From: an uncultured Candidatus Saccharibacteria bacterium
GTDB taxonomy: Bacteria > Patescibacteriota > Saccharimonadia > Saccharimonadales > Saccharimonadaceae
DNA: 64,000 nucleotides
Reading direction: 5' to 3'
Assembly: GCA_963515485.1 (NCBI GenBank)
Contig: CAUPWD010000004.1
Span: 9,716 to 73,715, forward strand
Shown here in pieces: positions 1 to 64,000 of this stretch. Positions within the stretch are counted from its first letter, which is position 1. Every line of letters begins with the position of its first letter. The position numbers were made by a program, and so were the translations under genes. Below the pieces are notes generated by a model. That model was given only the letters and a program-made list of their open reading frames with translations. It was not told the DNA's origin and searched no databases.

Positions 1-1
1 C

Positions 2-376
2 GAACCATACGTTAAAGCCGTTGGTGATACTGATTTCATTATCAATACCACTAAGGGTATTTTGGAACATCAAGAAAAACTTGACCAAGAATTACATCCA
101 TTAGCACCAGAATGGCCACTTGCATCTATTGCCGCGATTGACCGTAATATTTTGCGCCTCGGGCTTTATGAGCTTGAAGCTCAAGCTGTGCCACCAAAAG
201 TTGCTATCAATGAATCCGTTGAATTAGCTAAGGCTTTTGGTTCGGAAAATTCATCCAAGTTCGTCAACGGTGTTCTCGGTACCGCTTACAAACAGCTTGG
301 GTTCGAGAAATCTGAAGGAACAAATGAACAATCAAAGACCAGTTCAGTCGAAGGTGAAAAACCTCAAGAAGACTAA
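2..376 (+). CDS. nusB: NusB antitermination factor, C-terminal part (5' end outside window)
   Basis: The frame is open from the window edge to TAA at 374-376. AIDRNILRLGLYEL, INESVELAKAFG and KFVNGVLG are NusB-like motifs. Confidence 0.8.
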   Translation, partial: EPYVKAVGDTDFIINTTKGILEHQEKLDQELHPLAPEWPLASIAAIDRNILRLGLYELEAQAVPPKVAINESVELAKAFGSENSSKFVNGVLGTAYKQLGFEKSEGTNEQSKTSSVEGEKPQED

Positions 377-926
377 ACCAAAGGCCAAAACTGATTCTCG
401 TCGCGCATTTACCCCCAAGACTCGAAATTCTCGCGACTCCAATCTTAAAAAACTTCAACAAAAAATTCTCAAGAAAAAACCAACCATCAAAGAAATTGTC
501 CGCGAACCGACCTCTGGTGGTATTGTTTTTAGATTGACCAAAGATAAAAAAGATATTGAAGTTTTACTCATCCAAGATTCGAAAAACCGTTGGACTATCC
601 CAAAAGGGCATATCGAGCCGGGTGAAACCGCAAAGCAGACCGCCATTCGCGAAATTGGCGAAGAAGCCGGTCTGAACCACATCCAAGTTCTCTCTTGGCT
701 CGGTAAAATCCACTTTAAGTATCGTCGTATTGATAAATTAGTGTTAATGACTACCCAGATTTATCTCGTACGCTCACTGGATACTACGGAGCGCCCAACC
801 AAAGAAAAATGGATGAATGGCATTAAATGGTTTAGTTTTCAGGATGCGATTAATGTGATTGAGTATGAAGATATTGAAAAACTCATGCTTATTGCCAAAA
901 AACGCATCCGTCAAGGAGAATATTAA
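324..926 (+). CDS. NUDIX hydrolase with basic N-terminal extension
   Basis: Nudix box GHIEPGETAKQTAIREIGEEAGL. ATG 324 follows GAAGGA and overlaps the nusB 3' end by 53 nt. No other start codon occurs before residue ~95 of the track ORF. Confidence 0.75.
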   Translation: MNNQRPVQSKVKNLKKTKPKAKTDSRRAFTPKTRNSRDSNLKKLQQKILKKKPTIKEIVREPTSGGIVFRLTKDKKDIEVLLIQDSKNRWTIPKGHIEPGETAKQTAIREIGEEAGLNHIQVLSWLGKIHFKYRRIDKLVLMTTQIYLVRSLDTTERPTKEKWMNGIKWFSFQDAINVIEYEDIEKLMLIAKKRIRQGEY

Positions 927-996
927 ATAAATTTGAGTTTCTCAGGATACTTGAAAAAACATTTCAAGTATCCAAAAGATTCCCAAGAAAGTAGTT

Positions 997-1863
997 ATGG
1001 AACAAGAAATAAATCTTGCTGATTATCAAATTAATATCGCGGATATTAGGCAACATATTGACGAGGTAGCGATTAACAAAACCAAAAAACAACCTCAAAA
1101 TGCCGAAGAATTTACTGCCGATACCAAGGCTCTCTATGCCAACTTCGCCAAAGAAAAAATGGGTATCGAATTTAAGGATATTTCACTTTTTATTACCGCC
1201 CTCACTCACCGAAGTTATGTCAATGAACATAAAAAGGCCCACATTGAGCACAATGAACGTCTAGAGTTTCTCGGCGATGCGATTTTAGAGCTAGTGACCT
1301 CTGATTTTCTTTACCGTAATTTTACCGAACCAGAGGGAATTATGACGGCTTGGCGTTCCGCCTTGGTGCGCACTGAGTCTATTGGTCGCGCCTCTACTGA
1401 AATTGGCTATCTTCATCTCATTCGTCTCTCGAAAGGTGAAAAGCTCGGTAGCGATCGCACTCATGCCTCAATTATTGCCGACTGTTTTGAAGCGGTGGCG
1501 GGTGCAATCTATCTCGATCAGGGCTATCTGCGCGCTAAGCAGTTCATTTATCAGCACATTCTGACTAAAATGGACGAAATCATCGTCAATGAATCTTGGC
1601 GTGACTCGAAGAGCTATTTGCAAGAATTAGCTCAAAAAACCGATGGCGCTACCCCTCAATATCACGTGATTAAGGAAGAAGGCCCAGATCATGATCGTGT
1701 CTTCTCGGTTAACGTAGTGGTCGCAGGTCATATTCGTGGTACTGGTTCCGGACATAGCAAGCAAGAGGCTCAATCTAATGCTGCCGCCGAAGGTATTAAA
1801 TATTACAAAAAACACCTCGGCAATCAACTTCCTGCCACTGGCCGCCTCACTCTTCGCAAATAA
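997..1863 (+). CDS. rnc: Ribonuclease III
   Basis: RNase III signature ERLEFLGDAILELV plus a C-terminal dsRBD-like segment (SKSYLQELAQK...GSGHSKQEAQSNAA). Confidence 0.9.
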   Translation: MEQEINLADYQINIADIRQHIDEVAINKTKKQPQNAEEFTADTKALYANFAKEKMGIEFKDISLFITALTHRSYVNEHKKAHIEHNERLEFLGDAILELVTSDFLYRNFTEPEGIMTAWRSALVRTESIGRASTEIGYLHLIRLSKGEKLGSDRTHASIIADCFEAVAGAIYLDQGYLRAKQFIYQHILTKMDEIIVNESWRDSKSYLQELAQKTDGATPQYHVIKEEGPDHDRVFSVNVVVAGHIRGTGSGHSKQEAQSNAAAEGIKYYKKHLGNQLPATGRLTLRK

Positions 1864-1962
1864 TTTATCATCCAGATCACGTATAAGCCTCATTGCTTTT
1901 TGAATAATTTGCAATTTTTCAAAAAATCAGTTAAAATATTTAAAATTAATTAAGGAGAAAAC

Positions 1963-2295
1963 ATGCTCGCGATTCGTATGCAGCGTAATGGTCGTACTCA
2001 CTACCCAACATTTCGACTAGTCGTCCAAGAATCCCAGCGTCATCCACTTTCTGGACGCGTTGTGGCTGAGGTCGGCAATTACAATCCAGAAACTAAGAAA
2101 ACTACCCTCGACAAAGAAAAGGTCGAGTTCTACCTCAAGAATGGTGCTCAACCATCTACCCGTGTAGCTCGCATCTTGAAGATCGAAGGTGTCAAACTTC
2201 CTGACTGGGTCAAGGAACCTACCAAGAAGCAAAAAGCTCCAAAGCACGCAGACAAGCTCCGCAAGAATCAACCAAAAGAAGAAGCTGAAGCTTAA
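1963..2295 (+). CDS. rpsP: 30S ribosomal protein S16 (bS16)
   Basis: MLAIRMQRNGRTHYPTFRLVV N-terminus is typical of S16. GGAG RBS upstream. Confidence 0.92.
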   Translation: MLAIRMQRNGRTHYPTFRLVVQESQRHPLSGRVVAEVGNYNPETKKTTLDKEKVEFYLKNGAQPSTRVARILKIEGVKLPDWVKEPTKKQKAPKHADKLRKNQPKEEAEA

Positions 2296-2305
2296 TTTTC
2301 TTAAA

Positions 2306-2331
2306 AACGCTCCGAAGAGGGGCGTTTTTTT
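2306..2331 (+). terminator. Intrinsic terminator after rpsP
   Basis: 8-bp stem AACGCTCC/GGGGCGTT with a 5-nt loop, followed by a T7 run. Confidence 0.75.
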
Positions 2332-2375
2332 ACCAAAAGTGCTATAATATAACCATAAACTTAACCGGAGAACCT

Positions 2376-2756
2376 ATGTCAACCATTGACCAACAATTTG
2401 TCGAATTTATCGTAAAAACTCTTGTCAGTAATCCAGAAAAAGTCGCTATTAATCGCGTTATTGATGAAAAAGGTGTCTTGCTTTCACTTTCCGTTGACCC
2501 AGAAGATGTCGGTCGCGTCATTGGTCGTCGTGGTGCTACCGCTCAATCTATTCGCACTCTGCTTCGCGCTCTTGGTACGAAGAATGATGCCCGCTACAAT
2601 CTCAAGATTGTTAACACTGACGAATTAGACGGTGAAGGCGAACCTACTGCCGCTCGCACTGTCGCTGATTACGATGATGAAGCTGAAACAGAAAACGACG
2701 GCCTCGCTGAGAAGACCCGTGCTGAACTCGCCGATCTCGATGATCTCGAAGTCTAA
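2376..2756 (+). CDS. KH-domain RNA-binding protein (UPF0109/KhpA-like) with acidic C-terminal tail
   Basis: The VGRVIGRRGATAQSIRTLLRA motif (GxxG KH core) and its position after rpsP are as in many bacteria. Confidence 0.8.
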   Translation: MSTIDQQFVEFIVKTLVSNPEKVAINRVIDEKGVLLSLSVDPEDVGRVIGRRGATAQSIRTLLRALGTKNDARYNLKIVNTDELDGEGEPTAARTVADYDDEAETENDGLAEKTRAELADLDDLEV

Positions 2757-2782
2757 TTGGCCTTAAAATAGTTAAACTGAAA

Positions 2783-2808
2783 ATACCCCGCAAAATGGGG
2801 TATTTTTC
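2783..2808 (+). terminator. Intrinsic terminator after KH gene
   Basis: ATACCCCG-loop-TGGGGTAT stem followed by a T run. Confidence 0.75.
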
Positions 2809-2821
2809 TTGCTAAATTCTC

Positions 2822-2850
2822 TTGACAATCAATATCATAATGGTTATACT
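2822..2850 (+). promoter_or_regulatory. Sigma70-like promoter (TTGACA-17-TATACT)
   Basis: Consensus -35 TTGACA at 2822-2827, a 17-nt spacer, and TATACT at 2845-2850. Confidence 0.6.
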
Positions 2851-2856
2851 AAATAT

Positions 2857-2956
2857 AGTTCAATTTTTGAACGAAGCCTAACTGCGAGTCGGCTTACATA
2901 AAACAAGTTGAGAGCTTATATGTTCAAAAATCCCACCCGAAATCAGGTGGTTTTTT
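2857..2956 (+). ncRNA. Candidate small RNA (orphan promoter-to-terminator unit, ~100 nt)
   Basis: Lies between the promoter at 2822-2850 and the terminator CCACC-loop-GGTGG+T6 (2933-2956). It has internal hairpins (GTTCAA/TTGAAC, AAGCC/GGCTT). The only ORF is a 12-codon one. Confidence 0.4.
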
Positions 2957-2980
2957 GATTCTAAAAATCAGAAATACCCC

Positions 2981-3009
2981 TTGAAAAAATCTCTAAAATG
3001 CGTTAAAAT
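2981..3009 (+). promoter_or_regulatory. Putative rpoBC promoter (TTGAAA-17-TAAAAT)
   Basis: TTGAAA at 2981-2986, a 17-nt spacer, and TAAAAT at 3004-3009. This leaves a 5' UTR of about 110 nt before the rpoB GTG. Confidence 0.55.
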
Positions 3010-3127
3010 GGCTACAAGAAGTAGTGTGCCTACTATTAACATGTCTTTTTATTTTAGCGAGGTGGAAGGACATAAGTGGCAGTAATCTTCGGCGCTAAAG
3101 ATTATCAACACTAAATAAGAGGGAAAA

Positions 3128-6100
3128 GTGAGTAAAAATAGTACCATTCCAGATGGCAATCGTGTCTTTTTCACCGAAGGAGACAAATTGCCTATCCCTG
3201 ATCTTACTGCACATCAGAAAGATTCATGGGAAGAATTTGTACGTTCGGGTCTACGCGAAGTTTTCACCGAACTCAATCCAATTGATGACTATACTGGTCA
3301 GAAATTGTCACTAAAGTTTAAAGATTATGAATTTAAGGCTCCAAAACACACCATTCAGGAAGCCAAATATAATCTTGAAACCTACGAAGCTCCTTTGCAC
3401 GTCAAAGCTGAACTTCAAAACAAAGTCACCGGCGAAGTCGTCGAACAGGAAATTTACTTCGGTAATTATCCATGGATGACTGACCGTGCCACCTTCATCA
3501 TTAATGGTACTGAGCGTGTAATCGTTTCTCAGTTGATTCGTTCAGCTGGTGTCTTTTTCACTGCCGAAACCATTGGCATGAAGCGCTATTACGGTGCTAA
3601 GGTGATTCCAGGTCGTGGTGCATGGCTTGAATTCGAGACTGCGCCAAATGGTTGTATCTACGTGAAGATCGACCGCCGTCGTAAAATCCCAGTTACCACC
3701 CTTCTTCGCGCTCTTGGCGTTGTGAAGGATGCTGATATTAAGGCGAAATTCGAAAATGTCGACACTGGTGCGATTAATTACATCGATTCTACTATCGATA
3801 AGGATACTACCAGCTCTCAAGCTGCTGCCCTTCTCGAAGTTTATCGTCGTCTCCGCCCAGGTGACTTGGCTACCGTCGAAAACGCTCGTTCCATGGTCGA
3901 ACGCACTTTCTTCGACTACAAGCGTTATGACTACTCTCGTGTCGGTCGTTTCAAGATTAACCAACGCCTTGGTTTCGACACCCCTAACGACAGTACTCAC
4001 CGTACTTTGCAAATGGATGATCTCGTGGCGATTATCGCCGAAATCATTCGCTTGAATAATACTCAAGAACCAGCTGATGATATCGATTCACTCTCTAACC
4101 GCCGTGTACGCATGGTTGGTGAACTCGTTCAACGTCAATTCCGCCTTGGTATGCTTCGTTTGCAACGTAATATCTTAGACCGTATGTCTATGGTTGACGC
4201 TAAAGAAAAAGTTACTCCATCTCAGCTTCTTAACCCACGTCCAGTGGTCGCTGCAGTTCGTGAATTTTTCAGTACCTCTCAGCTTTCTCAGCTAATGGAT
4301 TCTTACAACCCATTCGGCGAGCTTGCCCACAAGCGTCGTCTATCATCTATGGGTCCTGGTGGTCTCACTCGTGAACGCGCCGGTTTCGATGTGCGTGATA
4401 CTCACCCTACCCACTACGGTCGCATCTGTACTGTAGAAACCCCAGAAGGTGGTAACGTGGGTCTCGTTTTGAACCTCGCTACCTATGCTCGTATTAACGA
4501 ATATGGCTTCATTGAAGCTCCATATGTCGTCGTAAAAAACGGTAAAGTCACCGACGAAGTTATCTATGTCGACGCTAGTGTCGAACGTGATATGGTGATC
4601 GCTGATACCTCTGTAAAATTGAACGCCAAAGGCGAATTTGAAGACGAATGGGTTTCCGCTCGTGTGAATGGTCAGCCAGTTCAGGTAGAATCTGCTAAGG
4701 TTACCCACGTCGATGCCGCACATAAGGAAATTCTCGGTATTTCTGCCGCTCTGATTCCATTCGTGGAAAAGAACCGTGTTGACCGTGCACTCATGGGTTG
4801 TGCCATGCAGAAACAGGCTGTGCCTCTTCTCCGCAATCAAGCTCCAACTGTTGGTACCGGTATTGAAAACGATATTGCTCGTGCCACTTCTCAGTTGATC
4901 GTTGCCGAAGGTGATGGTGTAGTTGAAAAGGCTGACGGTCAATCCGTCATCGTCAAATACGCTGACAAAACTTCTAAGGAATACTTTGTTGAGCATTTCG
5001 AACAAACCAACTCTGATCAATGTTACAACCAACGCTGTGTGGCGGTTCGTGGTCAAAAAGTTAAAGCTGGCGACACTCTTATCGAAGGCGCTTCTCTTGA
5101 AAATAATGAACTCGCTCTCGGCCGCAACCTTCTCGTTGCCTTCATGCCATGGCGTGGTTACAACATGGATGACGCTATCGTGATTTCTCGCAAGCTTGTC
5201 GAAGATGATACTTTGACCTCTATCAATATTAAAGATTTCGACGTAGAAGTTCGTGAAACCAAACTTGGTCCAGAACAGGTTACTCGTGATATCCCTAACG
5301 TTTCCGAGCACGCTCTTCGCCACCTCGGTGAAGACGGTATCGTGACTGTAGGTTCCGAAGTCAAAAACGGCGACATTCTCGTCGGTAAAATCACCCCTAA
5401 GGGTGAACAAGAACTCAGTTCCGAAGAGCGCCTTCTTCGCGCTATCTTCGGTGAAAAAGCCAAAGATGTCCGTGATACTTCCGTTCGTATGAGTGGTGGT
5501 ACTTCCGGTAAAGTTATCGGCGTCCGCATTTACACTCGTGAACAAGGTCATGAACTTAAGGCTGGCGTTCTCATGCAGATCAAAATCTACGTTGCTGAAA
5601 TGCGCAAGATCCAGGTCGGTGATAAGATGGCCGGTCGTTACGGTAACAAGGGTGTAGTTTCCCGCGTACTTAACGTCGAAGATATGCCATTCATGGCTGA
5701 TGGTACCCCAATCGATGTCCTACTTTCTCCAATGGGTGTGCCTTCTCGTATGAATCTCGGTCAGCTTTATGAAATCCACATCGGTATGGCTGCTCGTATT
5801 CTTGGTTACAAGGTTGCCACCCCATCCTTTAACGGTATCCCTGATGAAGTTATTTCAAAGGAGCTTGAAAAGGCTGGTATTGATAGCAATGGTCGTACCC
5901 AACTTTATGATGGTCTCACCGGTGAACCATTCCACGAGAAGACCGCAGTTGGTGTGATGCACATGATTAAGCTTCACCACATGGTCGAAGACAAGATTCA
6001 CGCTCGTTCGACTGGTCCTTACACTATGGTTACCCAACAACCTCTCGGTGGTAAGGCTCAAAACGGTGGTCAGCGTTTCGGAGAAATGGAAGTTTGGGCT

Positions 6101-6520
6101 CTTGAAGCTTACGGTGCTGCCAGCATCCTTCAAGAAATGCTCACAATCAAGTCTGATGACGTTTACGGTCGTGCCAAGGCGTACGAATCCATTATTAAGA
6201 ATGAACCAATTCAAGGCCCTAAGCTTCCTGAAGGTTTCAATGTCTTAGTCAAGGAACTTCAAGGTCTCGGTCTTAAGGTTGATCTTCTCGACAATGGGGA
6301 AGCACGTGATGCCGACTCTGTAATCGAAGACACCTCTCGTGAAATTGAACGCGCTCAAGATGACCGCCAAATTTACGCTAGACACAATGTTCATATTGAA
6401 GATGACAGTAATGATACCATCGATCTTACTGAAGAAGAAACTGAAGAAGCATTAACTGAAGATGGAATATCAATAACAGAAGGAGACGACGACAATGTCG
6501 ATCTCGGAGAGGAGCTCTAA
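3128..6520 (+). CDS. rpoB: DNA-directed RNA polymerase subunit beta
   Basis: 1130 aa with a GTG start after AGAGGGA. Conserved RpoB blocks are present (FFGSSQLSQFMD-like STSQLSQLMD, GRYGNKGVVS, KLHHMVEDKIHARSTGPY). Confidence 0.98.
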   Translation: MSKNSTIPDGNRVFFTEGDKLPIPDLTAHQKDSWEEFVRSGLREVFTELNPIDDYTGQKLSLKFKDYEFKAPKHTIQEAKYNLETYEAPLHVKAELQNKVTGEVVEQEIYFGNYPWMTDRATFIINGTERVIVSQLIRSAGVFFTAETIGMKRYYGAKVIPGRGAWLEFETAPNGCIYVKIDRRRKIPVTTLLRALGVVKDADIKAKFENVDTGAINYIDSTIDKDTTSSQAAALLEVYRRLRPGDLATVENARSMVERTFFDYKRYDYSRVGRFKINQRLGFDTPNDSTHRTLQMDDLVAIIAEIIRLNNTQEPADDIDSLSNRRVRMVGELVQRQFRLGMLRLQRNILDRMSMVDAKEKVTPSQLLNPRPVVAAVREFFSTSQLSQLMDSYNPFGELAHKRRLSSMGPGGLTRERAGFDVRDTHPTHYGRICTVETPEGGNVGLVLNLATYARINEYGFIEAPYVVVKNGKVTDEVIYVDASVERDMVIADTSVKLNAKGEFEDEWVSARVNGQPVQVESAKVTHVDAAHKEILGISAALIPFVEKNRVDRALMGCAMQKQAVPLLRNQAPTVGTGIENDIARATSQLIVAEGDGVVEKADGQSVIVKYADKTSKEYFVEHFEQTNSDQCYNQRCVAVRGQKVKAGDTLIEGASLENNELALGRNLLVAFMPWRGYNMDDAIVISRKLVEDDTLTSINIKDFDVEVRETKLGPEQVTRDIPNVSEHALRHLGEDGIVTVGSEVKNGDILVGKITPKGEQELSSEERLLRAIFGEKAKDVRDTSVRMSGGTSGKVIGVRIYTREQGHELKAGVLMQIKIYVAEMRKIQVGDKMAGRYGNKGVVSRVLNVEDMPFMADGTPIDVLLSPMGVPSRMNLGQLYEIHIGMAARILGYKVATPSFNGIPDEVISKELEKAGIDSNGRTQLYDGLTGEPFHEKTAVGVMHMIKLHHMVEDKIHARSTGPYTMVTQQPLGGKAQNGGQRFGEMEVWALEAYGAASILQEMLTIKSDDVYGRAKAYESIIKNEPIQGPKLPEGFNVLVKELQGLGLKVDLLDNGEARDADSVIEDTSREIERAQDDRQIYARHNVHIEDDSNDTIDLTEEETEEALTEDGISITEGDDDNVDLGEEL

Positions 6521-6523
6521 AAT

Positions 6524-9500
6524 ATGGCTTGGATGGATAATTATATCTCAGCCAGCGACTTCGATTCAATTCGTCTTTGCGTAGCAAGCGCCGAAGACAT
6601 CTTGAGCTGGAGTTATGGTGAAGTATTGAAGCCAGAAACCATCAATTATCGTACTCAGAAACCTGAGCGTGATGGCTTATTCTGTGAGCGTATCTTTGGT
6701 CCAGTCAAAGATATCAACCCACATGATAGTAAACTTAAAGGTGTCCGCTCTCGTGAAGCCGCCGTCGATAAAGAAGGTAACTTAGTCACCAAATCTATCG
6801 CTCGTCGTGAACGTATGGGCCACATCAAACTCGCTGCCCCAGTTGCTCACATCTGGTTTATGCGTGGCACCCCATCTGCTTTGAGTCTTTTGCTTGACCT
6901 CACCGTCAAGTCGATCGAAAAAGTCGTTTACTTCGCTTCTTACCTCATCATTAATGCTGATGACGCTAAGATTGAACAAGTTAAAGGCGATTTGATCGCT
7001 CAACACGATGCTGCAATTCAAGCTATTAAGATTCGTTACTCTGAAGCTGCTAAGGCTGAAGGGGCTAACGCTGAAACCTTGGCTAATGAAGAAGCCAAAG
7101 AGCTTGAAGCCTTGGATGCTGACTTCTATTCTCGCAAGAATATTCTTGAAGGTTTGAAAAAGGGTGCCGTCATTTCTGAAATTGATTACCGCAACCTTCC
7201 AGAAGAATACGAAGAACTTGTCACTGTTAAGATGGGTGCTCAGGCCATTCGTGAATTGCTCGAAGAGATTGATCTTGATGCCATGATCGAAGATCTTTCT
7301 GCGCAAGCTGAAGATGCTAAGGGTCAAAAGGAACGCAAACTTATCAAGCGTATTAAATTGCTTGAAGGTATGAAGAATTCCAACATTAAACCAGTGGATC
7401 TTGTCTTGACGGTTATTCCAGTCATTCCACCAGATCTCCGTCCAATGATTTCACTGCCTGGTGGTCGTTTCGCGACTTCCGATCTTAACGATCTTTATCG
7501 CCGCGTGATTAACCGTAACAACCGTTTGAAGAAATTGCTCGACCTCAATGCGCCAGAAGTAATTATTCATAACGAAATGCGTATGCTCCAAGAAGCGGTT
7601 GATGCTTTAATTGACAATAACGCCAACCATGGTCGTCAAGCCAGCTCCCAAAATGGTCGCCGTAAACTTAAATCCCTCTCTGATCTTCTTAAAGGTAAGC
7701 AGGGTCGCTTCCGTCAAAACCTTCTTGGTAAGCGTGTCGACTACTCCGGTCGTTCGGTGATCGTCATTGGTCCTGAACTCAAGCTTAATGAATGTGGTTT
7801 GCCAAAACTCATGGCTCTTGAGCTCTTCAAACCTTTCGTAGTTTCTTGGTTACTTTCTCACGAATACGCTGCCAACTCTCGCGCCGCTTCTCGCATGATT
7901 GACGCCAAAGAATCTGTAGTTTGGGATGCTCTCGACGAAGTTATTCAAGGTCGCTATGTGCTCTTGAACCGTGCTCCGTCTCTTCACCGTCTATCTATTC
8001 AAGCTTTCCAACCAAAGCTCGTGGATGGTATGGCCCTCAAGCTTCACCCACTCGTAGCTTCCGGCTTTAACGCTGATTACGACGGTGACCAAATGGCCGT
8101 CCACCTTCCTCTCTCTGATGAAGCTCAGCAGGAAGCAAAAACTTTGATGTCGGCTGCCAGCAACCTCTTGAAGCCAGCTGATGGTTCTCCAGTACTTTCG
8201 ATCTACCAGGATATCGTACTTGGTGCTTACTACCTCACTTACGATAAGCCAGGTACCGAATCAGAAACCCCACGCGCTTATAGCTCAGTTTATGAAGCTG
8301 AAATGGCTTACGAATCTGGTGATATCGCTCTTCAGACCCCGATTCGTGTATTCGCTAAGAAAGCGATTCGAAACACCACGCTCGGTCGCGTCTTCTTCAA
8401 CGAAATCTTGCCAGAAGATTACCCATTTGATAATGGTATTCAAACTTCTAAGCATTTGAAGAAGGTCATGGCTGACATCTTCAATCTTTATGGCGCCGAT
8501 GAGACGGTGCGTATTGCTGACGAACTCAAGGCTCTCTCCTTCGAGTACGAAACCATCGCTTCCATCTCGACCTGTAAGGATGACTACCCAACCTACCCAG
8601 AAATCCAAGACTTCATCGCCAAGGGTGACGCTAAGACTGCACTTATTCAAGATCAGTACAACCAAGGCCTCCTCACCGACGAAGAACGCTACTCTTTGAC
8701 CGTAGCTAACTGGCGTGAAATCGATACCGAAATTTCTAACTTCCTTAAGGCTAAACTTGCAACTATGGATACCGACATTGCTGTGATGACCAACTCTGGT
8801 GCTCGTGGTTCTGTCTCTGGTATCAAGATTGCTTCCGCCGAAATCGGTATCATGGTGGATATCTTCAACCGTGAAATCGAACTTCCAGTTAAGTCTAGCT
8901 ATAAGAAGGGTCTTAACACTCTTGAATCCTTCATCGCTACTCGTGGTGCTCGTCAAGGTATGGTCTCGACCGCTCTCCGTACTGCCGACTCTGGTTATCT
9001 CACTCGTCGTCTTGTCGATGTGGCCCAGGATGTCTTTACCGTCGATAAGCCAAACGATGATCCAGGTTTCGAAATCTTCAAATCTGAAACTGAACATACT
9101 GGTATTGAATTTGCTCAACGCATTGCTGGTCGCTTCGCTGCTGAAACCGTCCCAGGTTATCTCGAAGCTGATGAACTCATCACTCGTGAAGTTGCCGAGC
9201 AAATTGCCGAAGATGAAAATATCGAATCAATCAAAATTCAATCTGTTCTCACTACCAAGAGTATTAACGGTGTACCTCGTAAGGCTTACGGTGTCGACCT
9301 CGCCACTCGTAAACTTATCGAACCAAACCAACCAATCGGCGTGATTGCTGCTCAATCTCTCGGTGAACTTGGTACTCAGCTTACCCTTGATACCAAGCAC
9401 AGCTCCGGCGTCGCAGGTTCTGGTGCTATCGCCCGTGGTCTCCCTCGTGTGGAAGAGCTTCTCGAAGCCCGTTCACCAAAGGGTCAAGCTTGGATTGCTC

Positions 9501-10366
9501 CAGTTTCTGGTCTAGTCGATGTTTGGGAAGACGGTAATCACTTTGTGGTTCAAATCACACCAACCGCAGGTCGCTCAGAAAAAATTGAAATTTCTGAAGG
9601 TCGCAAGATTAAAATTAAAGACGGTGCTAATGTTAAAACTGGTGACGTCTTAGCTGCTAAGTCTAAGGGGCTTGAGCCAATCATCGCTCCATTTGACGGC
9701 AACGCTCAAATCGTGAACGGTGCTATTATCCTCACTGAAGGTGGTAGTGCTCCAGTTCGCATCGAAATTCCTAACGATGCCGAAATGTTGGTCAAACCAA
9801 CCGATACCGTCGAAGCTGGTGATCGTCTCACTACCGGTTCTTTGAATCTCCAAGATCAATTGAAGTTCAAGGGTGCCGAAGCTACCGCCCGTTACATCAT
9901 GAATGAAATCATGTCCGTTTATGCTGCTAACGGTGATGAAGTTTCCGCCAAGCACCTTGAAGTAATTGTCCGCCAGATGTTCAGCCGCGTCGTGATTGAC
10001 GAACCAGGCGATACTGACTTTGTGACTGGCGATATCGTCTCCCTCTCTGCTGTCGAAGATGAAAACCAAAAGCTCGAAGCCAAGGGTCGCACGCCAGCCT
10101 CTTACACCCGTATGTTGCTTGGTATTACCAAGGTCGCTATCTGGTCAGATTCCTTCCTCTCTGCTGCATCCTTCCAAGATACCACTCGTGTGCTTATCAA
10201 TGCCGCCATCTCTGGTCGTGTTGACCACCTCAATGGTCTCAAGGAAAACGTGATTATCGGTCGCAAGATTCCAGTAGGTACTGGTGTAGTCGCCCGTAAG
10301 AACGAAGAGAAAAACACAGAAGCTGAAGAATCTACTGAAGCCGAAGCAGAAATCACTCTCGAATAA
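6524..10366 (+). CDS. rpoC: DNA-directed RNA polymerase subunit beta'
   Basis: 1280 aa with the catalytic NADYDGDQMAVH motif. It starts 4 nt after the rpoB stop. Confidence 0.98.
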   Translation: MAWMDNYISASDFDSIRLCVASAEDILSWSYGEVLKPETINYRTQKPERDGLFCERIFGPVKDINPHDSKLKGVRSREAAVDKEGNLVTKSIARRERMGHIKLAAPVAHIWFMRGTPSALSLLLDLTVKSIEKVVYFASYLIINADDAKIEQVKGDLIAQHDAAIQAIKIRYSEAAKAEGANAETLANEEAKELEALDADFYSRKNILEGLKKGAVISEIDYRNLPEEYEELVTVKMGAQAIRELLEEIDLDAMIEDLSAQAEDAKGQKERKLIKRIKLLEGMKNSNIKPVDLVLTVIPVIPPDLRPMISLPGGRFATSDLNDLYRRVINRNNRLKKLLDLNAPEVIIHNEMRMLQEAVDALIDNNANHGRQASSQNGRRKLKSLSDLLKGKQGRFRQNLLGKRVDYSGRSVIVIGPELKLNECGLPKLMALELFKPFVVSWLLSHEYAANSRAASRMIDAKESVVWDALDEVIQGRYVLLNRAPSLHRLSIQAFQPKLVDGMALKLHPLVASGFNADYDGDQMAVHLPLSDEAQQEAKTLMSAASNLLKPADGSPVLSIYQDIVLGAYYLTYDKPGTESETPRAYSSVYEAEMAYESGDIALQTPIRVFAKKAIRNTTLGRVFFNEILPEDYPFDNGIQTSKHLKKVMADIFNLYGADETVRIADELKALSFEYETIASISTCKDDYPTYPEIQDFIAKGDAKTALIQDQYNQGLLTDEERYSLTVANWREIDTEISNFLKAKLATMDTDIAVMTNSGARGSVSGIKIASAEIGIMVDIFNREIELPVKSSYKKGLNTLESFIATRGARQGMVSTALRTADSGYLTRRLVDVAQDVFTVDKPNDDPGFEIFKSETEHTGIEFAQRIAGRFAAETVPGYLEADELITREVAEQIAEDENIESIKIQSVLTTKSINGVPRKAYGVDLATRKLIEPNQPIGVIAAQSLGELGTQLTLDTKHSSGVAGSGAIARGLPRVEELLEARSPKGQAWIAPVSGLVDVWEDGNHFVVQITPTAGRSEKIEISEGRKIKIKDGANVKTGDVLAAKSKGLEPIIAPFDGNAQIVNGAIILTEGGSAPVRIEIPNDAEMLVKPTDTVEAGDRLTTGSLNLQDQLKFKGAEATARYIMNEIMSVYAANGDEVSAKHLEVIVRQMFSRVVIDEPGDTDFVTGDIVSLSAVEDENQKLEAKGRTPASYTRMLLGITKVAIWSDSFLSAASFQDTTRVLINAAISGRVDHLNGLKENVIIGRKIPVGTGVVARKNEEKNTEAEESTEAEAEITLE

Positions 10367-10386
10367 GAGTAAAAATCAAACATAAA

Positions 10387-10415
10387 ATATACCCCGCATC
10401 TGGGGTATATTTTTT
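10387..10415 (+). terminator. Intrinsic terminator after rpoC
   Basis: ATATACCCCG-loop-TGGGGTATAT stem plus T5. Confidence 0.8.
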
Positions 10416-10465
10416 ATTAACGAATTATTTTTAACTTAAATTTCGATACTCTGTAATGCAATCTT

Positions 10466-10981
10466 CTACTTTTTTATGCCTAAGAAATAAAAAATTTTAT
10501 GTTGATGCGGCTCAGGAAAATCTGGATGACCAGGATCTTGTATTACTTTAGTCTCAGAGTTAATCATCTCGAATTTCGAAGTAAGGATTTCTTCAAAACC
10601 GAGCGGCAAGGAAATTTTTTTATCTAGAATATAAGTTAAACAGAGAACACCCCCACTGTTTAGACAATTAGTCATATCATTGAGACATCGAGTTGCTGTA
10701 TCGTTATCAAAAAATTGCAAGACATTCGTCGCTACCACCAAATCAAACTTGTCTTGAATCTTCCAATCTCTAAGATCAGCCTTAACCGGATAAACCAGTT
10801 TATTATTAATGGCTAACTTTTCAAGGTCTTCAATGTCTTGATCCACGGCCAGCACATCCACACCTAAATTTGCTAGAAAAACCGAATTTCGTCCAGTTCC
10901 GGCACCATAATCAAGTGCCCGAGATTTTGAATAATCCTGCAAAAACTTTGCACCAGCAACAACAATTGGCATTACTTTCAT
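10466..10981 (-). CDS. Class I SAM-dependent methyltransferase (small, 171 aa)
   Basis: Motif I LDYGAGTGRNSVFLANLG followed by DVLAVDQ. Start set at MKVMPIV (ATG 10981), 7 nt after a TATAAT box. The longer track ORF overlaps the upstream gene. Confidence 0.75.
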   Translation of the reverse strand: MKVMPIVVAGAKFLQDYSKSRALDYGAGTGRNSVFLANLGVDVLAVDQDIEDLEKLAINNKLVYPVKADLRDWKIQDKFDLVVATNVLQFFDNDTATRCLNDMTNCLNSGGVLCLTYILDKKISLPLGFEEILTSKFEMINSETKVIQDPGHPDFPEPHQHKIFYFLGIKK

Positions 10982-10997
10982 GATTAATATTATACAA

Positions 10998-11026
10998 TAA
11001 AAACCCCACTTTAATAAAAAGTGGGG
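10998..11026 (-). terminator. Intrinsic terminator between radical SAM gene and methyltransferase
   Basis: On the minus strand, an 8-bp CCCCACTT/AAGTGGGG stem with a 7-nt loop, followed by TTTTT. Confidence 0.65.
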
Positions 11027-11033
11027 AAAATTC

Positions 11034-12053
11034 TTAGCACATCCAGCATTGAGGATCCTTAGCGTAGAAATTAGAATTAAATGATCCAAAAGCAACAGCC
11101 CTACATCCACGACAGAAAGAAAGGTACTTACATTTGTTACAACCATCAATTTTCTTTATGTCTCGGTATTTATCCATCTTGTCTCCGAAAAAGACAGACT
11201 CAATTGAATCCTGAGGAAAAACGCCAACTGGGCTATCCATCCTACGACATGCATATATTTGCTTATCTTCTAATAACGTTATATGAGAGTTGCCACAATG
11301 ACATCCATCATAAATCATTTCGTCATCAGATGCATAATTAATTAGACCTTTTTCAGCAAGAAAAGGCTTCCATAGGTGGTCCTTTAAGGTAAATTTGGTA
11401 CCACTGTTGGACAACTGAGAATAAGTATCCCACATAGTACAAAGAAAATTATAATATTCGTCAGGAGTCATATTTGAATCGGTATCATTATGAGTTGGGC
11501 AATACCTAGCAAATGCACAGGTATGGACTCTCAAACTAACTAATAACCTGGTAAGCTCAGCAATTTCCTGATAGTTTATCCTTGATACTGTAGACATTAT
11601 TACGGGAGGAAGGCCGCATTCGTTCAATAAATGAATGGCTTCAATAGTAGAATCGAATGACCCATCCATACGCATTGAATCATGAGTGTCCTTAAGGCCA
11701 TCCAAAGACATCTGATATTTACTGCAGCCTGATTTTTTTAATTCTAATATTAAATCTCTTGATAAATGAAATGGGTTACCCAAAATATTGAATGGTATGT
11801 CTCGATCATAAATAAGTTTAATAATATCAAAAAACTTATTGTGAAGTATTGGGTCTCCACCTGTTAAAGCCAATGAAGGAATCTTCTTATATTTCTTACA
11901 AAATGAGATGTACTGATCTAATAATAATCGTGCATCCTCTAATGACCATTCTTTAAAGCAAACTGATTTTTCGGAATTAAAAATATAGCAATGTTTACAA
12001 CGCTGATCGCATTCATTTGTTATGTGCCATTGAAGAGCAAAAAAGCCCGCCAT
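11034..12053 (-). CDS. Radical SAM / SPASM-domain peptide maturase
   Basis: CDQRCKHC (CxxxCxxC) near the N-terminus. C-terminal auxiliary-cluster cysteines DGCHCG...ACRR...GCNKCKYLSFCRGC. Start at MAGFFALQW (ATG 12053) follows AGGAGG. Confidence 0.85.
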   Translation of the reverse strand: MAGFFALQWHITNECDQRCKHCYIFNSEKSVCFKEWSLEDARLLLDQYISFCKKYKKIPSLALTGGDPILHNKFFDIIKLIYDRDIPFNILGNPFHLSRDLILELKKSGCSKYQMSLDGLKDTHDSMRMDGSFDSTIEAIHLLNECGLPPVIMSTVSRINYQEIAELTRLLVSLRVHTCAFARYCPTHNDTDSNMTPDEYYNFLCTMWDTYSQLSNSGTKFTLKDHLWKPFLAEKGLINYASDDEMIYDGCHCGNSHITLLEDKQIYACRRMDSPVGVFPQDSIESVFFGDKMDKYRDIKKIDGCNKCKYLSFCRGCRAVAFGSFNSNFYAKDPQCWMC

Positions 12054-12081
12054 AAATAACCTCCTAAGTGTTTGTGAAAAT

Positions 12082-12105
12082 GGCTGGGTTTCTATCAACC
12101 CAGCC
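12082..12105 (-). terminator. Hairpin (possible attenuator) between precursor peptide and maturase
   Basis: An 8-bp GGCTGGGT/ACCCAGCC stem lies 8 nt after the precursor stop. It is followed by ATTTTCAC, a weak U tract. Confidence 0.45.
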
Positions 12106-12112
12106 AAAATGG

Positions 12113-12319
12113 TTAAAGATTCCCGCAAGCTCCACAGCCAGAACAACTCGTAGAGCCACCTGTGTCACAGCCTGCGGCGCCACACTCGGCGCATCCACCG
12201 TTGCAAATGCTAGAAAATTTTCCACTAGAGATCCTTCTCTGTAGAACATCCTGCACAGACACTGCGGAGGGAATAGGTTTAGGCTTTTTAGCCCATGAAT
12301 TAAAACTGCTTACCTTCAT
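12113..12319 (-). CDS. Cys-rich RiPP precursor peptide (68 aa), SCIFF/ranthipeptide-like core
   Basis: ATG 12319 follows AAGGAGG. Sequence MKVSSFNSWAKKPKPIPSAVSVQDVLQRRISSGKFSSI-CNGGCAECGAAGCDTGGSTSCSGCGACGNL has 7 Cys in the last 30 residues. It lies directly upstream of the rSAM/SPASM gene. Confidence 0.75.
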   Translation of the reverse strand: MKVSSFNSWAKKPKPIPSAVSVQDVLQRRISSGKFSSICNGGCAECGAAGCDTGGSTSCSGCGACGNL

Positions 12320-12445
12320 AAAAACCTCCTTTAAGGTAAAAATGAATAGATACATGGATGTAATATCACATTTATAACAATTGTCAAATATTAGGGAATG
12401 GTATTTTTTGATACAGAGAAAAATTTTTAATAGTATAATAAACCT

Positions 12446-13669
12446 ATGCAAACCTATGTCGATTCCATTCAGCAGGCCGCCTACATCTTTCCGCCTCTGG
12501 CCCTAGCTTTTACTATTCCATATCTAATTTATAACTACAAAAAATATGGCTCTATCTGGAGTATGCGTATTTGGATCGTCTATTCTTTTATTTTGTATAT
12601 GCTTTGCACCTATTGTTTGGTAATTCTACCGCTCCCATCTCCTGAAAAAGCCGCTACCTTACATAATCATCAGATGCAACTTCTGCCGTTTAACTTTATC
12701 TTCGATATTTTGAAGCACGCCAAGTTGCAGCTAGTAAATCCCAAATCCTACCTCACGATTATCAATAACCCCGCCTTCTTCTCTACAATTTTCAATGTAT
12801 TTATGACTCTGCCCTTTGGCTTTTATCTCAAGTACTACTTTAAGAATAACCTCAAACAGGTCGCCATTAAATCCTTCTTTCTCTCACTTTTCTTTGAGCT
12901 AACTCAACTTAGCGGACTCTATTTTATCTATTCCGGCAACTATCGCCTCTTTGACGTCGACGACCTAATCACTAATACTCTCGGCGGTATTCTCGGCTTT
13001 GCTTTGGCCACTATGTTAGCCAAATATCTCCCGACCAGAGAACAGATCGACGAAAAAAGCCTCGAGCGCAGTGATAAAATTTCACTTCTGCGTCGTCTCG
13101 TGGCTATGGGTTTTGATTTTATCTTAGGCGGTTTCTTTACTATCTTCTTTGGTGATATTGTACTAAAATTAATCCATCTCGAATCTGATTTCTTTACTAT
13201 TCAAATCCCATTCATTTTTTATCTCACCATTTCGACCATCATTTTACGCGGCCGCACGATTGGCTTTTTCATGACCAACCTCAAGGTCGAATCTAATCAT
13301 AAAGTCGGAATCTTGCGAACTTATCTACGTTATTTCCTACGTTACCTCTTTTTCTATCTTCAATTCATCACTTTGCCGCTCGCTTTAGTTAATGTACTGA
13401 ATCTCGCCCTCATCAATAATATCCTTAGCCATGAAACGATTACTTATATCGCTCTGGGCCTTCTCGTAATTTTCGGTATTTATTACCTCGTCACCTTGTT
13501 ATTCGTCGCTGTGCGCAAAAGTTTATTCTATGAAAATCTTTCGGAAACCCACCTGGTAAATACCACGAAAAAAGTTAAAAATTCTAAACCAACCGCAAAA
13601 ATCACACAAAATAACCATCCAATAGTCTCAAAAAATGACGACCAGGACGATGAGGCCGAAGAAGTCTAA
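12446..13669 (+). CDS. Membrane protein, N-terminal VanZ-like plus C-terminal RDD-like domain
   Basis: Multi-TM protein. The VanZ-type segment is FELTQLSG...FDVDDLITNTLGGILGF. The later RRLVAMGFDFILGGFF segment resembles an RDD domain. Confidence 0.6.
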   Translation: MQTYVDSIQQAAYIFPPLALAFTIPYLIYNYKKYGSIWSMRIWIVYSFILYMLCTYCLVILPLPSPEKAATLHNHQMQLLPFNFIFDILKHAKLQLVNPKSYLTIINNPAFFSTIFNVFMTLPFGFYLKYYFKNNLKQVAIKSFFLSLFFELTQLSGLYFIYSGNYRLFDVDDLITNTLGGILGFALATMLAKYLPTREQIDEKSLERSDKISLLRRLVAMGFDFILGGFFTIFFGDIVLKLIHLESDFFTIQIPFIFYLTISTIILRGRTIGFFMTNLKVESNHKVGILRTYLRYFLRYLFFYLQFITLPLALVNVLNLALINNILSHETITYIALGLLVIFGIYYLVTLLFVAVRKSLFYENLSETHLVNTTKKVKNSKPTAKITQNNHPIVSKNDDQDDEAEEV

Positions 13670-13677
13670 TTCCGACC

Positions 13678-13706
13678 TTGATAATCTGTGCCATTTGTGG
13701 TAAAAT
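13678..13706 (+). promoter_or_regulatory. Promoter of rplC operon (TTGATA-17-TGgTAAAAT)
   Basis: TTGATA at 13678-13683, a 17-nt spacer, and an extended -10 TGGTAAAAT. It is followed by a structured leader of about 155 nt. Confidence 0.65.
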
Positions 13707-13868
13707 CATCTTTGTAAGTTTATCAAGGTGACATTTGAAGAACTAGACAATTAAGGAAAGCCACTTTTTTCCAACTGTAATATTTTTTAATATAGGCCAA
13801 ACAGAGAAAAAAGTCGGAACTGCCTTACTGTCTAGCTAATAGAGTGTCTCCGTAAAGGAAAGGAAAAG

Positions 13869-14486
13869 ATGAAAGTCATCCTCGGCACCAAAATTGGTAT
13901 GACCCAAATCATCAGCGAAGATGGTTTAGTGACCCCTGTTACTATCCTTCAAGCTGGACCAGCCACAGTGACTCAGATAAAAACCGTCGAAACCGATGGT
14001 TATAATGCTGTGCAGCTCGGTTACGGTAAGGGTAAGAATCTGAGCAAGTCGGTATCAGCTCACGTCAAAAAAGCTGGAGAAACATTAAGTCCAAAAATCT
14101 TAAAGGAATTTCGTACGGATTCCACCACAGATTTCAAGTTAGGCGACGTATTTACAGTCGATAATTTTGAAATTGGAGACAAGGTTGCGGTTACTGGTAT
14201 TTCGAAGGGTAAAGGATTTGCTGGTACTGTCAAACGTTGGAACTTCCAAGAGTCACGCAATACCCACGGCTTCAAGGGCGATATTCGTAAAGTCGGTTCT
14301 ATCGGCTCGATGTATCCTCAAAAAGTTTTCAAGGGTAAGCGCATGCCAGGTCGCATGGGCCACGATCAAGTTACTGTGAAGAATCTTGTCGTTGCTTATA
14401 TCGATAAGGAAAACAACATCCTCGGTCTTAAGGGCGCCGTCCCAGGACCAAAGAAAGGTATCGTAACTGTGGAGGGAAAGGAGTAA
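13869..14486 (+). CDS. rplC: 50S ribosomal protein L3 (uL3)
   Basis: The MKVILGTKIGMTQ N-terminus and the operon order both fit uL3. Confidence 0.95.
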   Translation: MKVILGTKIGMTQIISEDGLVTPVTILQAGPATVTQIKTVETDGYNAVQLGYGKGKNLSKSVSAHVKKAGETLSPKILKEFRTDSTTDFKLGDVFTVDNFEIGDKVAVTGISKGKGFAGTVKRWNFQESRNTHGFKGDIRKVGSIGSMYPQKVFKGKRMPGRMGHDQVTVKNLVVAYIDKENNILGLKGAVPGPKKGIVTVEGKE

Positions 14487-14487
14487 T

Positions 14488-15090
14488 ATGGCAGATTTAA
14501 ATCCAGAAATCTTCAATCTCGAAGTTACTAATCACGAATTGATTAAATTAGCTTACGATGCATATCTTGCTAACTCACGTAGCTCACACGCTAAAACTTT
14601 GAAGCGTGGCGAAGTTCGCGGTGGTGGTAAGAAGCCATGGAAGCAAAAAGGAACTGGTCGTGCCCGTTTCGGCTCTACCCGTAACCCTATCTGGCGCCAT
14701 GGTGGTGTAGCTGGCGGCCGTACTGGCAACGAAAACTTCACCAAAAATCTTTCAAGAAACGCCAAGAAGGTTGCAGTTATGCAAGCTCTTTCCATCAAGA
14801 ACACCGACAAGAGTATCATTACTATCGATTCTCTCGGTATCAAAGATGGTAAAGTTAAAGAAGTCTTAGCTACTCTTAAGAAAAATGGTATTACTTCAGA
14901 AAATACTCTGATCGTAGTTCCAGAGAAAGACGCTCTCACCCTACGTGCAACTAACAACCTCGACTTCGTCAAAGTTGTCCGTCCTACATTCCTCAATGTC
15001 TTCGACATCATGAATGCAGACAAAATCGTTCTCGTAAAGGATTCTGAAGCTCAACTCGAAAACTGGTTAATCGGAAAGGAGAACGCATAA
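14488..15090 (+). CDS. rplD: 50S ribosomal protein L4 (uL4)
   Basis: The GGGKKPWKQKGTGRAR motif and the operon order both fit uL4. Confidence 0.95.
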   Translation: MADLNPEIFNLEVTNHELIKLAYDAYLANSRSSHAKTLKRGEVRGGGKKPWKQKGTGRARFGSTRNPIWRHGGVAGGRTGNENFTKNLSRNAKKVAVMQALSIKNTDKSIITIDSLGIKDGKVKEVLATLKKNGITSENTLIVVPEKDALTLRATNNLDFVKVVRPTFLNVFDIMNADKIVLVKDSEAQLENWLIGKENA

Positions 15091-15401
15091 TGCTACTTAT
15101 TCCTCGAAGAACCGAAAAGGCTTACGCCGAACAAAGTAAATCTACTTATATCTTTAATGTTCCTGCTGACGCTTCCAAGCTCGCTGTAGCTAAGGCTGTC
15201 GCTGAACAATACAATGTCACCGTCAAAGATATCCGTATTCTTACTCGTAAGGGTAAAGCGACCCGCTTTTCAAAGGGTAAACACGCCTATCCAGGCACAA
15301 CATATCGTCGCGACCGCAAGTATGCTTATGTCACGCTTGCTGAGGGTAACAAAATCCGCGTCTTCGACGAAGAAACTGTTGAGGAAGGAGATAAAAAATA
15401 A
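15090..15401 (+). CDS. rplW: 50S ribosomal protein L23 (uL23)
   Basis: L23-like sequence (RRTEKAY...FNVPADASKLAVAKAV) with ATG overlapping the rplD stop. Confidence 0.93.
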   Translation: MLLIPRRTEKAYAEQSKSTYIFNVPADASKLAVAKAVAEQYNVTVKDIRILTRKGKATRFSKGKHAYPGTTYRRDRKYAYVTLAEGNKIRVFDEETVEEGDKK

Positions 15402-16237
15402 TGAGCATTAAAGCTTATCGTCCTACTACTCCTGCTCAGCGCCAGAAGACTACTCAGGATTTTGATCAAATTACGACCAGAAAACCTCTCAAGTCTCTCT
15501 TGAAGGCCAAAAAGCAGAACGCAGGTAAAAACAACCAAGGACGCATTACTGTTCGTCACCGTGGTGGTGGTGTGAAGAGACACTATCGTATTCTTACTCA
15601 CAACCTTCCACAAGGTAAGACTTTCGAAGTTATGGAGATCGAGTACGATCCAAACCGTAGCGCTCGTATTGCTCGTATCAAAGACGAAAACAACAACTTC
15701 CATTACGTACTTGCTGATTCCAAGATGTTTAAGGGTAAGAAATTCCAAACTGGTGCAGAAGCTCCAATTGAAGAATCTAACCGCTTAGCTCTTGACCTAA
15801 TCCCAGTTGGTACTATGGTTTACGCTATCGAGCTAACTCCAGGTCGTGGTGCTCAAATGGCCCGCTCCGCTGGCGCATCCGCTCAACTTATGGCAAAAGA
15901 AAACGGCTATGCCACTCTTCGTATGCCATCAGGTGAAGTTCGCAAAGTTCTCGCAACTTGTGAAGCTTCCATCGGTGTAGTTGGTAACCTCCAACACCAA
16001 AACATCAAGATTGGTGCTGCTGGTCGTACTCGCCGTAAAGGTATCCGCCCAAGTGTCCGTGGTGTTGTTATGAACGCTACAGATCACCCACACGGTGGTG
16101 GTGACGGTGGTCGTCACGGTACCGGTAAAGCGCCTCGTACACCATGGGGTCAGCTCACTCTCGGTTTCCGTACTCGTCACAATAAGAAAACTAATAAAAT
16201 GATCGTGCGTAGTCGTCACGAAGGAAAGAGGAAATAA
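15401..16237 (+). CDS. rplB: 50S ribosomal protein L2 (uL2)
   Basis: VMNATDHPHGGGDG motif. Confidence 0.97.
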   Translation: MSIKAYRPTTPAQRQKTTQDFDQITTRKPLKSLLKAKKQNAGKNNQGRITVRHRGGGVKRHYRILTHNLPQGKTFEVMEIEYDPNRSARIARIKDENNNFHYVLADSKMFKGKKFQTGAEAPIEESNRLALDLIPVGTMVYAIELTPGRGAQMARSAGASAQLMAKENGYATLRMPSGEVRKVLATCEASIGVVGNLQHQNIKIGAAGRTRRKGIRPSVRGVVMNATDHPHGGGDGGRHGTGKAPRTPWGQLTLGFRTRHNKKTNKMIVRSRHEGKRK

Positions 16238-16240
16238 TCT

Positions 16241-16522
16241 ATGTCTCGTAGCCTTAAAAAAGGTCCATTCGTGGATTTTAAACTCGAAAAGAAGATCAAA
16301 GCTCTCTCCGCTGAAGATCGCACCGTGATTAAAACCTGGGCTCGTCACTCAACCATCTTCCCAGAAATGGTTGGTCGTACTGTCGCTGTTCACAACGGCA
16401 AAGTCCACGTTCCAGTCTTCGTTTCCGAAAATATGGTCGGACACAAGCTTGGTGAATTTGCTCCAACTCGCAAATTCAAACGCCATGGTGGTAAAAAAGC
16501 TGATGCAAAGGGAGGTAAATAA
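16241..16522 (+). CDS. rpsS: 30S ribosomal protein S19 (uS19)
   Basis: [12 protein letters not shown]...[11 protein letters not shown]. Confidence 0.97.
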
Positions 16523-16902
16523 TGTCTACTCATTTTGCACACGCTTACATTAAAGGTGTAGATTCTATGCCACGCAAGACCAATGTTGTCGCTAGCCTCG
16601 TTCGCGATCGCTATGTCGCCGATGCTCTTGTCATCCTAGAACACACCCCACGCCGCGCTGCACGTCCAGTCATGAAGGCTATTGATTCTGCCAAAGCTAA
16701 CCTCATTAACTCTGGTGTCTCAATTGATCCTAAGACTATCCGCATCGCTCGTATCTCTGTTACTGCTGGTACCCGCATCCGTCGTTTTGTTCCTGCATCA
16801 CGTGGTCGCGCTCTTCCATTTGAGAAGATTAGCAGCAACATCTTCGTTGAAGTAGCTGGCGAAGAAAAAGCCAAAAAAGAATCAGCTAAGGAGGACAAGT
16901 AA
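16522..16902 (+). CDS. rplV: 50S ribosomal protein L22 (uL22)
   Basis: L22-like sequence (PRKTNVVASLVRDRYVADAL) in the conserved operon position. Confidence 0.93.
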   Translation: MSTHFAHAYIKGVDSMPRKTNVVASLVRDRYVADALVILEHTPRRAARPVMKAIDSAKANLINSGVSIDPKTIRIARISVTAGTRIRRFVPASRGRALPFEKISSNIFVEVAGEEKAKKESAKEDK

Positions 16903-17528
16903 TGGGTCAAAAAGTAAACCCGGTTTCTTATCGCCTTCAAATCAGTAAAGATTGGGCCTCTAAGTGGTTCACCAAAAACACTGATTTCAAAAAATGGTTA
17001 ATCGAAGACGTCAAGATCCGCGAGACTATTGAAAACCGTTTCAAAGCTCGCCCAACCATTGCCCGCATCGAAATCGAACGTACTGACAACCTTACCACGG
17101 TTACTATTCGTACCGCAAAGGCTGGTGCAGTTATCGGCAAACAAGGTGCTGGTATTAATGAATTAAAGAAAGAATTGGAAAAATTCGTTTCTCAACCAAT
17201 CCGCCTCAACGTGGAAGAAGTTAAGAAACCTGAATTATCCGCCAAGCTCGTTGCTGAAAATATCGGTTTCCAACTTGGTAAGCGTATGAACTTCCGCCGC
17301 GCAGTCAAAATGGCTACTCAGTCTACCATGGCCGCAGGTGCTAAAGGTGTTCGTGTCGAAGTTTCTGGTCGTCTTAATGGCGCCGAAATGTCTCGCCGTG
17401 AGAAATTCATCGAGGGTTCAGTTCCTCTACATACTCTCCGCGCTGACATCGATTTTCACTGTCATCACGCTCCAACCATCGCCGGTATCGTAGGTGTTAA
17501 GGTTTGGATTTATAAGGGAGAAAAATAA
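16902..17528 (+). CDS. rpsC: 30S ribosomal protein S3 (uS3)
   Basis: MGQKVNPVSYRL N-terminus and a KH domain. Confidence 0.97.
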   Translation: MGQKVNPVSYRLQISKDWASKWFTKNTDFKKWLIEDVKIRETIENRFKARPTIARIEIERTDNLTTVTIRTAKAGAVIGKQGAGINELKKELEKFVSQPIRLNVEEVKKPELSAKLVAENIGFQLGKRMNFRRAVKMATQSTMAAGAKGVRVEVSGRLNGAEMSRREKFIEGSVPLHTLRADIDFHCHHAPTIAGIVGVKVWIYKGEK

Positions 17529-17530
17529 AT

Positions 17531-17950
17531 ATGGCTATTTTACTTCCAAGTCGCGTTGCGCACCGTAAGGTTAGAAAAGGCAAAAATGATGGCGTAGCTA
17601 CTCGCTGTAACACTGTCGCTTTTGGTGAATTCGGTCTCATGTCTCTCGACAATGAACGCATCAATTCCCGCCAAATCGAGGCTGCCCGTCAAGCTATTAC
17701 CCGCTATATTAAGCGTGGTGGTAAAATTTGGATCCGCATCTTCCCACACACCCCTGTCACCAAGAAACCTCTTGATGTAAAAATGGGTTCTGGTAAAGGT
17801 GAACCACAATTTTACGTAGCTAAAGTTAAAACTGGTACTGTGATGTTCGAAATGGCTGAAGTCACTGAAGAACAGGCAAAAGAAGCACTTCGTCTTGCCT
17901 CTCACAAGCTTCCAGTACGTTGTAAATTTGTAAGGAAAGGTGAAATTTAA
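17531..17950 (+). CDS. rplP: 50S ribosomal protein L16 (uL16)
   Basis: The [10 protein letters not shown]...RMGSGKGEP motifs fit uL16. Confidence 0.96.
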
Positions 17951-17952
17951 TC

Positions 17953-18132
17953 ATGGCAGACAAGAAAACTGAAACCGCCAAGGTTAAAACCGTCGCTGAG
18001 TTAAAGCAAGAGCTTCTCGAAGCTAAGCGTGGACTCTACGAAGGCACCTTGCAAAATCCACATCGTATCAAAGCTTTGCGTAAAGAAATCGCAAAAGCAC
18101 TAACTTTAATTAATCAAGGAAAGGGAGCCTAA
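17953..18132 (+). CDS. rpmC: 50S ribosomal protein L29 (uL29), 59 aa, not in supplied ORF track
   Basis: I translated ATG 17953 to TAA 18130-18132 by hand: MADKKTETAKVKTVAELKQELLEAKRGLYEGTLQNPHRIKALRKEIAKALTLINQGKGA. It lies between rplP and rpsQ. Confidence 0.9.
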   Translation: MADKKTETAKVKTVAELKQELLEAKRGLYEGTLQNPHRIKALRKEIAKALTLINQGKGA

Positions 18133-18134
18133 GT

Positions 18135-18431
18135 ATGGCAAAAACACTTCAAGGAGTAGTTACCTCTGATAAGCGCGATAAGACCATCACCGTCTCCATT
18201 ACCAGCCGTGAAACTCATCCACTTTATCACAAGCAGTACTCACACACCCGTAAGTACACCGCTCATGATGAAGCAAATGAGGCTAAGCTTGGTGATAAGG
18301 TTGAGATCATCGCCTGCCGTCCTTACTCAAAGACTTGTACCTATAAACTCGTCAAAATTCTTGAAAAATCCCACGACTCAGTCGAATTAAAGTCTGAAGT
18401 TACTGGTGACCAAGAAGGAGAGGAAAACTAA
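18135..18431 (+). CDS. rpsQ: 30S ribosomal protein S17 (uS17)
   Basis: [18 protein letters not shown]...HPLYHK fits S17. Confidence 0.95.
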
Positions 18432-18432
18432 G

Positions 18433-18801
18433 ATGATTCAACAGGAAACTAGATTAGCTGTCGCAGATAACAGCGGAGCCAAGGAACTTGGCGTAATCCG
18501 TGTCCTCGGTGGAACTCGCGCTCGTTACGCTCGTGTTGGTGACATTGTCACCGCCAGCGTAAAGGACGCATCTCCTACAGGAAACATTAAGAAAAAAGCA
18601 GTAGTTCGTGCCGTTATCGTTCGTACTCGTGGTCAAATTCGCCGTGCTGATGGTTCTACCATCCGCTTCGACGACAACGCCGCCGTAATCGTTAACGACG
18701 ACAAAACTCCAAAGGGTACTCGTGTCTTCGGACCAGTCCCACGTGAGCTTCGTGAACTCGGCTTCAACAAGATTATCAGTTTAGCACCGGAGGTTCTATA
18801 A
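18433..18801 (+). CDS. rplN: 50S ribosomal protein L14 (uL14)
   Basis: [18 protein letters not shown]. The start is trimmed from the longer track ORF. Confidence 0.96.
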
Positions 18802-18802
18802 T

Positions 18803-19030
18803 ATGGCACAGAATTTGAAATCTGGCGATATGGTAAAAATCATTGCCGGCGACCACAAGGGTCAGACTGGTAAAATCGTCAAAATGGATCGTGCTGCTCA
18901 CAAAGCGATGATCGAAGGTATCGGCATTCGCGAGCGCCACATTAAAGCCACTCAATTTAATCCAAAGGGTGGTAAGAAAGATATTCACGTCGGTATCGAT
19001 CTTTCCAATCTTAAGAAAGAAGGGAAATAA
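18803..19030 (+). CDS. rplX: 50S ribosomal protein L24 (uL24), short form
   Basis: KOW motif GDMVKIIAGDHKGQTGKI. Confidence 0.93.
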   Translation: MAQNLKSGDMVKIIAGDHKGQTGKIVKMDRAAHKAMIEGIGIRERHIKATQFNPKGGKKDIHVGIDLSNLKKEGK

Positions 19031-19032
19031 TC

Positions 19033-19602
19033 ATGGCTGAATATACCCCACGTTTGAAAGTCTTATACCAAGACAAAATCGTAAAAGACCTAGAAAAAGA
19101 GCTTAACATCAAGAATATCAACCAAGTTCCAAAACTTGAAAAAGTGATCGTATCTTGTGGTGTTGGTAAAAAGCGTGAAGATAAGCACTATACTGAAACC
19201 GTAGCCCTTACTCTTGCCAAAATTACCGGCCAAGCTTCCACCTCTAGACTAGCAAAGAAATCTATTGCTACCTTCAAAATTCGTAAAGGCATGGGCGCCC
19301 CAGTTGGTTACCTCACCACTTTACGTAACGACAAGATGTATGAATTCGTTGACCGCTTCATTAACATCGCTTTGCCACACGTTCGTGACTTCCACGGCGT
19401 GCCTAGCAAATCTTTCGATGAACAAGGCAACTACTCAGTTGGTCTTAAAGAACAAACCGTTTTCCCAGAAATTACCTTCGAAGACGCATCTGTTCTTCAC
19501 GGCCTTGAGATTACTTTCATCATCAAGAACGGTTCAAAAGAAGCTAGCCGTAAATTATTAGAGGCATTTGGTATGCCATTCGAGAAAAAGGAGAACAAAT
19601 AA
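19033..19602 (+). CDS. rplE: 50S ribosomal protein L5 (uL5)
   Basis: L5-like sequence ([12 protein letters not shown]...[13 protein letters not shown]). Confidence 0.96.
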
Positions 19603-19603
19603 C

Positions 19604-19873
19604 ATGGCCAAAAAGTCTGCAGTACTCCGTGACCTCAAGCGTCAAAAAATGTACGATAAGTACAAAGCAAAGCGTGCTGAACTTAAAGCCGCTGGCGACC
19701 TCGAAGGTCTTCAGAAGCTACCAAAAAATTCCAGCCCAACTAGGTTAAAAAATCGTGATATGCTCGACGGTCGTCCACGTGGCTACATGCGCCGCTTTGG
19801 TCTCAGCCGTATTAGCTTCCGCGAAAAAGCAAGCAAGGGTGAAATCCCTGGTGTAACAAAGAGTAGCTGGTAG
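19604..19873 (+). CDS. rpsN: 30S ribosomal protein S14 (uS14), long non-zinc form
   Basis: [16 protein letters not shown]...[26 protein letters not shown]. There is no CxxC pair. Confidence 0.94.
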
Positions 19874-19885
19874 AAAGGATAAGAT

Positions 19886-20287
19886 ATGTCATTACAATCA
19901 ACAGATCAAATTGCCGACCTTATCACTCGTATCCGCAATGCTATTCTCGTCAACAAAAACGAGATTGTTGTACCAACTTCTAAACTAAAGCTTGCTGTAC
20001 TAGAAGGTCTCAAGAAAACCAAGTTTATCGCTGACTTCTCTATCGAAGAAGCAAAACCACGCAATTTCATCCATGTTTTGATTAATCAAGCTGATGAAAT
20101 CGCTCGTATTAACGAAATCACCAAGGTCAGTAAACCAGGTCGCCGTGTTTACACTTCCGCCGATGATCTTCCAAAGGTCAAATCCGGTCGTGGTGTCATC
20201 CTCGTCTCGACTTCAAAAGGTATCATGACTGGTGAGGAAGCTCGCAAAGCTCGCCTCGGTGGTGAAATCTTAGTCAAGGTTTGGTAA
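19886..20287 (+). CDS. rpsH: 30S ribosomal protein S8 (uS8)
   Basis: DQIADLITRIRNA...GGEILVKVW fits S8. Confidence 0.96.
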   Translation: MSLQSTDQIADLITRIRNAILVNKNEIVVPTSKLKLAVLEGLKKTKFIADFSIEEAKPRNFIHVLINQADEIARINEITKVSKPGRRVYTSADDLPKVKSGRGVILVSTSKGIMTGEEARKARLGGEILVKVW

Positions 20288-20300
20288 TAAACTAGAAAAA

Positions 20301-20329
20301 ATAAGGTCAGAACCTCTGGCCTTATTTTT
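20301..20329 (+). terminator. Intrinsic terminator directly after rpsH
   Basis: ATAAGG..CAG/CTG..CCTTAT stem followed by TTTTT. A terminator is unusual at this position in the spc operon. Confidence 0.7.
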
Positions 20330-20414
20330 ATGCTAAAATTAATCTGTATCTCGTCCGACGAATATGCACTTTTAAGTTAGGACATTACATCTTTCAGAAA
20401 GAGAGGTGAATACC

Positions 20415-21032
20415 ATGTTGCTCAGTAAAAATCAAATCTACGAGGACATCATGGCAAGCAAAATTAGAATAATCAATGCATGGTCTATTAAGCACAGCAT
20501 CCATCCGGATAATAAGACCCTTAATTTATCGATTTACTCAATTATTAACAACCTAATAACCAAGCGAATTGACGAAGCAGAAATTCCTGCTGGCTTCCAT
20601 TTTCAAGGACTTAAAATTGCCACCCAATTGGAAATTCTACGAGATCTAGATGTACTAAAGATCGAAAATCGTCGATATTCTAGACAGCTTGACAATCCAG
20701 CCTATATTCGTCGTATAAATTTTACGACGCTAGAAAAACGTCAAATTATCAAAAATCACGTGAGAAGAAGATCCTCTAGGTTCGTCGTCGATGCCTGTTT
20801 TGGCGATTCCTTCCTAATTACCTTTGGTGGAGAAGAGATTCCGGTTTTAATCTTTAGCACAATGATTAACTACACATGGAGGACCCAGATACCCATAGTT
20901 TATCCAGAGCATTTCAACAATTTACCTCCAATGCCACCGCCTGAACCAGTTAAGCCCTATACCTTGCGACGTGAAAAAAGAAAGCTTGCACGATTTCGGG
21001 ACATCTTATCGGACCTGCGTCTCTGGTCATAA
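20415..21032 (+). CDS. Hypothetical protein (205 aa), no recognised domain
   Basis: ORF with a GAGAGG RBS about 10 nt upstream of ATG 20415. AT-rich codon usage. Proline-rich PPMPPPEPVKP near a basic C-terminal tail. Confidence 0.55.
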   Translation: MLLSKNQIYEDIMASKIRIINAWSIKHSIHPDNKTLNLSIYSIINNLITKRIDEAEIPAGFHFQGLKIATQLEILRDLDVLKIENRRYSRQLDNPAYIRRINFTTLEKRQIIKNHVRRRSSRFVVDACFGDSFLITFGGEEIPVLIFSTMINYTWRTQIPIVYPEHFNNLPPMPPPEPVKPYTLRREKRKLARFRDILSDLRLWS

Positions 21033-21060
21033 TTCAGGCCGATCCTAGCCACCCCTAACC

Positions 21061-21089
21061 ACCCCTTCCATCCGGAGGGGGTATTTTTT
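21061..21089 (+). terminator. Intrinsic terminator
   Basis: ACCCCTTCC-ATCC-GGAGGGGGT stem followed by a T6 run. Confidence 0.7.
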
Positions 21090-21191
21090 GACAAATTATT
21101 ACAATATTGTACAATATAAGTAGTTAAAAGCTTCAGTTTTTAATGCAACTTGCAAATTTGGTGAAATTCTACATTTTAAAGGGGGTAAAAA

Positions 21192-21767
21192 ATGAACAAC
21201 AACAGAAGAGAACAAAAATATGGTGCTTTCATAAGAATCATCCTAGCTATCGGAATTATCATTTTTCTATCAATATCAGGAAATATCGATATTGAAAATA
21301 TTTACAACTTCATTATGTGGATAATTCCGCTCTTTATATTAGTTGTCGGAGAAAACTACGTAGATCAAATAATTCCTGTATTTAAGGAACAAACCTACGA
21401 CATATTAACTTTTGGCTACAGTTGTCTCTTCATTCTTGCCACAGTAATGCTGATATACTCTATAGGCTTAATGCGATACGAAAGTTACAGTGCCATTATG
21501 GTTATATTTTTACTACACCTAATTAATAGCGGCGTGGTATTTTATGACATCATAAAAGAAGGAGATAACGCCAAAAAGGCATTAACACCATTCAAGCATA
21601 CCTGGCTAATCCAAGGATTACTTTATGTGATGCTCAAGATAAAATTTAATTCTCCAGGGGAGATATATATCACAATGTTCTTCTTAGGTATTCTTACGTC
21701 CTTTTTATTTAAGGCATCAGGCTATAATTGCCGTTATTTAACAAGGATAACGTGGAGGGATAAATGA
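21192..21767 (+). CDS. Hypothetical integral membrane protein (191 aa, about 5-6 TM)
   Basis: AGGGGG RBS and repeated hydrophobic segments. No family recognised. Confidence 0.55.
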   Translation: MNNNRREQKYGAFIRIILAIGIIIFLSISGNIDIENIYNFIMWIIPLFILVVGENYVDQIIPVFKEQTYDILTFGYSCLFILATVMLIYSIGLMRYESYSAIMVIFLLHLINSGVVFYDIIKEGDNAKKALTPFKHTWLIQGLLYVMLKIKFNSPGEIYITMFFLGILTSFLFKASGYNCRYLTRITWRDK

Positions 21768-22204
21768 AAATAAGAATAAGCAATTTAAATTATCCAATTA
21801 GGAAAAATAAATTATTTTGGAGAATTACTAGATTAATATCCATAGTTATTTTGTCAGAAATATTCTTATGGTCTAACCAAAATTTTGTCACTGATCGTCA
21901 AGTAGTAAACCTATGCCCACCACTAGGAATCTGTTTTATTATTCTTGGGGCGGTAGCGGTTACCGTCTATATCGTGGAGCCAGTAATTGAGCATTTATTA
22001 CTTCGTCTCAAAGGTCTGAAGGTAACTACCGATAATACTAATGTAAAGATTATTGGTCATAATACCATCATCGAGCAAGACGAAAACTACTATTGCTGTC
22101 TAGTGAAGATGGGTAATAAGTGGGAAATAATTAAGCTCGCGCATCTCATGAAAAAATCCGATCGTCCAGATTATCTAAAAGATGATGACGATACCATGGA
22201 TTAG
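21764..22204 (+). CDS. Hypothetical membrane protein (146 aa, 2 TM plus soluble C-terminus)
   Basis: ATGA start/stop overlap with the previous ORF suggests translational coupling. Confidence 0.5.
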   Translation: MKIRISNLNYPIRKNKLFWRITRLISIVILSEIFLWSNQNFVTDRQVVNLCPPLGICFIILGAVAVTVYIVEPVIEHLLLRLKGLKVTTDNTNVKIIGHNTIIEQDENYYCCLVKMGNKWEIIKLAHLMKKSDRPDYLKDDDDTMD

Positions 22205-22289
22205 TTGAAGTTAAAATTAAAAAATTCTAACAAATCTATAGTTTTCACCAAACCCCCTTCCTTCCGGTGGAGGTATTTTTTATGAAAAT

Positions 22290-22940
22290 CTAAAGCACAA
22301 TTCTAAAATCTTCATATCTATCAGCAAATGCTTCTTCGATCGCCTTGTGTGTTTTCTCCAAATATTTCTTCACCAAATAATATCCCAATGAATAGCCAGA
22401 CCAGCGTGGTAATTTATCGTTACCAGTGAAGAAAATCGTTTGGTAGTCATAATTTTTATCTTCAAGATTACCGCGAAGCTCTTTTAGAATGCGTTCATTT
22501 TCTTCGTCACTGCGTTCCAGCATAGCTTTAGTGAAAAATTGCTTATCACTATTATTTTTTGCAAATTCTGTACCGAAATACGTCGCAATACCTTCCGAAA
22601 TCATCCCGTCAAACAATGTATTCATCCATTCATCGTTCTTTCCCCAACGCGCAGCATGACCAAGTTCATGAGCTAACATCTCTTTAAAACGCGAGATCGA
22701 CATAGTCTTCAGATCTAAGGCACAAACAATAAAATCACTCGTATAAGTTTGTCCACCCACACCATCTTCTGGAATGATTAATGAATAAGCACTCCTAGCT
22801 ACCACCACATCAATATCCCAATCAATTTTCAATCTTGGAAAAGCATAAGACTCAACTTCTTTTACTGCCGCCAAAATAGTTTCCTTACTCTCATCCAAAC
22901 TACCATTTGCATTGGCCAATAAGACATTTATTTTACTCAT
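22290..22940 (-). CDS. Putative zinc metalloprotease (HExxH; DUF2268-like)
   Basis: AHELGHAARW motif. Start set at MSKINVLLA (ATG 22940), 6 nt after a TATAAT box. The track ORF begins 18 nt earlier. Confidence 0.5.
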   Translation of the reverse strand: MSKINVLLANANGSLDESKETILAAVKEVESYAFPRLKIDWDIDVVVARSAYSLIIPEDGVGGQTYTSDFIVCALDLKTMSISRFKEMLAHELGHAARWGKNDEWMNTLFDGMISEGIATYFGTEFAKNNSDKQFFTKAMLERSDEENERILKELRGNLEDKNYDYQTIFFTGNDKLPRWSGYSLGYYLVKKYLEKTHKAIEEAFADRYEDFRIVL

Positions 22941-22984
22941 ATTTTTATTATATACCACGCCGTCTATTTTTTTATTTTTTTATC

Positions 22985-23013
22985 TTGAATTAAGCCTTAA
23001 ATTATGTTAAAAT
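22985..23013 (+). promoter_or_regulatory. Promoter for rplF-rplO unit (TTGAAT-17-TGtTAAAAT)
   Basis: TTGAAT at 22985-22990, a 17-nt spacer, and an extended -10 ending at 23013. Confidence 0.6.
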
Positions 23014-23040
23014 TAACCGAATATTAATTGAAAGGAAGAT

Positions 23041-23577
23041 ATGAGTCGTATCGGAAAACAACCTGTACAGATTCCTGCAGGAGTGACAATCACGGTCGGC
23101 GAACAGTTCATTACTGTTGCTGGACCAAAGGGTTCACTCGAGGTTCCTGTACAAAAATTCGTTGTGACTAAGGTCGAGGACGGTCAAATCATTGTCACCC
23201 GTGAGAATGATGAAGCTGAAGCTCGTGCCTGGCACGGTCTACAACGCGCACTTCTAAACAACGCCGTTACTGGTGTTTCCAAAGGTTTTGAGAAGAAACT
23301 CGAAATCAATGGTGTCGGTTTTCGTCTTTCCGGTGGTCCAAAAGAAATTGAGATGTCTCTTGGTTTCTCCCACCCAGTGAAATACAAAGCCCCAGAAGGT
23401 ATCGAATTAAAAACTAACAAGATGGAAATCATCGTTTCCGGCATTGACAAGCAAAAAGTTGGTCAAGTTGCCGCCGAAATTCGCGCCTTCAAGAAACCTG
23501 AACCATACAAGGGTAAAGGTATTAAATATGCTGACGAAGTAATCCTTCGCAAGGCTGGAAAGGCAGGGAAGAAATAA
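23041..23577 (+). CDS. rplF: 50S ribosomal protein L6 (uL6)
   Basis: MSRIGKQPVQIPAGVTI. Confidence 0.96.
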   Translation: MSRIGKQPVQIPAGVTITVGEQFITVAGPKGSLEVPVQKFVVTKVEDGQIIVTRENDEAEARAWHGLQRALLNNAVTGVSKGFEKKLEINGVGFRLSGGPKEIEMSLGFSHPVKYKAPEGIELKTNKMEIIVSGIDKQKVGQVAAEIRAFKKPEPYKGKGIKYADEVILRKAGKAGKK

Positions 23578-23906
23578 TGAATAAGTTGTATCGCCAAAAA
23601 CGTACCCGTGCAAAAATTCATGGTACTGAAATTCGCCCACGCTTGAGCGTTAATATCAGTAATCTTCACGTTTCTGCTCAAATCATCAATGACGACACCA
23701 TGACTACTTTAGTCTCTGCTACCACTGTTGGCACCAAGCTAACCGGTTCCAAGACTGAAAAAGCCGCTAAAATTGGTGAAGAAATTGCCAAAAAAGCTAA
23801 AAAAGCAAATATCACAAAAGTTGTATTCGATCGTGGTGCTTTCGCCTACGCTGGCCGCATGTCAGCTCTAGCCGATGCAGCTCGTAAGGAAGGATTGGAG
23901 TTCTAA
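23577..23906 (+). CDS. rplR: 50S ribosomal protein L18 (uL18)
   Basis: RPRLSVNISNLHVSAQIIND...FDRGAFAYAGR fits L18. Confidence 0.95.
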   Translation: MNKLYRQKRTRAKIHGTEIRPRLSVNISNLHVSAQIINDDTMTTLVSATTVGTKLTGSKTEKAAKIGEEIAKKAKKANITKVVFDRGAFAYAGRMSALADAARKEGLEF

Positions 23907-23907
23907 T

Positions 23908-24546
23908 ATGGCCGAAGCAAATTCTACCGCTCCTAAGCAACCAAAAGTAGTGAACAAAGCTGGCACCCTCAAAATGTCTGACGATGTCGCTGCCACCAAG
24001 CAAACTCGCGATATGGCTGGTCGCCCAATGCGCCGCAATAATCGCCGTGATCGCGTCCGTGGTGAAGCTGCACCAAAGGAATTTGAAGAGATCACCATCA
24101 ACATCGATCGTGTTTCTCGCACCGTTAAAGGTGGTCGCCGTATGCGCTTCAAAGCTCTTGTTGCTATTGGAAATAAGAAAAACAAAGTTGGTGTAGGTGT
24201 CGCTAAAGGCGCCGATGTTACCTCCGCTGTTCAAAAAGCTACCCGTGTAGCTAAGAAAAACATGGTAACCTTCCACATGTCTGGCGAAACTATCTGCCAC
24301 GAAGTGGAAACCAAAGTTACCGGTGCTCACGTTTTAATGAAACCAGCTGCCCCAGGTACTGGTATTATCGCCGGTAGCATCGTTCGTTCCGTGATTGGTT
24401 TGACTGGTATCAAGAACTTGATTTCCAAGTCTCTCGGTTCTACCAACAAGGTCAACATCGCTTACGCCGTTATCGATGGTCTTAAAGCTCAGGTTCCACG
24501 CTCTAAGTGGAATACTACTGCTACCAAAGAAAAGGAGAGCAAGTAA
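23908..24546 (+). CDS. rpsE: 30S ribosomal protein S5 (uS5)
   Basis: RVSRTVKGGRRMRFKALVAIGN motif. Start trimmed to MAEANST. Confidence 0.95.
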   Translation: MAEANSTAPKQPKVVNKAGTLKMSDDVAATKQTRDMAGRPMRRNNRRDRVRGEAAPKEFEEITINIDRVSRTVKGGRRMRFKALVAIGNKKNKVGVGVAKGADVTSAVQKATRVAKKNMVTFHMSGETICHEVETKVTGAHVLMKPAAPGTGIIAGSIVRSVIGLTGIKNLISKSLGSTNKVNIAYAVIDGLKAQVPRSKWNTTATKEKESK

Positions 24547-25010
24547 TGAAATACAATGATCTAATCGTTGAAGCTAATACCCGCCCGACCCGTGCTGGTC
24601 GTGGTATTGCCGCTGGTCGTGGTAAGACTGCTGGTCGTGGTACTAAGGGTCAAAAAGCCCGTACTGGCCACCGTAAAATGCCTGCTACCTTCATGGGTGG
24701 TCAGCGCGCTATGATGCAAGCTGTACCTAAGCTCAAAGGTTTCAAGTCTATACACGCTAAGGCTGAAGTCGTCTACACTGACGTTCTTAACGCTCTTTCT
24801 GGCAAGGTCGATAACTTTACTCTTTTCGAAAATGGTCTTATTTCTAGCCCATTCGTTAAGGTCAAGGTTATCACCCGTGGTGAGCTTAACAGTAAAATTG
24901 ATCTCGAAACCCAATTTATCTCTAAATCCGGTCTCGAAATGCTCAAAAAAGCTGGCGGTTCATTCACTAAGAATCCAGTGCCAAAGCGCTTGAAGAAGCA
25001 AAACGACTAA
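24546..25010 (+). CDS. rplO: 50S ribosomal protein L15 (uL15)
   Basis: GRGIAAGRGKTAGRGTKGQKAR motif. The start overlaps the rpsE stop (TAATG), so there is no room for an L30 gene. Confidence 0.95.
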   Translation: MKYNDLIVEANTRPTRAGRGIAAGRGKTAGRGTKGQKARTGHRKMPATFMGGQRAMMQAVPKLKGFKSIHAKAEVVYTDVLNALSGKVDNFTLFENGLISSPFVKVKVITRGELNSKIDLETQFISKSGLEMLKKAGGSFTKNPVPKRLKKQND

Positions 25011-25020
25011 TTAGTCTGAA

Positions 25021-25051
25021 ATAACCCCTGCAATCGCGGGGGTTATTTTTT
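25021..25051 (+). terminator. Intrinsic terminator after rplO
   Basis: ATAACCCC-loop-GGGGTTAT stem plus T6. Confidence 0.8.
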
Positions 25052-25107
25052 ATCTTTAAAAACTTAGGTAAACATGGTAATATAGATTAATAAATAGAGA
25101 GGATTCC

Positions 25108-26523
25108 ATGCATTTTAAGACGATTTTGAAATCTCTAAAAAACAAAGACATGCTAAAACGCATTTTTATCGTGTTAGGTATTTTGGTTGCTTACCGTTTA
25201 CTCGCACACATCCCTGTGCCAATGGGCGACGCCAAGACCTTCAAGGATGCCGTTTCTAGCTTGATCTCCAAGTCAGATTTCACCGGTTTTATTAACTTAA
25301 TTTCAGGTGGCGGCCTTGCCTCCTTCTCCATTATCTTGGTTGGGCTTTCTCCATACATCACCTCTTCTATCGTCTTCCAACTTCTCAGTAAAGCTATTCC
25401 AAGCCTCGAAGAGCTTTCCGAGGATGGTGAAACTGGTCGTCGTAAAATCAATCAGTGGACTCGTATGCTCGCCGTGCCTCTCGCCGTCGTGCAATCTATT
25501 GCCTATATTTACATTCTTTACCAATCTGTGGTCTCCTCGAATACCCTCAGCTTCACCCCAACTCCACGTGACTGGGTCGTCTCTGTCATCACTATGACTG
25601 CTGGATCCATTATCTTGATGTGGCTCGGCGAACTTATTACCGAGCAGGGTATCGGTAATGGTATTTCCATGATTATTTTTGCCAGTATTATTTCCCAGTT
25701 CCCAAGCACCCTTGGCTCACTTGGTCAACAACTCTTCGACACCAAAAATGGCTCACTTAATCTCTTTGGTTGGTTAAACCTACCAGTCAACCCGGTATTA
25801 TTCTGGGTCGCTCTAGCTCTTCTAGTTGTCGTAATCCTAATTCTTTATTGGCTCGTCAAGCTCAACGAAGCTCAGCGCATTATCACCATCAATTACGCAA
25901 AACGTATCCATGGCAACAGTGCCTATGGTGGCATCAAATCTATTCTGCCTTTGAAGCTAATCTCTGCCGGTGTGGTACCAGTTATCTTTGCTACCGCCTT
26001 CCTCTCGCTTCCAGCTCTCGTCGGTCAGCTCATCTCTAGTATGGATAAGGGAAATACCATGGCTAAAACTATTAGTGAAATCTTCACCATGCCAAACGCT
26101 TCCAATTTCAAAACCCTTTATCCAAACGGTATTAACGAACGTTGGTTTATCTACCCAGCCCTCTATTTCCTACTCGTAGTCCTCTTTACCTACTTTTACA
26201 CCTCAATTATCTTCAATACCAAAGAAATTGCTGATAATCTTCAAAAACAAGGCGGCTTCATCGAAGGTGTCCGTCCAGGTATGACCACGGCTAATTATCT
26301 AGAAAAGGTCATGACCCGTCTCAATTTATTCGGTGCTCTTGCACTTGGCTTTATTGCCATGATTCCATTCATTACTGACTATGTCGCCATCATGCTTAGC
26401 GACGCTCCGATGGGACTCTCCCTATCTGGCACCGGACTTCTCATCGTGGTGACCGTAGCCCTCGAAAACCTCCGTCAACTCGATTCACGCGCCCTTATGG
26501 TAACTTACGACGATTATAAATAA
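25108..26523 (+). CDS. secY: Preprotein translocase subunit SecY
   Basis: 471 aa with 10 TM segments and SecY blocks (GISPYITSSIV-like GLSPYITSSIVFQLL, LGELITEQGIGNGIS). Confidence 0.96.
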   Translation: MHFKTILKSLKNKDMLKRIFIVLGILVAYRLLAHIPVPMGDAKTFKDAVSSLISKSDFTGFINLISGGGLASFSIILVGLSPYITSSIVFQLLSKAIPSLEELSEDGETGRRKINQWTRMLAVPLAVVQSIAYIYILYQSVVSSNTLSFTPTPRDWVVSVITMTAGSIILMWLGELITEQGIGNGISMIIFASIISQFPSTLGSLGQQLFDTKNGSLNLFGWLNLPVNPVLFWVALALLVVVILILYWLVKLNEAQRIITINYAKRIHGNSAYGGIKSILPLKLISAGVVPVIFATAFLSLPALVGQLISSMDKGNTMAKTISEIFTMPNASNFKTLYPNGINERWFIYPALYFLLVVLFTYFYTSIIFNTKEIADNLQKQGGFIEGVRPGMTTANYLEKVMTRLNLFGALALGFIAMIPFITDYVAIMLSDAPMGLSLSGTGLLIVVTVALENLRQLDSRALMVTYDDYK

Positions 26524-26537
26524 GAAAGCTGGGTGGG

Positions 26538-27254
26538 ATGTCTCTCGAAGTTAAATCAAAATCTAAAATCCTCATTAATCTCCCATTTATCATCTTGGCT
26601 CTAATTTTTGCCATCGTCATCGCGCGTCTATATTTCTGGGAAGACCATTATTACAGATCCAAAGAAGGTAGTGAAAGAATGCTCCCGAAATCCAACCTCG
26701 ATCTCGAAACCGACCAAGCTTCCGTAGATGAAACTCCAATCTCCGATGATAAGATTAATTCCTATTCTGTTGCCTATGATAAGCCTCGTTTCATGAGTAT
26801 CGAAAAATTAGGCGTAAAAAACGCTCGTATTTTACCCGTCGGACTCACCGGCAATGGCGCTATCAGTACTCCGAACAGTATTTTCGATGTAGGATGGTAC
26901 ACTGGCACCCTTCCTCCACTCACTGGTAAGACCGCGCTCTTCGTCGGTCATAACGGTGGCCCAACTGCGGCCGGAGTTTTTAAACATCTAGATAATCTAG
27001 TAGCCGGCGACCAGATCCAGATTGAAATGGGCGATGGCACCAAGCTTACCTATCGCGTCTATGAAAATCAAACCGTCGCCCTGGCTGACGCCAATGAGAA
27101 AATGTCTGCCATGCTCGAATCACCAGTCACTGGCCAAGATTCCATTAGTATTATTACTTGTACCGGTGCCTGGTCTGACGTCCAGAAGACCTATCTTTCT
27201 CGTCAATTCCTCCGTGCCACTCTCGTGCAAGAGACCACCAAACAAAACCAGTAG
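26538..27254 (+). CDS. Sortase-family transpeptidase
   Basis: N-terminal TM segment. Candidate catalytic residues are LFVGHNGG (His), SIITCTG (TLxTC-like Cys) and a downstream Arg (SRQFLRA). Confidence 0.7.
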   Translation: MSLEVKSKSKILINLPFIILALIFAIVIARLYFWEDHYYRSKEGSERMLPKSNLDLETDQASVDETPISDDKINSYSVAYDKPRFMSIEKLGVKNARILPVGLTGNGAISTPNSIFDVGWYTGTLPPLTGKTALFVGHNGGPTAAGVFKHLDNLVAGDQIQIEMGDGTKLTYRVYENQTVALADANEKMSAMLESPVTGQDSISIITCTGAWSDVQKTYLSRQFLRATLVQETTKQNQ

Positions 27255-27316
27255 GTTATTAATAATCGTAATCTAACCACGAAATTATTATCACCCCATA
27301 AGCATAATCTTTATTC

Positions 27317-27345
27317 TTGACAAAATTTACAAATAGTGATATCAT
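27317..27345 (+). promoter_or_regulatory. Promoter (TTGACA-17-TGaTATCAT)
   Basis: Consensus -35 and an extended -10 upstream of the small ORF at 27434. Confidence 0.55.
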
Positions 27346-27433
27346 ATCATAATATTCTTTTTGAATATATATATTTTATATCGCACATTTTAACTTTGCA
27401 GGGAAGCAGCCAATAGAAATCGAGGTGAATCTT

Positions 27434-27682
27434 ATGACTAGAATTCAAAAGATTGTCTACGACATTCCTTCTGAAATCTTCAAGGATGAAGTTTTCAGAA
27501 AGTTCGTACACACTAAGGTATTTTCTAGGCTCAGATGCCTAGGACCAGAATGCCTTTCTGAAGAAGAAAGGAAATTAATTGCTAAACAAATTGCAGAATA
27601 CTGCAAAGTCACACCAGGAGAGGACGAGCTAAAAGAATATGCTTTCGCTTTTTCCAAGCGTACCATGCAAGAATTAAACTAG
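27434..27682 (+). CDS. Hypothetical small protein (82 aa)
   Basis: GAGGTGA RBS, its own promoter and its own terminator. No family recognised. Confidence 0.5.
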   Translation: MTRIQKIVYDIPSEIFKDEVFRKFVHTKVFSRLRCLGPECLSEEERKLIAKQIAEYCKVTPGEDELKEYAFAFSKRTMQELN

Positions 27683-27702
27683 TAATCCTCTTACCCCTCC
27701 TC

Positions 27703-27727
27703 GCCCCGGTCTACCGGGGCATTTTTT
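27703..27727 (+). terminator. Intrinsic terminator
   Basis: GCCCCGG-TCTA-CCGGGGC stem plus T6. Confidence 0.75.
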
Positions 27728-28562
27728 AGTCTTCACCCATATTATGAAAATAAGCGGTCTTTGATACCTTGGAAGGATCAACTTTCAATGTGCCGTCCGT
27801 TTCTGCCTTTTTATATTCATCATCAAAAGCTATCATCGTATATTTTTCTACACTACTACGGTCAAAATCATACCTAGCATCAGTATCAAGATATATGTCA
27901 TAAGCCGCATTATAGTTTTTATCGTCATTGATTAGAAAATTTCGGAACGTTAATCTTCTGACCCTATACTCATCTGCCAGATTATTGATTTGATTCATGT
28001 TTCGAATTAAACTATTATGAGCATTTTTACGCGCCTCATCAAATGCACCTACATCCTTTGATTTCAATTCAAAATCGCGCTTACATTCTATATGCGCACA
28101 AACTTTATCATGCAGATCTCCGAGAATTTTAAGATGATTATCACGTTCTTCTGGATTTTCATTTTGTAAAATTTTCTGCTTCAGAGCTTCTTTTCTTTCT
28201 TCATAGAAATTTGCGGCATAAACCTCCGCGGTCATTAGTGAGTTAGCCGAGCCAATCATTTCTTCACGATCTTTCTCGTATTTCGAAGGATAGCAGGCAT
28301 CATATTCCGCCTCCTTCATTTTGAAAAATGCTCCGCCCACTTCATCTTCCCATTTCATAAATTCAGTTTCAGATATTTTATTAGCTTTCACTCTTCGATC
28401 AAAAGCCTGCTCCGCCCCCATGTAATAACGCGCCCAGTGTCTTGTATCCTCGCGCCTCCGTTCCATGAATTCCTCTTGACGTTTTACTCGTTCCGCAAAA
28501 TCATCAAATGCACTCGTATTTTTATTTTGACTATTAGAATTCGACAGTCTCTCCCCGGACAC
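27726..28562 (-). CDS. Hypothetical protein (278 aa), charged and helical
   Basis: GTG start 4 nt after GGAGG. No family recognised. Confidence 0.55.
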   Translation of the reverse strand: MSGERLSNSNSQNKNTSAFDDFAERVKRQEEFMERRREDTRHWARYYMGAEQAFDRRVKANKISETEFMKWEDEVGGAFFKMKEAEYDACYPSKYEKDREEMIGSANSLMTAEVYAANFYEERKEALKQKILQNENPEERDNHLKILGDLHDKVCAHIECKRDFELKSKDVGAFDEARKNAHNSLIRNMNQINNLADEYRVRRLTFRNFLINDDKNYNAAYDIYLDTDARYDFDRSSVEKYTMIAFDDEYKKAETDGTLKVDPSKVSKTAYFHNMGED

Positions 28563-28654
28563 TTTACCTCCTTTTTATTTATTTTATCACCGTTTTACCT
28601 AATTAAAACCTCTTTACATTTTTAAAAATCTCTGGTAAAATAGGTAAATAATTT

Positions 28655-28876
28655 ATGGCTAGTCAAAAGGAAGTGATCAAATTAGGCGGCACCGTCGTCG
28701 ATGCATTACCAAATACTCAATTTCGAGTAGAACTTGAGAATGGTCATATTATTATTGCGCACATGAGCGGAAAAATGCGCAAAAACTTTATCCGTCTTGT
28801 GCCAGGTGACAAGGTTGAGGTTGAACTTACCCCTTACGATCTTACGAAGGGCCGTATCAGCTTCCGCCTTAAATAA
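28655..28876 (+). CDS. infA: Translation initiation factor IF-1
   Basis: The S1-like IF-1 sequence ([41 protein letters not shown]) fits IF-1. Confidence 0.96.
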
Positions 28877-28964
28877 TATCAACCCTATTTTGGCGAACTC
28901 TGAAAAAATTTCCGCTTTTTCATTAGTACCTGAAATAGATTAACAAGGAAAGGATTTTTACACA

Positions 28965-29081
28965 GTGAAAGTACGTGCAAGTGTAAAGAAAATCTCCCCT
29001 GATGATATCTATGTTCGTCGCAAAGGCGTACTGCGTGTCATCAACAAGAAAAAACCTAAGAATAAGCAAAGGCAGGGTTAA
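28965..29081 (+). CDS. rpmJ: 50S ribosomal protein L36 (bL36), cysteine-less form, 38 aa, not in supplied ORF track
   Basis: I translated from the GTG start by hand: [38 protein letters not shown]. It lies between infA and rpsM. Confidence 0.88.
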
Positions 29082-29083
29082 GC

Positions 29084-29470
29084 ATGGCAAGAATTGCTAG
29101 CGTAGTCATCCCTTCCGAAAAACAAGTATGGATTGCCCTTACTTACATTTTTGGTATCGGACGCACTACCTCAAAAGCCATCCTTGCGGAGGCCAAAATT
29201 GAGCCTACCACTCGGGTGAAAGATCTCACCGAGGCTGAGGAACAGAAAATCAACGACATTATTTCTAGCAAATATCAAGTCGAAGGTGATCTGCGTCGCC
29301 TCGTAACAAACAATATCAAACGCATTAAGGACATCAATTCCTACAAGGGTGTCCGCCACAAGGCTGGTCTTCCAGTCAACGGCCAACGTACTCGTACGAA
29401 CGCACGTACACGTAAGGGTAAGGCGATCGCGGTCGGTGGAACACAACCAAAAGCAGCAAGTAAAACCTAG
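29084..29470 (+). CDS. rpsM: 30S ribosomal protein S13 (uS13)
   Basis: [26 protein letters not shown]. Confidence 0.96.
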
Positions 29471-29486
29471 TTAGTGGAGTAAAAAT

Positions 29487-29894
29487 ATGACAGAAGAAGT
29501 TAGAACTGAAGAAGTCAAAGTCAAAACCAAGAAAGGCAAGCGTATTGTCACTTCTGGTCAGGTCCACATCAAGGCCACCTTTAATAACACCATCATCAGC
29601 ATCTCAGACAAGAAAGGCCAAGTCCTCGCTCAGTCATCTGCTGGTGCTAACGGTTTTAGAGGTTCCAAGAAGGGTACAGCTTACGCTGCTCAAATCGCCG
29701 CTGAAAAAGCTGGTGAAATCGCCAAAAAAGATCACGGTCTGAATTCCGTCGACGTTTACGTCAAGGGTATCGGTCTCGGTCGTGATAGCGCCATCCGTGC
29801 TATCTCTGGTCTTGGCATCAAAATTGATAGTATAACCGACCAAACACCTATCGCTCATGGTGGTGTACGGCCTAAAGGAGAGAGGAAACCGTAA
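29487..29894 (+). CDS. rpsK: 30S ribosomal protein S11 (uS11)
   Basis: VHIKATFNNTIISISD...GFRGSKKGT fits S11. Confidence 0.96.
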   Translation: MTEEVRTEEVKVKTKKGKRIVTSGQVHIKATFNNTIISISDKKGQVLAQSSAGANGFRGSKKGTAYAAQIAAEKAGEIAKKDHGLNSVDVYVKGIGLGRDSAIRAISGLGIKIDSITDQTPIAHGGVRPKGERKP

Positions 29895-30511
29895 TGGCAC
29901 GAGATAAATCTCCAATTGTCAAACAAAGTCGTCGCGAGGGCTTTGCCCTAGCACCAAAAGCTCACAAAATCATGGCTAAAAAATCTGGTATTCCAGGTCA
30001 GCACGGTGATATGCGAGTTCGCGGTGGTAGTTTGTATCTTACCCAACTTCGCGAAAAGCAAAAAGTTCGTAGACTCTATGGTCTTCTCGAAAAACAATTT
30101 GCTAAATTGATGAAAGAAGCCCAAAAGGCCGAAGGTCTAACCGGTGAAATCCTTCTAGAATTCCTAGAACGCCGCGCAGATAACGTTGTTTTCCGCGCTG
30201 GTTTCGCTTCTACTCGTCGCCAAGCACGCCAACTTGTCTCTCACGGACACTTCACTCTTAACGGTCGCCGTGTTGACATCCCTTCAATCCGCTTGAAGGC
30301 TGGTGACAAACTCGAAGTACGCGCTAAGTCTCAAAAGTCTGAATACTTCAAGAATCTCGACAACATCGTCGCTGCAAGTGGCGTTACTCCACTCAGCTGG
30401 ATGAAGTCTGATGCTAAGAAAATGACTATCGAAATTACTGGCAAGCCAAAACGCGAAGAAGCCGAAGCAGGCATTAACGAACAACTAATCGTTGAGTATT
30501 ACTCACGCTAA
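29894..30511 (+). CDS. rpsD: 30S ribosomal protein S4 (uS4)
   Basis: LYLTQLREKQKVRRLYG and an S4 domain (RQARQLVSHGHFTLNGRRV). Confidence 0.96.
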   Translation: MARDKSPIVKQSRREGFALAPKAHKIMAKKSGIPGQHGDMRVRGGSLYLTQLREKQKVRRLYGLLEKQFAKLMKEAQKAEGLTGEILLEFLERRADNVVFRAGFASTRRQARQLVSHGHFTLNGRRVDIPSIRLKAGDKLEVRAKSQKSEYFKNLDNIVAASGVTPLSWMKSDAKKMTIEITGKPKREEAEAGINEQLIVEYYSR

Positions 30512-30519
30512 GGAGAACA

Positions 30520-31470
30520 ATGACAACAAAAGTAATTCACGAAGCAAATCTTGCAGAAGTCATCGACGTATCCGAGAACTGTGCCTCATTTGTAATCAAA
30601 CCACTTTACTACGGCTATGGTAACACTTTAGGTAACTCTCTCCGCCGCGTCTTACTCTCAAGTATTAAGGGTGCTGCAATTACTTCCTTCAGTATCGAAG
30701 GTACTACTCACGAATTCACTGCAATCGAAGGTATTCGTGAAGATGTCGTCGACATCATGCTCAACCTTAAAAACATTCGTTTTAAGAGCCACTCCGACGC
30801 TCCAGTCGAGCTTACTCTTGAAATCAAAGGTAGCGAACAATCCAAAAAAGATGGTGACGCACGTGTCGTCGCCGGCGATATTAAACTCACTAACGAAGTT
30901 GAAATCGCTAACCCAAACCAGGTAATTTGTCACATTGATGATCCAAATTACACTTTGAAGATGCGCTTCATCGTCGAATCTGGCCGTGGTTATCTTACTA
31001 TTGAGCGCTCAGCCGAAGAACGCATCCACAGCGACATGATCGCTCTCGATGCCGTCTTCACCCCTGTAATTCGCGTTCGTTTCAATGCTGAAAACACTCG
31101 TGTTGGTCAAGATATCAATCTTCAACAATTGACTATCACTGTCGAAACCGATGGTACCATCACCCCACGTGAAGCTTTCGAAGAAGCCGCTGCGATTCTG
31201 GTCAATCAATACCAGGCTCTTGCTGGGAAAACCGTCGCTGACACCGCTCCAGCTCCAGGCTCCAAGAACGAACAGGAAGATGCTGGTCTGATGCTTCCAA
31301 TCGAAGAGTTAGGCCTTTCAGCTCGTACTGCTAACGCTCTTGTGAACAACGCAATTCACACTATCAGAGACCTCGTTGTCTTGTCTGAAACCGACCTCAA
31401 GGACCTCAAAGGCTTCGGTCAAAAGGCTCTTGATGAGGTTAAAAATAAACTTAAGGAGTTAAATATCTAA
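30520..31470 (+). CDS. rpoA: DNA-directed RNA polymerase subunit alpha
   Basis: 316 aa with an NTD (GYGNTLGNSLRRVLLSS) and a CTD (LGLSARTANAL). Confidence 0.96.
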   Translation: MTTKVIHEANLAEVIDVSENCASFVIKPLYYGYGNTLGNSLRRVLLSSIKGAAITSFSIEGTTHEFTAIEGIREDVVDIMLNLKNIRFKSHSDAPVELTLEIKGSEQSKKDGDARVVAGDIKLTNEVEIANPNQVICHIDDPNYTLKMRFIVESGRGYLTIERSAEERIHSDMIALDAVFTPVIRVRFNAENTRVGQDINLQQLTITVETDGTITPREAFEEAAAILVNQYQALAGKTVADTAPAPGSKNEQEDAGLMLPIEELGLSARTANALVNNAIHTIRDLVVLSETDLKDLKGFGQKALDEVKNKLKELNI

Positions 31471-31850
31471 TGCATCGCCACGGATATAAAGGCCGCAAGT
31501 TCGGCCGTGAAACCGACCAGAGAAGGGCACTACTACGTGGGCTGATGTGCTCTCTGATCAAATACCAGTCGATCACCGTGACTCTAGCTCGCGCTAAAGA
31601 AATGCGCCGCTATACCGAGAAGCTTATCACCATCGCTAAAAAAGGTGGTCTCACTAATCGCCGTCTCCTCATCGCAAGATTGGATGACCTTGAAGTTGCA
31701 GACCTCTTGATGGATGTTATTGCTCCTCAAATCGAACGTGATTCTGGTTACCTCAGAATTGAACGCGCTAGCTTCCGCAAGGGTGACCACGCTGAAATGG
31801 GTACTATCTCATTTGTCGATTCTATCAATCTAAATAAGGAGGCTAAATAA
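31470..31850 (+). CDS. rplQ: 50S ribosomal protein L17 (bL17)
   Basis: MHRHGYKGRKFGRETDQRRALLRGL. Confidence 0.95.
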   Translation: MHRHGYKGRKFGRETDQRRALLRGLMCSLIKYQSITVTLARAKEMRRYTEKLITIAKKGGLTNRRLLIARLDDLEVADLLMDVIAPQIERDSGYLRIERASFRKGDHAEMGTISFVDSINLNKEAK

Positions 31851-32275
31851 TGAAGACTTTTAGCCAAAAATCCGCTGAAATCAAGCGCGAATGGTATGTT
31901 ATCGATGCCGCTTCTTTACCACTTGGTAAATTAGCTGTCGTCATCGCTGACAAACTCATGGGTAAGTCTAAAGTTACTTACACTCCACATATTGACAATG
32001 GTGACTACGTCATCGTCTTGAACGCTAAGAACATCCAAGTTACTGGCAACAAGATGGTTGAAAAAATGTACTACCGTCACAGTGGCTTCCCAGGTGGTCT
32101 CACCGAGCTCAAACTCGAAGAAATCATCGAGAAGAATCCAGCTTACGCCATCAAAGAAGCTGTCAAAGGCATGCTTCCAAAGAACAAGCTCGCTGACGAT
32201 CGTTTAGCTCGTCTCCGTGTCTTCAATGGCGCTGAGCACACTCATTCCGCTCAAAATCCAAAGGAGATTAAATAA
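31850..32275 (+). CDS. rplM: 50S ribosomal protein L13 (uL13)
   Basis: EWYVIDAASLPLGKLA...YYRHSGFPGG fits L13. Confidence 0.95.
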   Translation: MKTFSQKSAEIKREWYVIDAASLPLGKLAVVIADKLMGKSKVTYTPHIDNGDYVIVLNAKNIQVTGNKMVEKMYYRHSGFPGGLTELKLEEIIEKNPAYAIKEAVKGMLPKNKLADDRLARLRVFNGAEHTHSAQNPKEIK

Positions 32276-32670
32276 TGGCAACCAAATATTCCTACGGACT
32301 TGGTCGTCGCAAAGCAGCTACTGCTCGCGCACGTCTATTTAAGGGTAAAGGTGAAATCACCATCAATAACAAGCCAGCTTTGGAATATCTTTCCTTAAAC
32401 AAAAGCTTGCTCGCTGAAGTGACCGATCCTTTAGCTCTCGTTAACAAGCAAAAAGAATTTGATGTTACCATCCTGGTTTCCGGTGGTGGTCTAGCTGGTC
32501 AAGTTGACGCAATCAAATTGGCAATCTCTAAGGCTCTTACCTTGGAATTCCCAGATTTACGTCCAGTCTTGAAGAAAGCTGGTCTCATCAAGCGCGATCC
32601 ACGCGAAAAAGAACGCAAAAAATACGGTTTACGTTCTGCTCGCAAACGCGAACAATTCTCCAAGCGTTAA
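32275..32670 (+). CDS. rpsI: 30S ribosomal protein S9 (uS9)
   Basis: The C-terminal DPREKERKKYGLRSARKREQFSKR sequence fits S9. Confidence 0.95.
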   Translation: MATKYSYGLGRRKAATARARLFKGKGEITINNKPALEYLSLNKSLLAEVTDPLALVNKQKEFDVTILVSGGGLAGQVDAIKLAISKALTLEFPDLRPVLKKAGLIKRDPREKERKKYGLRSARKREQFSKR

Positions 32671-32680
32671 TCAAAAGAAA

Positions 32681-32707
32681 ATACTCCTCTTCTGGGGAGT
32701 ATTTTTT
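32681..32707 (+). terminator. Intrinsic terminator after rpsI
   Basis: ATACTCC-loop-GGAGTAT stem plus T6. Confidence 0.8.
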
Positions 32708-32753
32708 ATGACAAGAAAGCATTTTTATGCGAAGAGAGTATTTTTTTATGCCG

Positions 32754-32779
32754 AGAAAAAAGCCCGTGAATCACGGGCT
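32754..32779 (-). terminator. Intrinsic terminator of the minus-strand gene
   Basis: AGCCCGTG-A-TCACGGGCT stem overlapping the stop codon, followed by T6 on the minus strand. Confidence 0.7.
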
Positions 32780-33122
32780 AGGCAGACATTGCTTCAAGAT
32801 TGTAATTTTCCCGAAGAAACTTACTAAAATCCCGAATCCAGCAGGTCGCCAGATGCCGATAAGTCTGCGAAATGCGCAGTACGATGGTTTTGGTTTCCTT
32901 AAAATCTCTGTAATCCGAGAGAAAGGTTAATTCCGCCCCCGTAAATGTGCCAAGAGAATCTTCTAATAATCGAAATTCCACCTCGTCTGGCAGCTTATCC
33001 TGAATATAATTGATCGTGAAGTAGCTCCACCCGAGTTCCTTACTCAGACTGAGCTCGATACCAGCAGTTTTCGCGTGCTGACTATTGAATCTCTCAAAAA
33101 ACTTTGTCATTTCTTTACGCAT
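32778..33122 (-). CDS. Hypothetical protein (114 aa)
   Basis: ATG 33122 lies 8 nt after GGGGG. No family recognised. Confidence 0.5.
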   Translation of the reverse strand: MRKEMTKFFERFNSQHAKTAGIELSLSKELGWSYFTINYIQDKLPDEVEFRLLEDSLGTFTGAELTFLSDYRDFKETKTIVLRISQTYRHLATCWIRDFSKFLRENYNLEAMSA

Positions 33123-33153
33123 AAAAAATACCCCCATTCTAGGTTCTATTGTT

Positions 33154-33265
33154 TAACATAAGCAATCTCTATTATTATAACCCAACATAAGCGAAATCGG
33201 TCAAAAAATAGAAAAAATCCGTCTAACATAAGCGAAATCAATCAAAAGTCGAACAAAAATCCGCA
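33154..33265. repeat. Direct repeats AACATAAGC(G)AAATC (3 copies), the last two extended to ~40-nt tandem units
   Basis: Copies start at 33155, 33184 and 33225. Units two and three also share TCAAAA...AAAAATCCG. They sit in a divergent intergenic region. Confidence 0.7.
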
Positions 33266-33285
33266 ATATCCGCTATAATAAAGTC

Positions 33286-33819
33286 ATGGCAGAAACTAAT
33301 GAATCCGCAGTGCTTTATCAAATCAATCTCAAAAACTTGATTAAAGCTCTCAAATCACCTTCTTATCTCAAACGTTTTATTAATTATAATAAACATATTG
33401 TATTGTATTTTGTTTTCGGCGTCCTCACTACCGTCGTCAACCTTATTAGTTTTTATATCTTTGCTGAAATTCTCCAGATTGAAACCATTCCAGCCACCAT
33501 TTGGGCCTGGGTCGTTGCTGTAGCCTTTGCTTTTATTACCAATCGTCTCTATGTTTTCGAAAGCACCGCCAAAACTCACGCCGCCATCCTCCGCGAAGCC
33601 ATACTTTTTTTCATTGCACGCCTAGTTACACTCGGCATTGAAGTCTTTATCATGTGGCTCTCCGTCGATGTTTGCGGTCAAAATAAACTTATCTGGAAAG
33701 TTATCTGTAATATTATTGTCATTATCGTAAACTATACTCTCAGTAAAGCTGTCGTTTTCTCCAGTAGCCGTACTTCCAAACGTCTCGGAAAACGCCAAGA
33801 TAAAAAGAATAGTCAATAA
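33286..33819 (+). CDS. GtrA-family membrane protein
   Basis: 4 TM segments and a GtrA-like pattern (YFVFGVLTTVVNLISFYIF...FAFITNRLYVFES). Confidence 0.75.
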   Translation: MAETNESAVLYQINLKNLIKALKSPSYLKRFINYNKHIVLYFVFGVLTTVVNLISFYIFAEILQIETIPATIWAWVVAVAFAFITNRLYVFESTAKTHAAILREAILFFIARLVTLGIEVFIMWLSVDVCGQNKLIWKVICNIIVIIVNYTLSKAVVFSSSRTSKRLGKRQDKKNSQ

Positions 33820-33883
33820 TTGCTTCACCTAACCGCGAAATCAATTCGATATATCTACTACAAGAAACCGGACACTAATTCCG

Positions 33884-33912
33884 CTTGCCAAAACATCCAA
33901 AAAGATGTATAA
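33884..33912 (+). promoter_or_regulatory. Promoter (TTGCCA-17-TATAAT)
   Basis: The -35, a 17-nt spacer and a consensus -10, upstream of the ORF at 33957. Confidence 0.6.
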
Positions 33913-33956
33913 TATAAATATTGTTGGGCACTTACCTACAAAGGGGGAAATGTAAA

Positions 33957-34298
33957 ATGATGAATTTTAAACATGAGGATCTACCTTATAGAACATTAAC
34001 TGCCACTGATAAGAAGTGCATGATACCTGAAATATTAGAGTGTACACCTGATGGTAGACTTACTTTTGGCCAAGTAGTTGAGTTGCATGAATCCGCAGCT
34101 ACGGCTGAACGTTCATGGCGTATTAATGAGCATAAGTCTAATCATCACTTTGATGAATGTTGCAAAGAACACAATAAATATCCTAATTGCAATTACCAGA
34201 AAGCAGGCTACCACGAGGATAAAGCTGAATGGTATGCCTATATGGCCGAACTACGCCATAAGCAACATGACGCTTTTATGGAGCTCTTAAGAAATTAG
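33957..34298 (+). CDS. Hypothetical Cys/His-rich small protein (113 aa)
   Basis: AGGGGGA RBS. HHFDECCKEHNKYPNCNY cluster. Its own terminator (GGGAG..CTCCC+T6 near 34369-34393). Confidence 0.5.
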   Translation: MMNFKHEDLPYRTLTATDKKCMIPEILECTPDGRLTFGQVVELHESAATAERSWRINEHKSNHHFDECCKEHNKYPNCNYQKAGYHEDKAEWYAYMAELRHKQHDAFMELLRN

Positions 34299-34509
34299 CA
34301 ATTTAAAGATTTTTGATTATTTAACATAATTTTAAATTTCGTATCCATCAAACCAATGCCCAACAACACGGGAGTCAGCAGGCTCCCATTTTTTATCCTT
34401 CATAAAAAACTTACTCTACGGTTTGCGTTTTATGTTAAATCTGGTATAATATATAAGTCACGTATATGCGCCTACATTTTTGGCGTGCACATTAACAAGG
34501 AGGGTGTTT

Positions 34510-34917
34510 ATGTCAGAAAATTCTGAAATTGCCGTACTGAAAATAAACTTATGCGAAACTAATCGCAGTATTGAGAAGGCCGAAGCCAATCATGACTTAA
34601 TTCGTGCCGAGTACGATGCTACCATTAAGCGTCACAGTGCCTTTTATGGGCCGATTGAAAGACTACGAATTCAGCTTGCCTCTGAAAATCTCAAATCCAG
34701 ACCCCAGAGAAGTCTTATTGAGACATTGAATCAGGAACTTGAAGATCTGCTTAAAGAGCAAGGTGTTGTAAAGTCGGAAATCGATAGCCTTAAGCGCAAA
34801 AAAAGTCGTGCTTACAGTGAAATTCAAACTTTGAAAAACAAATTAAAAAAGTTAGATGAAAAAATTCGTTCCAAAAGTGGTAACCTAGAGCCATACAAAA
34901 GGCCGCGCAGAAATTAA
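34510..34917 (+). CDS. Hypothetical coiled-coil protein (135 aa)
   Basis: AAGGAGGG RBS. Heptad-like charged sequence and a basic C-terminus. Confidence 0.5.
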   Translation: MSENSEIAVLKINLCETNRSIEKAEANHDLIRAEYDATIKRHSAFYGPIERLRIQLASENLKSRPQRSLIETLNQELEDLLKEQGVVKSEIDSLKRKKSRAYSEIQTLKNKLKKLDEKIRSKSGNLEPYKRPRRN

Positions 34918-35003
34918 AACAGAGAGGGGAATTATGCCGCAAAAATTCATCACTGAAAAATTAATACGCAGTAGCTGACTAATCATTCAACTTGAAATTT
35001 TTA

Positions 35004-35031
35004 AGAACCGGAGTCTCTTCGGTTCTTTTTT
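35004..35031 (+). terminator. Intrinsic terminator
   Basis: AGAACCG-loop-CGGTTCT stem plus T6. Confidence 0.75.
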
Positions 35032-35128
35032 ATGGACAAAAATTAGTAAAATAAAAATTCCAAGTCTACTTACGAACTTCGGACCAGAATCCCCATTTGC
35101 TTTTGATGTATTTTTATCTGTTATCAAG

Positions 35129-35157
35129 TTGACTCTATCTAGAAAAAGTTATAGAAT
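35129..35157 (+). promoter_or_regulatory. Putative promoter of polysaccharide operon (TTGACT-17-TAGAAT)
   Basis: Good -35/-10 spacing, about 75 nt upstream of ATG 35234. Confidence 0.5.
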
Positions 35158-35233
35158 ATTAAGTAATTAATAAGAAAAAACTACAAAGTTGAGGTTGTAG
35201 TTTTATAAATAAAGGAAGATCGAGACTCACAAG

Positions 35234-37390
35234 ATGAGCCAAACAGAAAAATCCAAAAAACCAGTTATTGTTGCCCAAATTATGGGTAAATGGATTGGCG
35301 GCGGCGTCGAATCTGTGATTATGAATTACTATCGTCACCTCGATCACACCAAAGTCCAATTTGATTTTATCTGTGACGAAGATTCTACTCGCATCCCATA
35401 TGACGAAATTAAAAAATTCGGTGGTCGCGTCTTCCTGGTGCCAAAATACCAAAAACTACCTCAGTATCTCAAGGCTCTCGAAGATTTATTCCGCAAAAAC
35501 CAATATCGCATCGTTCACTCCAACGTAAATACTCTCTCAGTTTTTCCACTTTACGCCGCGAAAAAAGCTGGGGTACCTATTCGCATTTCTCACAGTCATT
35601 CCACCAGTAACGCTCGCGAATGGAAACGCAATATTATCAAAAATATTTTACGTCCATTTAGCAAAAAATACGCCACAGATTATTTTGCTTGCTCCGAACT
35701 AGCAGGACGCTATCTTTTTGGCAATAAAACTTTCGACCAGGGTAAAGTAAAAATCATCCATAATGCCATCGATCTCGATAAATTCAAGTTTGATCCAGAA
35801 GCCCGCAAAAAACTTCGTAAAGAACTAGATATAAAAGAAAAAACCGTCGTTATCGGACATGTCGGACGTTTCGTCAAGCAAAAAAATCACGATTTTCTGA
35901 TTGATGTATTTAAGGAATATCATACTAAAAACCCAGACTCTAAACTTCTCCTCATCGGCACCGGCCCACTCGAAGAAAAAACTAAAGCCAAAGTCGAAAA
36001 ACTTAATCTCTCAGATCCCGTAATATTCCTAGGTCAACGCGAAGATACCAATAAGCTTTACTCCGTGATGGATATTTTCTGCTTGCCAAGCCTATACGAA
36101 GGCTTACCAGTTGTCGGCGTAGAATCTCAATCCGCAGGACTACCGATCATTTTTTCGAATGGAGTGACACGTGAGATTATCATCTCTAAAAATGCAAAAA
36201 TAGTCGAAGCTCAAGAGGTAAAGGCTTATATTAAAAAAATAGATAAAATTATTCAAGGTAATAGACAAAGCGTTAAACAAAGAACCACCGCAACTATTAG
36301 TGAGAATATGAGTATACAAAAAGAAGCTATAAAACTTGAGAAACTATATTGTAAGCCCATAAAGATACTGCACCTCATTAGTACTAGTTTATTTTCTGGG
36401 GCTGAAAATGTTGCATGTCAAATTATTAACCTATTTAAGGATGACACCAACTACGACATGAAGTATTGTGCAGTTGTCGGAAAAAATAAACCCGCCCTGG
36501 AAATTAGAAAAATCCCAGTTTTAGAGTTAAACAAGTTTAATATTCATGATATAAAAAAGGCAATTAGCGAGTATAATCCAGATATAATTCATGCACATGA
36601 CCCAAAATCAACTATAGTATCTGTTATTGCCTCAAGGGGAAAGAAAATAATATCCCATATACATTCCAACCATCGGTATATGCGAAAAATTAGCATAAAG
36701 TCACTTATTTTTCATTTTTACATAGAAAGGATGATATCCGATATTATCTGGGTTTCCGACTCCGCATTAAACGATTATATTTTCAATAAAATAATTAATA
36801 AAAAAATTAATTCTATCATACTCCGTAATGTGGTAAATCCATATGAACTTAAAAAAATTGCTGGAAATGATAAAAATAAATATTCATTTGATCTAATATT
36901 TTTAGGCAGACTGGAAGACGTAAAAGATCCATTGCGGTTCATAAGGCTTGTTAGGCAAATCAAACAACTTAGAAATATCAAAGTCGCCATGGTCGGAGAT
37001 GGAACGATGCGTAATGAGGTAGAGCAAGAAATACACAAATATTCATTAGACAAGAATATAATGATGTTTGGAAATCAAATTAATCCATATAAAATACTAC
37101 TAAACTCAAAACTCTTGCTAATTACTTCAAAGTACGAGGGAACACCAATGAACGCCCTAGAAGCAATAGCCTGTAATATACCGGTCGTATCTACGCCAGT
37201 GGATGGACTCTTGGAAATAATAGATAAAAAATATCTATGCACCAGCGATAGAGATTTTGTAAAAGTAATTATTGGCTTACTAGAAGATCAAGAAAAAGTA
37301 AACAAGTACAAAGAGGAATTAAAACTAATAGACTCAACTATAAACAACATCGAAAACTATAAGGCTAATATAGAAAAACTTTATAATTAA
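35234..37390 (+). CDS. Tandem-domain glycosyltransferase (two complete GT1/GT4-type modules fused, 718 aa)
   Basis: There are two E-x7-E motifs (EGLPVVGVESQ at about aa 295 and EGTPMNALEAI at about aa 635). The second module begins at about KILHLISTSLFSGAEN. Confidence 0.8.
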   Translation: MSQTEKSKKPVIVAQIMGKWIGGGVESVIMNYYRHLDHTKVQFDFICDEDSTRIPYDEIKKFGGRVFLVPKYQKLPQYLKALEDLFRKNQYRIVHSNVNTLSVFPLYAAKKAGVPIRISHSHSTSNAREWKRNIIKNILRPFSKKYATDYFACSELAGRYLFGNKTFDQGKVKIIHNAIDLDKFKFDPEARKKLRKELDIKEKTVVIGHVGRFVKQKNHDFLIDVFKEYHTKNPDSKLLLIGTGPLEEKTKAKVEKLNLSDPVIFLGQREDTNKLYSVMDIFCLPSLYEGLPVVGVESQSAGLPIIFSNGVTREIIISKNAKIVEAQEVKAYIKKIDKIIQGNRQSVKQRTTATISENMSIQKEAIKLEKLYCKPIKILHLISTSLFSGAENVACQIINLFKDDTNYDMKYCAVVGKNKPALEIRKIPVLELNKFNIHDIKKAISEYNPDIIHAHDPKSTIVSVIASRGKKIISHIHSNHRYMRKISIKSLIFHFYIERMISDIIWVSDSALNDYIFNKIINKKINSIILRNVVNPYELKKIAGNDKNKYSFDLIFLGRLEDVKDPLRFIRLVRQIKQLRNIKVAMVGDGTMRNEVEQEIHKYSLDKNIMMFGNQINPYKILLNSKLLLITSKYEGTPMNALEAIACNIPVVSTPVDGLLEIIDKKYLCTSDRDFVKVIIGLLEDQEKVNKYKEELKLIDSTINNIENYKANIEKLYN

Positions 37391-37391
37391 A

Positions 37392-38507
37392 ATGGATTTA
37401 AAAATAACTGAAGAGAAGAATATTGGCAACAAACTATATTTTATAGGGATATTATTTTTGCAGATGTCTCACACTTGTATGAATATAGTATTTTTGTCGA
37501 GATATCTAGTTACTATAAAATTATTAGGTATTTTACTGCTTATATGTTATTTTGTAATTAATCTAAAGTATAAAAATATAAACAAAAATAAGGTAATTTT
37601 ATTATCTCTTGTAACCATTAGTGGATTAATAAGCTATATTTTGACCACAGACACAACTATAATCGAATTGGTTATCATGGTAATGGCTTCAATAGGATTG
37701 GACTTTAATAAGGTAGTAAAGAAAGATTTTATAGCGAAGATACTTATACTTATACTTATAGTATCCTGTTACTATTTAGGATATACAACGTCTGATTTTA
37801 CGATTCTCAGAAATGGAGAGTTAAGAAGTTCATTTGGGTTTTACCATCCAAATATTTTTGGATTATACGTAATGATATTATTCTTAGAATATATCTACAT
37901 AAAAAGGATTAAAAATATTAAACTAATCTTAGCCGCGACATTTTTAGCAGCATCAATAGATATTACAGCAAATTCAAGAAGTGCAGTTCTTGGAATAATT
38001 GTAGCAGCATTGCTTCTCGTTTGGGATAAAATTACCGCAAAAATATTATACACAAAAGTAATTTCATTTATTCTTAAAAATTTATATGTAATATTGTCAA
38101 TACTATCCATAGGATTAACAATATTGTTTATCAATAACAATGATATGGCCATATGGATTAATAAGATATTATCCGAACGGCTGCTTATACAGGCAGAATT
38201 TTTAGAAAAATATACATTAAACTTCTTTGGAAATGCAATTGACTACACAAAAACATTAGATAATGGATATATTAGATATTTATTAAATTACGGAATTTTT
38301 GCGGCCATACTTTTTGCAGCCATAAGTTATAGTAGTATTAAAAAAAGCATAAAAAATAAAAATCTATATATTACAATATATATGTTAATTTTTCTAATCT
38401 ATATGATGAGCGAACAATCGATATTCTACATATACTTCAATATATTTCTTCTTTACGCTTTTACGGAACCTGACAATAAAAATAAGGGAATAGAAACTAA
38501 TGCCTAA
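37392..38507 (+). CDS. Wzy-like polysaccharide polymerase / O-antigen ligase-family membrane protein
   Basis: 371 aa with about 10 TM segments, very AT-rich. The position in a wzx/wzy-type locus fits. The family call is by context. Confidence 0.55.
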   Translation: MDLKITEEKNIGNKLYFIGILFLQMSHTCMNIVFLSRYLVTIKLLGILLLICYFVINLKYKNINKNKVILLSLVTISGLISYILTTDTTIIELVIMVMASIGLDFNKVVKKDFIAKILILILIVSCYYLGYTTSDFTILRNGELRSSFGFYHPNIFGLYVMILFLEYIYIKRIKNIKLILAATFLAASIDITANSRSAVLGIIVAALLLVWDKITAKILYTKVISFILKNLYVILSILSIGLTILFINNNDMAIWINKILSERLLIQAEFLEKYTLNFFGNAIDYTKTLDNGYIRYLLNYGIFAAILFAAISYSSIKKSIKNKNLYITIYMLIFLIYMMSEQSIFYIYFNIFLLYAFTEPDNKNKGIETNA

Positions 38508-38806
38508 AATATCTATAATTATCCCAGCATATAACGCAGAAAAATACATTAATGAATGTATTGATTCTATCTTGAAAAATAGTAAGGAATCTTTGAATCA
38601 AACTGAAATCATCGTTATTAATGATGGGTCTACCGATCGTACTTTAAAAAAACTTGAGAAATATAAAGAGAATAACATCATACATGTATATACAACAAAA
38701 AATCAAGGAGTTTCCGCTGCACGTAATTATGGCATAAAGCTTGCAAAGGGAGACTGGATCACTTTTATTGATGCGGATGATAAAGTAACTGAAGGATTTG
38801 TTGATC
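38500..38806 (+). repeat. 307-nt segment identical to 39449-39755
   Basis: By eye the nucleotide sequence is identical from the ATG to GTTGATC. Confidence 0.9.
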
Positions 38807-39456
38807 AAAATATAAATGAACTTAACAATAGTGCACTTATAAAGACAACGATATCGACCAACAATTACAATAACCAAATCAAAGACAAAACTACTATCTC
38901 CATTCAACATCTTTTATCAAAATTAACCTACGGGGAAATGCCTGCCTTTATCTTCTCATACTTCTTTAAAAAAGACATCGTAAAACAAATACATTTTAAT
39001 AAAAACATTCACTTCATGGAAGATTCACTATTTTTGATTGAATACCTAAACAAAACAAAAGAAAAATATAATGTAGAAACAAATCTAGCATCTTATTTAT
39101 ATAATAATAACCAATGTTCTGCATCAAATAATTCAAAAAATATAATAAGAAATATTTTGGACGCAGAACAAGTTTTTCTATTAAGATTCAAAGACCAGAA
39201 TATTGATAGACGAAGAGCACAAGCTTATAAACTAAAAATATATGAAAATCAAATATCAAAGATAGATAATCAAACTGATTTTATTAATCTAAAAACCAAT
39301 AAAGATATTAAACTATTATTCCAAAAAGAAATTAAGAATAATAAAACTACACTTTTTTGGAAAGTATATCTCGTGTCAATTTTAAAAATACCCTACATGA
39401 TGTTTAATCTATATAAAATAATGAGAAATCTTATAAAAGAATTAAAGCATGCCTAA
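38500..39456 (+). CDS. GT2-family glycosyltransferase
   Basis: ISIIIPAYNAEKYI...VINDGSTD...FIDADD motifs (DxD). Confidence 0.88.
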   Translation: MPKISIIIPAYNAEKYINECIDSILKNSKESLNQTEIIVINDGSTDRTLKKLEKYKENNIIHVYTTKNQGVSAARNYGIKLAKGDWITFIDADDKVTEGFVDQNINELNNSALIKTTISTNNYNNQIKDKTTISIQHLLSKLTYGEMPAFIFSYFFKKDIVKQIHFNKNIHFMEDSLFLIEYLNKTKEKYNVETNLASYLYNNNQCSASNNSKNIIRNILDAEQVFLLRFKDQNIDRRRAQAYKLKIYENQISKIDNQTDFINLKTNKDIKLLFQKEIKNNKTTLFWKVYLVSILKIPYMMFNLYKIMRNLIKELKHA

Positions 39457-39755
39457 AATATCTATAATTATCCCAGCATATAACGCAGAAAAATACATTA
39501 ATGAATGTATTGATTCTATCTTGAAAAATAGTAAGGAATCTTTGAATCAAACTGAAATCATCGTTATTAATGATGGGTCTACCGATCGTACTTTAAAAAA
39601 ACTTGAGAAATATAAAGAGAATAACATCATACATGTATATACAACAAAAAATCAAGGAGTTTCCGCTGCACGTAATTATGGCATAAAGCTTGCAAAGGGA
39701 GACTGGATCACTTTTATTGATGCGGATGATAAAGTAACTGAAGGATTTGTTGATC
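39449..39755 (+). repeat. 307-nt segment identical to 38500-38806
   Basis: By eye the nucleotide sequence is identical from the ATG to GTTGATC. Confidence 0.9.
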
Positions 39756-40420
39756 TACTAAGATTGAATACAAATAAAGAAACATCCCTTGTTATATTGA
39801 ACTATCAAGAAGGTATTATCTTAGATAAAAAAGACCTGATCAGAAAAACTCTTTCTACGCAAAATTTTCTTGCCGCACCATTTCTTAAGCTTTATTCGAC
39901 AAACTTTTTGAAAAAAAATCAAATCTTATTTGACACCAAAATTATTATTGGCGAAGATTTATTGTTTAATCTTTCTGTTATCCTTAGAAGTAAAAAAATA
40001 GAAGCCACTAATATAAAGTATTACCTCTATAGACAAAACAACGCTTCAGCAACTAAAACTTTTAATCCAAGGTTAATCGAATCAGATAAAAATTTCTATA
40101 TACATTTAACCCAATTATTTAATTCTCAAAAACATAACCAGGAACTATATAATAGGCTTATAAATTGCGAAAAAAGTAAAGCTATATTATCATTAATTAC
40201 GAGAATCTCTTTTGTCGATAGTTTTAATGAAGCAAAAATCCAATATCAAAATATCGATATATTTTTCTACAAACCAAAATATAGTTATTTAACTACAACA
40301 CAAAAGATGATTTTATACCTGCTGTTGAATAAATTATATTTTTCACTATTTATAATCATGAAATTTAGAACATCTATCGGAAAAATGAGAAATAAAAAAG
40401 AAAGGTTCATTAAACTATGA
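39449..40420 (+). CDS. GT2-family glycosyltransferase (paralog)
   Basis: The N-terminal 102 aa are the same as in the preceding gene. The C-terminal part is divergent. Confidence 0.88.
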   Translation: MPKISIIIPAYNAEKYINECIDSILKNSKESLNQTEIIVINDGSTDRTLKKLEKYKENNIIHVYTTKNQGVSAARNYGIKLAKGDWITFIDADDKVTEGFVDLLRLNTNKETSLVILNYQEGIILDKKDLIRKTLSTQNFLAAPFLKLYSTNFLKKNQILFDTKIIIGEDLLFNLSVILRSKKIEATNIKYYLYRQNNASATKTFNPRLIESDKNFYIHLTQLFNSQKHNQELYNRLINCEKSKAILSLITRISFVDSFNEAKIQYQNIDIFFYKPKYSYLTTTQKMILYLLLNKLYFSLFIIMKFRTSIGKMRNKKERFIKL

Positions 40421-41571
40421 AGAATAACAAAATAGGAATCATTACATTCCATAATTCAAACAACTGTGGTTCAATGCTAGAATCTTTTGCTATGAACCGA
40501 ATCGTAGACTCCATAGGATTTGATTCGGAAATTATCAACTATAGTTCAGAAGGACAGCAACAATTATATAAATCTTTATTTCCATGGAATAGTCTAAAAA
40601 ATTTTATTAAAAACATTCTTTTATTGCCACATAAAAAGCGACTAGATTGTAACAATAGAAAATATCAAGAATTTAAACGAAAATATATGAGTTTAAACTC
40701 TCAACAGATTCAAACCGAAGAACAAGTTCGTAAACTAAAATATGATGCAGTAATCGCAGGCAGCGATCAAATATGGAATGTGACGATTGAAGACTACAAT
40801 GATGTGTATTTTTTGCCATGGGTTCAGGATGGATTAAGGATAGCTTATGCGCCAAGTTTTGGAGCAAAAAATCCTTCTAAGTATGATTCAAAAAGAATCA
40901 CGGAATACAGTGATTTCCTAAATAGATTCGATGCTTTATCGATTAGAGAAAATAATGGACAGAAATGGATTAAGGAAATTAGTGGGAGAGACGCTAAGAT
41001 TGTCCTAGACCCAACTTTACTATTGACTATAGACGAGTATCGAAGGCTGGAACGTAAAAATATGAAGTTACCAGAAAAATATATCTTTTTCTATAGTCCA
41101 AGCTTTGATTTAGGTATCTGCGAATTCGTCAAACAGGTAAGCAAAAAATACAACCTTCCAGTAATTACTTGGAGCGCTAAGCCATTTTATGTAAAAAATG
41201 TTTGGAGGTATGGATTTAAATTACCAGATTATGAAGATCCGTCCACCTATTTAACTTTAATCAAAAATGCAACATTGGTATTTACAACTTCTTTTCATGG
41301 AACAATTTTCTCAAGTTTATATCACAAAAAATTCTTTGTTCTTAAAAACGGCGGAATGTATGGCAATGATGATCGTGTGATTACCCTAGTAGATAAATTA
41401 AAGCTGGGTAAACACCTCATTGGGTATGATTTTAAAAAAGAATTTAATTATCTAGCTGAAACTGATTATTCTGAATTCGATATGACATTAGAAGTCGAGA
41501 AGAAAAAATCTCTAGATTTTTTGAAGAATAGCTTGTCTCATTTAAAGGGGAAAAATGAAAAATCTAAGTAA
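40417..41571 (+). CDS. Polysaccharide pyruvyl transferase family protein
   Basis: The IGIITFHNSNNCGSMLESFAM N-terminus and later SFHGTIFS are typical of this family. Confidence 0.7.
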   Translation: MKNNKIGIITFHNSNNCGSMLESFAMNRIVDSIGFDSEIINYSSEGQQQLYKSLFPWNSLKNFIKNILLLPHKKRLDCNNRKYQEFKRKYMSLNSQQIQTEEQVRKLKYDAVIAGSDQIWNVTIEDYNDVYFLPWVQDGLRIAYAPSFGAKNPSKYDSKRITEYSDFLNRFDALSIRENNGQKWIKEISGRDAKIVLDPTLLLTIDEYRRLERKNMKLPEKYIFFYSPSFDLGICEFVKQVSKKYNLPVITWSAKPFYVKNVWRYGFKLPDYEDPSTYLTLIKNATLVFTTSFHGTIFSSLYHKKFFVLKNGGMYGNDDRVITLVDKLKLGKHLIGYDFKKEFNYLAETDYSEFDMTLEVEKKKSLDFLKNSLSHLKGKNEKSK

Positions 41572-42994
41572 AAATCTTATATATAATATAATCTACCAGG
41601 TATTGTTATATATTATTCCATTTATATTAACTCCATATCTTTCTCGCACTCTTGGTGTAACACAGATTGGTGAATATTCTTATACATATTCAATCGTTTA
41701 TTATTTTATGCTATTCACTCTTTTAGGAATAAACAACTATGGCGTAAGAAAAATATCAAAGACAAAACGCAAAAAAGACATACTAGGAGAAACATTCTCT
41801 TCTATATATGGCCTACAATTATTTCTTGGCCTAATTTCGTTAATTGTATATAACTTAGTATCAGTCGTCTTTTTAAGTACTCACTATACTATATTATTAA
41901 TACATAATTTATTTCTAATTTCCGCAATAGTTGACATTAACTGGTTTTTCTTTGGTATCGAAAAATTTAACATCACAGTTACTAGAAACGCAGTAATTAA
42001 AATAATATCGACACTTCTAATCTTTGTGTTGGTAAAAAATCCAGATTCTATCCTGACCTATACCATGATTATGGCCGGAAGTACGTTACTGAGTCAATTA
42101 TACTTAGTTGCCATACTGCATAAATATATAGTTTTTCGTCCTCTAAATATTTTTAAATCGATAAAGCTTCACTTTATAAAATGCCTAGTATTATTCATTC
42201 CAGTTATTGCTTACAGTGTTTATCGAGTTATGGACAAAACAATGATTGGTGGTATTGTTTCTACTACTGAGCTTGGATATTATGAGAATGCTGAGAAGAT
42301 AATTAATATCCCAATTGGAATTCTCACGGCAATCGGAACGGTTATGCTCCCGTTTATATCTAAGCAAACTGAAAAAAATCAGTCAACTATGAATGATAAA
42401 AAAAATGGCGTTCTATACAGGATGTTTCAGGTATGTTTTATGATCATGTTTCCGATGGCGTTTATATTGTTTGCAATAGCAAAAGATTTTACTTCTATAT
42501 ATTTTGGTCCTGGTTTTGAAAAAAGTGGTGATATTCTTATGTTACTCTCCTCCACAATTATTTTCGCCACAGTTGCTAATGTAATCCGGACAAACTATCT
42601 AATTCCTAATGAGAAAGATAGAATCTATGTTTCCTCGACGATTGTAGGAGCAGTTGTGAATTTGATTCTAAATCTAATCTTTATAAAAAGCTTTGGGGCA
42701 ATTGGTGCTTGTATTGGGACAATTGCCGCAGAGGCTTCAGTAATGTTTTACCAAATTATCGCCACTAAAGATAACATTAATTATAAAAAAGTTTTTCTAT
42801 CAATTTTTGCGCTAATAATTAAATGCGTAGTGACCACATCGATTTGTATAGTATCAGTAAGTTTGCTTAAAGCTCAAGGGATTCTTAAAATTATCCTCGA
42901 ACTGAGCCTATTTGCTGCTCTGTATCTATTGATTAATATTAAACTGTTGAAAAAAATAATAAACAGAGGAGAAGATAATATTTGGGAGATATGA
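41555..42994 (+). CDS. Wzx-type polysaccharide flippase (MOP superfamily)
   Basis: 479 aa with about 12-14 TM segments. N-terminal NIIYQVLLYIIPFILTPYLSRTLG is typical of polysaccharide biosynthesis (PST) proteins. Confidence 0.75.
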   Translation: MKNLSKNLIYNIIYQVLLYIIPFILTPYLSRTLGVTQIGEYSYTYSIVYYFMLFTLLGINNYGVRKISKTKRKKDILGETFSSIYGLQLFLGLISLIVYNLVSVVFLSTHYTILLIHNLFLISAIVDINWFFFGIEKFNITVTRNAVIKIISTLLIFVLVKNPDSILTYTMIMAGSTLLSQLYLVAILHKYIVFRPLNIFKSIKLHFIKCLVLFIPVIAYSVYRVMDKTMIGGIVSTTELGYYENAEKIINIPIGILTAIGTVMLPFISKQTEKNQSTMNDKKNGVLYRMFQVCFMIMFPMAFILFAIAKDFTSIYFGPGFEKSGDILMLLSSTIIFATVANVIRTNYLIPNEKDRIYVSSTIVGAVVNLILNLIFIKSFGAIGACIGTIAAEASVMFYQIIATKDNINYKKVFLSIFALIIKCVVTTSICIVSVSLLKAQGILKIILELSLFAALYLLINIKLLKKIINRGEDNIWEI

Positions 42995-44223
42995 AAATGC
43001 CAGGAGACAGTTTAATAAGAAAAAAATACGATTCAATAGACTGTATAGAAGATTTAATCCCACTAATCTCGGATTTAGATGATGGCGAGACTCCATGGCT
43101 TGAATTTAAGGCTATAAACAATCAAGAATGTAAAAAAGAGAAAGATTTTCTATTACACCAAAAATCACTTTTAGCAAAAGAAATTTGTGCTTTTTTAAAT
43201 ACATCAGATGGAATTGTTGTATGGGGAGTTGACTATTCTGTGTCTGACGGAATTAAAATCCGTAATGATTACAATGGAAACTTATATGAGGTACTAGATT
43301 CATGTATCCAAACAATAGTTGAACCAGCTCCTTCTGGAATCGATTTTAAAAGCATAGAAAAAAATAATAAAAAAGCTTTGTTGATTTTTGTACCAAAAAG
43401 TAATATGATGCCGCATCGCGTCTGGGGTGGTGCAGATAGTCAAATTAAACGCAACTATTACGTAAAATCTGGTACAAATAGTGTTGCAATAAACGAAAGC
43501 ATAGTCCGATTATTATACCGTTCCGATGGCTACGTTCCACGAATTTCAACTTTTATAGAACCTAAGTTTATATCTAGTAATCTTATGTGTCTGGAGATAT
43601 TAGCCAACCCTGATAGTATATATTATATTGATAAATACTATACCAAAGGAGAGGTAATTTTATTAGATAAAAATGGTGATCCCATATTAACTGAGTTAGA
43701 TACAAATGCATGGATTGAGATAGAGAAAAATAAACTAGTACCTACAATTGCAATATATCCATCTAATAGTCCTATCCAGCTTTATAATATGAGCGTAGAG
43801 CCAATTGACCTTTCTAATACCGGATATTTTACTCAGGGTCCGAAAAATATACGTGGATTTGTAGCTGATAATGTTCTGAATATAGAAAGGGAAGGCTTCA
43901 ATAATGTAAAATTCATTGTAACAAGGTCCTATTTTGCATGTAATAAGGTGTCAATTACTATTGATAAAAGACTTTACATTCTAAATACTTTTTCACATAT
44001 AGGATATTTAGTTGATAATGGCAGAAGCAACCTTTGCTTTGTAAGAAAAGAAATTTTTAGAAAAATAGAAAGTGACTATAATATAAAAATTTATGTTTTA
44101 AATACGTATGTTGATAATAACATTGTAAATGATTATGATTATAATGGTATAGACCCATGTAATAATGGGAAGATAAGTGTTAGCTTCATAAAATATATAC
44201 TCAATAATATTAAAGATCTATAG
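42982..44223 (+). CDS. AlbA_2 (Schlafen-type) domain protein with unknown ~280-aa C-terminal region
   Basis: ETPWLEFKAIN...ICAFLNTSDGIVVWGVD matches my recollection of the ES..LEFK / AFANT.GG...GV pattern. The start overlaps the wzx stop by 13 nt. Confidence 0.5.
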   Translation: MGDMKMPGDSLIRKKYDSIDCIEDLIPLISDLDDGETPWLEFKAINNQECKKEKDFLLHQKSLLAKEICAFLNTSDGIVVWGVDYSVSDGIKIRNDYNGNLYEVLDSCIQTIVEPAPSGIDFKSIEKNNKKALLIFVPKSNMMPHRVWGGADSQIKRNYYVKSGTNSVAINESIVRLLYRSDGYVPRISTFIEPKFISSNLMCLEILANPDSIYYIDKYYTKGEVILLDKNGDPILTELDTNAWIEIEKNKLVPTIAIYPSNSPIQLYNMSVEPIDLSNTGYFTQGPKNIRGFVADNVLNIEREGFNNVKFIVTRSYFACNKVSITIDKRLYILNTFSHIGYLVDNGRSNLCFVRKEIFRKIESDYNIKIYVLNTYVDNNIVNDYDYNGIDPCNNGKISVSFIKYILNNIKDL

Positions 44224-44244
44224 AAGTAGATAGAGTTTTTGCTG

Positions 44245-44265
44245 TACCCACAGGGGTATATTTTT
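44245..44265 (+). terminator. Intrinsic terminator
   Basis: TACCC-loop-GGGTA stem plus T5. Confidence 0.6.
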
Positions 44266-44418
44266 CTACATTTTATCAAAAGCCAAAAATTAGGTTAAAC
44301 TGGAACCACGAAATCCCAAAAAATGAAATCATTATGAATAAATAAAAAAACACTTCAACCTACAGGAATAGGAATTGTTTTTGTCTATCCAAAAAACTAC
44401 TCTCACGTATAGGTATTA

Positions 44419-45642
44419 TTATTTAGTAAGTCCGTTTAACTTTTCTGAAAAACATTGAATACCAAGAGTATTAATTACAGAAATATTCGCATTGGTCTTC
44501 GTTAGGTTATTGTTTTTTAATAATTTATTTACATTCTTCTCTAATTCTGTATCAAGAACATTTAATTTATTTTGTTCAATAGTAACAAATGAATACGCAC
44601 TACACCACCCCGATATTTTCTCTGAAATTTTAGTTACTGCTTCAAAAAAAGAAATTTTCTTTCTTTTATTTTGTCTTATTAATTCTGTTATGCTTTCTGT
44701 TATATTTCTATAAGACTCATCAGCAATATATACTTTGTCGCTCCGAAACATTATTCCTAAAAAAGTTTTATCTTGTAAAGGACCGATAACCGAGTGCTTT
44801 TCTTTAGTTTTTGAATTACCAAGTTTGTATAGTTTTAAACCTATTCCCGAAAGAAAATTGTTTGCATCATCGAAGGCCTGCCTTGCTTTATTTTCATCCG
44901 CAGTTAAAATGATAATATCATCAGCATAACGAACCATCATATAATCCTTCGATTCCATAAAAGCATCAAAGTCGGAAAGATAAATATTTGAAAAAAGAGG
45001 AGATAATACATCCCCTTGCGCTATACCATTAACATTATCAGGTGTATATTCTTTTTTTACTTTATTTTTATAATCTAATTTAGATGATGCATCAATGTCA
45101 TTAAAAATGATTTCACGAATCAATTCATTAATCGAGCAGTCTGGAAGAGGTTTTAGAACTTTTTCTAATAAATCTTGCTTATTTATATTATTAAAAAAAT
45201 GAATAATATCCGTCTTACAACAATATCTATGGCCATCTCTTCTATATTTCTGCACAGTCTTTATTGCCTTCTCAACACCACCACTAGGCATAAAAGCAAA
45301 ACTTACGTTATTATTTATATTATACATTTGATTAAAGGTCTTTACGGTCGCATTAAAAATGGACCTCTGAACGATCCTATCTTGAATGGATGAAATCTTA
45401 ATCTCTCTAAAGTCGCCTTTATTCTTAGGTATAAGATGCAATCGAAGTTTACCAAAGTGATAACTACCAGACTTTAGTTTTGCCTGAATAGTCTTTAGAT
45501 GTTCGCTTAAATTAACTTCAAAATTTTTTATTGTTACTCCGTCAGATCCATACGAATACGGATTCTTTTTTATCTCTAGCCAGGCTTTCTTAAGCGATCT
45601 CAGATTACTGATACGATTAATTAATAATGTTTTCTTACTCAT
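44419..45642 (-). CDS. Reverse transcriptase (RNA-directed DNA polymerase), stand-alone, 407 aa
   Basis: RT motifs are LIPKNKGDFREIKISSIQDRIVQRS (1/2), GIAQGDVLSPLFSNIYL (4), VRYADDIIIL (5, YADD) and LKLYKL...FLGIMF (6/7). I see no endonuclease or other fused domain. Confidence 0.85.
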   Translation of the reverse strand: MSKKTLLINRISNLRSLKKAWLEIKKNPYSYGSDGVTIKNFEVNLSEHLKTIQAKLKSGSYHFGKLRLHLIPKNKGDFREIKISSIQDRIVQRSIFNATVKTFNQMYNINNNVSFAFMPSGGVEKAIKTVQKYRRDGHRYCCKTDIIHFFNNINKQDLLEKVLKPLPDCSINELIREIIFNDIDASSKLDYKNKVKKEYTPDNVNGIAQGDVLSPLFSNIYLSDFDAFMESKDYMMVRYADDIIILTADENKARQAFDDANNFLSGIGLKLYKLGNSKTKEKHSVIGPLQDKTFLGIMFRSDKVYIADESYRNITESITELIRQNKRKKISFFEAVTKISEKISGWCSAYSFVTIEQNKLNVLDTELEKNVNKLLKNNNLTKTNANISVINTLGIQCFSEKLNGLTK

Positions 45643-45713
45643 GATAAAAATTCTTTCTGTTTGACCCTCAAGCTAGAAAAAACGTTTTTCTAGGCACCAT
45701 CAAAAGAAGGGGG

Positions 45714-45805
45714 ATATACTACAATCAGAGTTGATCGTGATTTTGAGGTAGTTACCGAGCACTAGAATTGCGACCAGCAACATAATCACATGCATCATTC
45801 TGATT
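45714..45805 (-). repeat. Direct repeat A (92 nt, RT-proximal)
   Basis: 89/92 identical to 46050-46141, offset by exactly 336 nt. Confidence 0.9.
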
Positions 45806-45870
45806 GTTTGACAACGTCGATTACTGATAGTTCCAGTAAATAATTGTCTATTTAAGATTCTACTAATAGC

Positions 45871-45899
45871 ATTATATATATTATATCTAATACTTACAA
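45871..45899 (-). promoter_or_regulatory. Sigma70-like promoter inside the inter-repeat spacer (TTGTAA-17-TATAAT)
   Basis: Minus-strand TTGTAA at 45899-45894, a 17-nt spacer, and TATAAT at 45876-45871. It reads toward repeat A and the RT. Confidence 0.5.
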
Positions 45900-46049
45900 T
45901 AAAATCAACAACTATCTTGGACTTTTTTCGTCCATTGTCCACTTGTGCAAACTTCTCTAACACATCTTCCTCTCTTTTAAATTTAGTATTAGTTGTCCCT
46001 TGAGGCTCAATTATTAATTGATGGATACAAACAACTCTTGCAGAGTAGA

Positions 46050-46141
46050 ATATACTACAATCAGACTTGATCGTGATTTTGAGGTAGTTACCGAGCGCTA
46101 GAATTGCGACCTGCAACATAATCACATGCATCATTCTGATT
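46050..46141 (-). repeat. Direct repeat B (92 nt, RT-distal)
   Basis: 89/92 identical to 45714-45805. Mismatches are at 3 positions. Confidence 0.9.
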
Positions 46142-46160
46142 ACGTTTACACAATGTTTTT

Positions 46161-46195
46161 TTGTTAAGTAAAATTTTCGAAATTTTACTTAACAA
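46161..46195. repeat. 35-nt near-perfect palindrome
   Basis: TTGTTAAGTAAAAT-t-TTCGAA-ATTTTACTTAACAA. It lies immediately downstream of a minus-strand TGaTAAAAT box (46197-46205). Confidence 0.8.
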
Positions 46196-46504
46196 AATTT
46201 TATCACATTTTTGAAAAGCTACATTATTATTTTTATTAAAAATCAGACCTCATTAGTTAACTTTTGTAAGAATTCTTATACCCTACACCACCACCTCAAA
46301 CTCCGCCCCACGCCTCTCACTACTTCGAAGCACAATCTTATGCCTCTGTCTTTCTGTCAAATTCTTCGCAATCGCCAACCCAACCAATGACCCGTCTTGT
46401 CTTCCGTCCTCGTCCTCGCCGCGTCTATTTGATAAAATCTCTCAAGAAAATCCGCTTCTAGTCTTCTTTCTCCACTCTCACTCTAAAAGATGTATAATTG
46501 ACCT

Positions 46505-47980
46505 ATGAAACAAGAAAAACCCGTTAAAAAATCGAGACCACTTTTGTTCTTTTTCCAGCTTCTCGCTGCATTATCCAGCCTCACCATGCTCTATTTTTTG
46601 TATCAAGCTCAAATTCTGCCGATTCAACTTTTTGGCCTTATCGCTATCTTATATCTTCTCCTAGTCGCCTTTTTGATCATCATTAATCGAAAAATTATCT
46701 TACTCGTCATCCTTCTTGTTCTAGATGTTGTTCTCAATATTGCACTCACTTTTGTATTTTATAAATATAACGGCTATTTTTCTCAGTTTAGCAAAAATGA
46801 AACCTACTTCGAAAAATATAGTCTTGTCACGCTGAAAGATAACGACCTTTCGAAATCCAACTCAAAAAACATTGCCCCACTAGGAATCTTAACTAGTGAC
46901 CCTTATTTCGAGACCGTCAAGCAATATCTCGCCACCACAGAAGGTAACCATCCGGACCTCCTAAAAACCCCTCTCGAGGAAACTAATATCAAAACCTACG
47001 ACAATCTCCTCACCCTCACTACCGCACTTATCACGCCTAAAACCGCGAGCGACAAACTCCAAACTATCTTCCTCGGCCATACTTATCTCGACACTCTAAA
47101 AGACAATAACGAATCTATCTATAACCAACTCCAAATTCTCGCCGACGTCGAAATTAAAGTCGCCCCTAAGCACGTTGAGACTACCTCTCACACTTCACTC
47201 GATACGCCTTTCACCATTTATCTTAGCGGCATCGATAATCGTGACCACACCCTACCTTTTGCCGCCCGCTCCGACGTTAATCTCATCATGGTAGTCAATC
47301 CCGCCAAGCACAAAATTCTCCTCCTTAATACTCCTCGTGATTTTTATGTCCCCCTCGCCATGAACGGCAAGCTCGATAAACTCACTCACGCCGGCCTTTA
47401 TGGCGTCAATGAATCAATTCATACTCTCGAGAATTTTTACGGCATTAAATTCAATTACTATGCCCGTATCAATTTTGATGCCACCTCCGCCATCATCGAT
47501 CAACTCGGCGGTGTCGACGTTCATATTCCATATGTCGTCAATACTTATCACGGTCACCGTCATTACGAGCCAGGGAATTATCATTTGAACGGCGATGAAG
47601 CACTCGATTTTGCTCGTGAACGCGTCTCGATTAGTTGGGCCGGAGGTGATCGTGAACGTGGACGCAATCAGGAAAAAATTATCACCGCTCTGCTCCAGAA
47701 ACTTCAGCAAGACAAAACCAACCTCACTAAGTTAGATCAAATTTTCAATTCTATCGCCAAAAACATTCAAACCAACTTCACTCCCGACGACCTAAAATAT
47801 CTTGTCCAAAAACAGCTCAGCATTTTTTCCAATTGGCAAATCGAATCTATCGACGTCGATGGTAAAGCCGATATCACCTCCACCTATACTTATCCAGAAC
47901 CAAAGCATTTCGTTTGGCATCCATATCAAGATTCCGTCGATAAAGCCAAAGCCAAGCTCCAAGAATATCTCAACCAATAA
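46505..47980 (+). CDS. LytR-CpsA-Psr (LCP) family protein
   Basis: N-terminal TM segments plus the LCP core (SGIDNRD...ARSDVNLIMVVNPAKHKILLLNTPRDFYV...GRNQEKII). Confidence 0.8.
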   Translation: MKQEKPVKKSRPLLFFFQLLAALSSLTMLYFLYQAQILPIQLFGLIAILYLLLVAFLIIINRKIILLVILLVLDVVLNIALTFVFYKYNGYFSQFSKNETYFEKYSLVTLKDNDLSKSNSKNIAPLGILTSDPYFETVKQYLATTEGNHPDLLKTPLEETNIKTYDNLLTLTTALITPKTASDKLQTIFLGHTYLDTLKDNNESIYNQLQILADVEIKVAPKHVETTSHTSLDTPFTIYLSGIDNRDHTLPFAARSDVNLIMVVNPAKHKILLLNTPRDFYVPLAMNGKLDKLTHAGLYGVNESIHTLENFYGIKFNYYARINFDATSAIIDQLGGVDVHIPYVVNTYHGHRHYEPGNYHLNGDEALDFARERVSISWAGGDRERGRNQEKIITALLQKLQQDKTNLTKLDQIFNSIAKNIQTNFTPDDLKYLVQKQLSIFSNWQIESIDVDGKADITSTYTYPEPKHFVWHPYQDSVDKAKAKLQEYLNQ

Positions 47981-48058
47981 TCTAAGCTAGATCTAGAATA
48001 TTTTAGATAGTAGCCCAATCCAAGCTCCCAGAATATCTAAAAATGCTAAAATAGTTTA

Positions 48059-48595
48059 ATGACTATCAAAATTCGTCGCCTCATTCTACCTGCGCTGCTC
48101 GTCTCACAAATGTGTTTTATTTTCATCATGTCCTCTTTCGGCCATAACTCTTCTGATGCCCAAAGCAATCTTTTCGTTGATTTTATCGCCCAAAATTTTC
48201 CGCACGTGCGTCACGGTCTAGAGAATAACCTAATCAGTCTCAGCACTCTAATTTTTCTGGTGCGAAAAACCGCCCACTTCACCGAATATGCGATTTTAGG
48301 CGCTTTATTTTATCTTAATGTTATTCAACTTCCAAAGCTCAATCGTTACCCTAAAAAGATTCTCCTACCTATCTTTTTCAGCTTCCTTTACGCCTGCACC
48401 GACGAAATTCACCAAATCTTCGTCCCCGGTCGCTCTGCTCAGTTTCGAGATATTTTAATCGACACCCTCGGTGCGAGCTTTGGCTGTCTCTTAATTCACG
48501 CTCTTTTGACTTTATTCACTAAACTAAAATCAAATTCAAAAACCCAAAACCAGAGCCCCAGCCAAACCTCGACTAGTCCCCAAACCAAAAACTAA
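48059..48595 (+). CDS. VanZ-family membrane protein
   Basis: RKTAHFTEYAILGALF...DEIHQIFVPGRSAQFRDILIDTLGASFG. Confidence 0.75.
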   Translation: MTIKIRRLILPALLVSQMCFIFIMSSFGHNSSDAQSNLFVDFIAQNFPHVRHGLENNLISLSTLIFLVRKTAHFTEYAILGALFYLNVIQLPKLNRYPKKILLPIFFSFLYACTDEIHQIFVPGRSAQFRDILIDTLGASFGCLLIHALLTLFTKLKSNSKTQNQSPSQTSTSPQTKN

Positions 48596-48612
48596 ATAAA
48601 ATCCAAATCAGC

Positions 48613-50340
48613 CTAAGCCGTATAGTAACTATAGTAGCCGTTCTTTTTGCCACTACGCTTATCTATCACCTGATTCAAAATCACCCCAGGCATATTAATC
48701 TCAATCGCTTCCAGCGCGCGCTTCGAATTTTGCAAATCTTCAATCGTGGTTTCGTTCGCCGCACAAACCATAATCACTCTATCAGCTCGCTTCGCCAAAA
48801 TCAGAGAATCCGAAATTCCTTCAATCGGTGTACCATCGATTAGTACATAATCATAGTGCTTTTTCACTTCAGAAAGCAACATTTCCATCTTCTTTGATTC
48901 CAGAAGCTCACTTGGATTTGGCGGCACCACGCCACGCGTAATCACCTCGAGATTTTTCACATTAGTCTTCAATGCATACTGACGTAGTTTTTTCAAATCC
49001 CCTTCCGCCAAAATATTCGACAAACCAAACTGATTACTTAATTCGAAAATTTCGTGTTGGCGACCCAGGCGCATATCACAGTCAATCAAAAGTACCTTCT
49101 TGTTAGTCTTCGCAAAAGCCACCGCCAAGTTTGCAACAATAAAACTCTTACCTTCGTGCGCTCTCGAACTACAAAACAGCACTGTATTCGAATTCTGATT
49201 ATTTAATGAGAAATATAAGCTAGTACGAATGGTACGAAAATCTTCCGCCACCGACATCTTCGGATTATCGCGTAGTACCAATTCCGAATCCTCATTAACT
49301 TCCACCTTCTCCGACTCTTCCACATTGGCGATTTCCGCTTCTTTTTCCGCCGCAATTTTCTCTTGCTCTAGCGCAATTTTCTCTTGGATCGCTTTTTCTT
49401 CCGCAATAATCTTACGCCCTACCGCCTTGATCTCGACAAAAGGTCTCTCCGGTGTACCCTTCGCTTTTTCGGCCTCCTCTGCGGCTTTCTTCGCCGCCTC
49501 TTCTGCCGCTTTTTCTGTCGCCTCCTGTTCCGCCTTCGCCTGCAATTCAGCTTCTTTTTCTGCTTCCTTTTGTTTCAATTTCTCGAGTTTTTGCTGTTCT
49601 TTTGCTTCTTTTTTCAAACGCTTCGCCTCTATTTTCGCCAATTTCGCTTCCAGCTTTTTGCGTTTTTTCTTCTGCTTATCGGTTTCTAATTTATGTACCT
49701 GACCAAAAATCGGCAGCTTAAAGATTTCATCAATTTGCTCCGTCGTCTTAATCGTACGATCAAAGTAAAACAACACCAAAATAATCCCAAAACCCAGCAC
49801 CATACCAGCCGCCATATAAATAATCTCTTGTTTCACCACATCAATGTTATATGGGCTTCTCGACTCCACCGCATGATCGAGAATATTCACGCTCGTATCA
49901 TTATAAATCTGCGAAATTTCTTCCTTAAAAATATCCGCTACCTCATTCGCGAGTTCGAAGCTTCGATAAGCATTCGCATCCACCACCGAAATACTAATAA
50001 TTTCCGTATTTTTCAAAGAAGAAACACTAATCTTCGTACTTAAAGTTTCAAAAGAATCCGCCAAATTATTTTCACTAATCACGCGATCGAGTACACGATG
50101 TGATTTCACTACCTCAGTATAGGTATCGATCAAGTTTTTATTCGCGGTGATTTCACTCTGCACCGTGGTCTTCGATTTATCCGAACTCAAAATAATTGTC
50201 GCCCGTGATTTATATTCTGGTTTTTGCACCAAAACTGTATAGGCCGTGCCGGCCGAAACACAAAGAATCACCATCGCAAAAAATAACAGCAGGTGCTTCC
50301 TAAAGTAAATTAACAAGTCTCTCAAGTTAATCTCTTCCAT
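48613..50340 (-). CDS. Wzz chain-length determinant fused to BY-kinase (CpsD/CapB-type), with K/E/A-rich insert
   Basis: N-terminal Wzz-like region with 2 TM segments. Walker A SSRAHEGKS. C-terminal Tyr cluster NGYYSYYTA. A lysine/glutamate/alanine stretch of about 75 aa lies between the modules. Confidence 0.8.
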   Translation of the reverse strand: MEEINLRDLLIYFRKHLLLFFAMVILCVSAGTAYTVLVQKPEYKSRATIILSSDKSKTTVQSEITANKNLIDTYTEVVKSHRVLDRVISENNLADSFETLSTKISVSSLKNTEIISISVVDANAYRSFELANEVADIFKEEISQIYNDTSVNILDHAVESRSPYNIDVVKQEIIYMAAGMVLGFGIILVLFYFDRTIKTTEQIDEIFKLPIFGQVHKLETDKQKKKRKKLEAKLAKIEAKRLKKEAKEQQKLEKLKQKEAEKEAELQAKAEQEATEKAAEEAAKKAAEEAEKAKGTPERPFVEIKAVGRKIIAEEKAIQEKIALEQEKIAAEKEAEIANVEESEKVEVNEDSELVLRDNPKMSVAEDFRTIRTSLYFSLNNQNSNTVLFCSSRAHEGKSFIVANLAVAFAKTNKKVLLIDCDMRLGRQHEIFELSNQFGLSNILAEGDLKKLRQYALKTNVKNLEVITRGVVPPNPSELLESKKMEMLLSEVKKHYDYVLIDGTPIEGISDSLILAKRADRVIMVCAANETTIEDLQNSKRALEAIEINMPGVILNQVIDKRSGKKNGYYSYYTA

Positions 50341-50438
50341 ATCAAATATTATAATATGATAAGACTCATCCGTAAATAGTCTAAATATATTTTACCACAA
50401 AACGCAAATGCTTATTTTTGTAGTTTTCATTTTTAAAG

Positions 50439-51119
50439 CTAATCTTTAAATACTTTTTTGTTTAGTGGCTTTAATAAATTCTTTTTAATATCTCTATCAG
50501 AGCCGAGTATGCGACGTTCTGAACGAGAAAGAGTTTTATTATTCATTTTAAGATTAGTTAATGTTGCAGTACATACTAAGTCTGCTACCTGAGCTAACCT
50601 ATAATCCTTCTGAAACGCTTTCTTTAATTCGGTTTTTTCCAGGAGGGTTGTAAAAACAGAAATAATAATTTTAGTAACTTCTACCTGTCCATTATCATAA
50701 TAAATTTTAACCTTATCATACGCTAAGAAAAACAGATAGTTTTGTCTTATAAAATCAGCAACCTGTTTCGCAAGCTTAGCAGCAAGTTCAGCTTCGTCGC
50801 TAAGATGTTTCTTATCAACTACGAACGACTTATAGGAAAAATCAATACGCGACATAAAATTCATCATTTTACGGAGAATGCGGACTCTTTCTTGAATTGT
50901 AAAGTAAACATACTCATCTTCACGACGAATTAAGGGTCCAATATGAATACACTCACGGGTAAACCCAACTTGATTTAATCCATTATTAAGAAAATGAATA
51001 GCTTCGGAGATATCGTTCTTCTGATCCTGAAATACCATACCAATAATGTAAAAAGGAGCTTTCGGATCATAATCTCCAAAGTCGCCAGATTCGTCAATAA
51101 ATATACTTAATTCTTTCAT
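50439..51119 (-). CDS. DUF3800-family protein
   Basis: The N-terminal LSIFIDESGDFG motif is typical of DUF3800. Confidence 0.6.
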   Translation of the reverse strand: MKELSIFIDESGDFGDYDPKAPFYIIGMVFQDQKNDISEAIHFLNNGLNQVGFTRECIHIGPLIRREDEYVYFTIQERVRILRKMMNFMSRIDFSYKSFVVDKKHLSDEAELAAKLAKQVADFIRQNYLFFLAYDKVKIYYDNGQVEVTKIIISVFTTLLEKTELKKAFQKDYRLAQVADLVCTATLTNLKMNNKTLSRSERRILGSDRDIKKNLLKPLNKKVFKD

Positions 51120-51386
51120 ATTTTTTATACCAAAAAACGGGGGCTCGCCCCGTCGTCAGGTGGACCCAGGTCTAATGACCAGCCCAGTAGTTACATTATA
51201 GCATATAAGTATATAAATAAGCAAATAAAATCCTGAACTTTTTACCACCTTGAGTTATAATTAAAGTGTCATTACGCCGGACTAGCCTAAGGTTTCGACC
51301 GACCGCAAATGCCGGCATTTTTGATAGATGAAGCAATAACCCATCTTCTACCATTTGTGATAAAAAGCTCAAACACTTTACTTAAC

Positions 51387-51497
51387 ATTTAACAAATGTA
51401 TGCAATAGGATTTAACAAATTACAACATTTTATATCTGTTAATTACTCTAAAAACATAAATCAAGATTTAACAAAGTATTAAATAAGATTTAACAAA
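51387..51497. repeat. Iteron-like cluster: four copies of (G)ATTTAACAAA in two pairs
   Basis: Copies are at 51387, 51409, 51465 and 51487. Within-pair spacing is 22 bp. They lie in a 440-bp ORF-free AT-rich region. Confidence 0.7.
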
Positions 51498-51548
51498 ATG
51501 TTATTTAAGCTATATTATTTTAGTGCATTTTAAGTGTCTTTAAATAAA

Positions 51549-51572
51549 CAAAAAAACAACCTCACGGCTGTT
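51549..51572 (-). terminator. Intrinsic terminator after tRNA-Ala(GGC)
   Basis: Minus-strand AACAGCC-GTGA-GGTTGTT stem plus T7. Confidence 0.7.
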
Positions 51573-51577
51573 CATTC

Positions 51578-51654
51578 TGGTGGAGCATATGAGACTCGAA
51601 CTCATGACCTCTTCAATGCCATTGAAGCGCTCTAGCCAACTGAGCTAATGCCCC
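51578..51654 (-). tRNA. tRNA-Ala (anticodon GGC), CCA encoded
   Basis: I folded the cloverleaf by hand. Acceptor GGGGCAT/ATGCTCC with G3:U70, anticodon stem CTTCA/TGAAG, loop ATGGCAT, T-arm ATGAG-TTCGAGT-CTCAT. Confidence 0.9.
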
Positions 51655-51674
51655 AAACATCTTGCGATGGATTA

Positions 51675-51704
51675 ATTATATCAAACCTCTAACTTTTTTG
51701 TCAA
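51675..51704 (-). promoter_or_regulatory. tRNA promoter (TTGACA-18-TATAAT)
   Basis: Consensus hexamers on the minus strand, about 20 nt upstream of the tRNA 5' end. Confidence 0.6.
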
Positions 51705-51816
51705 TTTTAAGGTATAATAAATAACAGAATTAACGGGAATTGATATCTATGTATTAATTTTTTCAGATTGTTAACGTGATTTATTTAATGCACTAATAAT
51801 TTAACATGGAGAAATT

Positions 51817-53178
51817 ATGCCAGATATCGTCTTTTCACTTATCGATCAAGAAAAAATCCGCCAATCTAAAGGCCTCGAACTCATCCCAAGCGAAAATTAT
51901 GTTTCCGCCGACGTCTTAAAAGCTATGGGCACCGTTCTCACCAATAAATATTCTGAGGGCTACCCATCCTTCCAAGATTTAGAAAACTATAATCAGGCCG
52001 ATGAATCGAACATCGTCGCCGACCTCCCGAATTATCGTTATTACGGCGGTCAGACCAATATTGATAAAATCGAACGCCTTGCTATCGCCCGCGCCATGAA
52101 GCTTTTTCACGCCGATCACGCTAACGTCCAGCCCCACTCTGGTGCCAATGCTAATGAAGCGGTTTATTTTGCCTGGTGTCAGCCTGGTGACAAAATTTTA
52201 GCTATGAATCTCGGTCACGGTGGTCATCTCACTCATGGCTGTCCAGTCACTCGTTCCGCCAAAATTTATCAATTTATTAATTATGGCGTCACCCCAGAAG
52301 GCGACCTCGATTACGACGAAATTGAACGCCTCGCCGAAGCTGAGCATCCGAAAATTATTCTCATCGGCTATTCTGCCTTCATGAAAATCCCGGATTTTGC
52401 CCGCATTGCCAGAATTGGCCAAAAAATCGGTGCACTTCTGATGGCTGATATGGCTCATGTCGCCGGCCTCATCGCAGGCGGTGTACACCCGAATCCTCTC
52501 GATTATGGTTTTCATGTCATGACCACCACCACTCATAAAACTCTTCGCGGTCCACGCGGCGGTCTGATTCTCTCGAAAGGAAACGTCGCTTCACCTCTAA
52601 AAAAACCTGAGCGCACTCTCGAAAATATCCCAATCCTCATCGACCGTGCAGTCTTTCCAGGTACTCAGGGCGGCCCGCTCGAACACATTATTGCAGCTAA
52701 AGCCGTCGCTTTTAAGGAAGCTCTCTCCGATGATTTTAAGCAATATTCCGCCAAGGTAATCGAAAATGCCAAGGCTCTCGCTAAAGCACTTCAAAATCAC
52801 GGTTTCATTCTCCAAGGTAACGGTACCGACAACCACCTCATCCTCGTCAACGTCAAAAAGAATTTCGGCATCGATGGTAAATTCTATGAGCGCGCCCTCG
52901 ACCTCGTCGGCCTCACCCTAAACGCTAACGCTGTCCCAGAAGACAGTTCCGCCGCCTTCCGCCCATCCGGTGTCCGTCTCGGTACCCCAGCCATCACCAC
53001 GCGCGGTATGGGTGTCACCGAAATGCAGCAAATTGCCGATTGGATGAAGCAGGTCATGGATGTCTGTCTATCCGTAAAATCCGAAGAGAATCTCTCTACC
53101 GCCGAACCCCAGCTGACCGAAATCCGCCACCAAGTCGAAACTCTCGCCGCAAAATTCCCAGTCCCCGGCATTAACTAA
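51817..53178 (+). CDS. glyA: Serine hydroxymethyltransferase
   Basis: TTTTHKTLRGPRGG PLP-lysine motif and the N-terminal LELIPSENYVS. Confidence 0.95.
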   Translation: MPDIVFSLIDQEKIRQSKGLELIPSENYVSADVLKAMGTVLTNKYSEGYPSFQDLENYNQADESNIVADLPNYRYYGGQTNIDKIERLAIARAMKLFHADHANVQPHSGANANEAVYFAWCQPGDKILAMNLGHGGHLTHGCPVTRSAKIYQFINYGVTPEGDLDYDEIERLAEAEHPKIILIGYSAFMKIPDFARIARIGQKIGALLMADMAHVAGLIAGGVHPNPLDYGFHVMTTTTHKTLRGPRGGLILSKGNVASPLKKPERTLENIPILIDRAVFPGTQGGPLEHIIAAKAVAFKEALSDDFKQYSAKVIENAKALAKALQNHGFILQGNGTDNHLILVNVKKNFGIDGKFYERALDLVGLTLNANAVPEDSSAAFRPSGVRLGTPAITTRGMGVTEMQQIADWMKQVMDVCLSVKSEENLSTAEPQLTEIRHQVETLAAKFPVPGIN

Positions 53179-53281
53179 ACAAGTGTGACCGAATTAATAA
53201 AACTCACCACGCCAAAAATCCGAGCCAAAACCGTCCGAACAAAATCGCAAAAGTGTATAATATATGTAATATGGAGGAAAA

Positions 53282-54163
53282 ATGAAATTAGAAATCAAAA
53301 ATCTCACCAAAAAATTTAGCAACAAAAAAGTCCTAAAAGACCTCAACTTCACCGTCGAAAGCGGCAAGGCTTTTGGTTTGCTCGGCCGCAATGGCGCCGG
53401 TAAAACCACCACTATCCGCATTCTCATGCAAGTTTTTCAGCCAACTTCCGGCAAGGTTCTCCTCGACGGCAAGCCAATCGATTATTCCAAGGTTAGCCTC
53501 GGCTACCTCCCAGAAGAACGTGGCCTCTACCCAAACGACAAAATCGTCGATCAATTAATCTATTTAGCCGCGCTTAAAGGCGTCGATAAGAAAACAGCCA
53601 CCGCCTCGATTGATTACTGGCTAGATTTTCTCCAAATGACCGATTATAAAAATGCCAAGCTTAAAACTCTTTCCAAGGGTAACCAGCAAAAAATCCAGCT
53701 CATTTCCTGTATCGTTCACAACCCAGATATTGTGATTTTCGATGAACCATTTTCCGGCCTCGACCCTGTCAACTCTCAGCTTCTCGAAGAGGTGGTGCGC
53801 GAACAAATCAAACGCGGTAAAATCGTCCTCTTTTCCAGCCACCAGATGGATTACGTTTCTGAATTCTGCGATGACATCCTAATCTTAAAGGAAGGCGAAA
53901 TTAAACTCCAAGGCAATCTTCGCCAAATCCTTAAAAATCACCGCAAAAATAAACTTCTTATCAAATCCGATGAGGTCGAAAAAATTCACGCCGCCCTCCC
54001 AGAACAAACCGAGATTTTGCGCGAAGGTGAATTAGTTTATCGCTTAAAAAAAGACGAAGATCGTACCAAAACCATGAGCGACCTTATCAAAAAATATACA
54101 ATCGACCAAATTGGTGATCTCGAATCAACTCTAAAAGATATCTTTATCGAATACGCGGAATAG
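53282..54163 (+). CDS. ABC transporter ATP-binding protein
   Basis: Walker A GRNGAGKTT, signature LSKGNQQK, Walker B IVIFDEP. Confidence 0.92.
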   Translation: MKLEIKNLTKKFSNKKVLKDLNFTVESGKAFGLLGRNGAGKTTTIRILMQVFQPTSGKVLLDGKPIDYSKVSLGYLPEERGLYPNDKIVDQLIYLAALKGVDKKTATASIDYWLDFLQMTDYKNAKLKTLSKGNQQKIQLISCIVHNPDIVIFDEPFSGLDPVNSQLLEEVVREQIKRGKIVLFSSHQMDYVSEFCDDILILKEGEIKLQGNLRQILKNHRKNKLLIKSDEVEKIHAALPEQTEILREGELVYRLKKDEDRTKTMSDLIKKYTIDQIGDLESTLKDIFIEYAE

Positions 54164-54173
54164 AAAGGGAAGT

Positions 54174-55415
54174 ATGCAACAATTTTTCACCGTTTTCAAA
54201 TATGAATTTAAGAAAATCGTACTCAGCAAGGGTTATCTCATTTCCACTGGCATTATGGCCATCATTCTTGCCGGCGTCTTCTTCTTGCCTCAACTGATTT
54301 CCGACCTAAGACTTTTCGGTTCTGCCGATAATACCCCGGTCGCCCTAATTAAAACCGACTATCAAAATTCCGAAACTCTCGTCCAGACCATCCATGCCGC
54401 CCTACCAAATTACGAAGTGAAGCTCACTGATAAGTCCACCGAGGAAGCCAAGCAAGAAGTGATTGATGACAAGGCTAAATTCTTCATTGAAGCCAATCAT
54501 AATCTCACGGAAGTTACCGAATATTCCAAGATTGGCTTTAGCGATGCTAGTGTTCGCGAAGTCCAATCCATCGATACGATCATCAAAAACCGCCGTCAAA
54601 CCGATTTACTCGCTGAGCAAAATCTTGCACCATCCGCCATTGCCAAAGTCTTAAATCCTGATGTAAAAATCAATCTCGAAACTGTCAATAAAAACGGCGC
54701 CGCCTCTGTGATTTATACTTTTGTCCTCATCTACGCCCTCTATATGGCCATCACTTTCTATGGCTCACATGTCATGAATAGCGTAGTTACCGAAAAAACT
54801 TCACGCGCCATGGAAGTTCTCGCCACTTCAGTTAAGCCAAACGCTCTGCTTTTCGGTAAAATCATTTCTACCAGCCTCGCCGGACTCATCCAAATCGCCG
54901 CCATCATTATCGAAGCTTTCATCTGTGTAAAAATTTCCTCTGCCAACAACCCAGACTTTCCTGTAAATCAAATTATCTCCAATATTCCGACTCAAATTCT
55001 AGTCTATATGCTAATTTTCTTCCTGCTTGGCTTCCTCATCTATTCCTTCCTCTATGGCGCCTTCGCCTCTACGGTTTCCAAGATTGACGAACTCAGTTCT
55101 GCAATTATGCCGGTCCAGATTATCATCGTCTTCACTTTCATCGCCACAATGTCTGCCATCAATTCCGGCAATGCCGATACCCCATTCAATGTCTTCCTCT
55201 CGTATTTCCCACTCACTGCGCCAATGATGATGTTCACCCGCGCCATTATTTCCAATGTTTCGACTCTGGAAATTATCCTCTCGATTCTCGTATTAATCGT
55301 CAGCACTTACTTTATCGGCTGGCTCTCCGCCCGTATTTACCGCGTCGGCATCCTAATGTATGGTGAAAAACCAAACTTCATCAAGCTCATGGGTGCTATT
55401 TTCAAGAAACAATAG
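54174..55415 (+). CDS. ABC-2 type transporter permease
   Basis: 413 aa. N-terminal TM segment, a large extracytoplasmic loop, then 5 C-terminal TM segments. It is adjacent to the ATPase. Confidence 0.75.
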   Translation: MQQFFTVFKYEFKKIVLSKGYLISTGIMAIILAGVFFLPQLISDLRLFGSADNTPVALIKTDYQNSETLVQTIHAALPNYEVKLTDKSTEEAKQEVIDDKAKFFIEANHNLTEVTEYSKIGFSDASVREVQSIDTIIKNRRQTDLLAEQNLAPSAIAKVLNPDVKINLETVNKNGAASVIYTFVLIYALYMAITFYGSHVMNSVVTEKTSRAMEVLATSVKPNALLFGKIISTSLAGLIQIAAIIIEAFICVKISSANNPDFPVNQIISNIPTQILVYMLIFFLLGFLIYSFLYGAFASTVSKIDELSSAIMPVQIIIVFTFIATMSAINSGNADTPFNVFLSYFPLTAPMMMFTRAIISNVSTLEIILSILVLIVSTYFIGWLSARIYRVGILMYGEKPNFIKLMGAIFKKQ

Positions 55416-55430
55416 TATAATTAATTGGTC

Positions 55431-55506
55431 GGGGCATTAGTTCAGCTGATAGAATGCATCATTCGCATTGATGAGGTCGGGGGTTTGAATCCCCCATGCT
55501 CCACCA
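55431..55506 (+). tRNA. tRNA-Ala (anticodon CGC), CCA encoded
   Basis: I folded it by hand. Acceptor GGGGCAT/ATGCTCC (G3:U70), anticodon loop TTCGCAT, T-arm GGGGG-TTTGAAT-CCCCC. Confidence 0.9.
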
Positions 55507-55537
55507 AAATTATATTTGAATTTAAAATTCTTTAAAG

Positions 55538-55587
55538 AACATCTAGGGTCGTTGGCCGTATGGCTGGCGATAGCTAGATGTTTTTTA
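55538..55587 (+). terminator. Long hairpin terminator after tRNA-Ala(CGC)
   Basis: 9-bp outer stem AACATCTAG/CTAGATGTT with an inner GGCC..GGC helix, followed by T6. Confidence 0.65.
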
Positions 55588-55616
55588 TTGACAAACTCCC
55601 ACTCTAGCCATAATAT
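55588..55616 (+). promoter_or_regulatory. Promoter (TTGACA-17-TAATAT)
   Basis: Consensus -35 and a 17-nt spacer. No ORF follows before the next terminator. Confidence 0.55.
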
Positions 55617-55622
55617 ATAACC

Positions 55623-55703
55623 AAAAGCTCGACCATCGTATGTTTTGGGCAGGGAACTTTTTATCTCCCCCCCGTTATTGTTACGGGACTAGGGAGATTT
55701 TTT
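55623..55703 (+). ncRNA. Candidate small RNA (~80 nt)
   Basis: Promoter at 55588-55616. Hairpin CCAAAA...TTTTGG. Terminator TCTCCC..CCCG..CGGG..GGGAGA plus T6 (55663-55703). Confidence 0.4.
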
Positions 55704-55742
55704 CTACTTCAAATTCCAGTTTACCTATACTACAATACATTC

Positions 55743-56067
55743 ATGAACCACAAACTCTTTATCGCGAAACTTGATTTTAAGCCAGAGCTAAATCGTCACC
55801 AAGATCTTTCAATCTTATTATCAAAAGACCTCAGCCTTCCCACGGCAAAATCACTCACCAAATTCCGTGAAAACTTCAACAATCAACTCAAGCTCGGAAA
55901 AATTTTTTTTCGAAACTCCAGACGCCAAATATTATTTTGCAATCATCACACCAAATCAGATTCCAAAAAATTATTCTTACATAAAGTTCTCAAACCTTTC
56001 CGAAAACTCCACCCCAGATTACAAAATCATTCTTAAGGCCATTAAAATCCTCGGCTACGAATTTTAG
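55743..56067 (+). pseudogene. Small gene split by a +1 frameshift at an A5T8 tract
   Basis: ORFs 55743-56036 and 55867-56067 overlap in adjacent frames. The switch point coincides with AAAAATTTTTTTT at 55898-55910. Confidence 0.5.
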
Positions 56068-56113
56068 TTATAAGACAATCACTCAAATTAAGATAAAGAC
56101 TTATAATATAATC

Positions 56114-56518
56114 ATGATCTTCTACACCAAATCAGAAAACGCTAACTATACCCATATTCATGCCTATGTTTTTTATGATTTATTTTTGAGTGAAATAAAA
56201 AGACAAAATCTAACGGATTCTGATTTTCAAATTAACGTCGATATCGATGGCAATATCGCTACCTGGATCCCCGACATCATAAATTCAAAAATTCAAAATC
56301 TTTTCCAAAATCTAACCATCCACCAGAGTTTTACTGATCACCAAATTAGTGACGCTATTACTAAAATTTGCCAGAAGAATAATCTAAAACCACACCTCAA
56401 AAATCTCAATCTCCTAAAATCCGAGCTAGCTCATATTAAATTCCAAACTCAAAAAACAGAAATTACCGACGACTCGTTAACTTCCGCAGCCATAGACTTC
56501 ATTAAACCCCTCACCTAA
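56114..56518 (+). CDS. Hypothetical protein (134 aa)
   Basis: ORF with a TATAAT box 6 nt upstream of the ATG. No family recognised. Confidence 0.5.
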   Translation: MIFYTKSENANYTHIHAYVFYDLFLSEIKRQNLTDSDFQINVDIDGNIATWIPDIINSKIQNLFQNLTIHQSFTDHQISDAITKICQKNNLKPHLKNLNLLKSELAHIKFQTQKTEITDDSLTSAAIDFIKPLT

Positions 56519-56544
56519 CCCAGAAATCCTGCTATAATAGATTT

Positions 56545-57567
56545 ATGAAAACAATCTTGACCGGCATTCGCATTAACTCCGACCTCACCCTCGGCAATTT
56601 TCTTGGCGCCATGCTTCCGATGGTTCGCCTCGCCAATCGATATTCCAGCACTCATCACGTCAATATTTTTGTCCCAGACCTCCACTCTATCATTAGTGAA
56701 ACCGACGGCGATCTTCAATCCAACATGCTCCGCACCATCCGTTATTATCTCGCTGCCGGCCTCGAATTGAACGAAAAAGTGCATTTTTATCGCCAATCTT
56801 ACGTCCCAGCCCACACCGAACTCGCTTGGATTTTAAATTGCCATACCACTATGGGCGAAGCTCTTCGCATGACTCAATATAAGGACAAAAGCCATAACGG
56901 CAATCTTTCCACCAATGTCGGGATTTTCGATTATCCAATTCTTATGTCCGCCGATATTCTTCTTTATAGCGCCAATTACGTGCCAGTCGGGGAAGACCAA
57001 TTCCAGCACATCGAACTAACTCGCAATATCGCCGAGCGTTTTAACCATAAATACGGTGAAATTTTTACCATTCCTGAAAATACTGAAAACCAGGTCAAAT
57101 TCATGTACGGCGATACCCAATCTTTCGCTTTGCGTATCCGCGACCTCATGAATCCAGAGAAGAAAATGAGCAAATCCGCCGAATCTGAAAATAGCAAAAT
57201 CATGCTCGCCGATCTACCAGAGCGCATCCGCAAAAAAATCATGTCCGCTACCACTGACTCGCTAGCTGATATTAATTTCGATTTCAAAACCCAGCCAGGC
57301 ATTTCCAATCTCTTACAAATTCTCGCCGCCATTACCGACACTTCACTTCGTGATCTCATTACTTCTTGGCAACACCGCTCACAATACGGTGAACTCAAAA
57401 AACTCGTCGCCGAACGCCTAGTTGAACACATTTCTAATTTCCAAGCCAAAGTTCAAAACATCTCAGATGAAGAAATCTACCAACTTCTTGAAGAGGGTGA
57501 AAAATACGCCAACCAAGTCGCCAACCAAAAACTTCTCGAAGTCCAAAAAGCCGTCGGTCTGCGCTAA
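56545..57567 (+). CDS. trpS: Tryptophan--tRNA ligase
   Basis: Class I synthetase with an N-terminal TGIRINSDLTLGNFLGA (HIGH-region variant) and KMSKS. Its size and sequence are TrpRS-like. Confidence 0.88.
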   Translation: MKTILTGIRINSDLTLGNFLGAMLPMVRLANRYSSTHHVNIFVPDLHSIISETDGDLQSNMLRTIRYYLAAGLELNEKVHFYRQSYVPAHTELAWILNCHTTMGEALRMTQYKDKSHNGNLSTNVGIFDYPILMSADILLYSANYVPVGEDQFQHIELTRNIAERFNHKYGEIFTIPENTENQVKFMYGDTQSFALRIRDLMNPEKKMSKSAESENSKIMLADLPERIRKKIMSATTDSLADINFDFKTQPGISNLLQILAAITDTSLRDLITSWQHRSQYGELKKLVAERLVEHISNFQAKVQNISDEEIYQLLEEGEKYANQVANQKLLEVQKAVGLR

Positions 57568-57652
57568 ATATTTTTAAGCCCAACACATTACGCAACATTA
57601 AAGTGTTTTAAAATTCCATAAACCTCAACCTATATTAATTAAGGAGAAAAAA

Positions 57653-58174
57653 ATGAGTCGAGAACTAGAATTAGAACTTACCTTCCTTGCCAAAGAAATT
57701 CCAGAGGGAATTAAAGACGCTATTCCGACTCGTATTACCGATGTTTATATTCCTGACACTGCCGAGCACTCACATCTTCGCCTGAGAAAACGCGGTAATC
57801 TATATGAAATCACCAAGAAAACTCCTGTCAAAGACGGCGATACCTCTGAACAAATCGAACAAACCATACCTCTTACAGAAGATGAATTCGAAGCTCTCAT
57901 TAGCTGTAGCAAGAAGCGCGTTTCTAAAGATCGCTACAATATTATAATCGAAGGTCATAATGCTGAAGTAGATGTTTTTCAAGACCAACTTAAAGGTTTA
58001 GTCCTAATTGACTTTGAGTTCAAAACTATTTCCGAAAAATCCTTATTCAAAACTCCAAGTATCGCTCTAGCTGACGTCACTCAAGAAAAATTTACCGCTG
58101 GCGGCGTCTTAGCTGGCAAGTCCTACCAAGACATCGAACCAGAATTAGCGCGTTTCAATTACCAAAAACTATAA
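57653..58174 (+). CDS. CYTH-like domain protein
   Basis: N-terminal ELELELTFL (ExExK-like, with K replaced), and a size and beta-rich pattern like CYTH/triphosphate tunnel proteins. Confidence 0.45.
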   Translation: MSRELELELTFLAKEIPEGIKDAIPTRITDVYIPDTAEHSHLRLRKRGNLYEITKKTPVKDGDTSEQIEQTIPLTEDEFEALISCSKKRVSKDRYNIIIEGHNAEVDVFQDQLKGLVLIDFEFKTISEKSLFKTPSIALADVTQEKFTAGGVLAGKSYQDIEPELARFNYQKL

Positions 58175-58177
58175 AAC

Positions 58178-59281
58178 ATGCGAGTCAAAAATAATTACAA
58201 TCAAACCCTTACTAATATTGGCGCCTCTGTACAAAAATATTTTGGTTTACCTCAAAAACATTCAGGCCTACCACTAATGGACGAACTCTTGGCCACACAC
58301 CGTCCTCAGAATATCGTCATTATTCTCTTGGACGGCCTAGGCTCTCGTATTCTTGAACGCGCCTTACCCGAATCTGCTTTTCTTCGACAAAACCTAAAAC
58401 AAACGCTCACTACCGTTTTTCCAGCCACCACCGCCGCTGCCACCAGTTCAATTCGTACTGGCCTTAATCCCGTAGAGCATGGCTGGACTGGCTGGACCAC
58501 CTATATTCAACCTATCGATAAAATCATTACCTTATTTTTGAATACCGAAAAAGGCAACGACGAAACTATTTGTGCTGACTATCTTGCAGTCAAACCCCTT
58601 CTTGTATCCGAAACTATCCCAGATCAAATTAATCAATTTACCAAACACAAGGCGTTGGAAATTATGCCTTTTGGCAATGATCCATATACAGGATTCGGGG
58701 AGATGATAGAAAGAATTAAAGACGAAGCGAGCCGACCTGGTAAAAAATACATCTATGCATATAGTGATGAGCCAGACGCCACCATGCACGAAAAAGGTCC
58801 CGATTCCAACACAGTGAAAAAAATCATCAAAGAACAAAACAATCAAATTGCTGGGCTTTCAAAATCACTTCACGACACTCTCTTGATAGTCCTAGCTGAT
58901 CATGGTCACATCAAAACTAAAACTCTATATCTCGAAAATTATCCAGATATCCTGGAGCTCATGACCCATAAAACTTCTATTGATCAACGCGCCGCCGTTT
59001 TTAAAATTAAACCAGGCAAGAAACAAGAATTTCGTCGTCGCTTCAATAAGCATTTTGGTGATTTTTACACTTTATATAGCGCAAAAGAAGTCAAGGACAG
59101 TAAATTATTTGGAGACGGCCCCGAAAATATTCTTTTTGAGAGTATGTTGGGCGATTTTCTCGCTATTGCTAAAACCGACGTCGCTATTACGGCTCCCGGA
59201 GACCACTATCATGCATCCCATCACGCCGGCTACACGGACGACGAGATCCTAATCCCATTCATCGCCAAATTTTTACCTTAA
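58178..59281 (+). CDS. Alkaline-phosphatase superfamily protein (nucleotide pyrophosphatase/phosphodiesterase-like)
   Basis: IVIILLDGLGSR...FPATTAAATSSIRTG...LIVLADHGH metal and nucleophile motifs. Confidence 0.65.
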   Translation: MRVKNNYNQTLTNIGASVQKYFGLPQKHSGLPLMDELLATHRPQNIVIILLDGLGSRILERALPESAFLRQNLKQTLTTVFPATTAAATSSIRTGLNPVEHGWTGWTTYIQPIDKIITLFLNTEKGNDETICADYLAVKPLLVSETIPDQINQFTKHKALEIMPFGNDPYTGFGEMIERIKDEASRPGKKYIYAYSDEPDATMHEKGPDSNTVKKIIKEQNNQIAGLSKSLHDTLLIVLADHGHIKTKTLYLENYPDILELMTHKTSIDQRAAVFKIKPGKKQEFRRRFNKHFGDFYTLYSAKEVKDSKLFGDGPENILFESMLGDFLAIAKTDVAITAPGDHYHASHHAGYTDDEILIPFIAKFLP

Positions 59282-59313
59282 ATGACCCACTAGGTTTACT
59301 TTTTATCGATACC

Positions 59314-59355
59314 CCTCTTTATTGCTTAGTGTTGCACTTGAGATATTAACTCAGG
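59314..59355 (+). repeat. 42-nt direct repeat, copy 1 (39/42 identical to 60902-60943)
   Basis: CCTCTTTATTGCTTAGTGTTGCACTTGAGAT(A/G)TTA(A/G)(C/T)TCAGG. The following promoter region is also similar. Confidence 0.85.
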
Positions 59356-59456
59356 GGCTTATTTTACAAAATCTATAAAAAATGTTATAATAAAATAGTA
59401 TTTGGTTGATGAAACTTTAAATGTACATTACTAATTTGAAAGGGTGGTGATTATGT

Positions 59457-60452
59457 ATGTTAAGAAATCCGGAATTGGATAGACTTAAATCAAGACAGCA
59501 GTCTCTTTTTGAACAAAAACAAGCTGCCTTTCGGAGATTTAAGGTTTTACAAGAGCAAACCAATGTTGCCCGTCGTACTTTGCAGGCGTGTTGGGATGAG
59601 CGCGTTCATGCAAGAGAGTGCATGAATCGTGAATTTGAGGCAATGCAGTCTGCGTATTCATGTCGTGATTCTGTTTGGAGTGAATATACGCAAATCCGAG
59701 ATCGTAATAATTCCAAAATCGAATCTTTGAAGTATGAGGCAGATATCGAACATCGTGCCATGCAGGAATGTTTCGATAATGCCAGCAGTGCATATCAATA
59801 TGGTGATAAGTCTGAAGCTCCATATCTTTCTCAACAAGGATATGAACATAGGGATCGTCGTAATGCGTTGAATGCTGAAATATCAGAGCTTGCTCGTGAA
59901 ATTAAGCAAGCGAAAGCAAATGCCGAGGCACTATCTCCTAAAACAGATCCTTCAGGATTTAATCGTGCGAAATCTTCTTTTGAACAGGCAAAATCTCGTC
60001 ACGAATCTGCGCAGGCAGAGTTTAATGCATTAAAAAATCAGCTCTATTCAGTTAAGGATGATTTTGATCACCTCCAAGAACGGTTTAAGCAGGCTCAGGC
60101 AGAATTTAATCGTAAACTTGAAGAGATAAAATCAGAGCAAAATTCAAAGAAACATCAGGCTATTGATAAAGTCAATATGGCACTCATAAAGTCGAACGCT
60201 CATTACCTCGGTACAATTTTCGGGCAAGATGCTAAAGTTGTCCCGAAAAAAGACGGTAGTGGCAAAATCGATGTATATTTCGGCGGTTTGAATGCTGCAG
60301 GGGATGGAATAGGTCATGGTCATGCGACTATTGATGCGAATGGAAATGTTACCTACCTTAGAGATGCTTGGGCTACTGACAAGCATGACTACCTGATTGA
60401 TGAAAATGCCGATAAAAAGTATGGTACAGGCACAGAGACACACAGATTTTAA
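59457..60452 (+). CDS. Hypothetical protein: long coiled-coil plus ~90-aa Gly/His-rich C-terminal domain
   Basis: GGTGGTGA RBS. About 240 aa of heptad-like sequence, then GKIDVYFGGLNAAGDGIGHGHATIDANGNVTYLRDAW. Confidence 0.55.
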   Translation: MLRNPELDRLKSRQQSLFEQKQAAFRRFKVLQEQTNVARRTLQACWDERVHARECMNREFEAMQSAYSCRDSVWSEYTQIRDRNNSKIESLKYEADIEHRAMQECFDNASSAYQYGDKSEAPYLSQQGYEHRDRRNALNAEISELAREIKQAKANAEALSPKTDPSGFNRAKSSFEQAKSRHESAQAEFNALKNQLYSVKDDFDHLQERFKQAQAEFNRKLEEIKSEQNSKKHQAIDKVNMALIKSNAHYLGTIFGQDAKVVPKKDGSGKIDVYFGGLNAAGDGIGHGHATIDANGNVTYLRDAWATDKHDYLIDENADKKYGTGTETHRF

Positions 60453-60480
60453 TTCATTTCTATCAACCAAATAGCTTAAA

Positions 60481-60510
60481 GGTCGACACCCGTTGTCGGC
60501 CTTTTCTTTT
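60481..60510 (+). terminator. Intrinsic terminator
   Basis: GGTCGACA-loop-TGTCGGCC stem plus a T-rich run. Confidence 0.7.
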
Positions 60511-60527
60511 TATGTTATGTTATCAAT

Positions 60528-60839
60528 ATGTACTTATCAAAATCAGAACGAGAAAGAATTATTGCCGCGTATAACTGCGAAGATCTCGTAGAAAGCGATC
60601 ATTATCAGGTTGAGCCTGACACCTGGGTCTATCTTTTTCGCAATAAAAATGGCAAGAAATATGTCTTAATTGATGCTGACTATCTTAATTTTGACTTCGA
60701 AGTCTATCCACATCTTTTAAAATTTAATAATAGCGAGTTTATAAAACTCGAATTCGTTCTTCAACGTGAAGTGCCAGTCAAAAACAATGCTTCAAAAGAG
60801 CAGACATCTGGTACACTTTTATTTGAATATACCGACTAA
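60528..60839 (+). CDS. Hypothetical small protein (103 aa)
   Basis: ORF directly after the coiled-coil gene, with a TATGTT box 6 nt upstream of the ATG. No family recognised. Confidence 0.45.
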   Translation: MYLSKSERERIIAAYNCEDLVESDHYQVEPDTWVYLFRNKNGKKYVLIDADYLNFDFEVYPHLLKFNNSEFIKLEFVLQREVPVKNNASKEQTSGTLLFEYTD

Positions 60840-60901
60840 AATCTTCTCATTACATCCATTAAGTCTACAATTTTACTAACAGGCCCAAGAACAATTGATA
60901 T

Positions 60902-60943
60902 CCTCTTTATTGCTTAGTGTTGCACTTGAGATGTTAGTTCAGG
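60902..60943 (+). repeat. 42-nt direct repeat, copy 2
   Basis: See copy 1. It is followed by TTGACA-17-TATAAT (60951-60979). Confidence 0.85.
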
Positions 60944-61063
60944 ATTATGATTGACATATAACTATAAATGTTATATAATGTCGGCAGATTTGGTATACCC
61001 CGAATAACTTACACTTGCTATTCTGGTCATACCAGGATAGCCCTTTTTAGAAAGAGGTGAATT

Positions 61064-61987
61064 ATGATTAAAAAAAGTATTGTAGCAATGTTGGCTGTAG
61101 CAGTTTTATCTTTATCAACTGTGAATGCATTTGCCGCTGAGGCTGGTGTTTTGGGTTTGAAGCCCAGTGCCAACCAAAGCGGACAAAGCTCCACCGATAC
61201 TACTGCGAACAAGGAAGTTCAAAGTGATATTCAGTACGATACTGGCAAATACCAGTATCCCGCGCAGCAGCTAATCGCTGAAGGTCGCCAATTCAACAGA
61301 TATAACTGGCGTCTCTACCAGCGTTTCGCTGACGGGCAGTTCACATATGTGGACTGGGCAAGAGATAATGGCTTTATTGCAGATGAGCTCTCAGATAATA
61401 ACAGCTCGATTGAAAACAATGTTTTTATAAGCCATTTTAATCTCAAAGATTGGAATAACCCATACCTAAATGGGCCATTCACATGGGATGATACTGGAAA
61501 AAAAGAATTTTCAACAGACAATCGCATAGTATTTAGAAAAAAAGTTTCTGACGAATCAATCATGAAAGACCGAACACTGACTCCACGAGTAAGTATTGAA
61601 GTAGCATTCGACCCACAAGGTTGCTGGGAAGAGCATAACGAAATCTATACTCCTATGTATTTCATGAATGGCTATTGGCATAAACATGCAACATTTAATG
61701 AGAAATGGTGGATCGATGCCAAAGAGGCTTCATTTATTACCATAGAAGGGGTTCATTGGTGGAATGAAAATATTGCGCATCCGAAAGACCCTATTCAGCT
61801 TTACTATCCAGAAAGACCCGACCTAAAACTCTATATCTCTGGTTTCAATATGGATAGAGTAACATTACACTGTCATTACATCAATAACGTCTATACCGAT
61901 GATAATCCCAACTTAATCGCCGAAAGAGCTAAAAAGCTTCAAGAGTTCTATTTCAGTCTGCCTGAATTCATTAACACTACCATCTAA
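61064..61987 (+). CDS. Secreted hypothetical protein (307 aa)
   Basis: Signal peptide MIKKSIVAMLAVAVLSLSTVNAFA-AE. AGAGGTGA RBS. Trp/Tyr-rich mature part. Confidence 0.6.
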   Translation: MIKKSIVAMLAVAVLSLSTVNAFAAEAGVLGLKPSANQSGQSSTDTTANKEVQSDIQYDTGKYQYPAQQLIAEGRQFNRYNWRLYQRFADGQFTYVDWARDNGFIADELSDNNSSIENNVFISHFNLKDWNNPYLNGPFTWDDTGKKEFSTDNRIVFRKKVSDESIMKDRTLTPRVSIEVAFDPQGCWEEHNEIYTPMYFMNGYWHKHATFNEKWWIDAKEASFITIEGVHWWNENIAHPKDPIQLYYPERPDLKLYISGFNMDRVTLHCHYINNVYTDDNPNLIAERAKKLQEFYFSLPEFINTTI

Positions 61988-62021
61988 GCTTCTTAAATCA
62001 CTTCTTCAAATTCTATATAAA

Positions 62022-62048
62022 AACCATCTCCAAATGAGGTGGTTTTTT
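62022..62048 (+). terminator. Intrinsic terminator
   Basis: ACCATCTC-loop-GAGGTGGT stem plus T6. Confidence 0.75.
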
Positions 62049-62075
62049 CTATTCTTTTTATGCTAAAATAAAATC

Positions 62076-64000
62076 ATGAAACGTGTCATGGGTCAGAAAA
62101 ACTTCTTTATCAAACATAAAGTAGAGTGTTTATTTACTCTACTATTTTTATTTATTGCAGGATTTTCCTTAATCAAATTTCTACCCATCTATGCTGTAAC
62201 CAAACCTGGAGCACCAGGCAAGAGTGAGGGTGGTACTGGCGATAAAAATGGCGACTGTTCCGGTACAATCTGTTACAGTATGTTTAAACCCTACGCCGGA
62301 GTCTCATGGGTACTATATAACTTCGACAAGATGGGGATTGGCAAGAATGACCGCGATCATATTCCATACTCACGATTCTTAACCAATACGGATCCGACCT
62401 ATCCAACTAATAACTCCCCCACTAAACTAAAACCTGGTGACAATGAAGTTTATGGTTGTGGCAAAAGCTCTGGTGTCTATATTTTTGTCTATAATTTTTA
62501 TAATAAAAATACTAAGGAAGCTACCGGAGCCGCTGCATTACCCTTGTACTACAAAAATTACCTAAAACATAGGTCTAGTGCAAACTATAATGTCATGCGC
62601 GGAAAAGGCAACCGTAAAAAAGATAATGAAGTTATGGATAACTACACATACAAAGATCGCAACGGAACGGCTGATCCGATTGAAGTTGAAAAATGGAACC
62701 GCGGTGAATTTTCTTGGTTCTGTACCAAAGACACCATCATTGATGAAGATGACGATAAAAACAAACCAGAACCCCCATCCACAGCTACCAACACCACCTG
62801 TAGTCAGATTTCTGGAGTTGAAGGAATGTATTACAAGGGAACTACCGGCGCAGATACTGGCGTAATTAACCATTCCTACACTGGCTCCTTAGGTCATAAT
62901 TCTTGGCAAAAAAATCTCAAAGGTAAAAATTTCGTCCTCGCAAGACCGGGCGATCGTGTGCAATTTTATGAAACTTTTTGTTTTCCAGTTCAACAAGTCG
63001 GACGGCAAACCAAAAATCAGCAAGTCAAATACGCCGAAGCTCCACCAGCTAGTCAATTCGAGATTTTTGCCGAAAAAAATGGCGGCAGAAATAACAATTA
63101 TCTTTTTGGTGATTCACCAGTTCACGATGGACAGATTCACTCCATCAATAATAGTAGCGCAAGACCAGTAACCGGAAGTGGCATTACCGCCGAAGATTAT
63201 GGATTCACCGCACTTTCGCCTACCCAAAAAGCTTCCTCTAACTATTCCTGTGATACTCGTTATTATAAAATCAATACACCTAAACTTACAGTTGGCTATC
63301 AAATACCTGGATTCCTCGATTATCAATCCGGTTGTGATTCTGCCGCCAAGACTGGGAACACCACGGAAGTTGGCACTGTAATTTCTCAAGGTATTCGCTA
63401 TAACAATCTTCGTGCTTGGTATCATGAATACACCACCTGGGAAAAAGAAAATAAACAAGTCAACCATTATCAAAATGATTCCTATGAAAGTGCTGTAGAT
63501 GGCGGGAGTTTGGGTTCGTGGGGTCATCAGACAAATCTCAAAAAAAGGAGACCTGTACCCGGCTCGAAATGTACGCCAACCCCTAATGGATGCAGTAGGC
63601 CAAAAGAAGATTATTATATTAGAAAATACATTGACGATACCGTCTCCACCCGCTCCGACGGCCAAGACACCTACCTTGAGAAAAAATCCTCTGTCTACAC
63701 CCCATATAATTTCAATACTTCTATCCATAGCTATATCGAATCTTCCGAAGGCGGTGTTGGTTTTATCGGTAATAAAATCAATATTAGCGCCAATTACGGC
63801 GTCACCCCACGTGAGAATACACTAATTTCCAAAACCCCATACGCCACCCATACTCGTCCCGATCAAACCGTCAAGGTCTACGAAATGATTGTTGACGAAA
63901 GCTATCCAGAATCCAGACTTCAGGAAGAAATCCGTACCAACAACACCATTTGTAATGGCACTGAACATTGCAATCTAGTCCACGAATTTTCAATAACCAT
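62076..64000 (+). CDS. Large secreted/surface protein, N-terminal part (continues past window end); absent from supplied ORF track
   Basis: I translated this frame by hand from ATG 62076 to the window end and found no stop. N-terminal TM/signal segment CLFTLLFLFIAGFSLIKFL. Shadow ORFs on other frames fit a real gene here. Confidence 0.7.
   Translation, partial: MKRVMGQKNFFIKHKVECLFTLLFLFIAGFSLIKFLPIYAVTKPGAPGKSEGGTGDKNGDCSGTICYSMFKPYAGVSWVLYNFDKMGIGKNDRDHIPYSRFLTNTDPTYPTNNSPTKLKPGDNEVYGCGKSSGVYIFVYNFYNKNTKEATGAAALPLYYKNYLKHRSSANYNVMRGKGNRKKDNEVMDNYTYKDRNGTADPIEVEKWNRGEFSWFCTKDTIIDEDDDKNKPEPPSTATNTTCSQISGVEGMYYKGTTGADTGVINHSYTGSLGHNSWQKNLKGKNFVLARPGDRVQFYETFCFPVQQVGRQTKNQQVKYAEAPPASQFEIFAEKNGGRNNNYLFGDSPVHDGQIHSINNSSARPVTGSGITAEDYGFTALSPTQKASSNYSCDTRYYKINTPKLTVGYQIPGFLDYQSGCDSAAKTGNTTEVGTVISQGIRYNNLRAWYHEYTTWEKENKQVNHYQNDSYESAVDGGSLGSWGHQTNLKKRRPVPGSKCTPTPNGCSRPKEDYYIRKYIDDTVSTRSDGQDTYLEKKSSVYTPYNFNTSIHSYIESSEGGVGFIGNKINISANYGVTPRENTLISKTPYATHTRPDQTVKVYEMIVDESYPESRLQEEIRTNNTICNGTEHCNLVHEFSIT

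Follow-up and report, generated by a model that had tools for sequence, protein, structure and literature searches.

A divergent, so far unnamed branch of the ACGX radical SAM system, with a cysteine-rich peptide and a TehB-like methyltransferase, in a Saccharibacteria genome

What kind of modified peptide, if any, is encoded where a small cysteine-rich open reading frame (ORF) and a radical SAM/SPASM gene lie between rpoC and rplC in a Saccharibacteria genome? A preliminary description of this DNA had proposed a precursor peptide with its maturase and placed the pair among the SCIFF-type ranthipeptides. The sequence features it listed are all present, on the minus strand and at the coordinates it assigned, in the window, referring to the whole stretch of 64,000 nucleotides analysed here. 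The pairing of precursor peptide and radical SAM/SPASM maturase was borne out, and the enzyme groups with a peptide-associated family; the SCIFF placement fared differently, as discussed below. The locus is composed of the following features:

10384-10413, minus strand: 12-bp hairpin terminator where the methyltransferase and rpoC genes converge (-17.1 kcal/mol, z = -4.7)
10466-10981, minus strand: TehB-like class I SAM methyltransferase, 171 aa (Pfam TehB, E 3e-14; ATG at 10981)
10989-10994, minus strand: TATAAT hexamer in the sequence, 7 nt 5' of the methyltransferase ATG, without Shine-Dalgarno
11004-11026, minus strand: intrinsic-terminator-like hairpin 3' of the radical SAM gene, 9-bp stem and TTTTT (-14.5 kcal/mol, z = -3.7)
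11034-12053, minus strand: radical SAM/SPASM enzyme gene, 339 aa (family models, alignment and predicted structure)
12060-12065, minus strand: Shine-Dalgarno AGGAGG of the radical SAM gene in the sequence, 7 nt 5' of its start
12082-12105, minus strand: stable hairpin in the gap from the peptide gene to the maturase gene, with a 10-bp stem and then AUUUU (folding and shuffles)
12113-12319, minus strand: precursor peptide gene (ATG at 12319, stop at 12115-12113), 68 aa plus stop
12325-12332, minus strand: Shine-Dalgarno of the peptide gene in the sequence, AAAGGAGG, 5 nt 5' of the ATG
12435-12462, minus strand: promoter-like site TCGACA-16-TATTAT 5' of the peptide gene, matching the consensus at 10 of 12 positions

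The peptide frame is enclosed by a 112-aa ORF starting with TTG, ends with TAA and is free of internal stop codons. Its leader (residues 1 to ~38) contains FNSW...SVQDVL, and its core (residues 39-68, nt 12205-12116) is rich in Cys, Gly, Ala and Ser, with seven Cys at residues 39, 43, 46, 51, 59, 62 and 65 and three Gly-Cys pairs (G42-C43, G50-C51 and G61-C62). The C-terminal end reads CNGGCAECGAAGCDTGGSTSCSGCGACGNL, featuring a single, C-terminal ACGX unit (ACGN). Seven Cys within 30 residues occur in only two of the 591 six-frame segments of at least 40 aa in the window, one of which is this peptide; the other (59420-59605, minus strand) was set aside as a chance occurrence, since it lacks a start codon and runs antisense to a DUF1771 gene. 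A profile built from the peptides of the relatives termed type B below matched the window peptide at E 3.6e-6, while the next segment reached 1.4. All five variable sites among six strain-level copies of the gene are synonymous, and public gene callers predict the identical 68-aa gene. The promoter-like site lies in a 126-bp divergent intergenic region bordered on the other side by a VanZ-like gene, and it carries little weight because the number of such sites in this region is not above shuffle expectation.

The enzyme is a SPASM radical SAM protein, most probably of the TIGR04340 (ACGX system) family. It bears the SAM-cluster motif C15-x3-C19-x2-C22 and a SPASM Cys set (C251, C253, C269, C305, C308, C314, C317 and C336) that is invariant or near-invariant across the family, with the spacing kept as C253-x10-G-x4-C269, C305-x2-C308-x5-C314-x2-C317 and C336. 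In the alignment, all the invariant residues of the family, including the SAM-cluster and SPASM Cys, are retained. Pfam Radical_SAM matched at E 1e-17; Pfam SPASM stayed below threshold on the window enzyme and was above it on most homologues. TIGR04340 was the top NCBIfam family at 399.7 bits (E 1e-119), matching over the full length of 341 model positions, 0.3 bits under the curated cut-off of 400 bits and 205 bits over the next family; SbtM (194.5 bits) and AhbD (110 bits) followed. Grouping with sulfatase maturases, which the preliminary description had named as the outcome that would speak against it, was not seen, as the anSME model scored 54 bits and the enzyme fell in the peptide-associated family instead. 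The AlphaFold2 (AF2) model (pLDDT 90.5) showed a SPASM radical SAM fold in which the SAM motif begins at residue 15, with neither an extra N-terminal domain nor a leader-binding (RRE) domain. The nearest structures by Foldseek were SuiB, anSME, SkfB, CteB and PqqE, supporting the fold without discriminating between chemistries, and a PDB sequence search returned distant matches only (SkfB and BlsE).

More than 2,600 homologues of the enzyme were found, many labelled 'ACGX system', including those from Saccharibacteria, Paceibacterota and Patescibacteria, and relatives are encoded in at least 591 species genomes of Bacteria and Archaea. A Cys-rich small ORF lies directly 5' of the enzyme homologue in 76 of the best 80 loci of other genomes, demonstrating that the small ORF is kept beside homologous maturases, the second point on which the preliminary description had made its reading depend. 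The enzyme tree splits cleanly into two clades. Type A enzymes score 572-593 bits with TIGR04340, and their loci encode canonical ACGX-repeat peptides, an HxlR regulator and reductases; the redox context includes an HxlR/RrpB-like regulator, a PIG3-type quinone reductase, a nitroreductase and a PNPOx-ferredoxin protein. The type A nitroreductase was considered as a SagB-type azoline dehydrogenase and rejected, its NCBIfam match being a generic NADPH nitroreductase only. Type B enzymes, to which the window enzyme belongs, score 395-470 bits, and their loci encode one or two TehB-like methyltransferases together with a peptide whose Cys/Gly-rich core is not built of repeats. The peptide type switches together with the enzyme clade in the tree. 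Type B hosts are mainly CPR bacteria, with one DPANN archaeon and some Clostridia. The cassette is therefore a common feature of ultra-small bacteria and no rarity there, contrary to the earlier view that a CPR genome would not be expected to carry it.

The consensus of the type B peptides is SCNCGGGCNGEC, and type A cores show a recurrent C-x3-[DE] or C-x2-D pattern. In total, 67 related unnamed peptide clusters were uncovered among 5.8 billion proteins; no curated model matches the type B precursor, which is unnamed in the databases searched. A leader-only type B profile matched the window peptide at E 1.9e-6, and a profile of 54 distinct leaders, mostly from Bacteroidales, ranked it first of 1,291 segments at E 0.66. 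The type B leader profile prepared without any Saccharibacteria did not recover the window peptide, so that outside Saccharibacteria the leaders are linked only by a motif recognised by eye. The window cassette is a divergent, so far unnamed branch (type B) of the computationally defined ACGX system. This radical SAM family is widespread, yet a literature search covering ACGX/TIGR04340 with radical SAM, thiooxazole radical SAM enzymes and RiPPs of CPR, Patescibacteria or Saccharibacteria returned nothing on the ACGX/TIGR04340 family, and no published product or function was found.

The peptide and enzyme genes lie on the same strand, separated by 59 nt that accommodate the hairpin at 12105-12082 (-19.9 kcal/mol, z = -3.7), with none of 200 shuffles folding equally well. 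A stable structure occupies this intergenic position in each of the 20 type B loci examined and in 76% of 37 type A loci, and the hairpin is likely a partial terminator or an mRNA-stabilising element. An Rfam scan of 10000-14000 revealed no known RNA element, with only sub-threshold matches on terminator hairpins.

The third gene passes the Pfam TehB domain threshold (53 bits, gathering 20.4) but misses the NCBIfam TehB equivalog cut-offs (50-65 bits against 218-303 bits), and is hence termed TehB-like rather than TehB. Its membership had been doubted in the preliminary description, and the terminator and the separate promoter-like site between the window enzyme and methyltransferase genes do argue against a joint cassette; from the TATAAT spacing and the missing Shine-Dalgarno, the methyltransferase transcript may even be leaderless. 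However, a TehB-like methyltransferase gene adjoins that of the enzyme in 22 of 24 type B loci from many phyla and in none of 57 type A loci, so the gene is assigned to the cassette. A C-terminal GHPxFPxPHxH motif is common to the methyltransferases of the window and of other type B cassettes. Between strains, the methyltransferase diverges far more than the enzyme, and the peptide-enzyme block is as conserved as the ribosomal-protein genes.

The rpoC/rplC insertion site, described earlier as a conserved position, proved to be species-specific, being shared with same-species metagenome-assembled genomes only. Acquisition as a horizontal island was rejected, since the GC content of the cassette (0.35-0.37) is within one standard deviation of the window genes (mean 0.40, sd 0.06); it is below that of rpoC and the ribosomal-protein genes. 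Likewise, only five relatives occur among 2.9 million viral contigs. No conserved protease, transporter/exporter or immunity gene accompanies the cassette among the loci compared, and the VanZ-like neighbour was dismissed as an immunity or export gene, as it was found in same-species contigs only.

The ACGX-type family membership and the three-gene architecture (peptide, radical SAM/SPASM enzyme and TehB-like methyltransferase) can be stated with high confidence. The composite reading, in which these three genes form a type B peptide-modification cassette with Cys oxidation as the favoured chemistry, is held with modest confidence. Regarding the chemistry itself, SbtM (TIGR04082) generates a thio(seleno)oxazole at Gly-Cys via abstraction of a Cys beta-hydrogen (PMC9204691). 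By analogy with SbtM and anSME, the type B enzyme could tentatively be proposed to abstract a Cys beta-hydrogen, followed by oxidation or heterocyclisation. The SbtM chemistry is not simply transferable, because the scores of ~190-240 bits are far under the cut-off of 350 bits and SbtM carries an extra domain of ~196 aa. Such SbtM/anSME-like Cys oxidation is slightly favoured over thioether cross-linking.

Thioether cross-linking, in which each Cys sulfur would be bonded to carbon in an Asn, Asp, Glu, Thr or Ser residue close by to give a compact polycyclic, ranthipeptide- or sactipeptide-like peptide that is then methylated, is nonetheless a serious possibility. The Cys-rich core offers N40, E45, D52, T53, T57 and N67 as possible acceptors, the type B consensus is compatible with this reading, and CteB, SkfB and SuiB match the fold as well as anSME does. 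PapB forms thioethers, and freyrasin/PapB substrates carry C-x3-D motifs, which the C-x3-[DE] and C-x2-D repeats of type A resemble. On the enzyme side, however, thioether-forming families score low (PapB 52.5 bits against a cut-off of 340 bits, StsB 64 bits), the SCIFF maturase is absent from the best 25 NCBIfam families, and the leader-binding domain is lacking. The SPASM region holds eight conserved Cys, in contrast to seven in CteB, Tte1186 and QhpD (PMC10352776). The missing SCIFF precursor match and the absence of the usual protease, exporter and immunity genes beside the cassette count against it as well.

A non-peptide substrate for the enzyme, such as would be expected of a sulfatase maturase or of a tetrapyrrole enzyme like AhbD/NirJ, with the small ORF encoding an unrelated or unmodified metal-binding peptide, is very unlikely. 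The AhbD, NirJ2 and NirJ1 models do give 91-110 bits, but with cut-offs of 500-650 bits these scores are far too low; the neighbourhood holds neither tetrapyrrole nor sulfatase genes, Cys-rich peptide genes adjoin the enzyme in both Bacteria and Archaea, and the co-switching of peptide type and enzyme clade speaks for a peptide substrate. A true SCIFF system, with a six-cysteine-type precursor and a CteB/Tte1186-type maturase, is extremely improbable, since the likeness of NGGCAEC to the SCIFF motif GGCGEC is superficial, the NCBIfam SCIFF precursor models gave no match to the peptide at E up to 10, and the enzyme, of 339 aa and without N-terminal domain, has its best matches in TIGR04340 and then SbtM.

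On the favoured Cys-oxidation reading, the peptide would be made in excess over the enzyme, as the strong intergenic hairpin is proposed to attenuate read-through or to stabilise a short transcript. Without a separate leader-binding domain, the enzyme itself would recognise the conserved leader (N-x-W ... S-[AV]-Q-x-V-L), and the closely spaced Cys of the Gly/Ala/Ser-rich core would be modified by means of the enzyme's SAM cluster and a pair of auxiliary Fe-S clusters. The methyltransferase would then methylate the product, for which a sulfur or a carboxylate would be a plausible acceptor. The lack of conserved protease, transporter and immunity genes beside the cassette points to a product that may serve in redox, metal or metalloid handling within the cell and may not be secreted as an antibiotic. 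An extended version of this proposal, which we regard as improbable in full, would make type B an unnamed class of modified peptides, enriched among CPR bacteria and also found in a DPANN archaeon, whose Cys become thiooxazole-type or otherwise oxidised heterocycles capped by methylation, yielding an intracellular redox, metal or metalloid peptide or cofactor and not an antibiotic. If true, this role would be in line with the redox-stress genes that surround type A.

The cassette probably has a physiological role, because it is kept across many CPR and DPANN lineages with very small genomes and its peptide-enzyme block is conserved to the level of ribosomal-protein genes. Type B is poorly served by current annotation, as the enzyme falls just under the cut-off, the precursor lacks a model and is often missed by gene calling, and the partner methyltransferase receives a generic annotation. 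The small size of the cassette suits it to direct heterologous expression, and the choice between thiooxazole, thioether and other products is therefore quickly answerable.

Among the known systems, mycofactocin (MftA/MftC with dehydrogenases) is a conceptual analogue only. It shares with the ACGX family a small peptide, a SPASM radical SAM enzyme, redox enzymes and no export genes, and one family member is mis-annotated as MftC; the MftC model gives the window enzyme 56 bits, and redox enzymes accompany the type A cassettes, not the one in the window. The SCIFF peptides and ranthipeptides (CteB, Tte1186 and PapB/freyrasin) likewise combine a radical SAM/SPASM enzyme with a Cys-rich precursor, and CteB is a structural neighbour (TM ~0.74), while the window differs in its eight instead of seven SPASM Cys, the lack of an RRE and other accessory genes.

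Anaerobic sulfatase-maturing enzymes (anSME) act on the Cys beta-carbon. They are similar in size to the window enzyme, also without leader-binding domain and with two auxiliary clusters bearing the full Cys set, and rank among its best structural matches (TM 0.74/0.69); sequence identity is 17-18% at a model score of 54 bits, and the substrate is a sulfatase, in contrast to the dedicated small peptide proposed here.

SbtM, the second-best family, aligns with the whole 339-aa enzyme at model positions 197-515, and type B relatives reach up to 237 bits on its model. It also works on a peptide with Cys between small residues, comparable to the three Gly-Cys pairs of the window core. It is distinct in the 194.5 bits of the window enzyme against the TIGR04082 cut-off of 350 bits, in its additional N-terminal region of ~196 aa and in the selenocysteine codon, which is missing from the window peptide. 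[quoted passage not shown]

The closest system is the ACGX system (TIGR04340/TIGR04341) itself, known from comparative genomics, with no experimental study found. TIGR04340 is the best family of the window enzyme by more than 200 bits and over the full length, the peptide gene lies directly 5' on the same strand with an intergenic hairpin, and the leader motif ...[ST]-[AV]-Q-x-[VY]-[LIM] is shared by eye. Different from the canonical members, the window core lacks tandem ACGX repeats, and the peptide gave no match to TIGR04341 (cut-off 28 bits) with E allowed up to 10, whereas canonical Bacteroidales and Clostridium peptides scored 32-35 bits in the same run. The enzyme belongs to the separate clade (395-470 bits for type B, 572-593 for canonical enzymes), and in place of the canonical HxlR regulator with a quinone-reductase-like protein, nitroreductase or PNPOx-ferredoxin protein, the window carries a TehB-like methyltransferase.

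The cassette of the window consists of a Cys-rich peptide gene, a radical-SAM/SPASM enzyme gene and a TehB-like methyltransferase gene, with the following features:

12319 (ATG) to 12115-12113 (TAA stop), minus strand: precursor peptide ORF of 68 aa, from sequence
12105-12082, minus strand: hairpin with a 10-bp stem between the peptide and enzyme genes, -19.9 kcal/mol, z -3.7
12053-11034, minus strand: radical-SAM/SPASM enzyme of 339 aa, with its own AGGAGG, C15-x3-C19-x2-C22 and a C-terminal cysteine set
11026-11004, minus strand: terminator-like hairpin followed by TTTTT, 3' of the enzyme gene, from sequence and folding
10981-10466, minus strand: class I methyltransferase of 171 aa, the start of which reads TATAAT, 7 nt, ATG

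All the sequence features listed in the preliminary description were found at these coordinates. The 68-aa ORF, which public gene callers annotate as the same gene, is nested within a 112-aa TTG ORF, carries AAAGGAGG 5 nt upstream of its ATG and encodes a peptide with seven Cys and the C-terminal end CNGGCAECGAAGCDTGGSTSCSGCGACGNL. The ORF is not due to chance; seven Cys within 30 residues occur in only one further six-frame segment of the window, which lacks a start codon and is antisense to a real gene. Among six strain-level copies of the peptide gene, all five variable sites are synonymous, and the gene is under purifying selection.

The best NCBIfam family of the enzyme is TIGR04340 ("radical SAM/SPASM domain protein, ACGX system"), aligned over 338 of 341 model positions at 399.7 bits (E 1e-119), 0.3 bits under the curated cut-off of 400 bits, followed by SbtM (194.5 bits), AhbD (110 bits) and NirJ2 (100 bits). 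All invariant residues in an alignment of 23 sequences, the SPASM cysteines among them, are retained. The AlphaFold model (pLDDT 90.5) has a SPASM radical-SAM fold and no N-terminal leader-binding domain, and its nearest structures are SuiB, anSME, BlsE, SkfB, CteB, TigE and PqqE at 13-19% identity.

The enzyme has over 2,600 matches among database proteins at E below 1e-20, many of them with the source name "ACGX system", including proteins of Saccharibacteria, Paceibacterota and Patescibacteria, and a survey with each species represented by a single genome located a relative in at least 591 species. The best 80 relative loci span Saccharibacteria, other CPR, a Micrarchaeota MAG, Methanobrevibacter, other archaea, Bacteroidales, Clostridia and others. 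The preliminary description had asked that the small ORF be conserved beside homologous maturases, and a Cys-rich small ORF does lie just upstream on the same strand in 76 of these 80 loci; two of the other four loci have less than about 110 nt of contig left on the upstream side. The peptides are of two types. Type A peptides are built of tandemly repeated units (ACGSD or ACGSACGAGDK, for example), and those of Bacteroidales and Clostridium match TIGR04341 (32-35 bits). Type B peptides, including that of the window, match no curated model; their core is short, Cys/Gly-rich and free of repeats, and its consensus in most CPR lineages is ...SCGxGSCNCGGGCNGEC... A neighbour-joining tree of 81 enzymes splits exactly into a type A and a type B clade, with TIGR04340 scores of 572-593 versus 395-470 bits; on the SbtM model, several members of the type B clade reach somewhat higher values (maximum 237 bits).

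The window core is divergent for type B, with a single ACGN at the C-terminus and three Gly-Cys pairs. A profile built from 17 type B peptides of other species recovered the window peptide at E 3.6e-6 (runner-up segment in the window, 1.4), and a leader-only profile did so at 1.9e-6. The signal comes mainly from other Saccharibacteria, and the short window leader was not recovered when these were left out; the N-x-W ... S-[AV]-Q-x-V-L leader pattern visible outside Saccharibacteria is a by-eye likeness without statistical backing. When 5.8 billion proteins were searched by profile, 67 related peptide clusters came up, every one unnamed or "hypothetical".

The methyltransferase belongs to the cassette, since a TehB-like methyltransferase directly follows the enzyme gene in 22 of 24 type B loci, which settles an earlier doubt about its membership; this holds for the window too, although the two genes are separated there by a terminator and by what may be a leaderless promoter. 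The type B methyltransferases share a SAM-binding motif and a C-terminal GHPxFxxPHxH motif. In several Clostridia MAGs (L046, L048, L051, L071) the ORF is shortened (129-157 aa) or broken into two pieces (129 plus 76 aa), which suggests frameshifts, gene decay or misassembly. In many CPR loci there is also a second methyltransferase, about 250 aa long. By neighbour-gene clustering, the TehB-like gene is in no type A locus, and neither type has a conserved protease, transporter or immunity gene. Type A loci have a divergent HxlR/RrpB-like regulator (38 loci). Directly 3' of their enzyme gene stands at least one of three genes, which encode a PIG3-type quinone-oxidoreductase-like protein in 34 loci, a nitroreductase in 16 and a PNPOx-ferredoxin fusion in 16. 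This redox-stress-like operon suggests a redox rather than an antibiotic role for the family. The type A downstream genes are tightly packed, for example in L012, L014, L018, L022-L026, L030-L033, L036, L038 and L040-L045.

An intergenic hairpin is a general feature of the cassettes. The stability of the 12105-12082 hairpin was not matched in any of 200 shuffles. Of the loci tested, every one of the 20 of type B and 76% of the 37 of type A had an intergenic fold with z below -2, the loci without a strong fold being mostly archaeal. The hairpin may keep the peptide well in excess of the enzyme, a common arrangement in operons for modified peptides.

The order rpoC, cassette, VanZ-like gene, rplC, previously taken as a conserved position, is confined to same-species contigs (L001, L002 and L086; 92-95% nucleotide identity), and between rpoC and rplC-rplD in the window (10000-14000) there is no rpsL, rpsG, fusA, tuf or rpsJ. 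The VanZ-like membrane protein (12446-13669, plus strand, 407 aa, VanZ domain at N-terminal residues 48-190, C-terminal half unassigned) is encoded divergently from the peptide gene and conserved in same-species contigs only. Other Saccharibacteria carry the cassette elsewhere, as beside metK; in that genome (L090/L091) the cassette at 5795-6754 adjoins this SAM synthetase gene, and its 50-aa precursor gene is not called in the NCBI annotation. The peptide-enzyme block of the window shares 97-100% identity with that of L002, equal to the ribosomal-protein genes and above rpoC. For the methyltransferase, identity between strains drops to 81-82%; of its 172 codons, 32-42 differ synonymously and 19-25 non-synonymously. 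This sharp step, seen when 10350-12450 of the window was compared with L002, L001 and L086, falls at the terminator 11026-11004. GC content gives no sign of foreign origin for the cassette, and enzyme relatives on viral contigs are very rare. Elsewhere in the window, a low-GC island (35234-45642; genes 0.26-0.35 GC, window mean 0.40) carries glycosyltransferase genes (one GT4, two GT2) together with those of a polysaccharide pyruvyl transferase and a Wzx-like flippase. Next come a Schlafen/AlbA_2-domain protein (42982-44223) and, on the opposite strand, a reverse transcriptase (44419-45642); the reverse transcriptase, adjacent to the AlbA_2 protein, may represent an element of retron or defence type, or else a group II intron.

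The enzyme would recognise the leader directly and modify the core cysteines. Its closest characterised relative is SbtM, which removes a Cys beta-hydrogen to form a thio(seleno)oxazole at Gly-Cys (PMC9204691). The window enzyme resembles anSME (54 bits on that model) in size, in the absence of a leader-binding domain and in its eight conserved SPASM-region cysteines, whereas CteB, Tte1186 and QhpD have seven (PMC10352776). Cys oxidation or heterocyclisation is tentatively favoured because of the SbtM relatedness, the anSME likeness, the cysteine count and the three Gly-Cys pairs. Thioether formation is nearly as plausible: Asn, Asp, Glu and Thr acceptors are present in the cores, and the type A repeats contain C-x3-[DE], a pattern like that of PapB substrates. 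Models of thioether-forming maturases score much lower on the enzyme than its best families do (StsB 64 bits, PapB 52 bits). The SCIFF/ranthipeptide assignment first proposed was abandoned on this PapB score and on the absence of the SCIFF maturase from the enzyme's best 25 NCBIfam families. By the defining sequence tests of SCIFF, PapB-type and SbtM systems, the cassette is none of these. It is of moderate interest for its chemistry and its lack of export genes, and its occurrence in a CPR genome, at first thought unexpected, is unsurprising because the variant is common there.

No publication about the ACGX family, or about its CPR variant, came up in the literature search, and the window cassette is best described as a previously undescribed variant of this computationally defined, experimentally uncharacterised kind. 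Its precursor does not pass the precursor test of the ACGX system, and its enzyme lies just below the family cut-off; the system is related to ACGX and probably works like it.

Follow-up and report, generated by a model that had tools for sequence, protein, structure and literature searches.

The window (the whole 64,000-nt stretch of DNA analysed) comes from Candidatus Nanosynbacter, which bears out an earlier guess, made from the letters alone, that the genome is CPR-like. On its minus strand lies the gene of a 407-aa reverse transcriptase (RT) with a YADD motif, and upstream of it a pair of 92-nt direct repeats, both as given in the preliminary description. The repeats, called R1 and R2 here (Table 1), are identical at 89 of 92 positions (97%), with A/T, C/T and G/C mismatches, and their starts are 336 nt apart. 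The RT ORF follows R2 on the same strand, which places the RT gene outside the R-spacer-R unit. Besides the RT, the components are a structured, terminally redundant leader RNA (R1, unique spacer, R2 and short tail) and a small, mostly hydrophobic ORF within that RNA. The window locus is one member of a conserved and apparently undescribed module. A hairpin closed by AAUCAGA/UCUGAUU is predicted in each repeat copy; its positions are either invariant or changed on one side only. Rfam searches at relaxed thresholds gave no match in the repeats to a known ribozyme, as might be found in a retrozyme-like circular RNA, and no terminator was found downstream of R2 at the window locus. An origin of the spacer by tandem duplication of the tail and the RT 5' end was rejected, the sole match being non-colinear (26 nt, 73%).

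Table 1. Features of the leader and RT gene in the window, listed in the direction of transcription
Feature	Coordinates	Strand	Remarks
P1, extended -10 promoter-like element (TGATAAAAT)	46197..46205	-	For the long leader transcript; sequence and promoter scan
Perfect 18-bp hairpin with 3-nt loop	46159..46197	-	Predicted 5' end of transcript; inverted repeat, 100% complementary
R1, upstream repeat copy (repeat B of the preliminary description)	46050..46141	-	92 nt; concerted evolution with R2
Long open frame, 144 aa	45700..46134	-	From an ATG in R1 through spacer and R2; no RBS at start
S1, 5' strand of long-range helix Ha (UUGAGCCUCAAG)	45999..46010	-	40 nt after R1; RNAalifold and single-sequence minimum-free-energy fold
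RBS GAGAGGA and in-frame GTG start (45963-45961) of the short ORF	45961..45980	-	5' strand of helix Hb
Short ORF, 87 aa	45700..45963	-	Good RBS; soluble N-terminal part and hydrophobic C-terminal helix from R2
Two overlapping sigma-70-like promoters in spacer	45871..45908	-	71-80 nt upstream of R2; kept in all Nanosynbacter loci
R2, RT-proximal repeat copy (repeat A of the preliminary description)	45714..45805	-	Encodes the hydrophobic C-terminal helix of the ORF
3' strand of helix Hb: R2 end, C5 tract and U-rich stretch (UAUAUCCCCCUUCUUUUGA)	45700..45718	-	Anti-RBS
Local tail hairpin (CCUAGAAAAACGUUUUUUCUAGC)	45672..45694	-	Six pairs, 100% paired, one with a one-sided change
S2, 3' strand of helix Ha (CUUGAGGGUCAA)	45661..45672	-	42 nt after R2, 19 nt before the RT start codon
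Reverse transcriptase, 407 aa, YADD, G2L clade	44419..45642	-	Pfam RVT_1, 3.6e-22

Judged by its sequence, the RT is group II intron-like (G2L) and without intron RNA. It matches the NCBIfam group II RT/maturase model TIGR04416 over its full length (193 bits against a cutoff of 300), has the ...GIAQG..LSPL.. motif of the group II RT type, and finds its nearest solved structures in the G2L4 RT (2e-30) and the GsI-IIC RT (7e-29). Among PADLOC models, the window RT scored best with the generic RT (214 bits), followed by UG17 (149 bits, 4e-44) and RT-Cas1 (136 bits); UG17 was the second-best model for every RT of the family (125-149 bits). A neighbour-joining tree placed the family in its own clade beside group II intron RTs; this tree was built without UG17 sequences, and the likeness to UG17 refers to HMM scores only. 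Other assignments were tried and rejected. The locus is not a canonical group II intron: it has no ribozyme domains, and the GIIM domain (PF08388) is missing from the clade while present in true intron RTs of the same search. Rfam gave no match at E<=1 in window positions 43000-47500, nor at E<=0.1 in 8 related loci. Membership in DRT2/UG2 is countered by low scores (PADLOC Drt2, 53 bits; NCBIfam Drt2, 50.7 bits against a cutoff of 390) and by a different strand and promoter logic. For a retron, the St85 model gave 65 bits against a cutoff of 235, and Rfam showed no msr/msd match, although S1:S2 resembles retron a1/a2 in size and placement. A diversity-generating retroelement (DGR) is likewise at odds with the mismatch spectrum, which is not adenine-specific, and with the group II/G2L type of the RT. 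No cognate-RNA mechanism has been described for the G2L clade to which the RT belongs.

The module occurs in mouth-dwelling Saccharibacteria, in soil bacteria and on Acinetobacter plasmids. Six lineages, whose RTs share only ~28-35% identity, have a common layout of promoter, R1 (92-130 nt), lineage-specific spacer, R2, short tail and RT. The two-repeat members of the clade are Nanosynbacter, L013/L014/L098, L016/L062, L018, L020 and two finished Acinetobacter plasmids, and in all of them the 92-130-nt repeat pair ends 54-96 nt before the RT start. No group II intron locus of the same scan had a repeat pair at the equivalent position. The preliminary description had proposed that a repeat spacing divisible by three and a stop-free frame should recur in homologous loci. 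This held for five of the six lineages, with periods of 336, 273, 369, 480 and 399 nt and a stop-free frame on the RT strand, but not for L016/L062, where the period is 389 nt and in-frame stops occur, one of them before R2. More distant members include P0030 from Mucilaginibacter, and contigs of the module came from oral metagenomes, for example samples ERZ28635489, ERZ28638090 and ERZ28636579. Single-repeat relatives also exist; they are diverged from one another and apparently functional (L017 and L019), and directly ahead of the RT they retain a coding sequence for a hydrophobic peptide. The RTs of L096 and L098 are identical, but the former locus has a single repeat and the latter a pair. 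Among IMG/VR viral contigs there was no relative closer than 30% identity, all matches being group II or retron-like. A plasmid search returned the Acinetobacter loci as the only family members, together with an Acetobacter RT without a repeat. A full-text literature search, limited in coverage, found no description of such an architecture.

Within each locus, R1 and R2 are 95-100% identical, and between loci they have diverged; the two copies are therefore evolving in concert. Most Nanosynbacter loci have 0-3 differences between the copies (~8 in L101), yet between the window and L008 roughly one fifth of the repeat bases have changed, and lineage-specific changes are present in both copies. 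Mosaic conversion tracts were seen among strains that are 99% identical. In L016, R2 is 100% identical to R1, though it lies outside the frame of the upstream ORF. L062 retains 112 nt of perfect repeat identity despite a truncated RT, so homogenization need not depend on the RT. Pooled over all loci, 14 of 44 mismatches have A in R2; for L018 alone, all five have A in the RT-proximal copy. The small number of differences within loci, the lineage-specific changes shared by both copies, the conversion tracts and the identical copies of L016 suggest that R1/R2 identity itself is under selection.

At the 5' edge of the leader, P1 was found where it had been described, and it is kept as TG(A/C)TA(A/G/C)AAT in all Nanosynbacter loci. 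The accompanying palindrome is 39 nt long (18 + 3 + 18), rather than 35 as first stated, and shows compensatory changes at four pairs in the 7 loci compared. R1 of the window begins ~50 nt after the predicted transcription start. In the soil lineages L013, L014, L018 and L020, extended -10 or -35/-10 matches place the predicted start within a few bases of the first base of R1. Further matches of the promoter scan fall within the unit or border on R2. In the window, the TTGTAA-17-TATAAT element reported earlier (45871-45899) is present, and a second promoter-like element, TTGATT-17-TATAAT (45880-45908), overlaps it in the spacer.

A long-range helix, Ha, pairs sequence that follows R1 with sequence that follows R2 and is kept by compensatory changes. 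The complementarity of CCUCAAG and CUUGAGG, pointed out earlier, is real and forms part of this 11-bp helix, which has two compensatory pairs and whose observed covariation was reached by none of 500 shuffles. In other lineages, an S1:S2 helix is found at a similar relative position with unrelated sequence (7-11 bp), again with compensatory changes within lineages. Helix Hb pairs the RBS and start of the short ORF with the end of R2 and the sequence that follows. It has one compensatory pair, 98% of cells are paired, and its stability was matched in 13 of 500 shuffles. The 3' strand of Hb contains the stop codon of the ORF (45700-45702), and only the first 5 nt of this strand are inside the repeat unit; the anti-RBS/start sequence is just 3' of R2, outside the unit.

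The 144-aa frame traverses both repeats and the spacer, as had been noted, and the argument that this is unlikely to be due to chance is upheld. The 244-nt spacer was open in the only open frame of the repeat in 0.04% of dinucleotide shuffles (P = 0.0004 for the window; 0.0004 for L018 and 0.003 for L020). The Acinetobacter plasmid spacer has a sole open frame out of six, over 175 codons. This frame reads in the same sense as the RT and the leader RNA, and each of the three antisense frames contains 6-20 stops. The open frame extends 27-89 codons upstream of the sole good RBS and start. No credible start was found near R1 in L020; ahead of the good start, the frames of L013, L020 and the Acinetobacter plasmid are open but lack a credible initiation site. 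The internal start is GTG in the window and ATG in other lineages, and the gene caller used it in L177. The earlier statement that this region contains no conventional gene was too strong, as homologous contigs have a 137-165-aa ORF called by gene callers. Across the first half of the 144-aa frame, pN/pS is 0.31-0.41, compared to 0.8-1.5 in control frames, and in the segment upstream of the internal start it is 0.31 (control frames, 0.85-1.14). After the internal start, there is no coding signature (0.67 versus 0.57-0.59 in control frames).

The repeat encodes a hydrophobic helix with basic flanking residues, and substitutions in it are conservative; R of the Acinetobacter plasmid is not hydrophobic. 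The stop codon comes 4-10 codons after R2 in the window, L013 and L014, and 19-27 codons after it in L018, L020 and the Acinetobacter plasmid. In the Acinetobacter plasmids and the L002 type, the ORF and the RT are translationally coupled by an ATGA overlap. Homologues of the 144-aa ORF are confined to Nanosynbacter, and it has no match in Pfam, PHROGs or PADLOC. For the upstream ORFs of the window and five other lineages, no Pfam or PADLOC match and no SLATT domain were detected.

To our knowledge, the sole known use of such RT-adjacent repeats is homology-guided strand transfer. The layout looks built for an RT that jumps between the repeats and copies the unit many times, and we infer that strand transfer takes place between R1 and R2. 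That the terminally redundant template would allow homology-guided transfer and thereby yield multimeric cDNA seems possible to us, though somewhat short of an even chance. The long transcript would begin at or shortly before R1, and the RT would copy it towards the RNA 5' end. The nascent cDNA, carrying the complement of R1, would then re-anneal to the identical R2 and start another round, much like the first jump of retroviruses. The product would be a multimeric or circularizable cDNA of the R + spacer unit (336 nt in the window). Because the stop codon and the RBS-masking sequence are both in the tail after R2, this unit would lack them; transcripts of a double-stranded product would therefore express an unlocked, stop-less protein that repeats the hydrophobic helix. 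In the lineage with the 389-nt period, the product would instead encode many copies of a finite protein. S1:S2 closes nearly exactly one unit; it may position the RNA or, should the RNA end after S2, may prime synthesis by snapping back. The full scheme is tentative, and we would sooner doubt than assert it: a domesticated G2L RT clade would use an LTR-like R-U-R RNA and, by repeated jumps, make multimeric or circular cDNA that unlocks the hydrophobic ORF. Its speculative parts are the priming step, the making of a second strand, the expression of the product and any role in defence against phages.

Several observations speak against multimers. The genome already holds the entire ORF on the sense strand, including a good internal RBS and start, and some lineages couple its translation to that of the RT; much of the coding signal is therefore accounted for by an ordinary gene. 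The RNA runs on past R2. The 389-nt period of L016/L062 with its stop before R2, the missing coding signature after the internal start, and the identical repeats beside the truncated RT of L062 also do not fit well. Since the single-repeat loci L017 and L019 look functional, the RT can persist without R1. Neither three repeats nor a circularly permuted order was found among the ~58 of 89 protein variants inspected (a few hundred contigs).

Could the leader simply be the mRNA of a small membrane protein, an effector or toxin partner of an RT that ignores the repeats? Such an operon would produce one hydrophobic helix from the internal start and two from the R1 start. The long-range RNA helices would be a translational lock, as in type I toxin mRNAs, and RecA-type gene conversion would preserve the likeness of R1 and R2, an internal repeat of the coding sequence. 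The strong RBS and start in the spacer of most lineages, the sequestration of this RBS by pairing, the calls of gene finders and the stop/start overlap with the RT at some loci are all consistent with this account. So are the conservative hydrophobic helix with its basic flanks, the peptide that precedes the RT even in single-repeat loci, and the repeat identity that outlasts the broken RT of L062; RT + membrane-effector systems, such as DRT10 with its SLATT protein, provide a precedent. Yet a protein has no need of nucleotide identity, and six lineages keep it at 95-100% where their RTs share ~28% and their spacers are unalignable. At a distance of 150-360 nt, identical direct repeats tend to be lost by deletion; were selection acting on nothing but the protein, divergence of the copies should therefore be favoured. 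Moreover, L016 keeps an R2 identical to R1 that is not read in the frame of the ORF, the frames of L020, L013 and the Acinetobacter plasmid are open where initiation is not credible, R of that plasmid is not hydrophobic, and no protein family is matched. On this evidence, we regard the plain operon as rather unlikely, if by no means far-fetched.

Alternatively, one R could be copied, as run-off from a primer near S1:S2, into a cDNA that acts on the second copy rather than forming multimers. This cDNA might recombine into the other copy, as a non-mutagenic, DGR-like copy correction, or might pair with R of the other transcript and, acting as an antisense 'antitoxin', block the mRNA of the toxin or have it destroyed until infection upsets the cDNA supply. 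The latter resembles what has been proposed for DRT10, in which cDNA would neutralize the membrane effector (PMC12632851). The geometry is indeed DGR-like (a near-identical pair, a copy at the 3' end of a small ORF, an adjacent RT and a hairpin), the mosaic conversion tracts and the five L018 mismatches point the same way, and single-repeat loci could still make such a cDNA. But over all loci the mismatches are not adenine-specific, the RT has a group II-type motif and falls outside the DGR clade, and there is no Avd-like gene among the called genes of the fetched loci. In either form, this proposal leaves unexplained both the 3n period and the frame that is open from R1 into the spacer, and we consider it improbable. 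A last possibility, that the repeats are unlinked to the RT (a variable membrane protein gene, adjacent by coincidence, with a 1.3-copy tandem repeat prone to recombination, or an assembly artefact), is very improbable indeed. Short-read assemblers do break or collapse at the repeat, many contigs begin ~100 nt before the RT, and L096 and L098 encode identical RTs with one and two repeats, respectively. Nonetheless, the same architecture is present in two finished plasmids of cultured Acinetobacter and in contigs of up to 790 kb, R1 and R2 of the window lineage differ at three fixed positions in several independent assemblies, and the association extends across six RT lineages and is absent from group II intron controls. 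The group II controls and the Acinetobacter plasmids already largely refute this explanation.

The strand-transfer reading can be set against known systems. The preliminary description had drawn an analogy to DRT2, and it stands as far as the conserved repeat pair, the 3n period and the open frame are concerned, but the RT is not of the DRT2/UG2 type and one lineage has a period of 389 nt. DRT2 makes, by RNA priming, concatemeric cDNA with a 3n stop-free ORF (PMC12039810). Its template is 111-129 nt long and flanked by ACA, its neo ORF is antisense to the ncRNA, and its promoter is rebuilt across the junction (PMC12039810). Similarly, at the loci described here the RT shares its strand with a putative template RNA directly upstream, most lineages have a unit length divisible by 3 and a frame without stops across it, a helix joins the two unit ends, and a self-primed start from the RNA 3' end is conceivable. 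In contrast to DRT2, the unit measures 273-480 nt, and the jump would use 92-130 nt of homology instead of ACA trinucleotides. The genomic sequence already contains the whole ORF, which has the same sense as the RNA and brings an RBS and start; the promoter is intact within the spacer, and the unit omits the stop codon and the RBS-masking sequence. The cDNA of DRT2 has been demonstrated; that of the present locus is a prediction.

DRT10/UG17 (formerly G2L3) combines an ncRNA, a SLATT membrane protein and an RT. Its ncRNA of ~137 nt has a short A-B-A' template that gives rise to 7-nt tandem-repeat cDNA. UG17 is historically a group II-like RT group, as is the RT here, but for the present family UG17 scores lower than the generic RT model, the group II RT model or the G2L4 structure, and this family has YADD instead of YVDD and no detectable SLATT domain. 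Nothing in the published descriptions of DRT10 that were examined corresponds to the long direct repeats or to the 3n open unit. G2L4 and other free-standing G2L RTs resemble the present RT in having no intron RNA, and the nearest structures are those of G2L4 and GsI-IIC. G2L4 differs in having YIDD and in acting in double-strand-break repair without a dedicated RNA, where the present family has YADD and a conserved RNA and ORF partner. The G2L4 RT is reported to carry out snap-back synthesis from short annealed 3' ends (PMC11761039). In the published descriptions of G2L RTs that were examined, there was no repeat-bearing leader or embedded ORF.

The repeats of retroviral, LTR and pararetroviral RNAs are similar in that a direct repeat at the RNA 5' end (predicted here) recurs downstream, and the size range of retroviral R and hepadnaviral terminal redundancy includes ~90-130 nt. 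Unlike in those elements, R2 is internal, the RT gene is downstream of and outside the copied unit, the RT is bacterial and of the G2L type, and the module is immobile and lacks genes for an integrase or a capsid. Type I toxin-antitoxin mRNAs with a hok-like fold-back also pair the RBS/start of a hydrophobic ORF with sequence just downstream of its stop; in the present case there is no evident antisense RNA gene, the partner gene is an RT, and the 3' end of the coding sequence is duplicated at the 5' end of the transcript. DGRs, with their TR/VR pair, share the two near-identical ~100-nt repeats beside an RT and the repeat copy that ends a small ORF and is followed by a hairpin. They differ by adenine-specific mismatches, by an RT clade to which the present RT does not belong and by an Avd gene, which was not seen here; the repeats of the present module are kept identical, not diversified.

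If the ordinary operon turned out to be right, the family would still be new as a module in which an RT goes with a small membrane protein and a locked mRNA, and an unusually clean case of concerted evolution would remain. If instead the repeats serve strand transfer by the RT, gene-building by reverse transcription would not be peculiar to DRT2/UG2 and would have arisen again in the G2L lineage, a second and independent origin of a toxic, open-ended gene 'written' by an RT. The free-standing G2L RTs, mostly without known function, would then have a cognate RNA. This would be the first bacterial use of long-homology strand transfer; long terminal redundancy, so far a hallmark of eukaryotic retroviruses, LTR elements and pararetroviruses, would be used here as well. 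Because the module is present in cultured Acinetobacter strains, namely A. seifertii E-022166 (plasmid NZ_CP059551.1, locus at ~49.9-51.8 kb, 399-nt unit) and A. pittii Ap-W20, these ideas are directly testable. The module would, on the strand-transfer reading, constitute a natural system that copies a cargo of several hundred nucleotides between programmable homology arms.

The direct-repeat pair noted in the preliminary description is present upstream of the RT, with 89 of 92 positions identical and a start-to-start distance of 336 nt, and the single frame said to run stop-free through both copies was confirmed. We call the upstream copy R1 and the RT-proximal copy R2; the unit, or period, is one repeat plus the spacer, and the tail runs from R2 to the RT start. 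Such an open run is indeed unlikely by chance: the repeat has one open frame, and only 0.04% of dinucleotide shuffles of the spacer leave that frame free of stops. The promoter-like sites are also present, as is the CCUCAAG/CUUGAGG complementarity, which is part of a predicted long-range helix (Ha, strands S1 and S2). The 5' palindrome exists too, at a length of 39 nt and not 35. A weak 26-nt similarity (73%) connects RT codons 5–13 with the 3' end of the spacer; both segments encode ..ISN.R.., the match lacks the colinearity of a simple tandem duplication and may be due to chance.

Features of the window locus and its surroundings
Feature	Position	Strand	Remarks
R1, upstream repeat	46050–46141	–	92-nt direct repeat
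R2, RT-adjacent repeat	45714–45805	–	92-nt direct repeat
Long open frame	45700–46134	–	144 codons; spans both repeats
RT	44419–45642	–	407 aa, YADD; start 71 nt after R2
Helix Ha	S1 45999–46010; S2 45661–45672		RNAalifold; 40 nt after R1 and 42 nt after R2
Helix Hb	45961–45980; 45700–45718		RNAalifold; RBS/start region with R2 end/C/U-rich tail
Homopolymer tracts	45706–45713; 45676–45688		vary by strain
26-nt similarity	45603–45628; 45819–45844		RT; spacer
Schlafen/AlbA_2 gene	42982–44223	+	413 aa; convergent to RT

With Pfam, the window RT matched RVT_1 only. Its best NCBIfam model was the group II intron RT/maturase, covered over its full length at 193 bits (cutoff 300), against 28–65 bits for the Drt2, Drt3a, Drt4 and retron models. 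The nearest solved structures were those of the G2L4 RT (2e-30) and the GsI-IIC RT (7e-29). PADLOC ranked a generic RT model (214 bits) above UG17 (149) and RT-Cas1 (136), an order identical in every family member tested. No Rfam match, intron domains included, was found in the window region or 8 related loci. Because of these matches and the absence of Rfam intron domains, the enzyme is, as judged from sequence, a free-standing group II intron-like (G2L) RT. DRT2, to which the preliminary description drew an analogy, is ruled out by the RT scores. A probable near relative is DRT10/UG17, previously named G2L3 (PMC8632793), but DRT10's SLATT partner is absent here; protein-family searches of upstream ORFs did not find it in the window or five other lineages.

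The window host is a Candidatus Nanosynbacter, one of the oral Saccharibacteria. Close homologues (75–100% RT identity) are all from Nanosynbacter and sit at one common position within a polysaccharide gene cluster. The remaining relatives, at about 35% RT identity or less, were found in metagenomes, from soil among other sources, and on two plasmids of cultured Acinetobacter with finished sequences (A. seifertii, NZ_CP059551.1; A. pittii, NZ_CP027659.1). In a neighbour-joining tree, they form one clade with the Nanosynbacter RTs, separate from true intron RTs. The repeat pair ends 54–96 nt before the RT start in all six lineages, and group II intron loci of the same scan had no repeat at the corresponding position. 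The expected period of 3n holds in five of the six lineages and fails in L016 and L062, which share 389 nt.

Repeats, complementary pairs and spacer starts in the six lineages
Lineage	Repeat (nt)	Identity	Period (nt)	After-R1/after-R2 pair	Spacer RBS/start
Nanosynbacter (window and relatives)	92	89/92 in window; 0–3 mismatches in most loci	336		GAGAGGAAGAT-GTG in window; ATG in other Nanosynbacter lineages
L013, L014, L098	121–130	97–98%; L098 cut by contig end, its 55 nt compared 100%	273	L013 CTCTCTGT/ACAGAGAG; L014 CTCTCCGT/ACGGAGAG	L013 GGAGG..GTG; L098 GGGGAGGAAAC..ATG
L018	119	96%	369	GCAACATGC/GCATGTTGT	AGGAAGGAG..ATG
L020	116	96%	480	GTGTGATGCGC/GCGCATCACGC	AAGGAGAGGAG..ATG
L016, L062	116, 128	100%, 95%	389	L016 GTATGACAGAC/GTCTGTCATAC; L062 GTATGACAGAA/TTCTGTCATAC	
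Acinetobacter plasmids	126	97%	399	CCCTAGG/CCTAGGG	GGAGAGGA..TTG

Three loci (L092, L093 and L096) lack the spacer and carry a single repeat. The RT of L096 is identical to that of the two-repeat locus L098, and the L096 repeat resembles a product of R1/R2 recombination or of collapse during assembly. Independent short-read assemblies (L007, L012, L099 and L100) break in or at R2, their contigs starting 96–111 nt before the RT start. These breaks and the L096/L098 discrepancy make repeat copy number in metagenome assemblies of the locus unreliable. L017 and L019, also single-repeat loci, are mutually diverged; in both, the RT is preceded by a local 10-bp helix, and a hydrophobic peptide is conserved. 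Thus, the RT can persist with one repeat. Downstream of its RT, L017 has 87-nt direct repeats (4309–4395 and 5181–5267), 85% identical and 872 nt apart.

R1 and R2 evolve in concert, being near-identical inside each locus but divergent between lineages. Roughly one fifth of bases differ between the window and L008 repeats, with lineage-specific changes common to both copies. Among about 58 protein variants of the Nanosynbacter ORF inspected, many substitutions occur in both repeat-encoded segments (e.g. P0055, P0070, P0096, P0097 and P0105), others so far in a single copy. Mosaic tracts are seen among strains with 99% identity to the window: at the three sites where its repeats differ, the window encodes Q,A,K in R1 and L,V,N in R2, and variants have Q,V,N in R1 (P0054), L,V,K in R2 (P0073) or Q,A,K in both (P0062). 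In L016, R2 is 100% identical to R1 yet lies outside the upstream ORF's reading frame, so repeat identity is not a by-product of protein constraint. In L062, a 112-nt stretch of the two repeats has stayed 100% identical despite an RT frame truncated at 194 aa (1748–2332). The mismatch spectrum over loci is not adenine-specific. Adenine-only mismatches, a DGR feature, were matched in L018 alone (2418–2536 versus 2787–2905), where 5/5 have adenine in the RT-proximal copy (G/A, G/A, T/A, G/A, G/A); three of these are adjacent, and all may reflect a single event.

The RT-strand frame from R1 through the spacer is open in six lineages, apart from a single stop in L016, 5 nt before R2 (the last codon before it), and several in the L062 spacer. 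Shuffle P values for an open spacer were 0.0004 for the window and L018, 0.003 for L020 and about 0.1 for L013 and L014. In Acinetobacter, this frame alone among the six stays open over the 175 codons; RefSeq annotates no gene in the 728 nt that hold the repeats and frame upstream of the A. seifertii RT. A strong RBS and in-frame start inside the spacer define a small protein, and R2 encodes its C-terminal part. The repeat-encoded segment is a hydrophobic helix in Nanosynbacter, L013/L014, L018 and the single-repeat loci; Acinetobacter has hydrophobic segments in the spacer. The stop codon lies 4–10 codons after R2 in the window, L013 and L014, and 19–27 codons after it in L018, L020 and the Acinetobacter plasmid; L002-type and Acinetobacter loci have an ATGA in which this stop and the RT start overlap. 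Open-frame pN/pS was 0.41 in R1 (control frames 0.81 and 1.55), 0.31 from the R1 end to the internal start (0.85 and 1.14) and 0.67 after that start (0.57 and 0.59); the RT gene gave 0.24. Leader ORFs had no match among protein families, and their homologues occur only inside their own lineage. Homopolymer tracts just after R2 (C4–C6, then a T5–T7 run in the tail hairpin; about 3931–3990 in L002) alter the C-terminus, giving SPFF or SPLLLMVPRKTFFLA followed by a stop, or a form of 165 aa that ends in overlap with the RT start. These differences could be slipped-strand variation of ORF–RT coupling.

RNAalifold, applied to seven Nanosynbacter leaders, predicted five elements including a 5' hairpin, with a hairpin inside each repeat, a local hairpin in the tail, and helices Ha and Hb. 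Across the 5' hairpin, Ha, Hb and the tail hairpin, 98.5% of cells are paired and 8 pairs are changed on both sides; this covariation was reached in 0/500 shuffles, and the signal collapsed when partners were slid by 1–3 columns. Single-sequence folds recovered spacer:tail helices in the window, L013 and L016. In other lineages, the best complementary pair after R1 and R2 sits at similar offsets and is unrelated in sequence. Covariation, folds and recurring pairs together indicate that the leader region is a structured RNA, in which S1:S2 encloses almost exactly one repeat period. Pairing of the RBS region with post-R2 sequence nominally exceeded that of shuffled sequences in the window (13/500), L013 (35/500), L020 (29/500) and Acinetobacter (22/500), and did not in L008, L014, L018 and L098.

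In L013, L014, L018 and L020, an extended –10 or –35/–10 match lies 5–15 nt before R1, so transcription is predicted to start no more than a few bases from the first base of R1; L013, L014 and L020 have a second –10 overlapping the R2 start. Nanosynbacter has a first promoter and then the 5' hairpin, with R1 starting about 50 nt downstream, and a conserved TTGxxx-17-TATAAT 71–80 nt before R2. Many long ORFs of the window have a TATAAT box 7–10 nt before the ATG; sequence patterns suggest that leaderless mRNAs are frequent in this genome, beside genes with a clear GGAGG-type RBS.

Flanking genes of family loci are of defence or mobile type. The Schlafen/AlbA_2 gene is kept in most Nanosynbacter loci, with a caspase-like Peptidase_C14 there instead in L008, and L100 has a YobI-type ATPase nearby. 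These swaps place the RT module at a variable, defence-like hot spot in the polysaccharide cluster, which encodes a Wzx flippase, LytR-CpsA-Psr, VanZ and Wzz/tyrosine kinase. A two-component system is inserted on the module's other side in L006 and L008. L093 is flanked by a PLD nuclease and conjugation genes, L092 by a recombinase and terminase. The neighbours of this single-repeat locus L092 (1457–1527 and flanks) include a tRNA gene, two serine recombinases and a terminase-like gene, so it probably belongs to a prophage or other integrated element. Directly downstream of the A. seifertii RT, on the same strand, a gene (3252–3983 of L178) matches an AbiEi antitoxin model (PADLOC, 2e-28). The neighbourhood fits, without proving, a defence or addiction role.

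Several features need a joint explanation: repeat nucleotide identity kept beside the RT in all six lineages; R1 at the predicted RNA 5' end in soil lineages L013, L014, L018 and L020; a helix closing one unit, and a promoter inside it; a 3n, stop-free unit whose frame is open well upstream of the sole good start; and a stop codon and RBS-masking sequence just outside the unit. The only use of direct terminal repeats beside an RT that we know of is homology-guided strand transfer, which occurs in retroviruses, LTR elements and pararetroviruses. From the observed architecture we infer, as the best if tentative explanation, that cDNA made by the RT would transfer from R1 to R2 by homology, and that repeated transfer would yield multimeric cDNA of the unit. 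Both RNA-primed synthesis and a stop-free concatemer gene with a 3n unit have a precedent in DRT2 (PMC12039810). Priming, second-strand synthesis, product expression and a defence role would be speculative steps here.

The main rival is that a small membrane protein and the RT simply share an operon, whose mRNA is translationally locked and whose repeats undergo gene conversion. This reading would account for the single-repeat loci, the coupling to the RT, the hydrophobic helix, and the RBS with its start. We hold it somewhat less likely than strand transfer; it leaves unexplained why identity is kept everywhere, even with R2 out of frame, and why the start-less upstream frame stays open. That cDNA of one repeat acts on the other copy, as copy correction or antisense, seems improbable. 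An artefact or a chance neighbour of the RT is essentially excluded because finished Acinetobacter plasmids carry the architecture.

A literature search of limited coverage found no description of this repeat-leader and RT architecture. We rate the module as resembling RT, RNA and small membrane effector modules, or gene-building RTs. With cultured Acinetobacter carriers, it is open to direct experiment.
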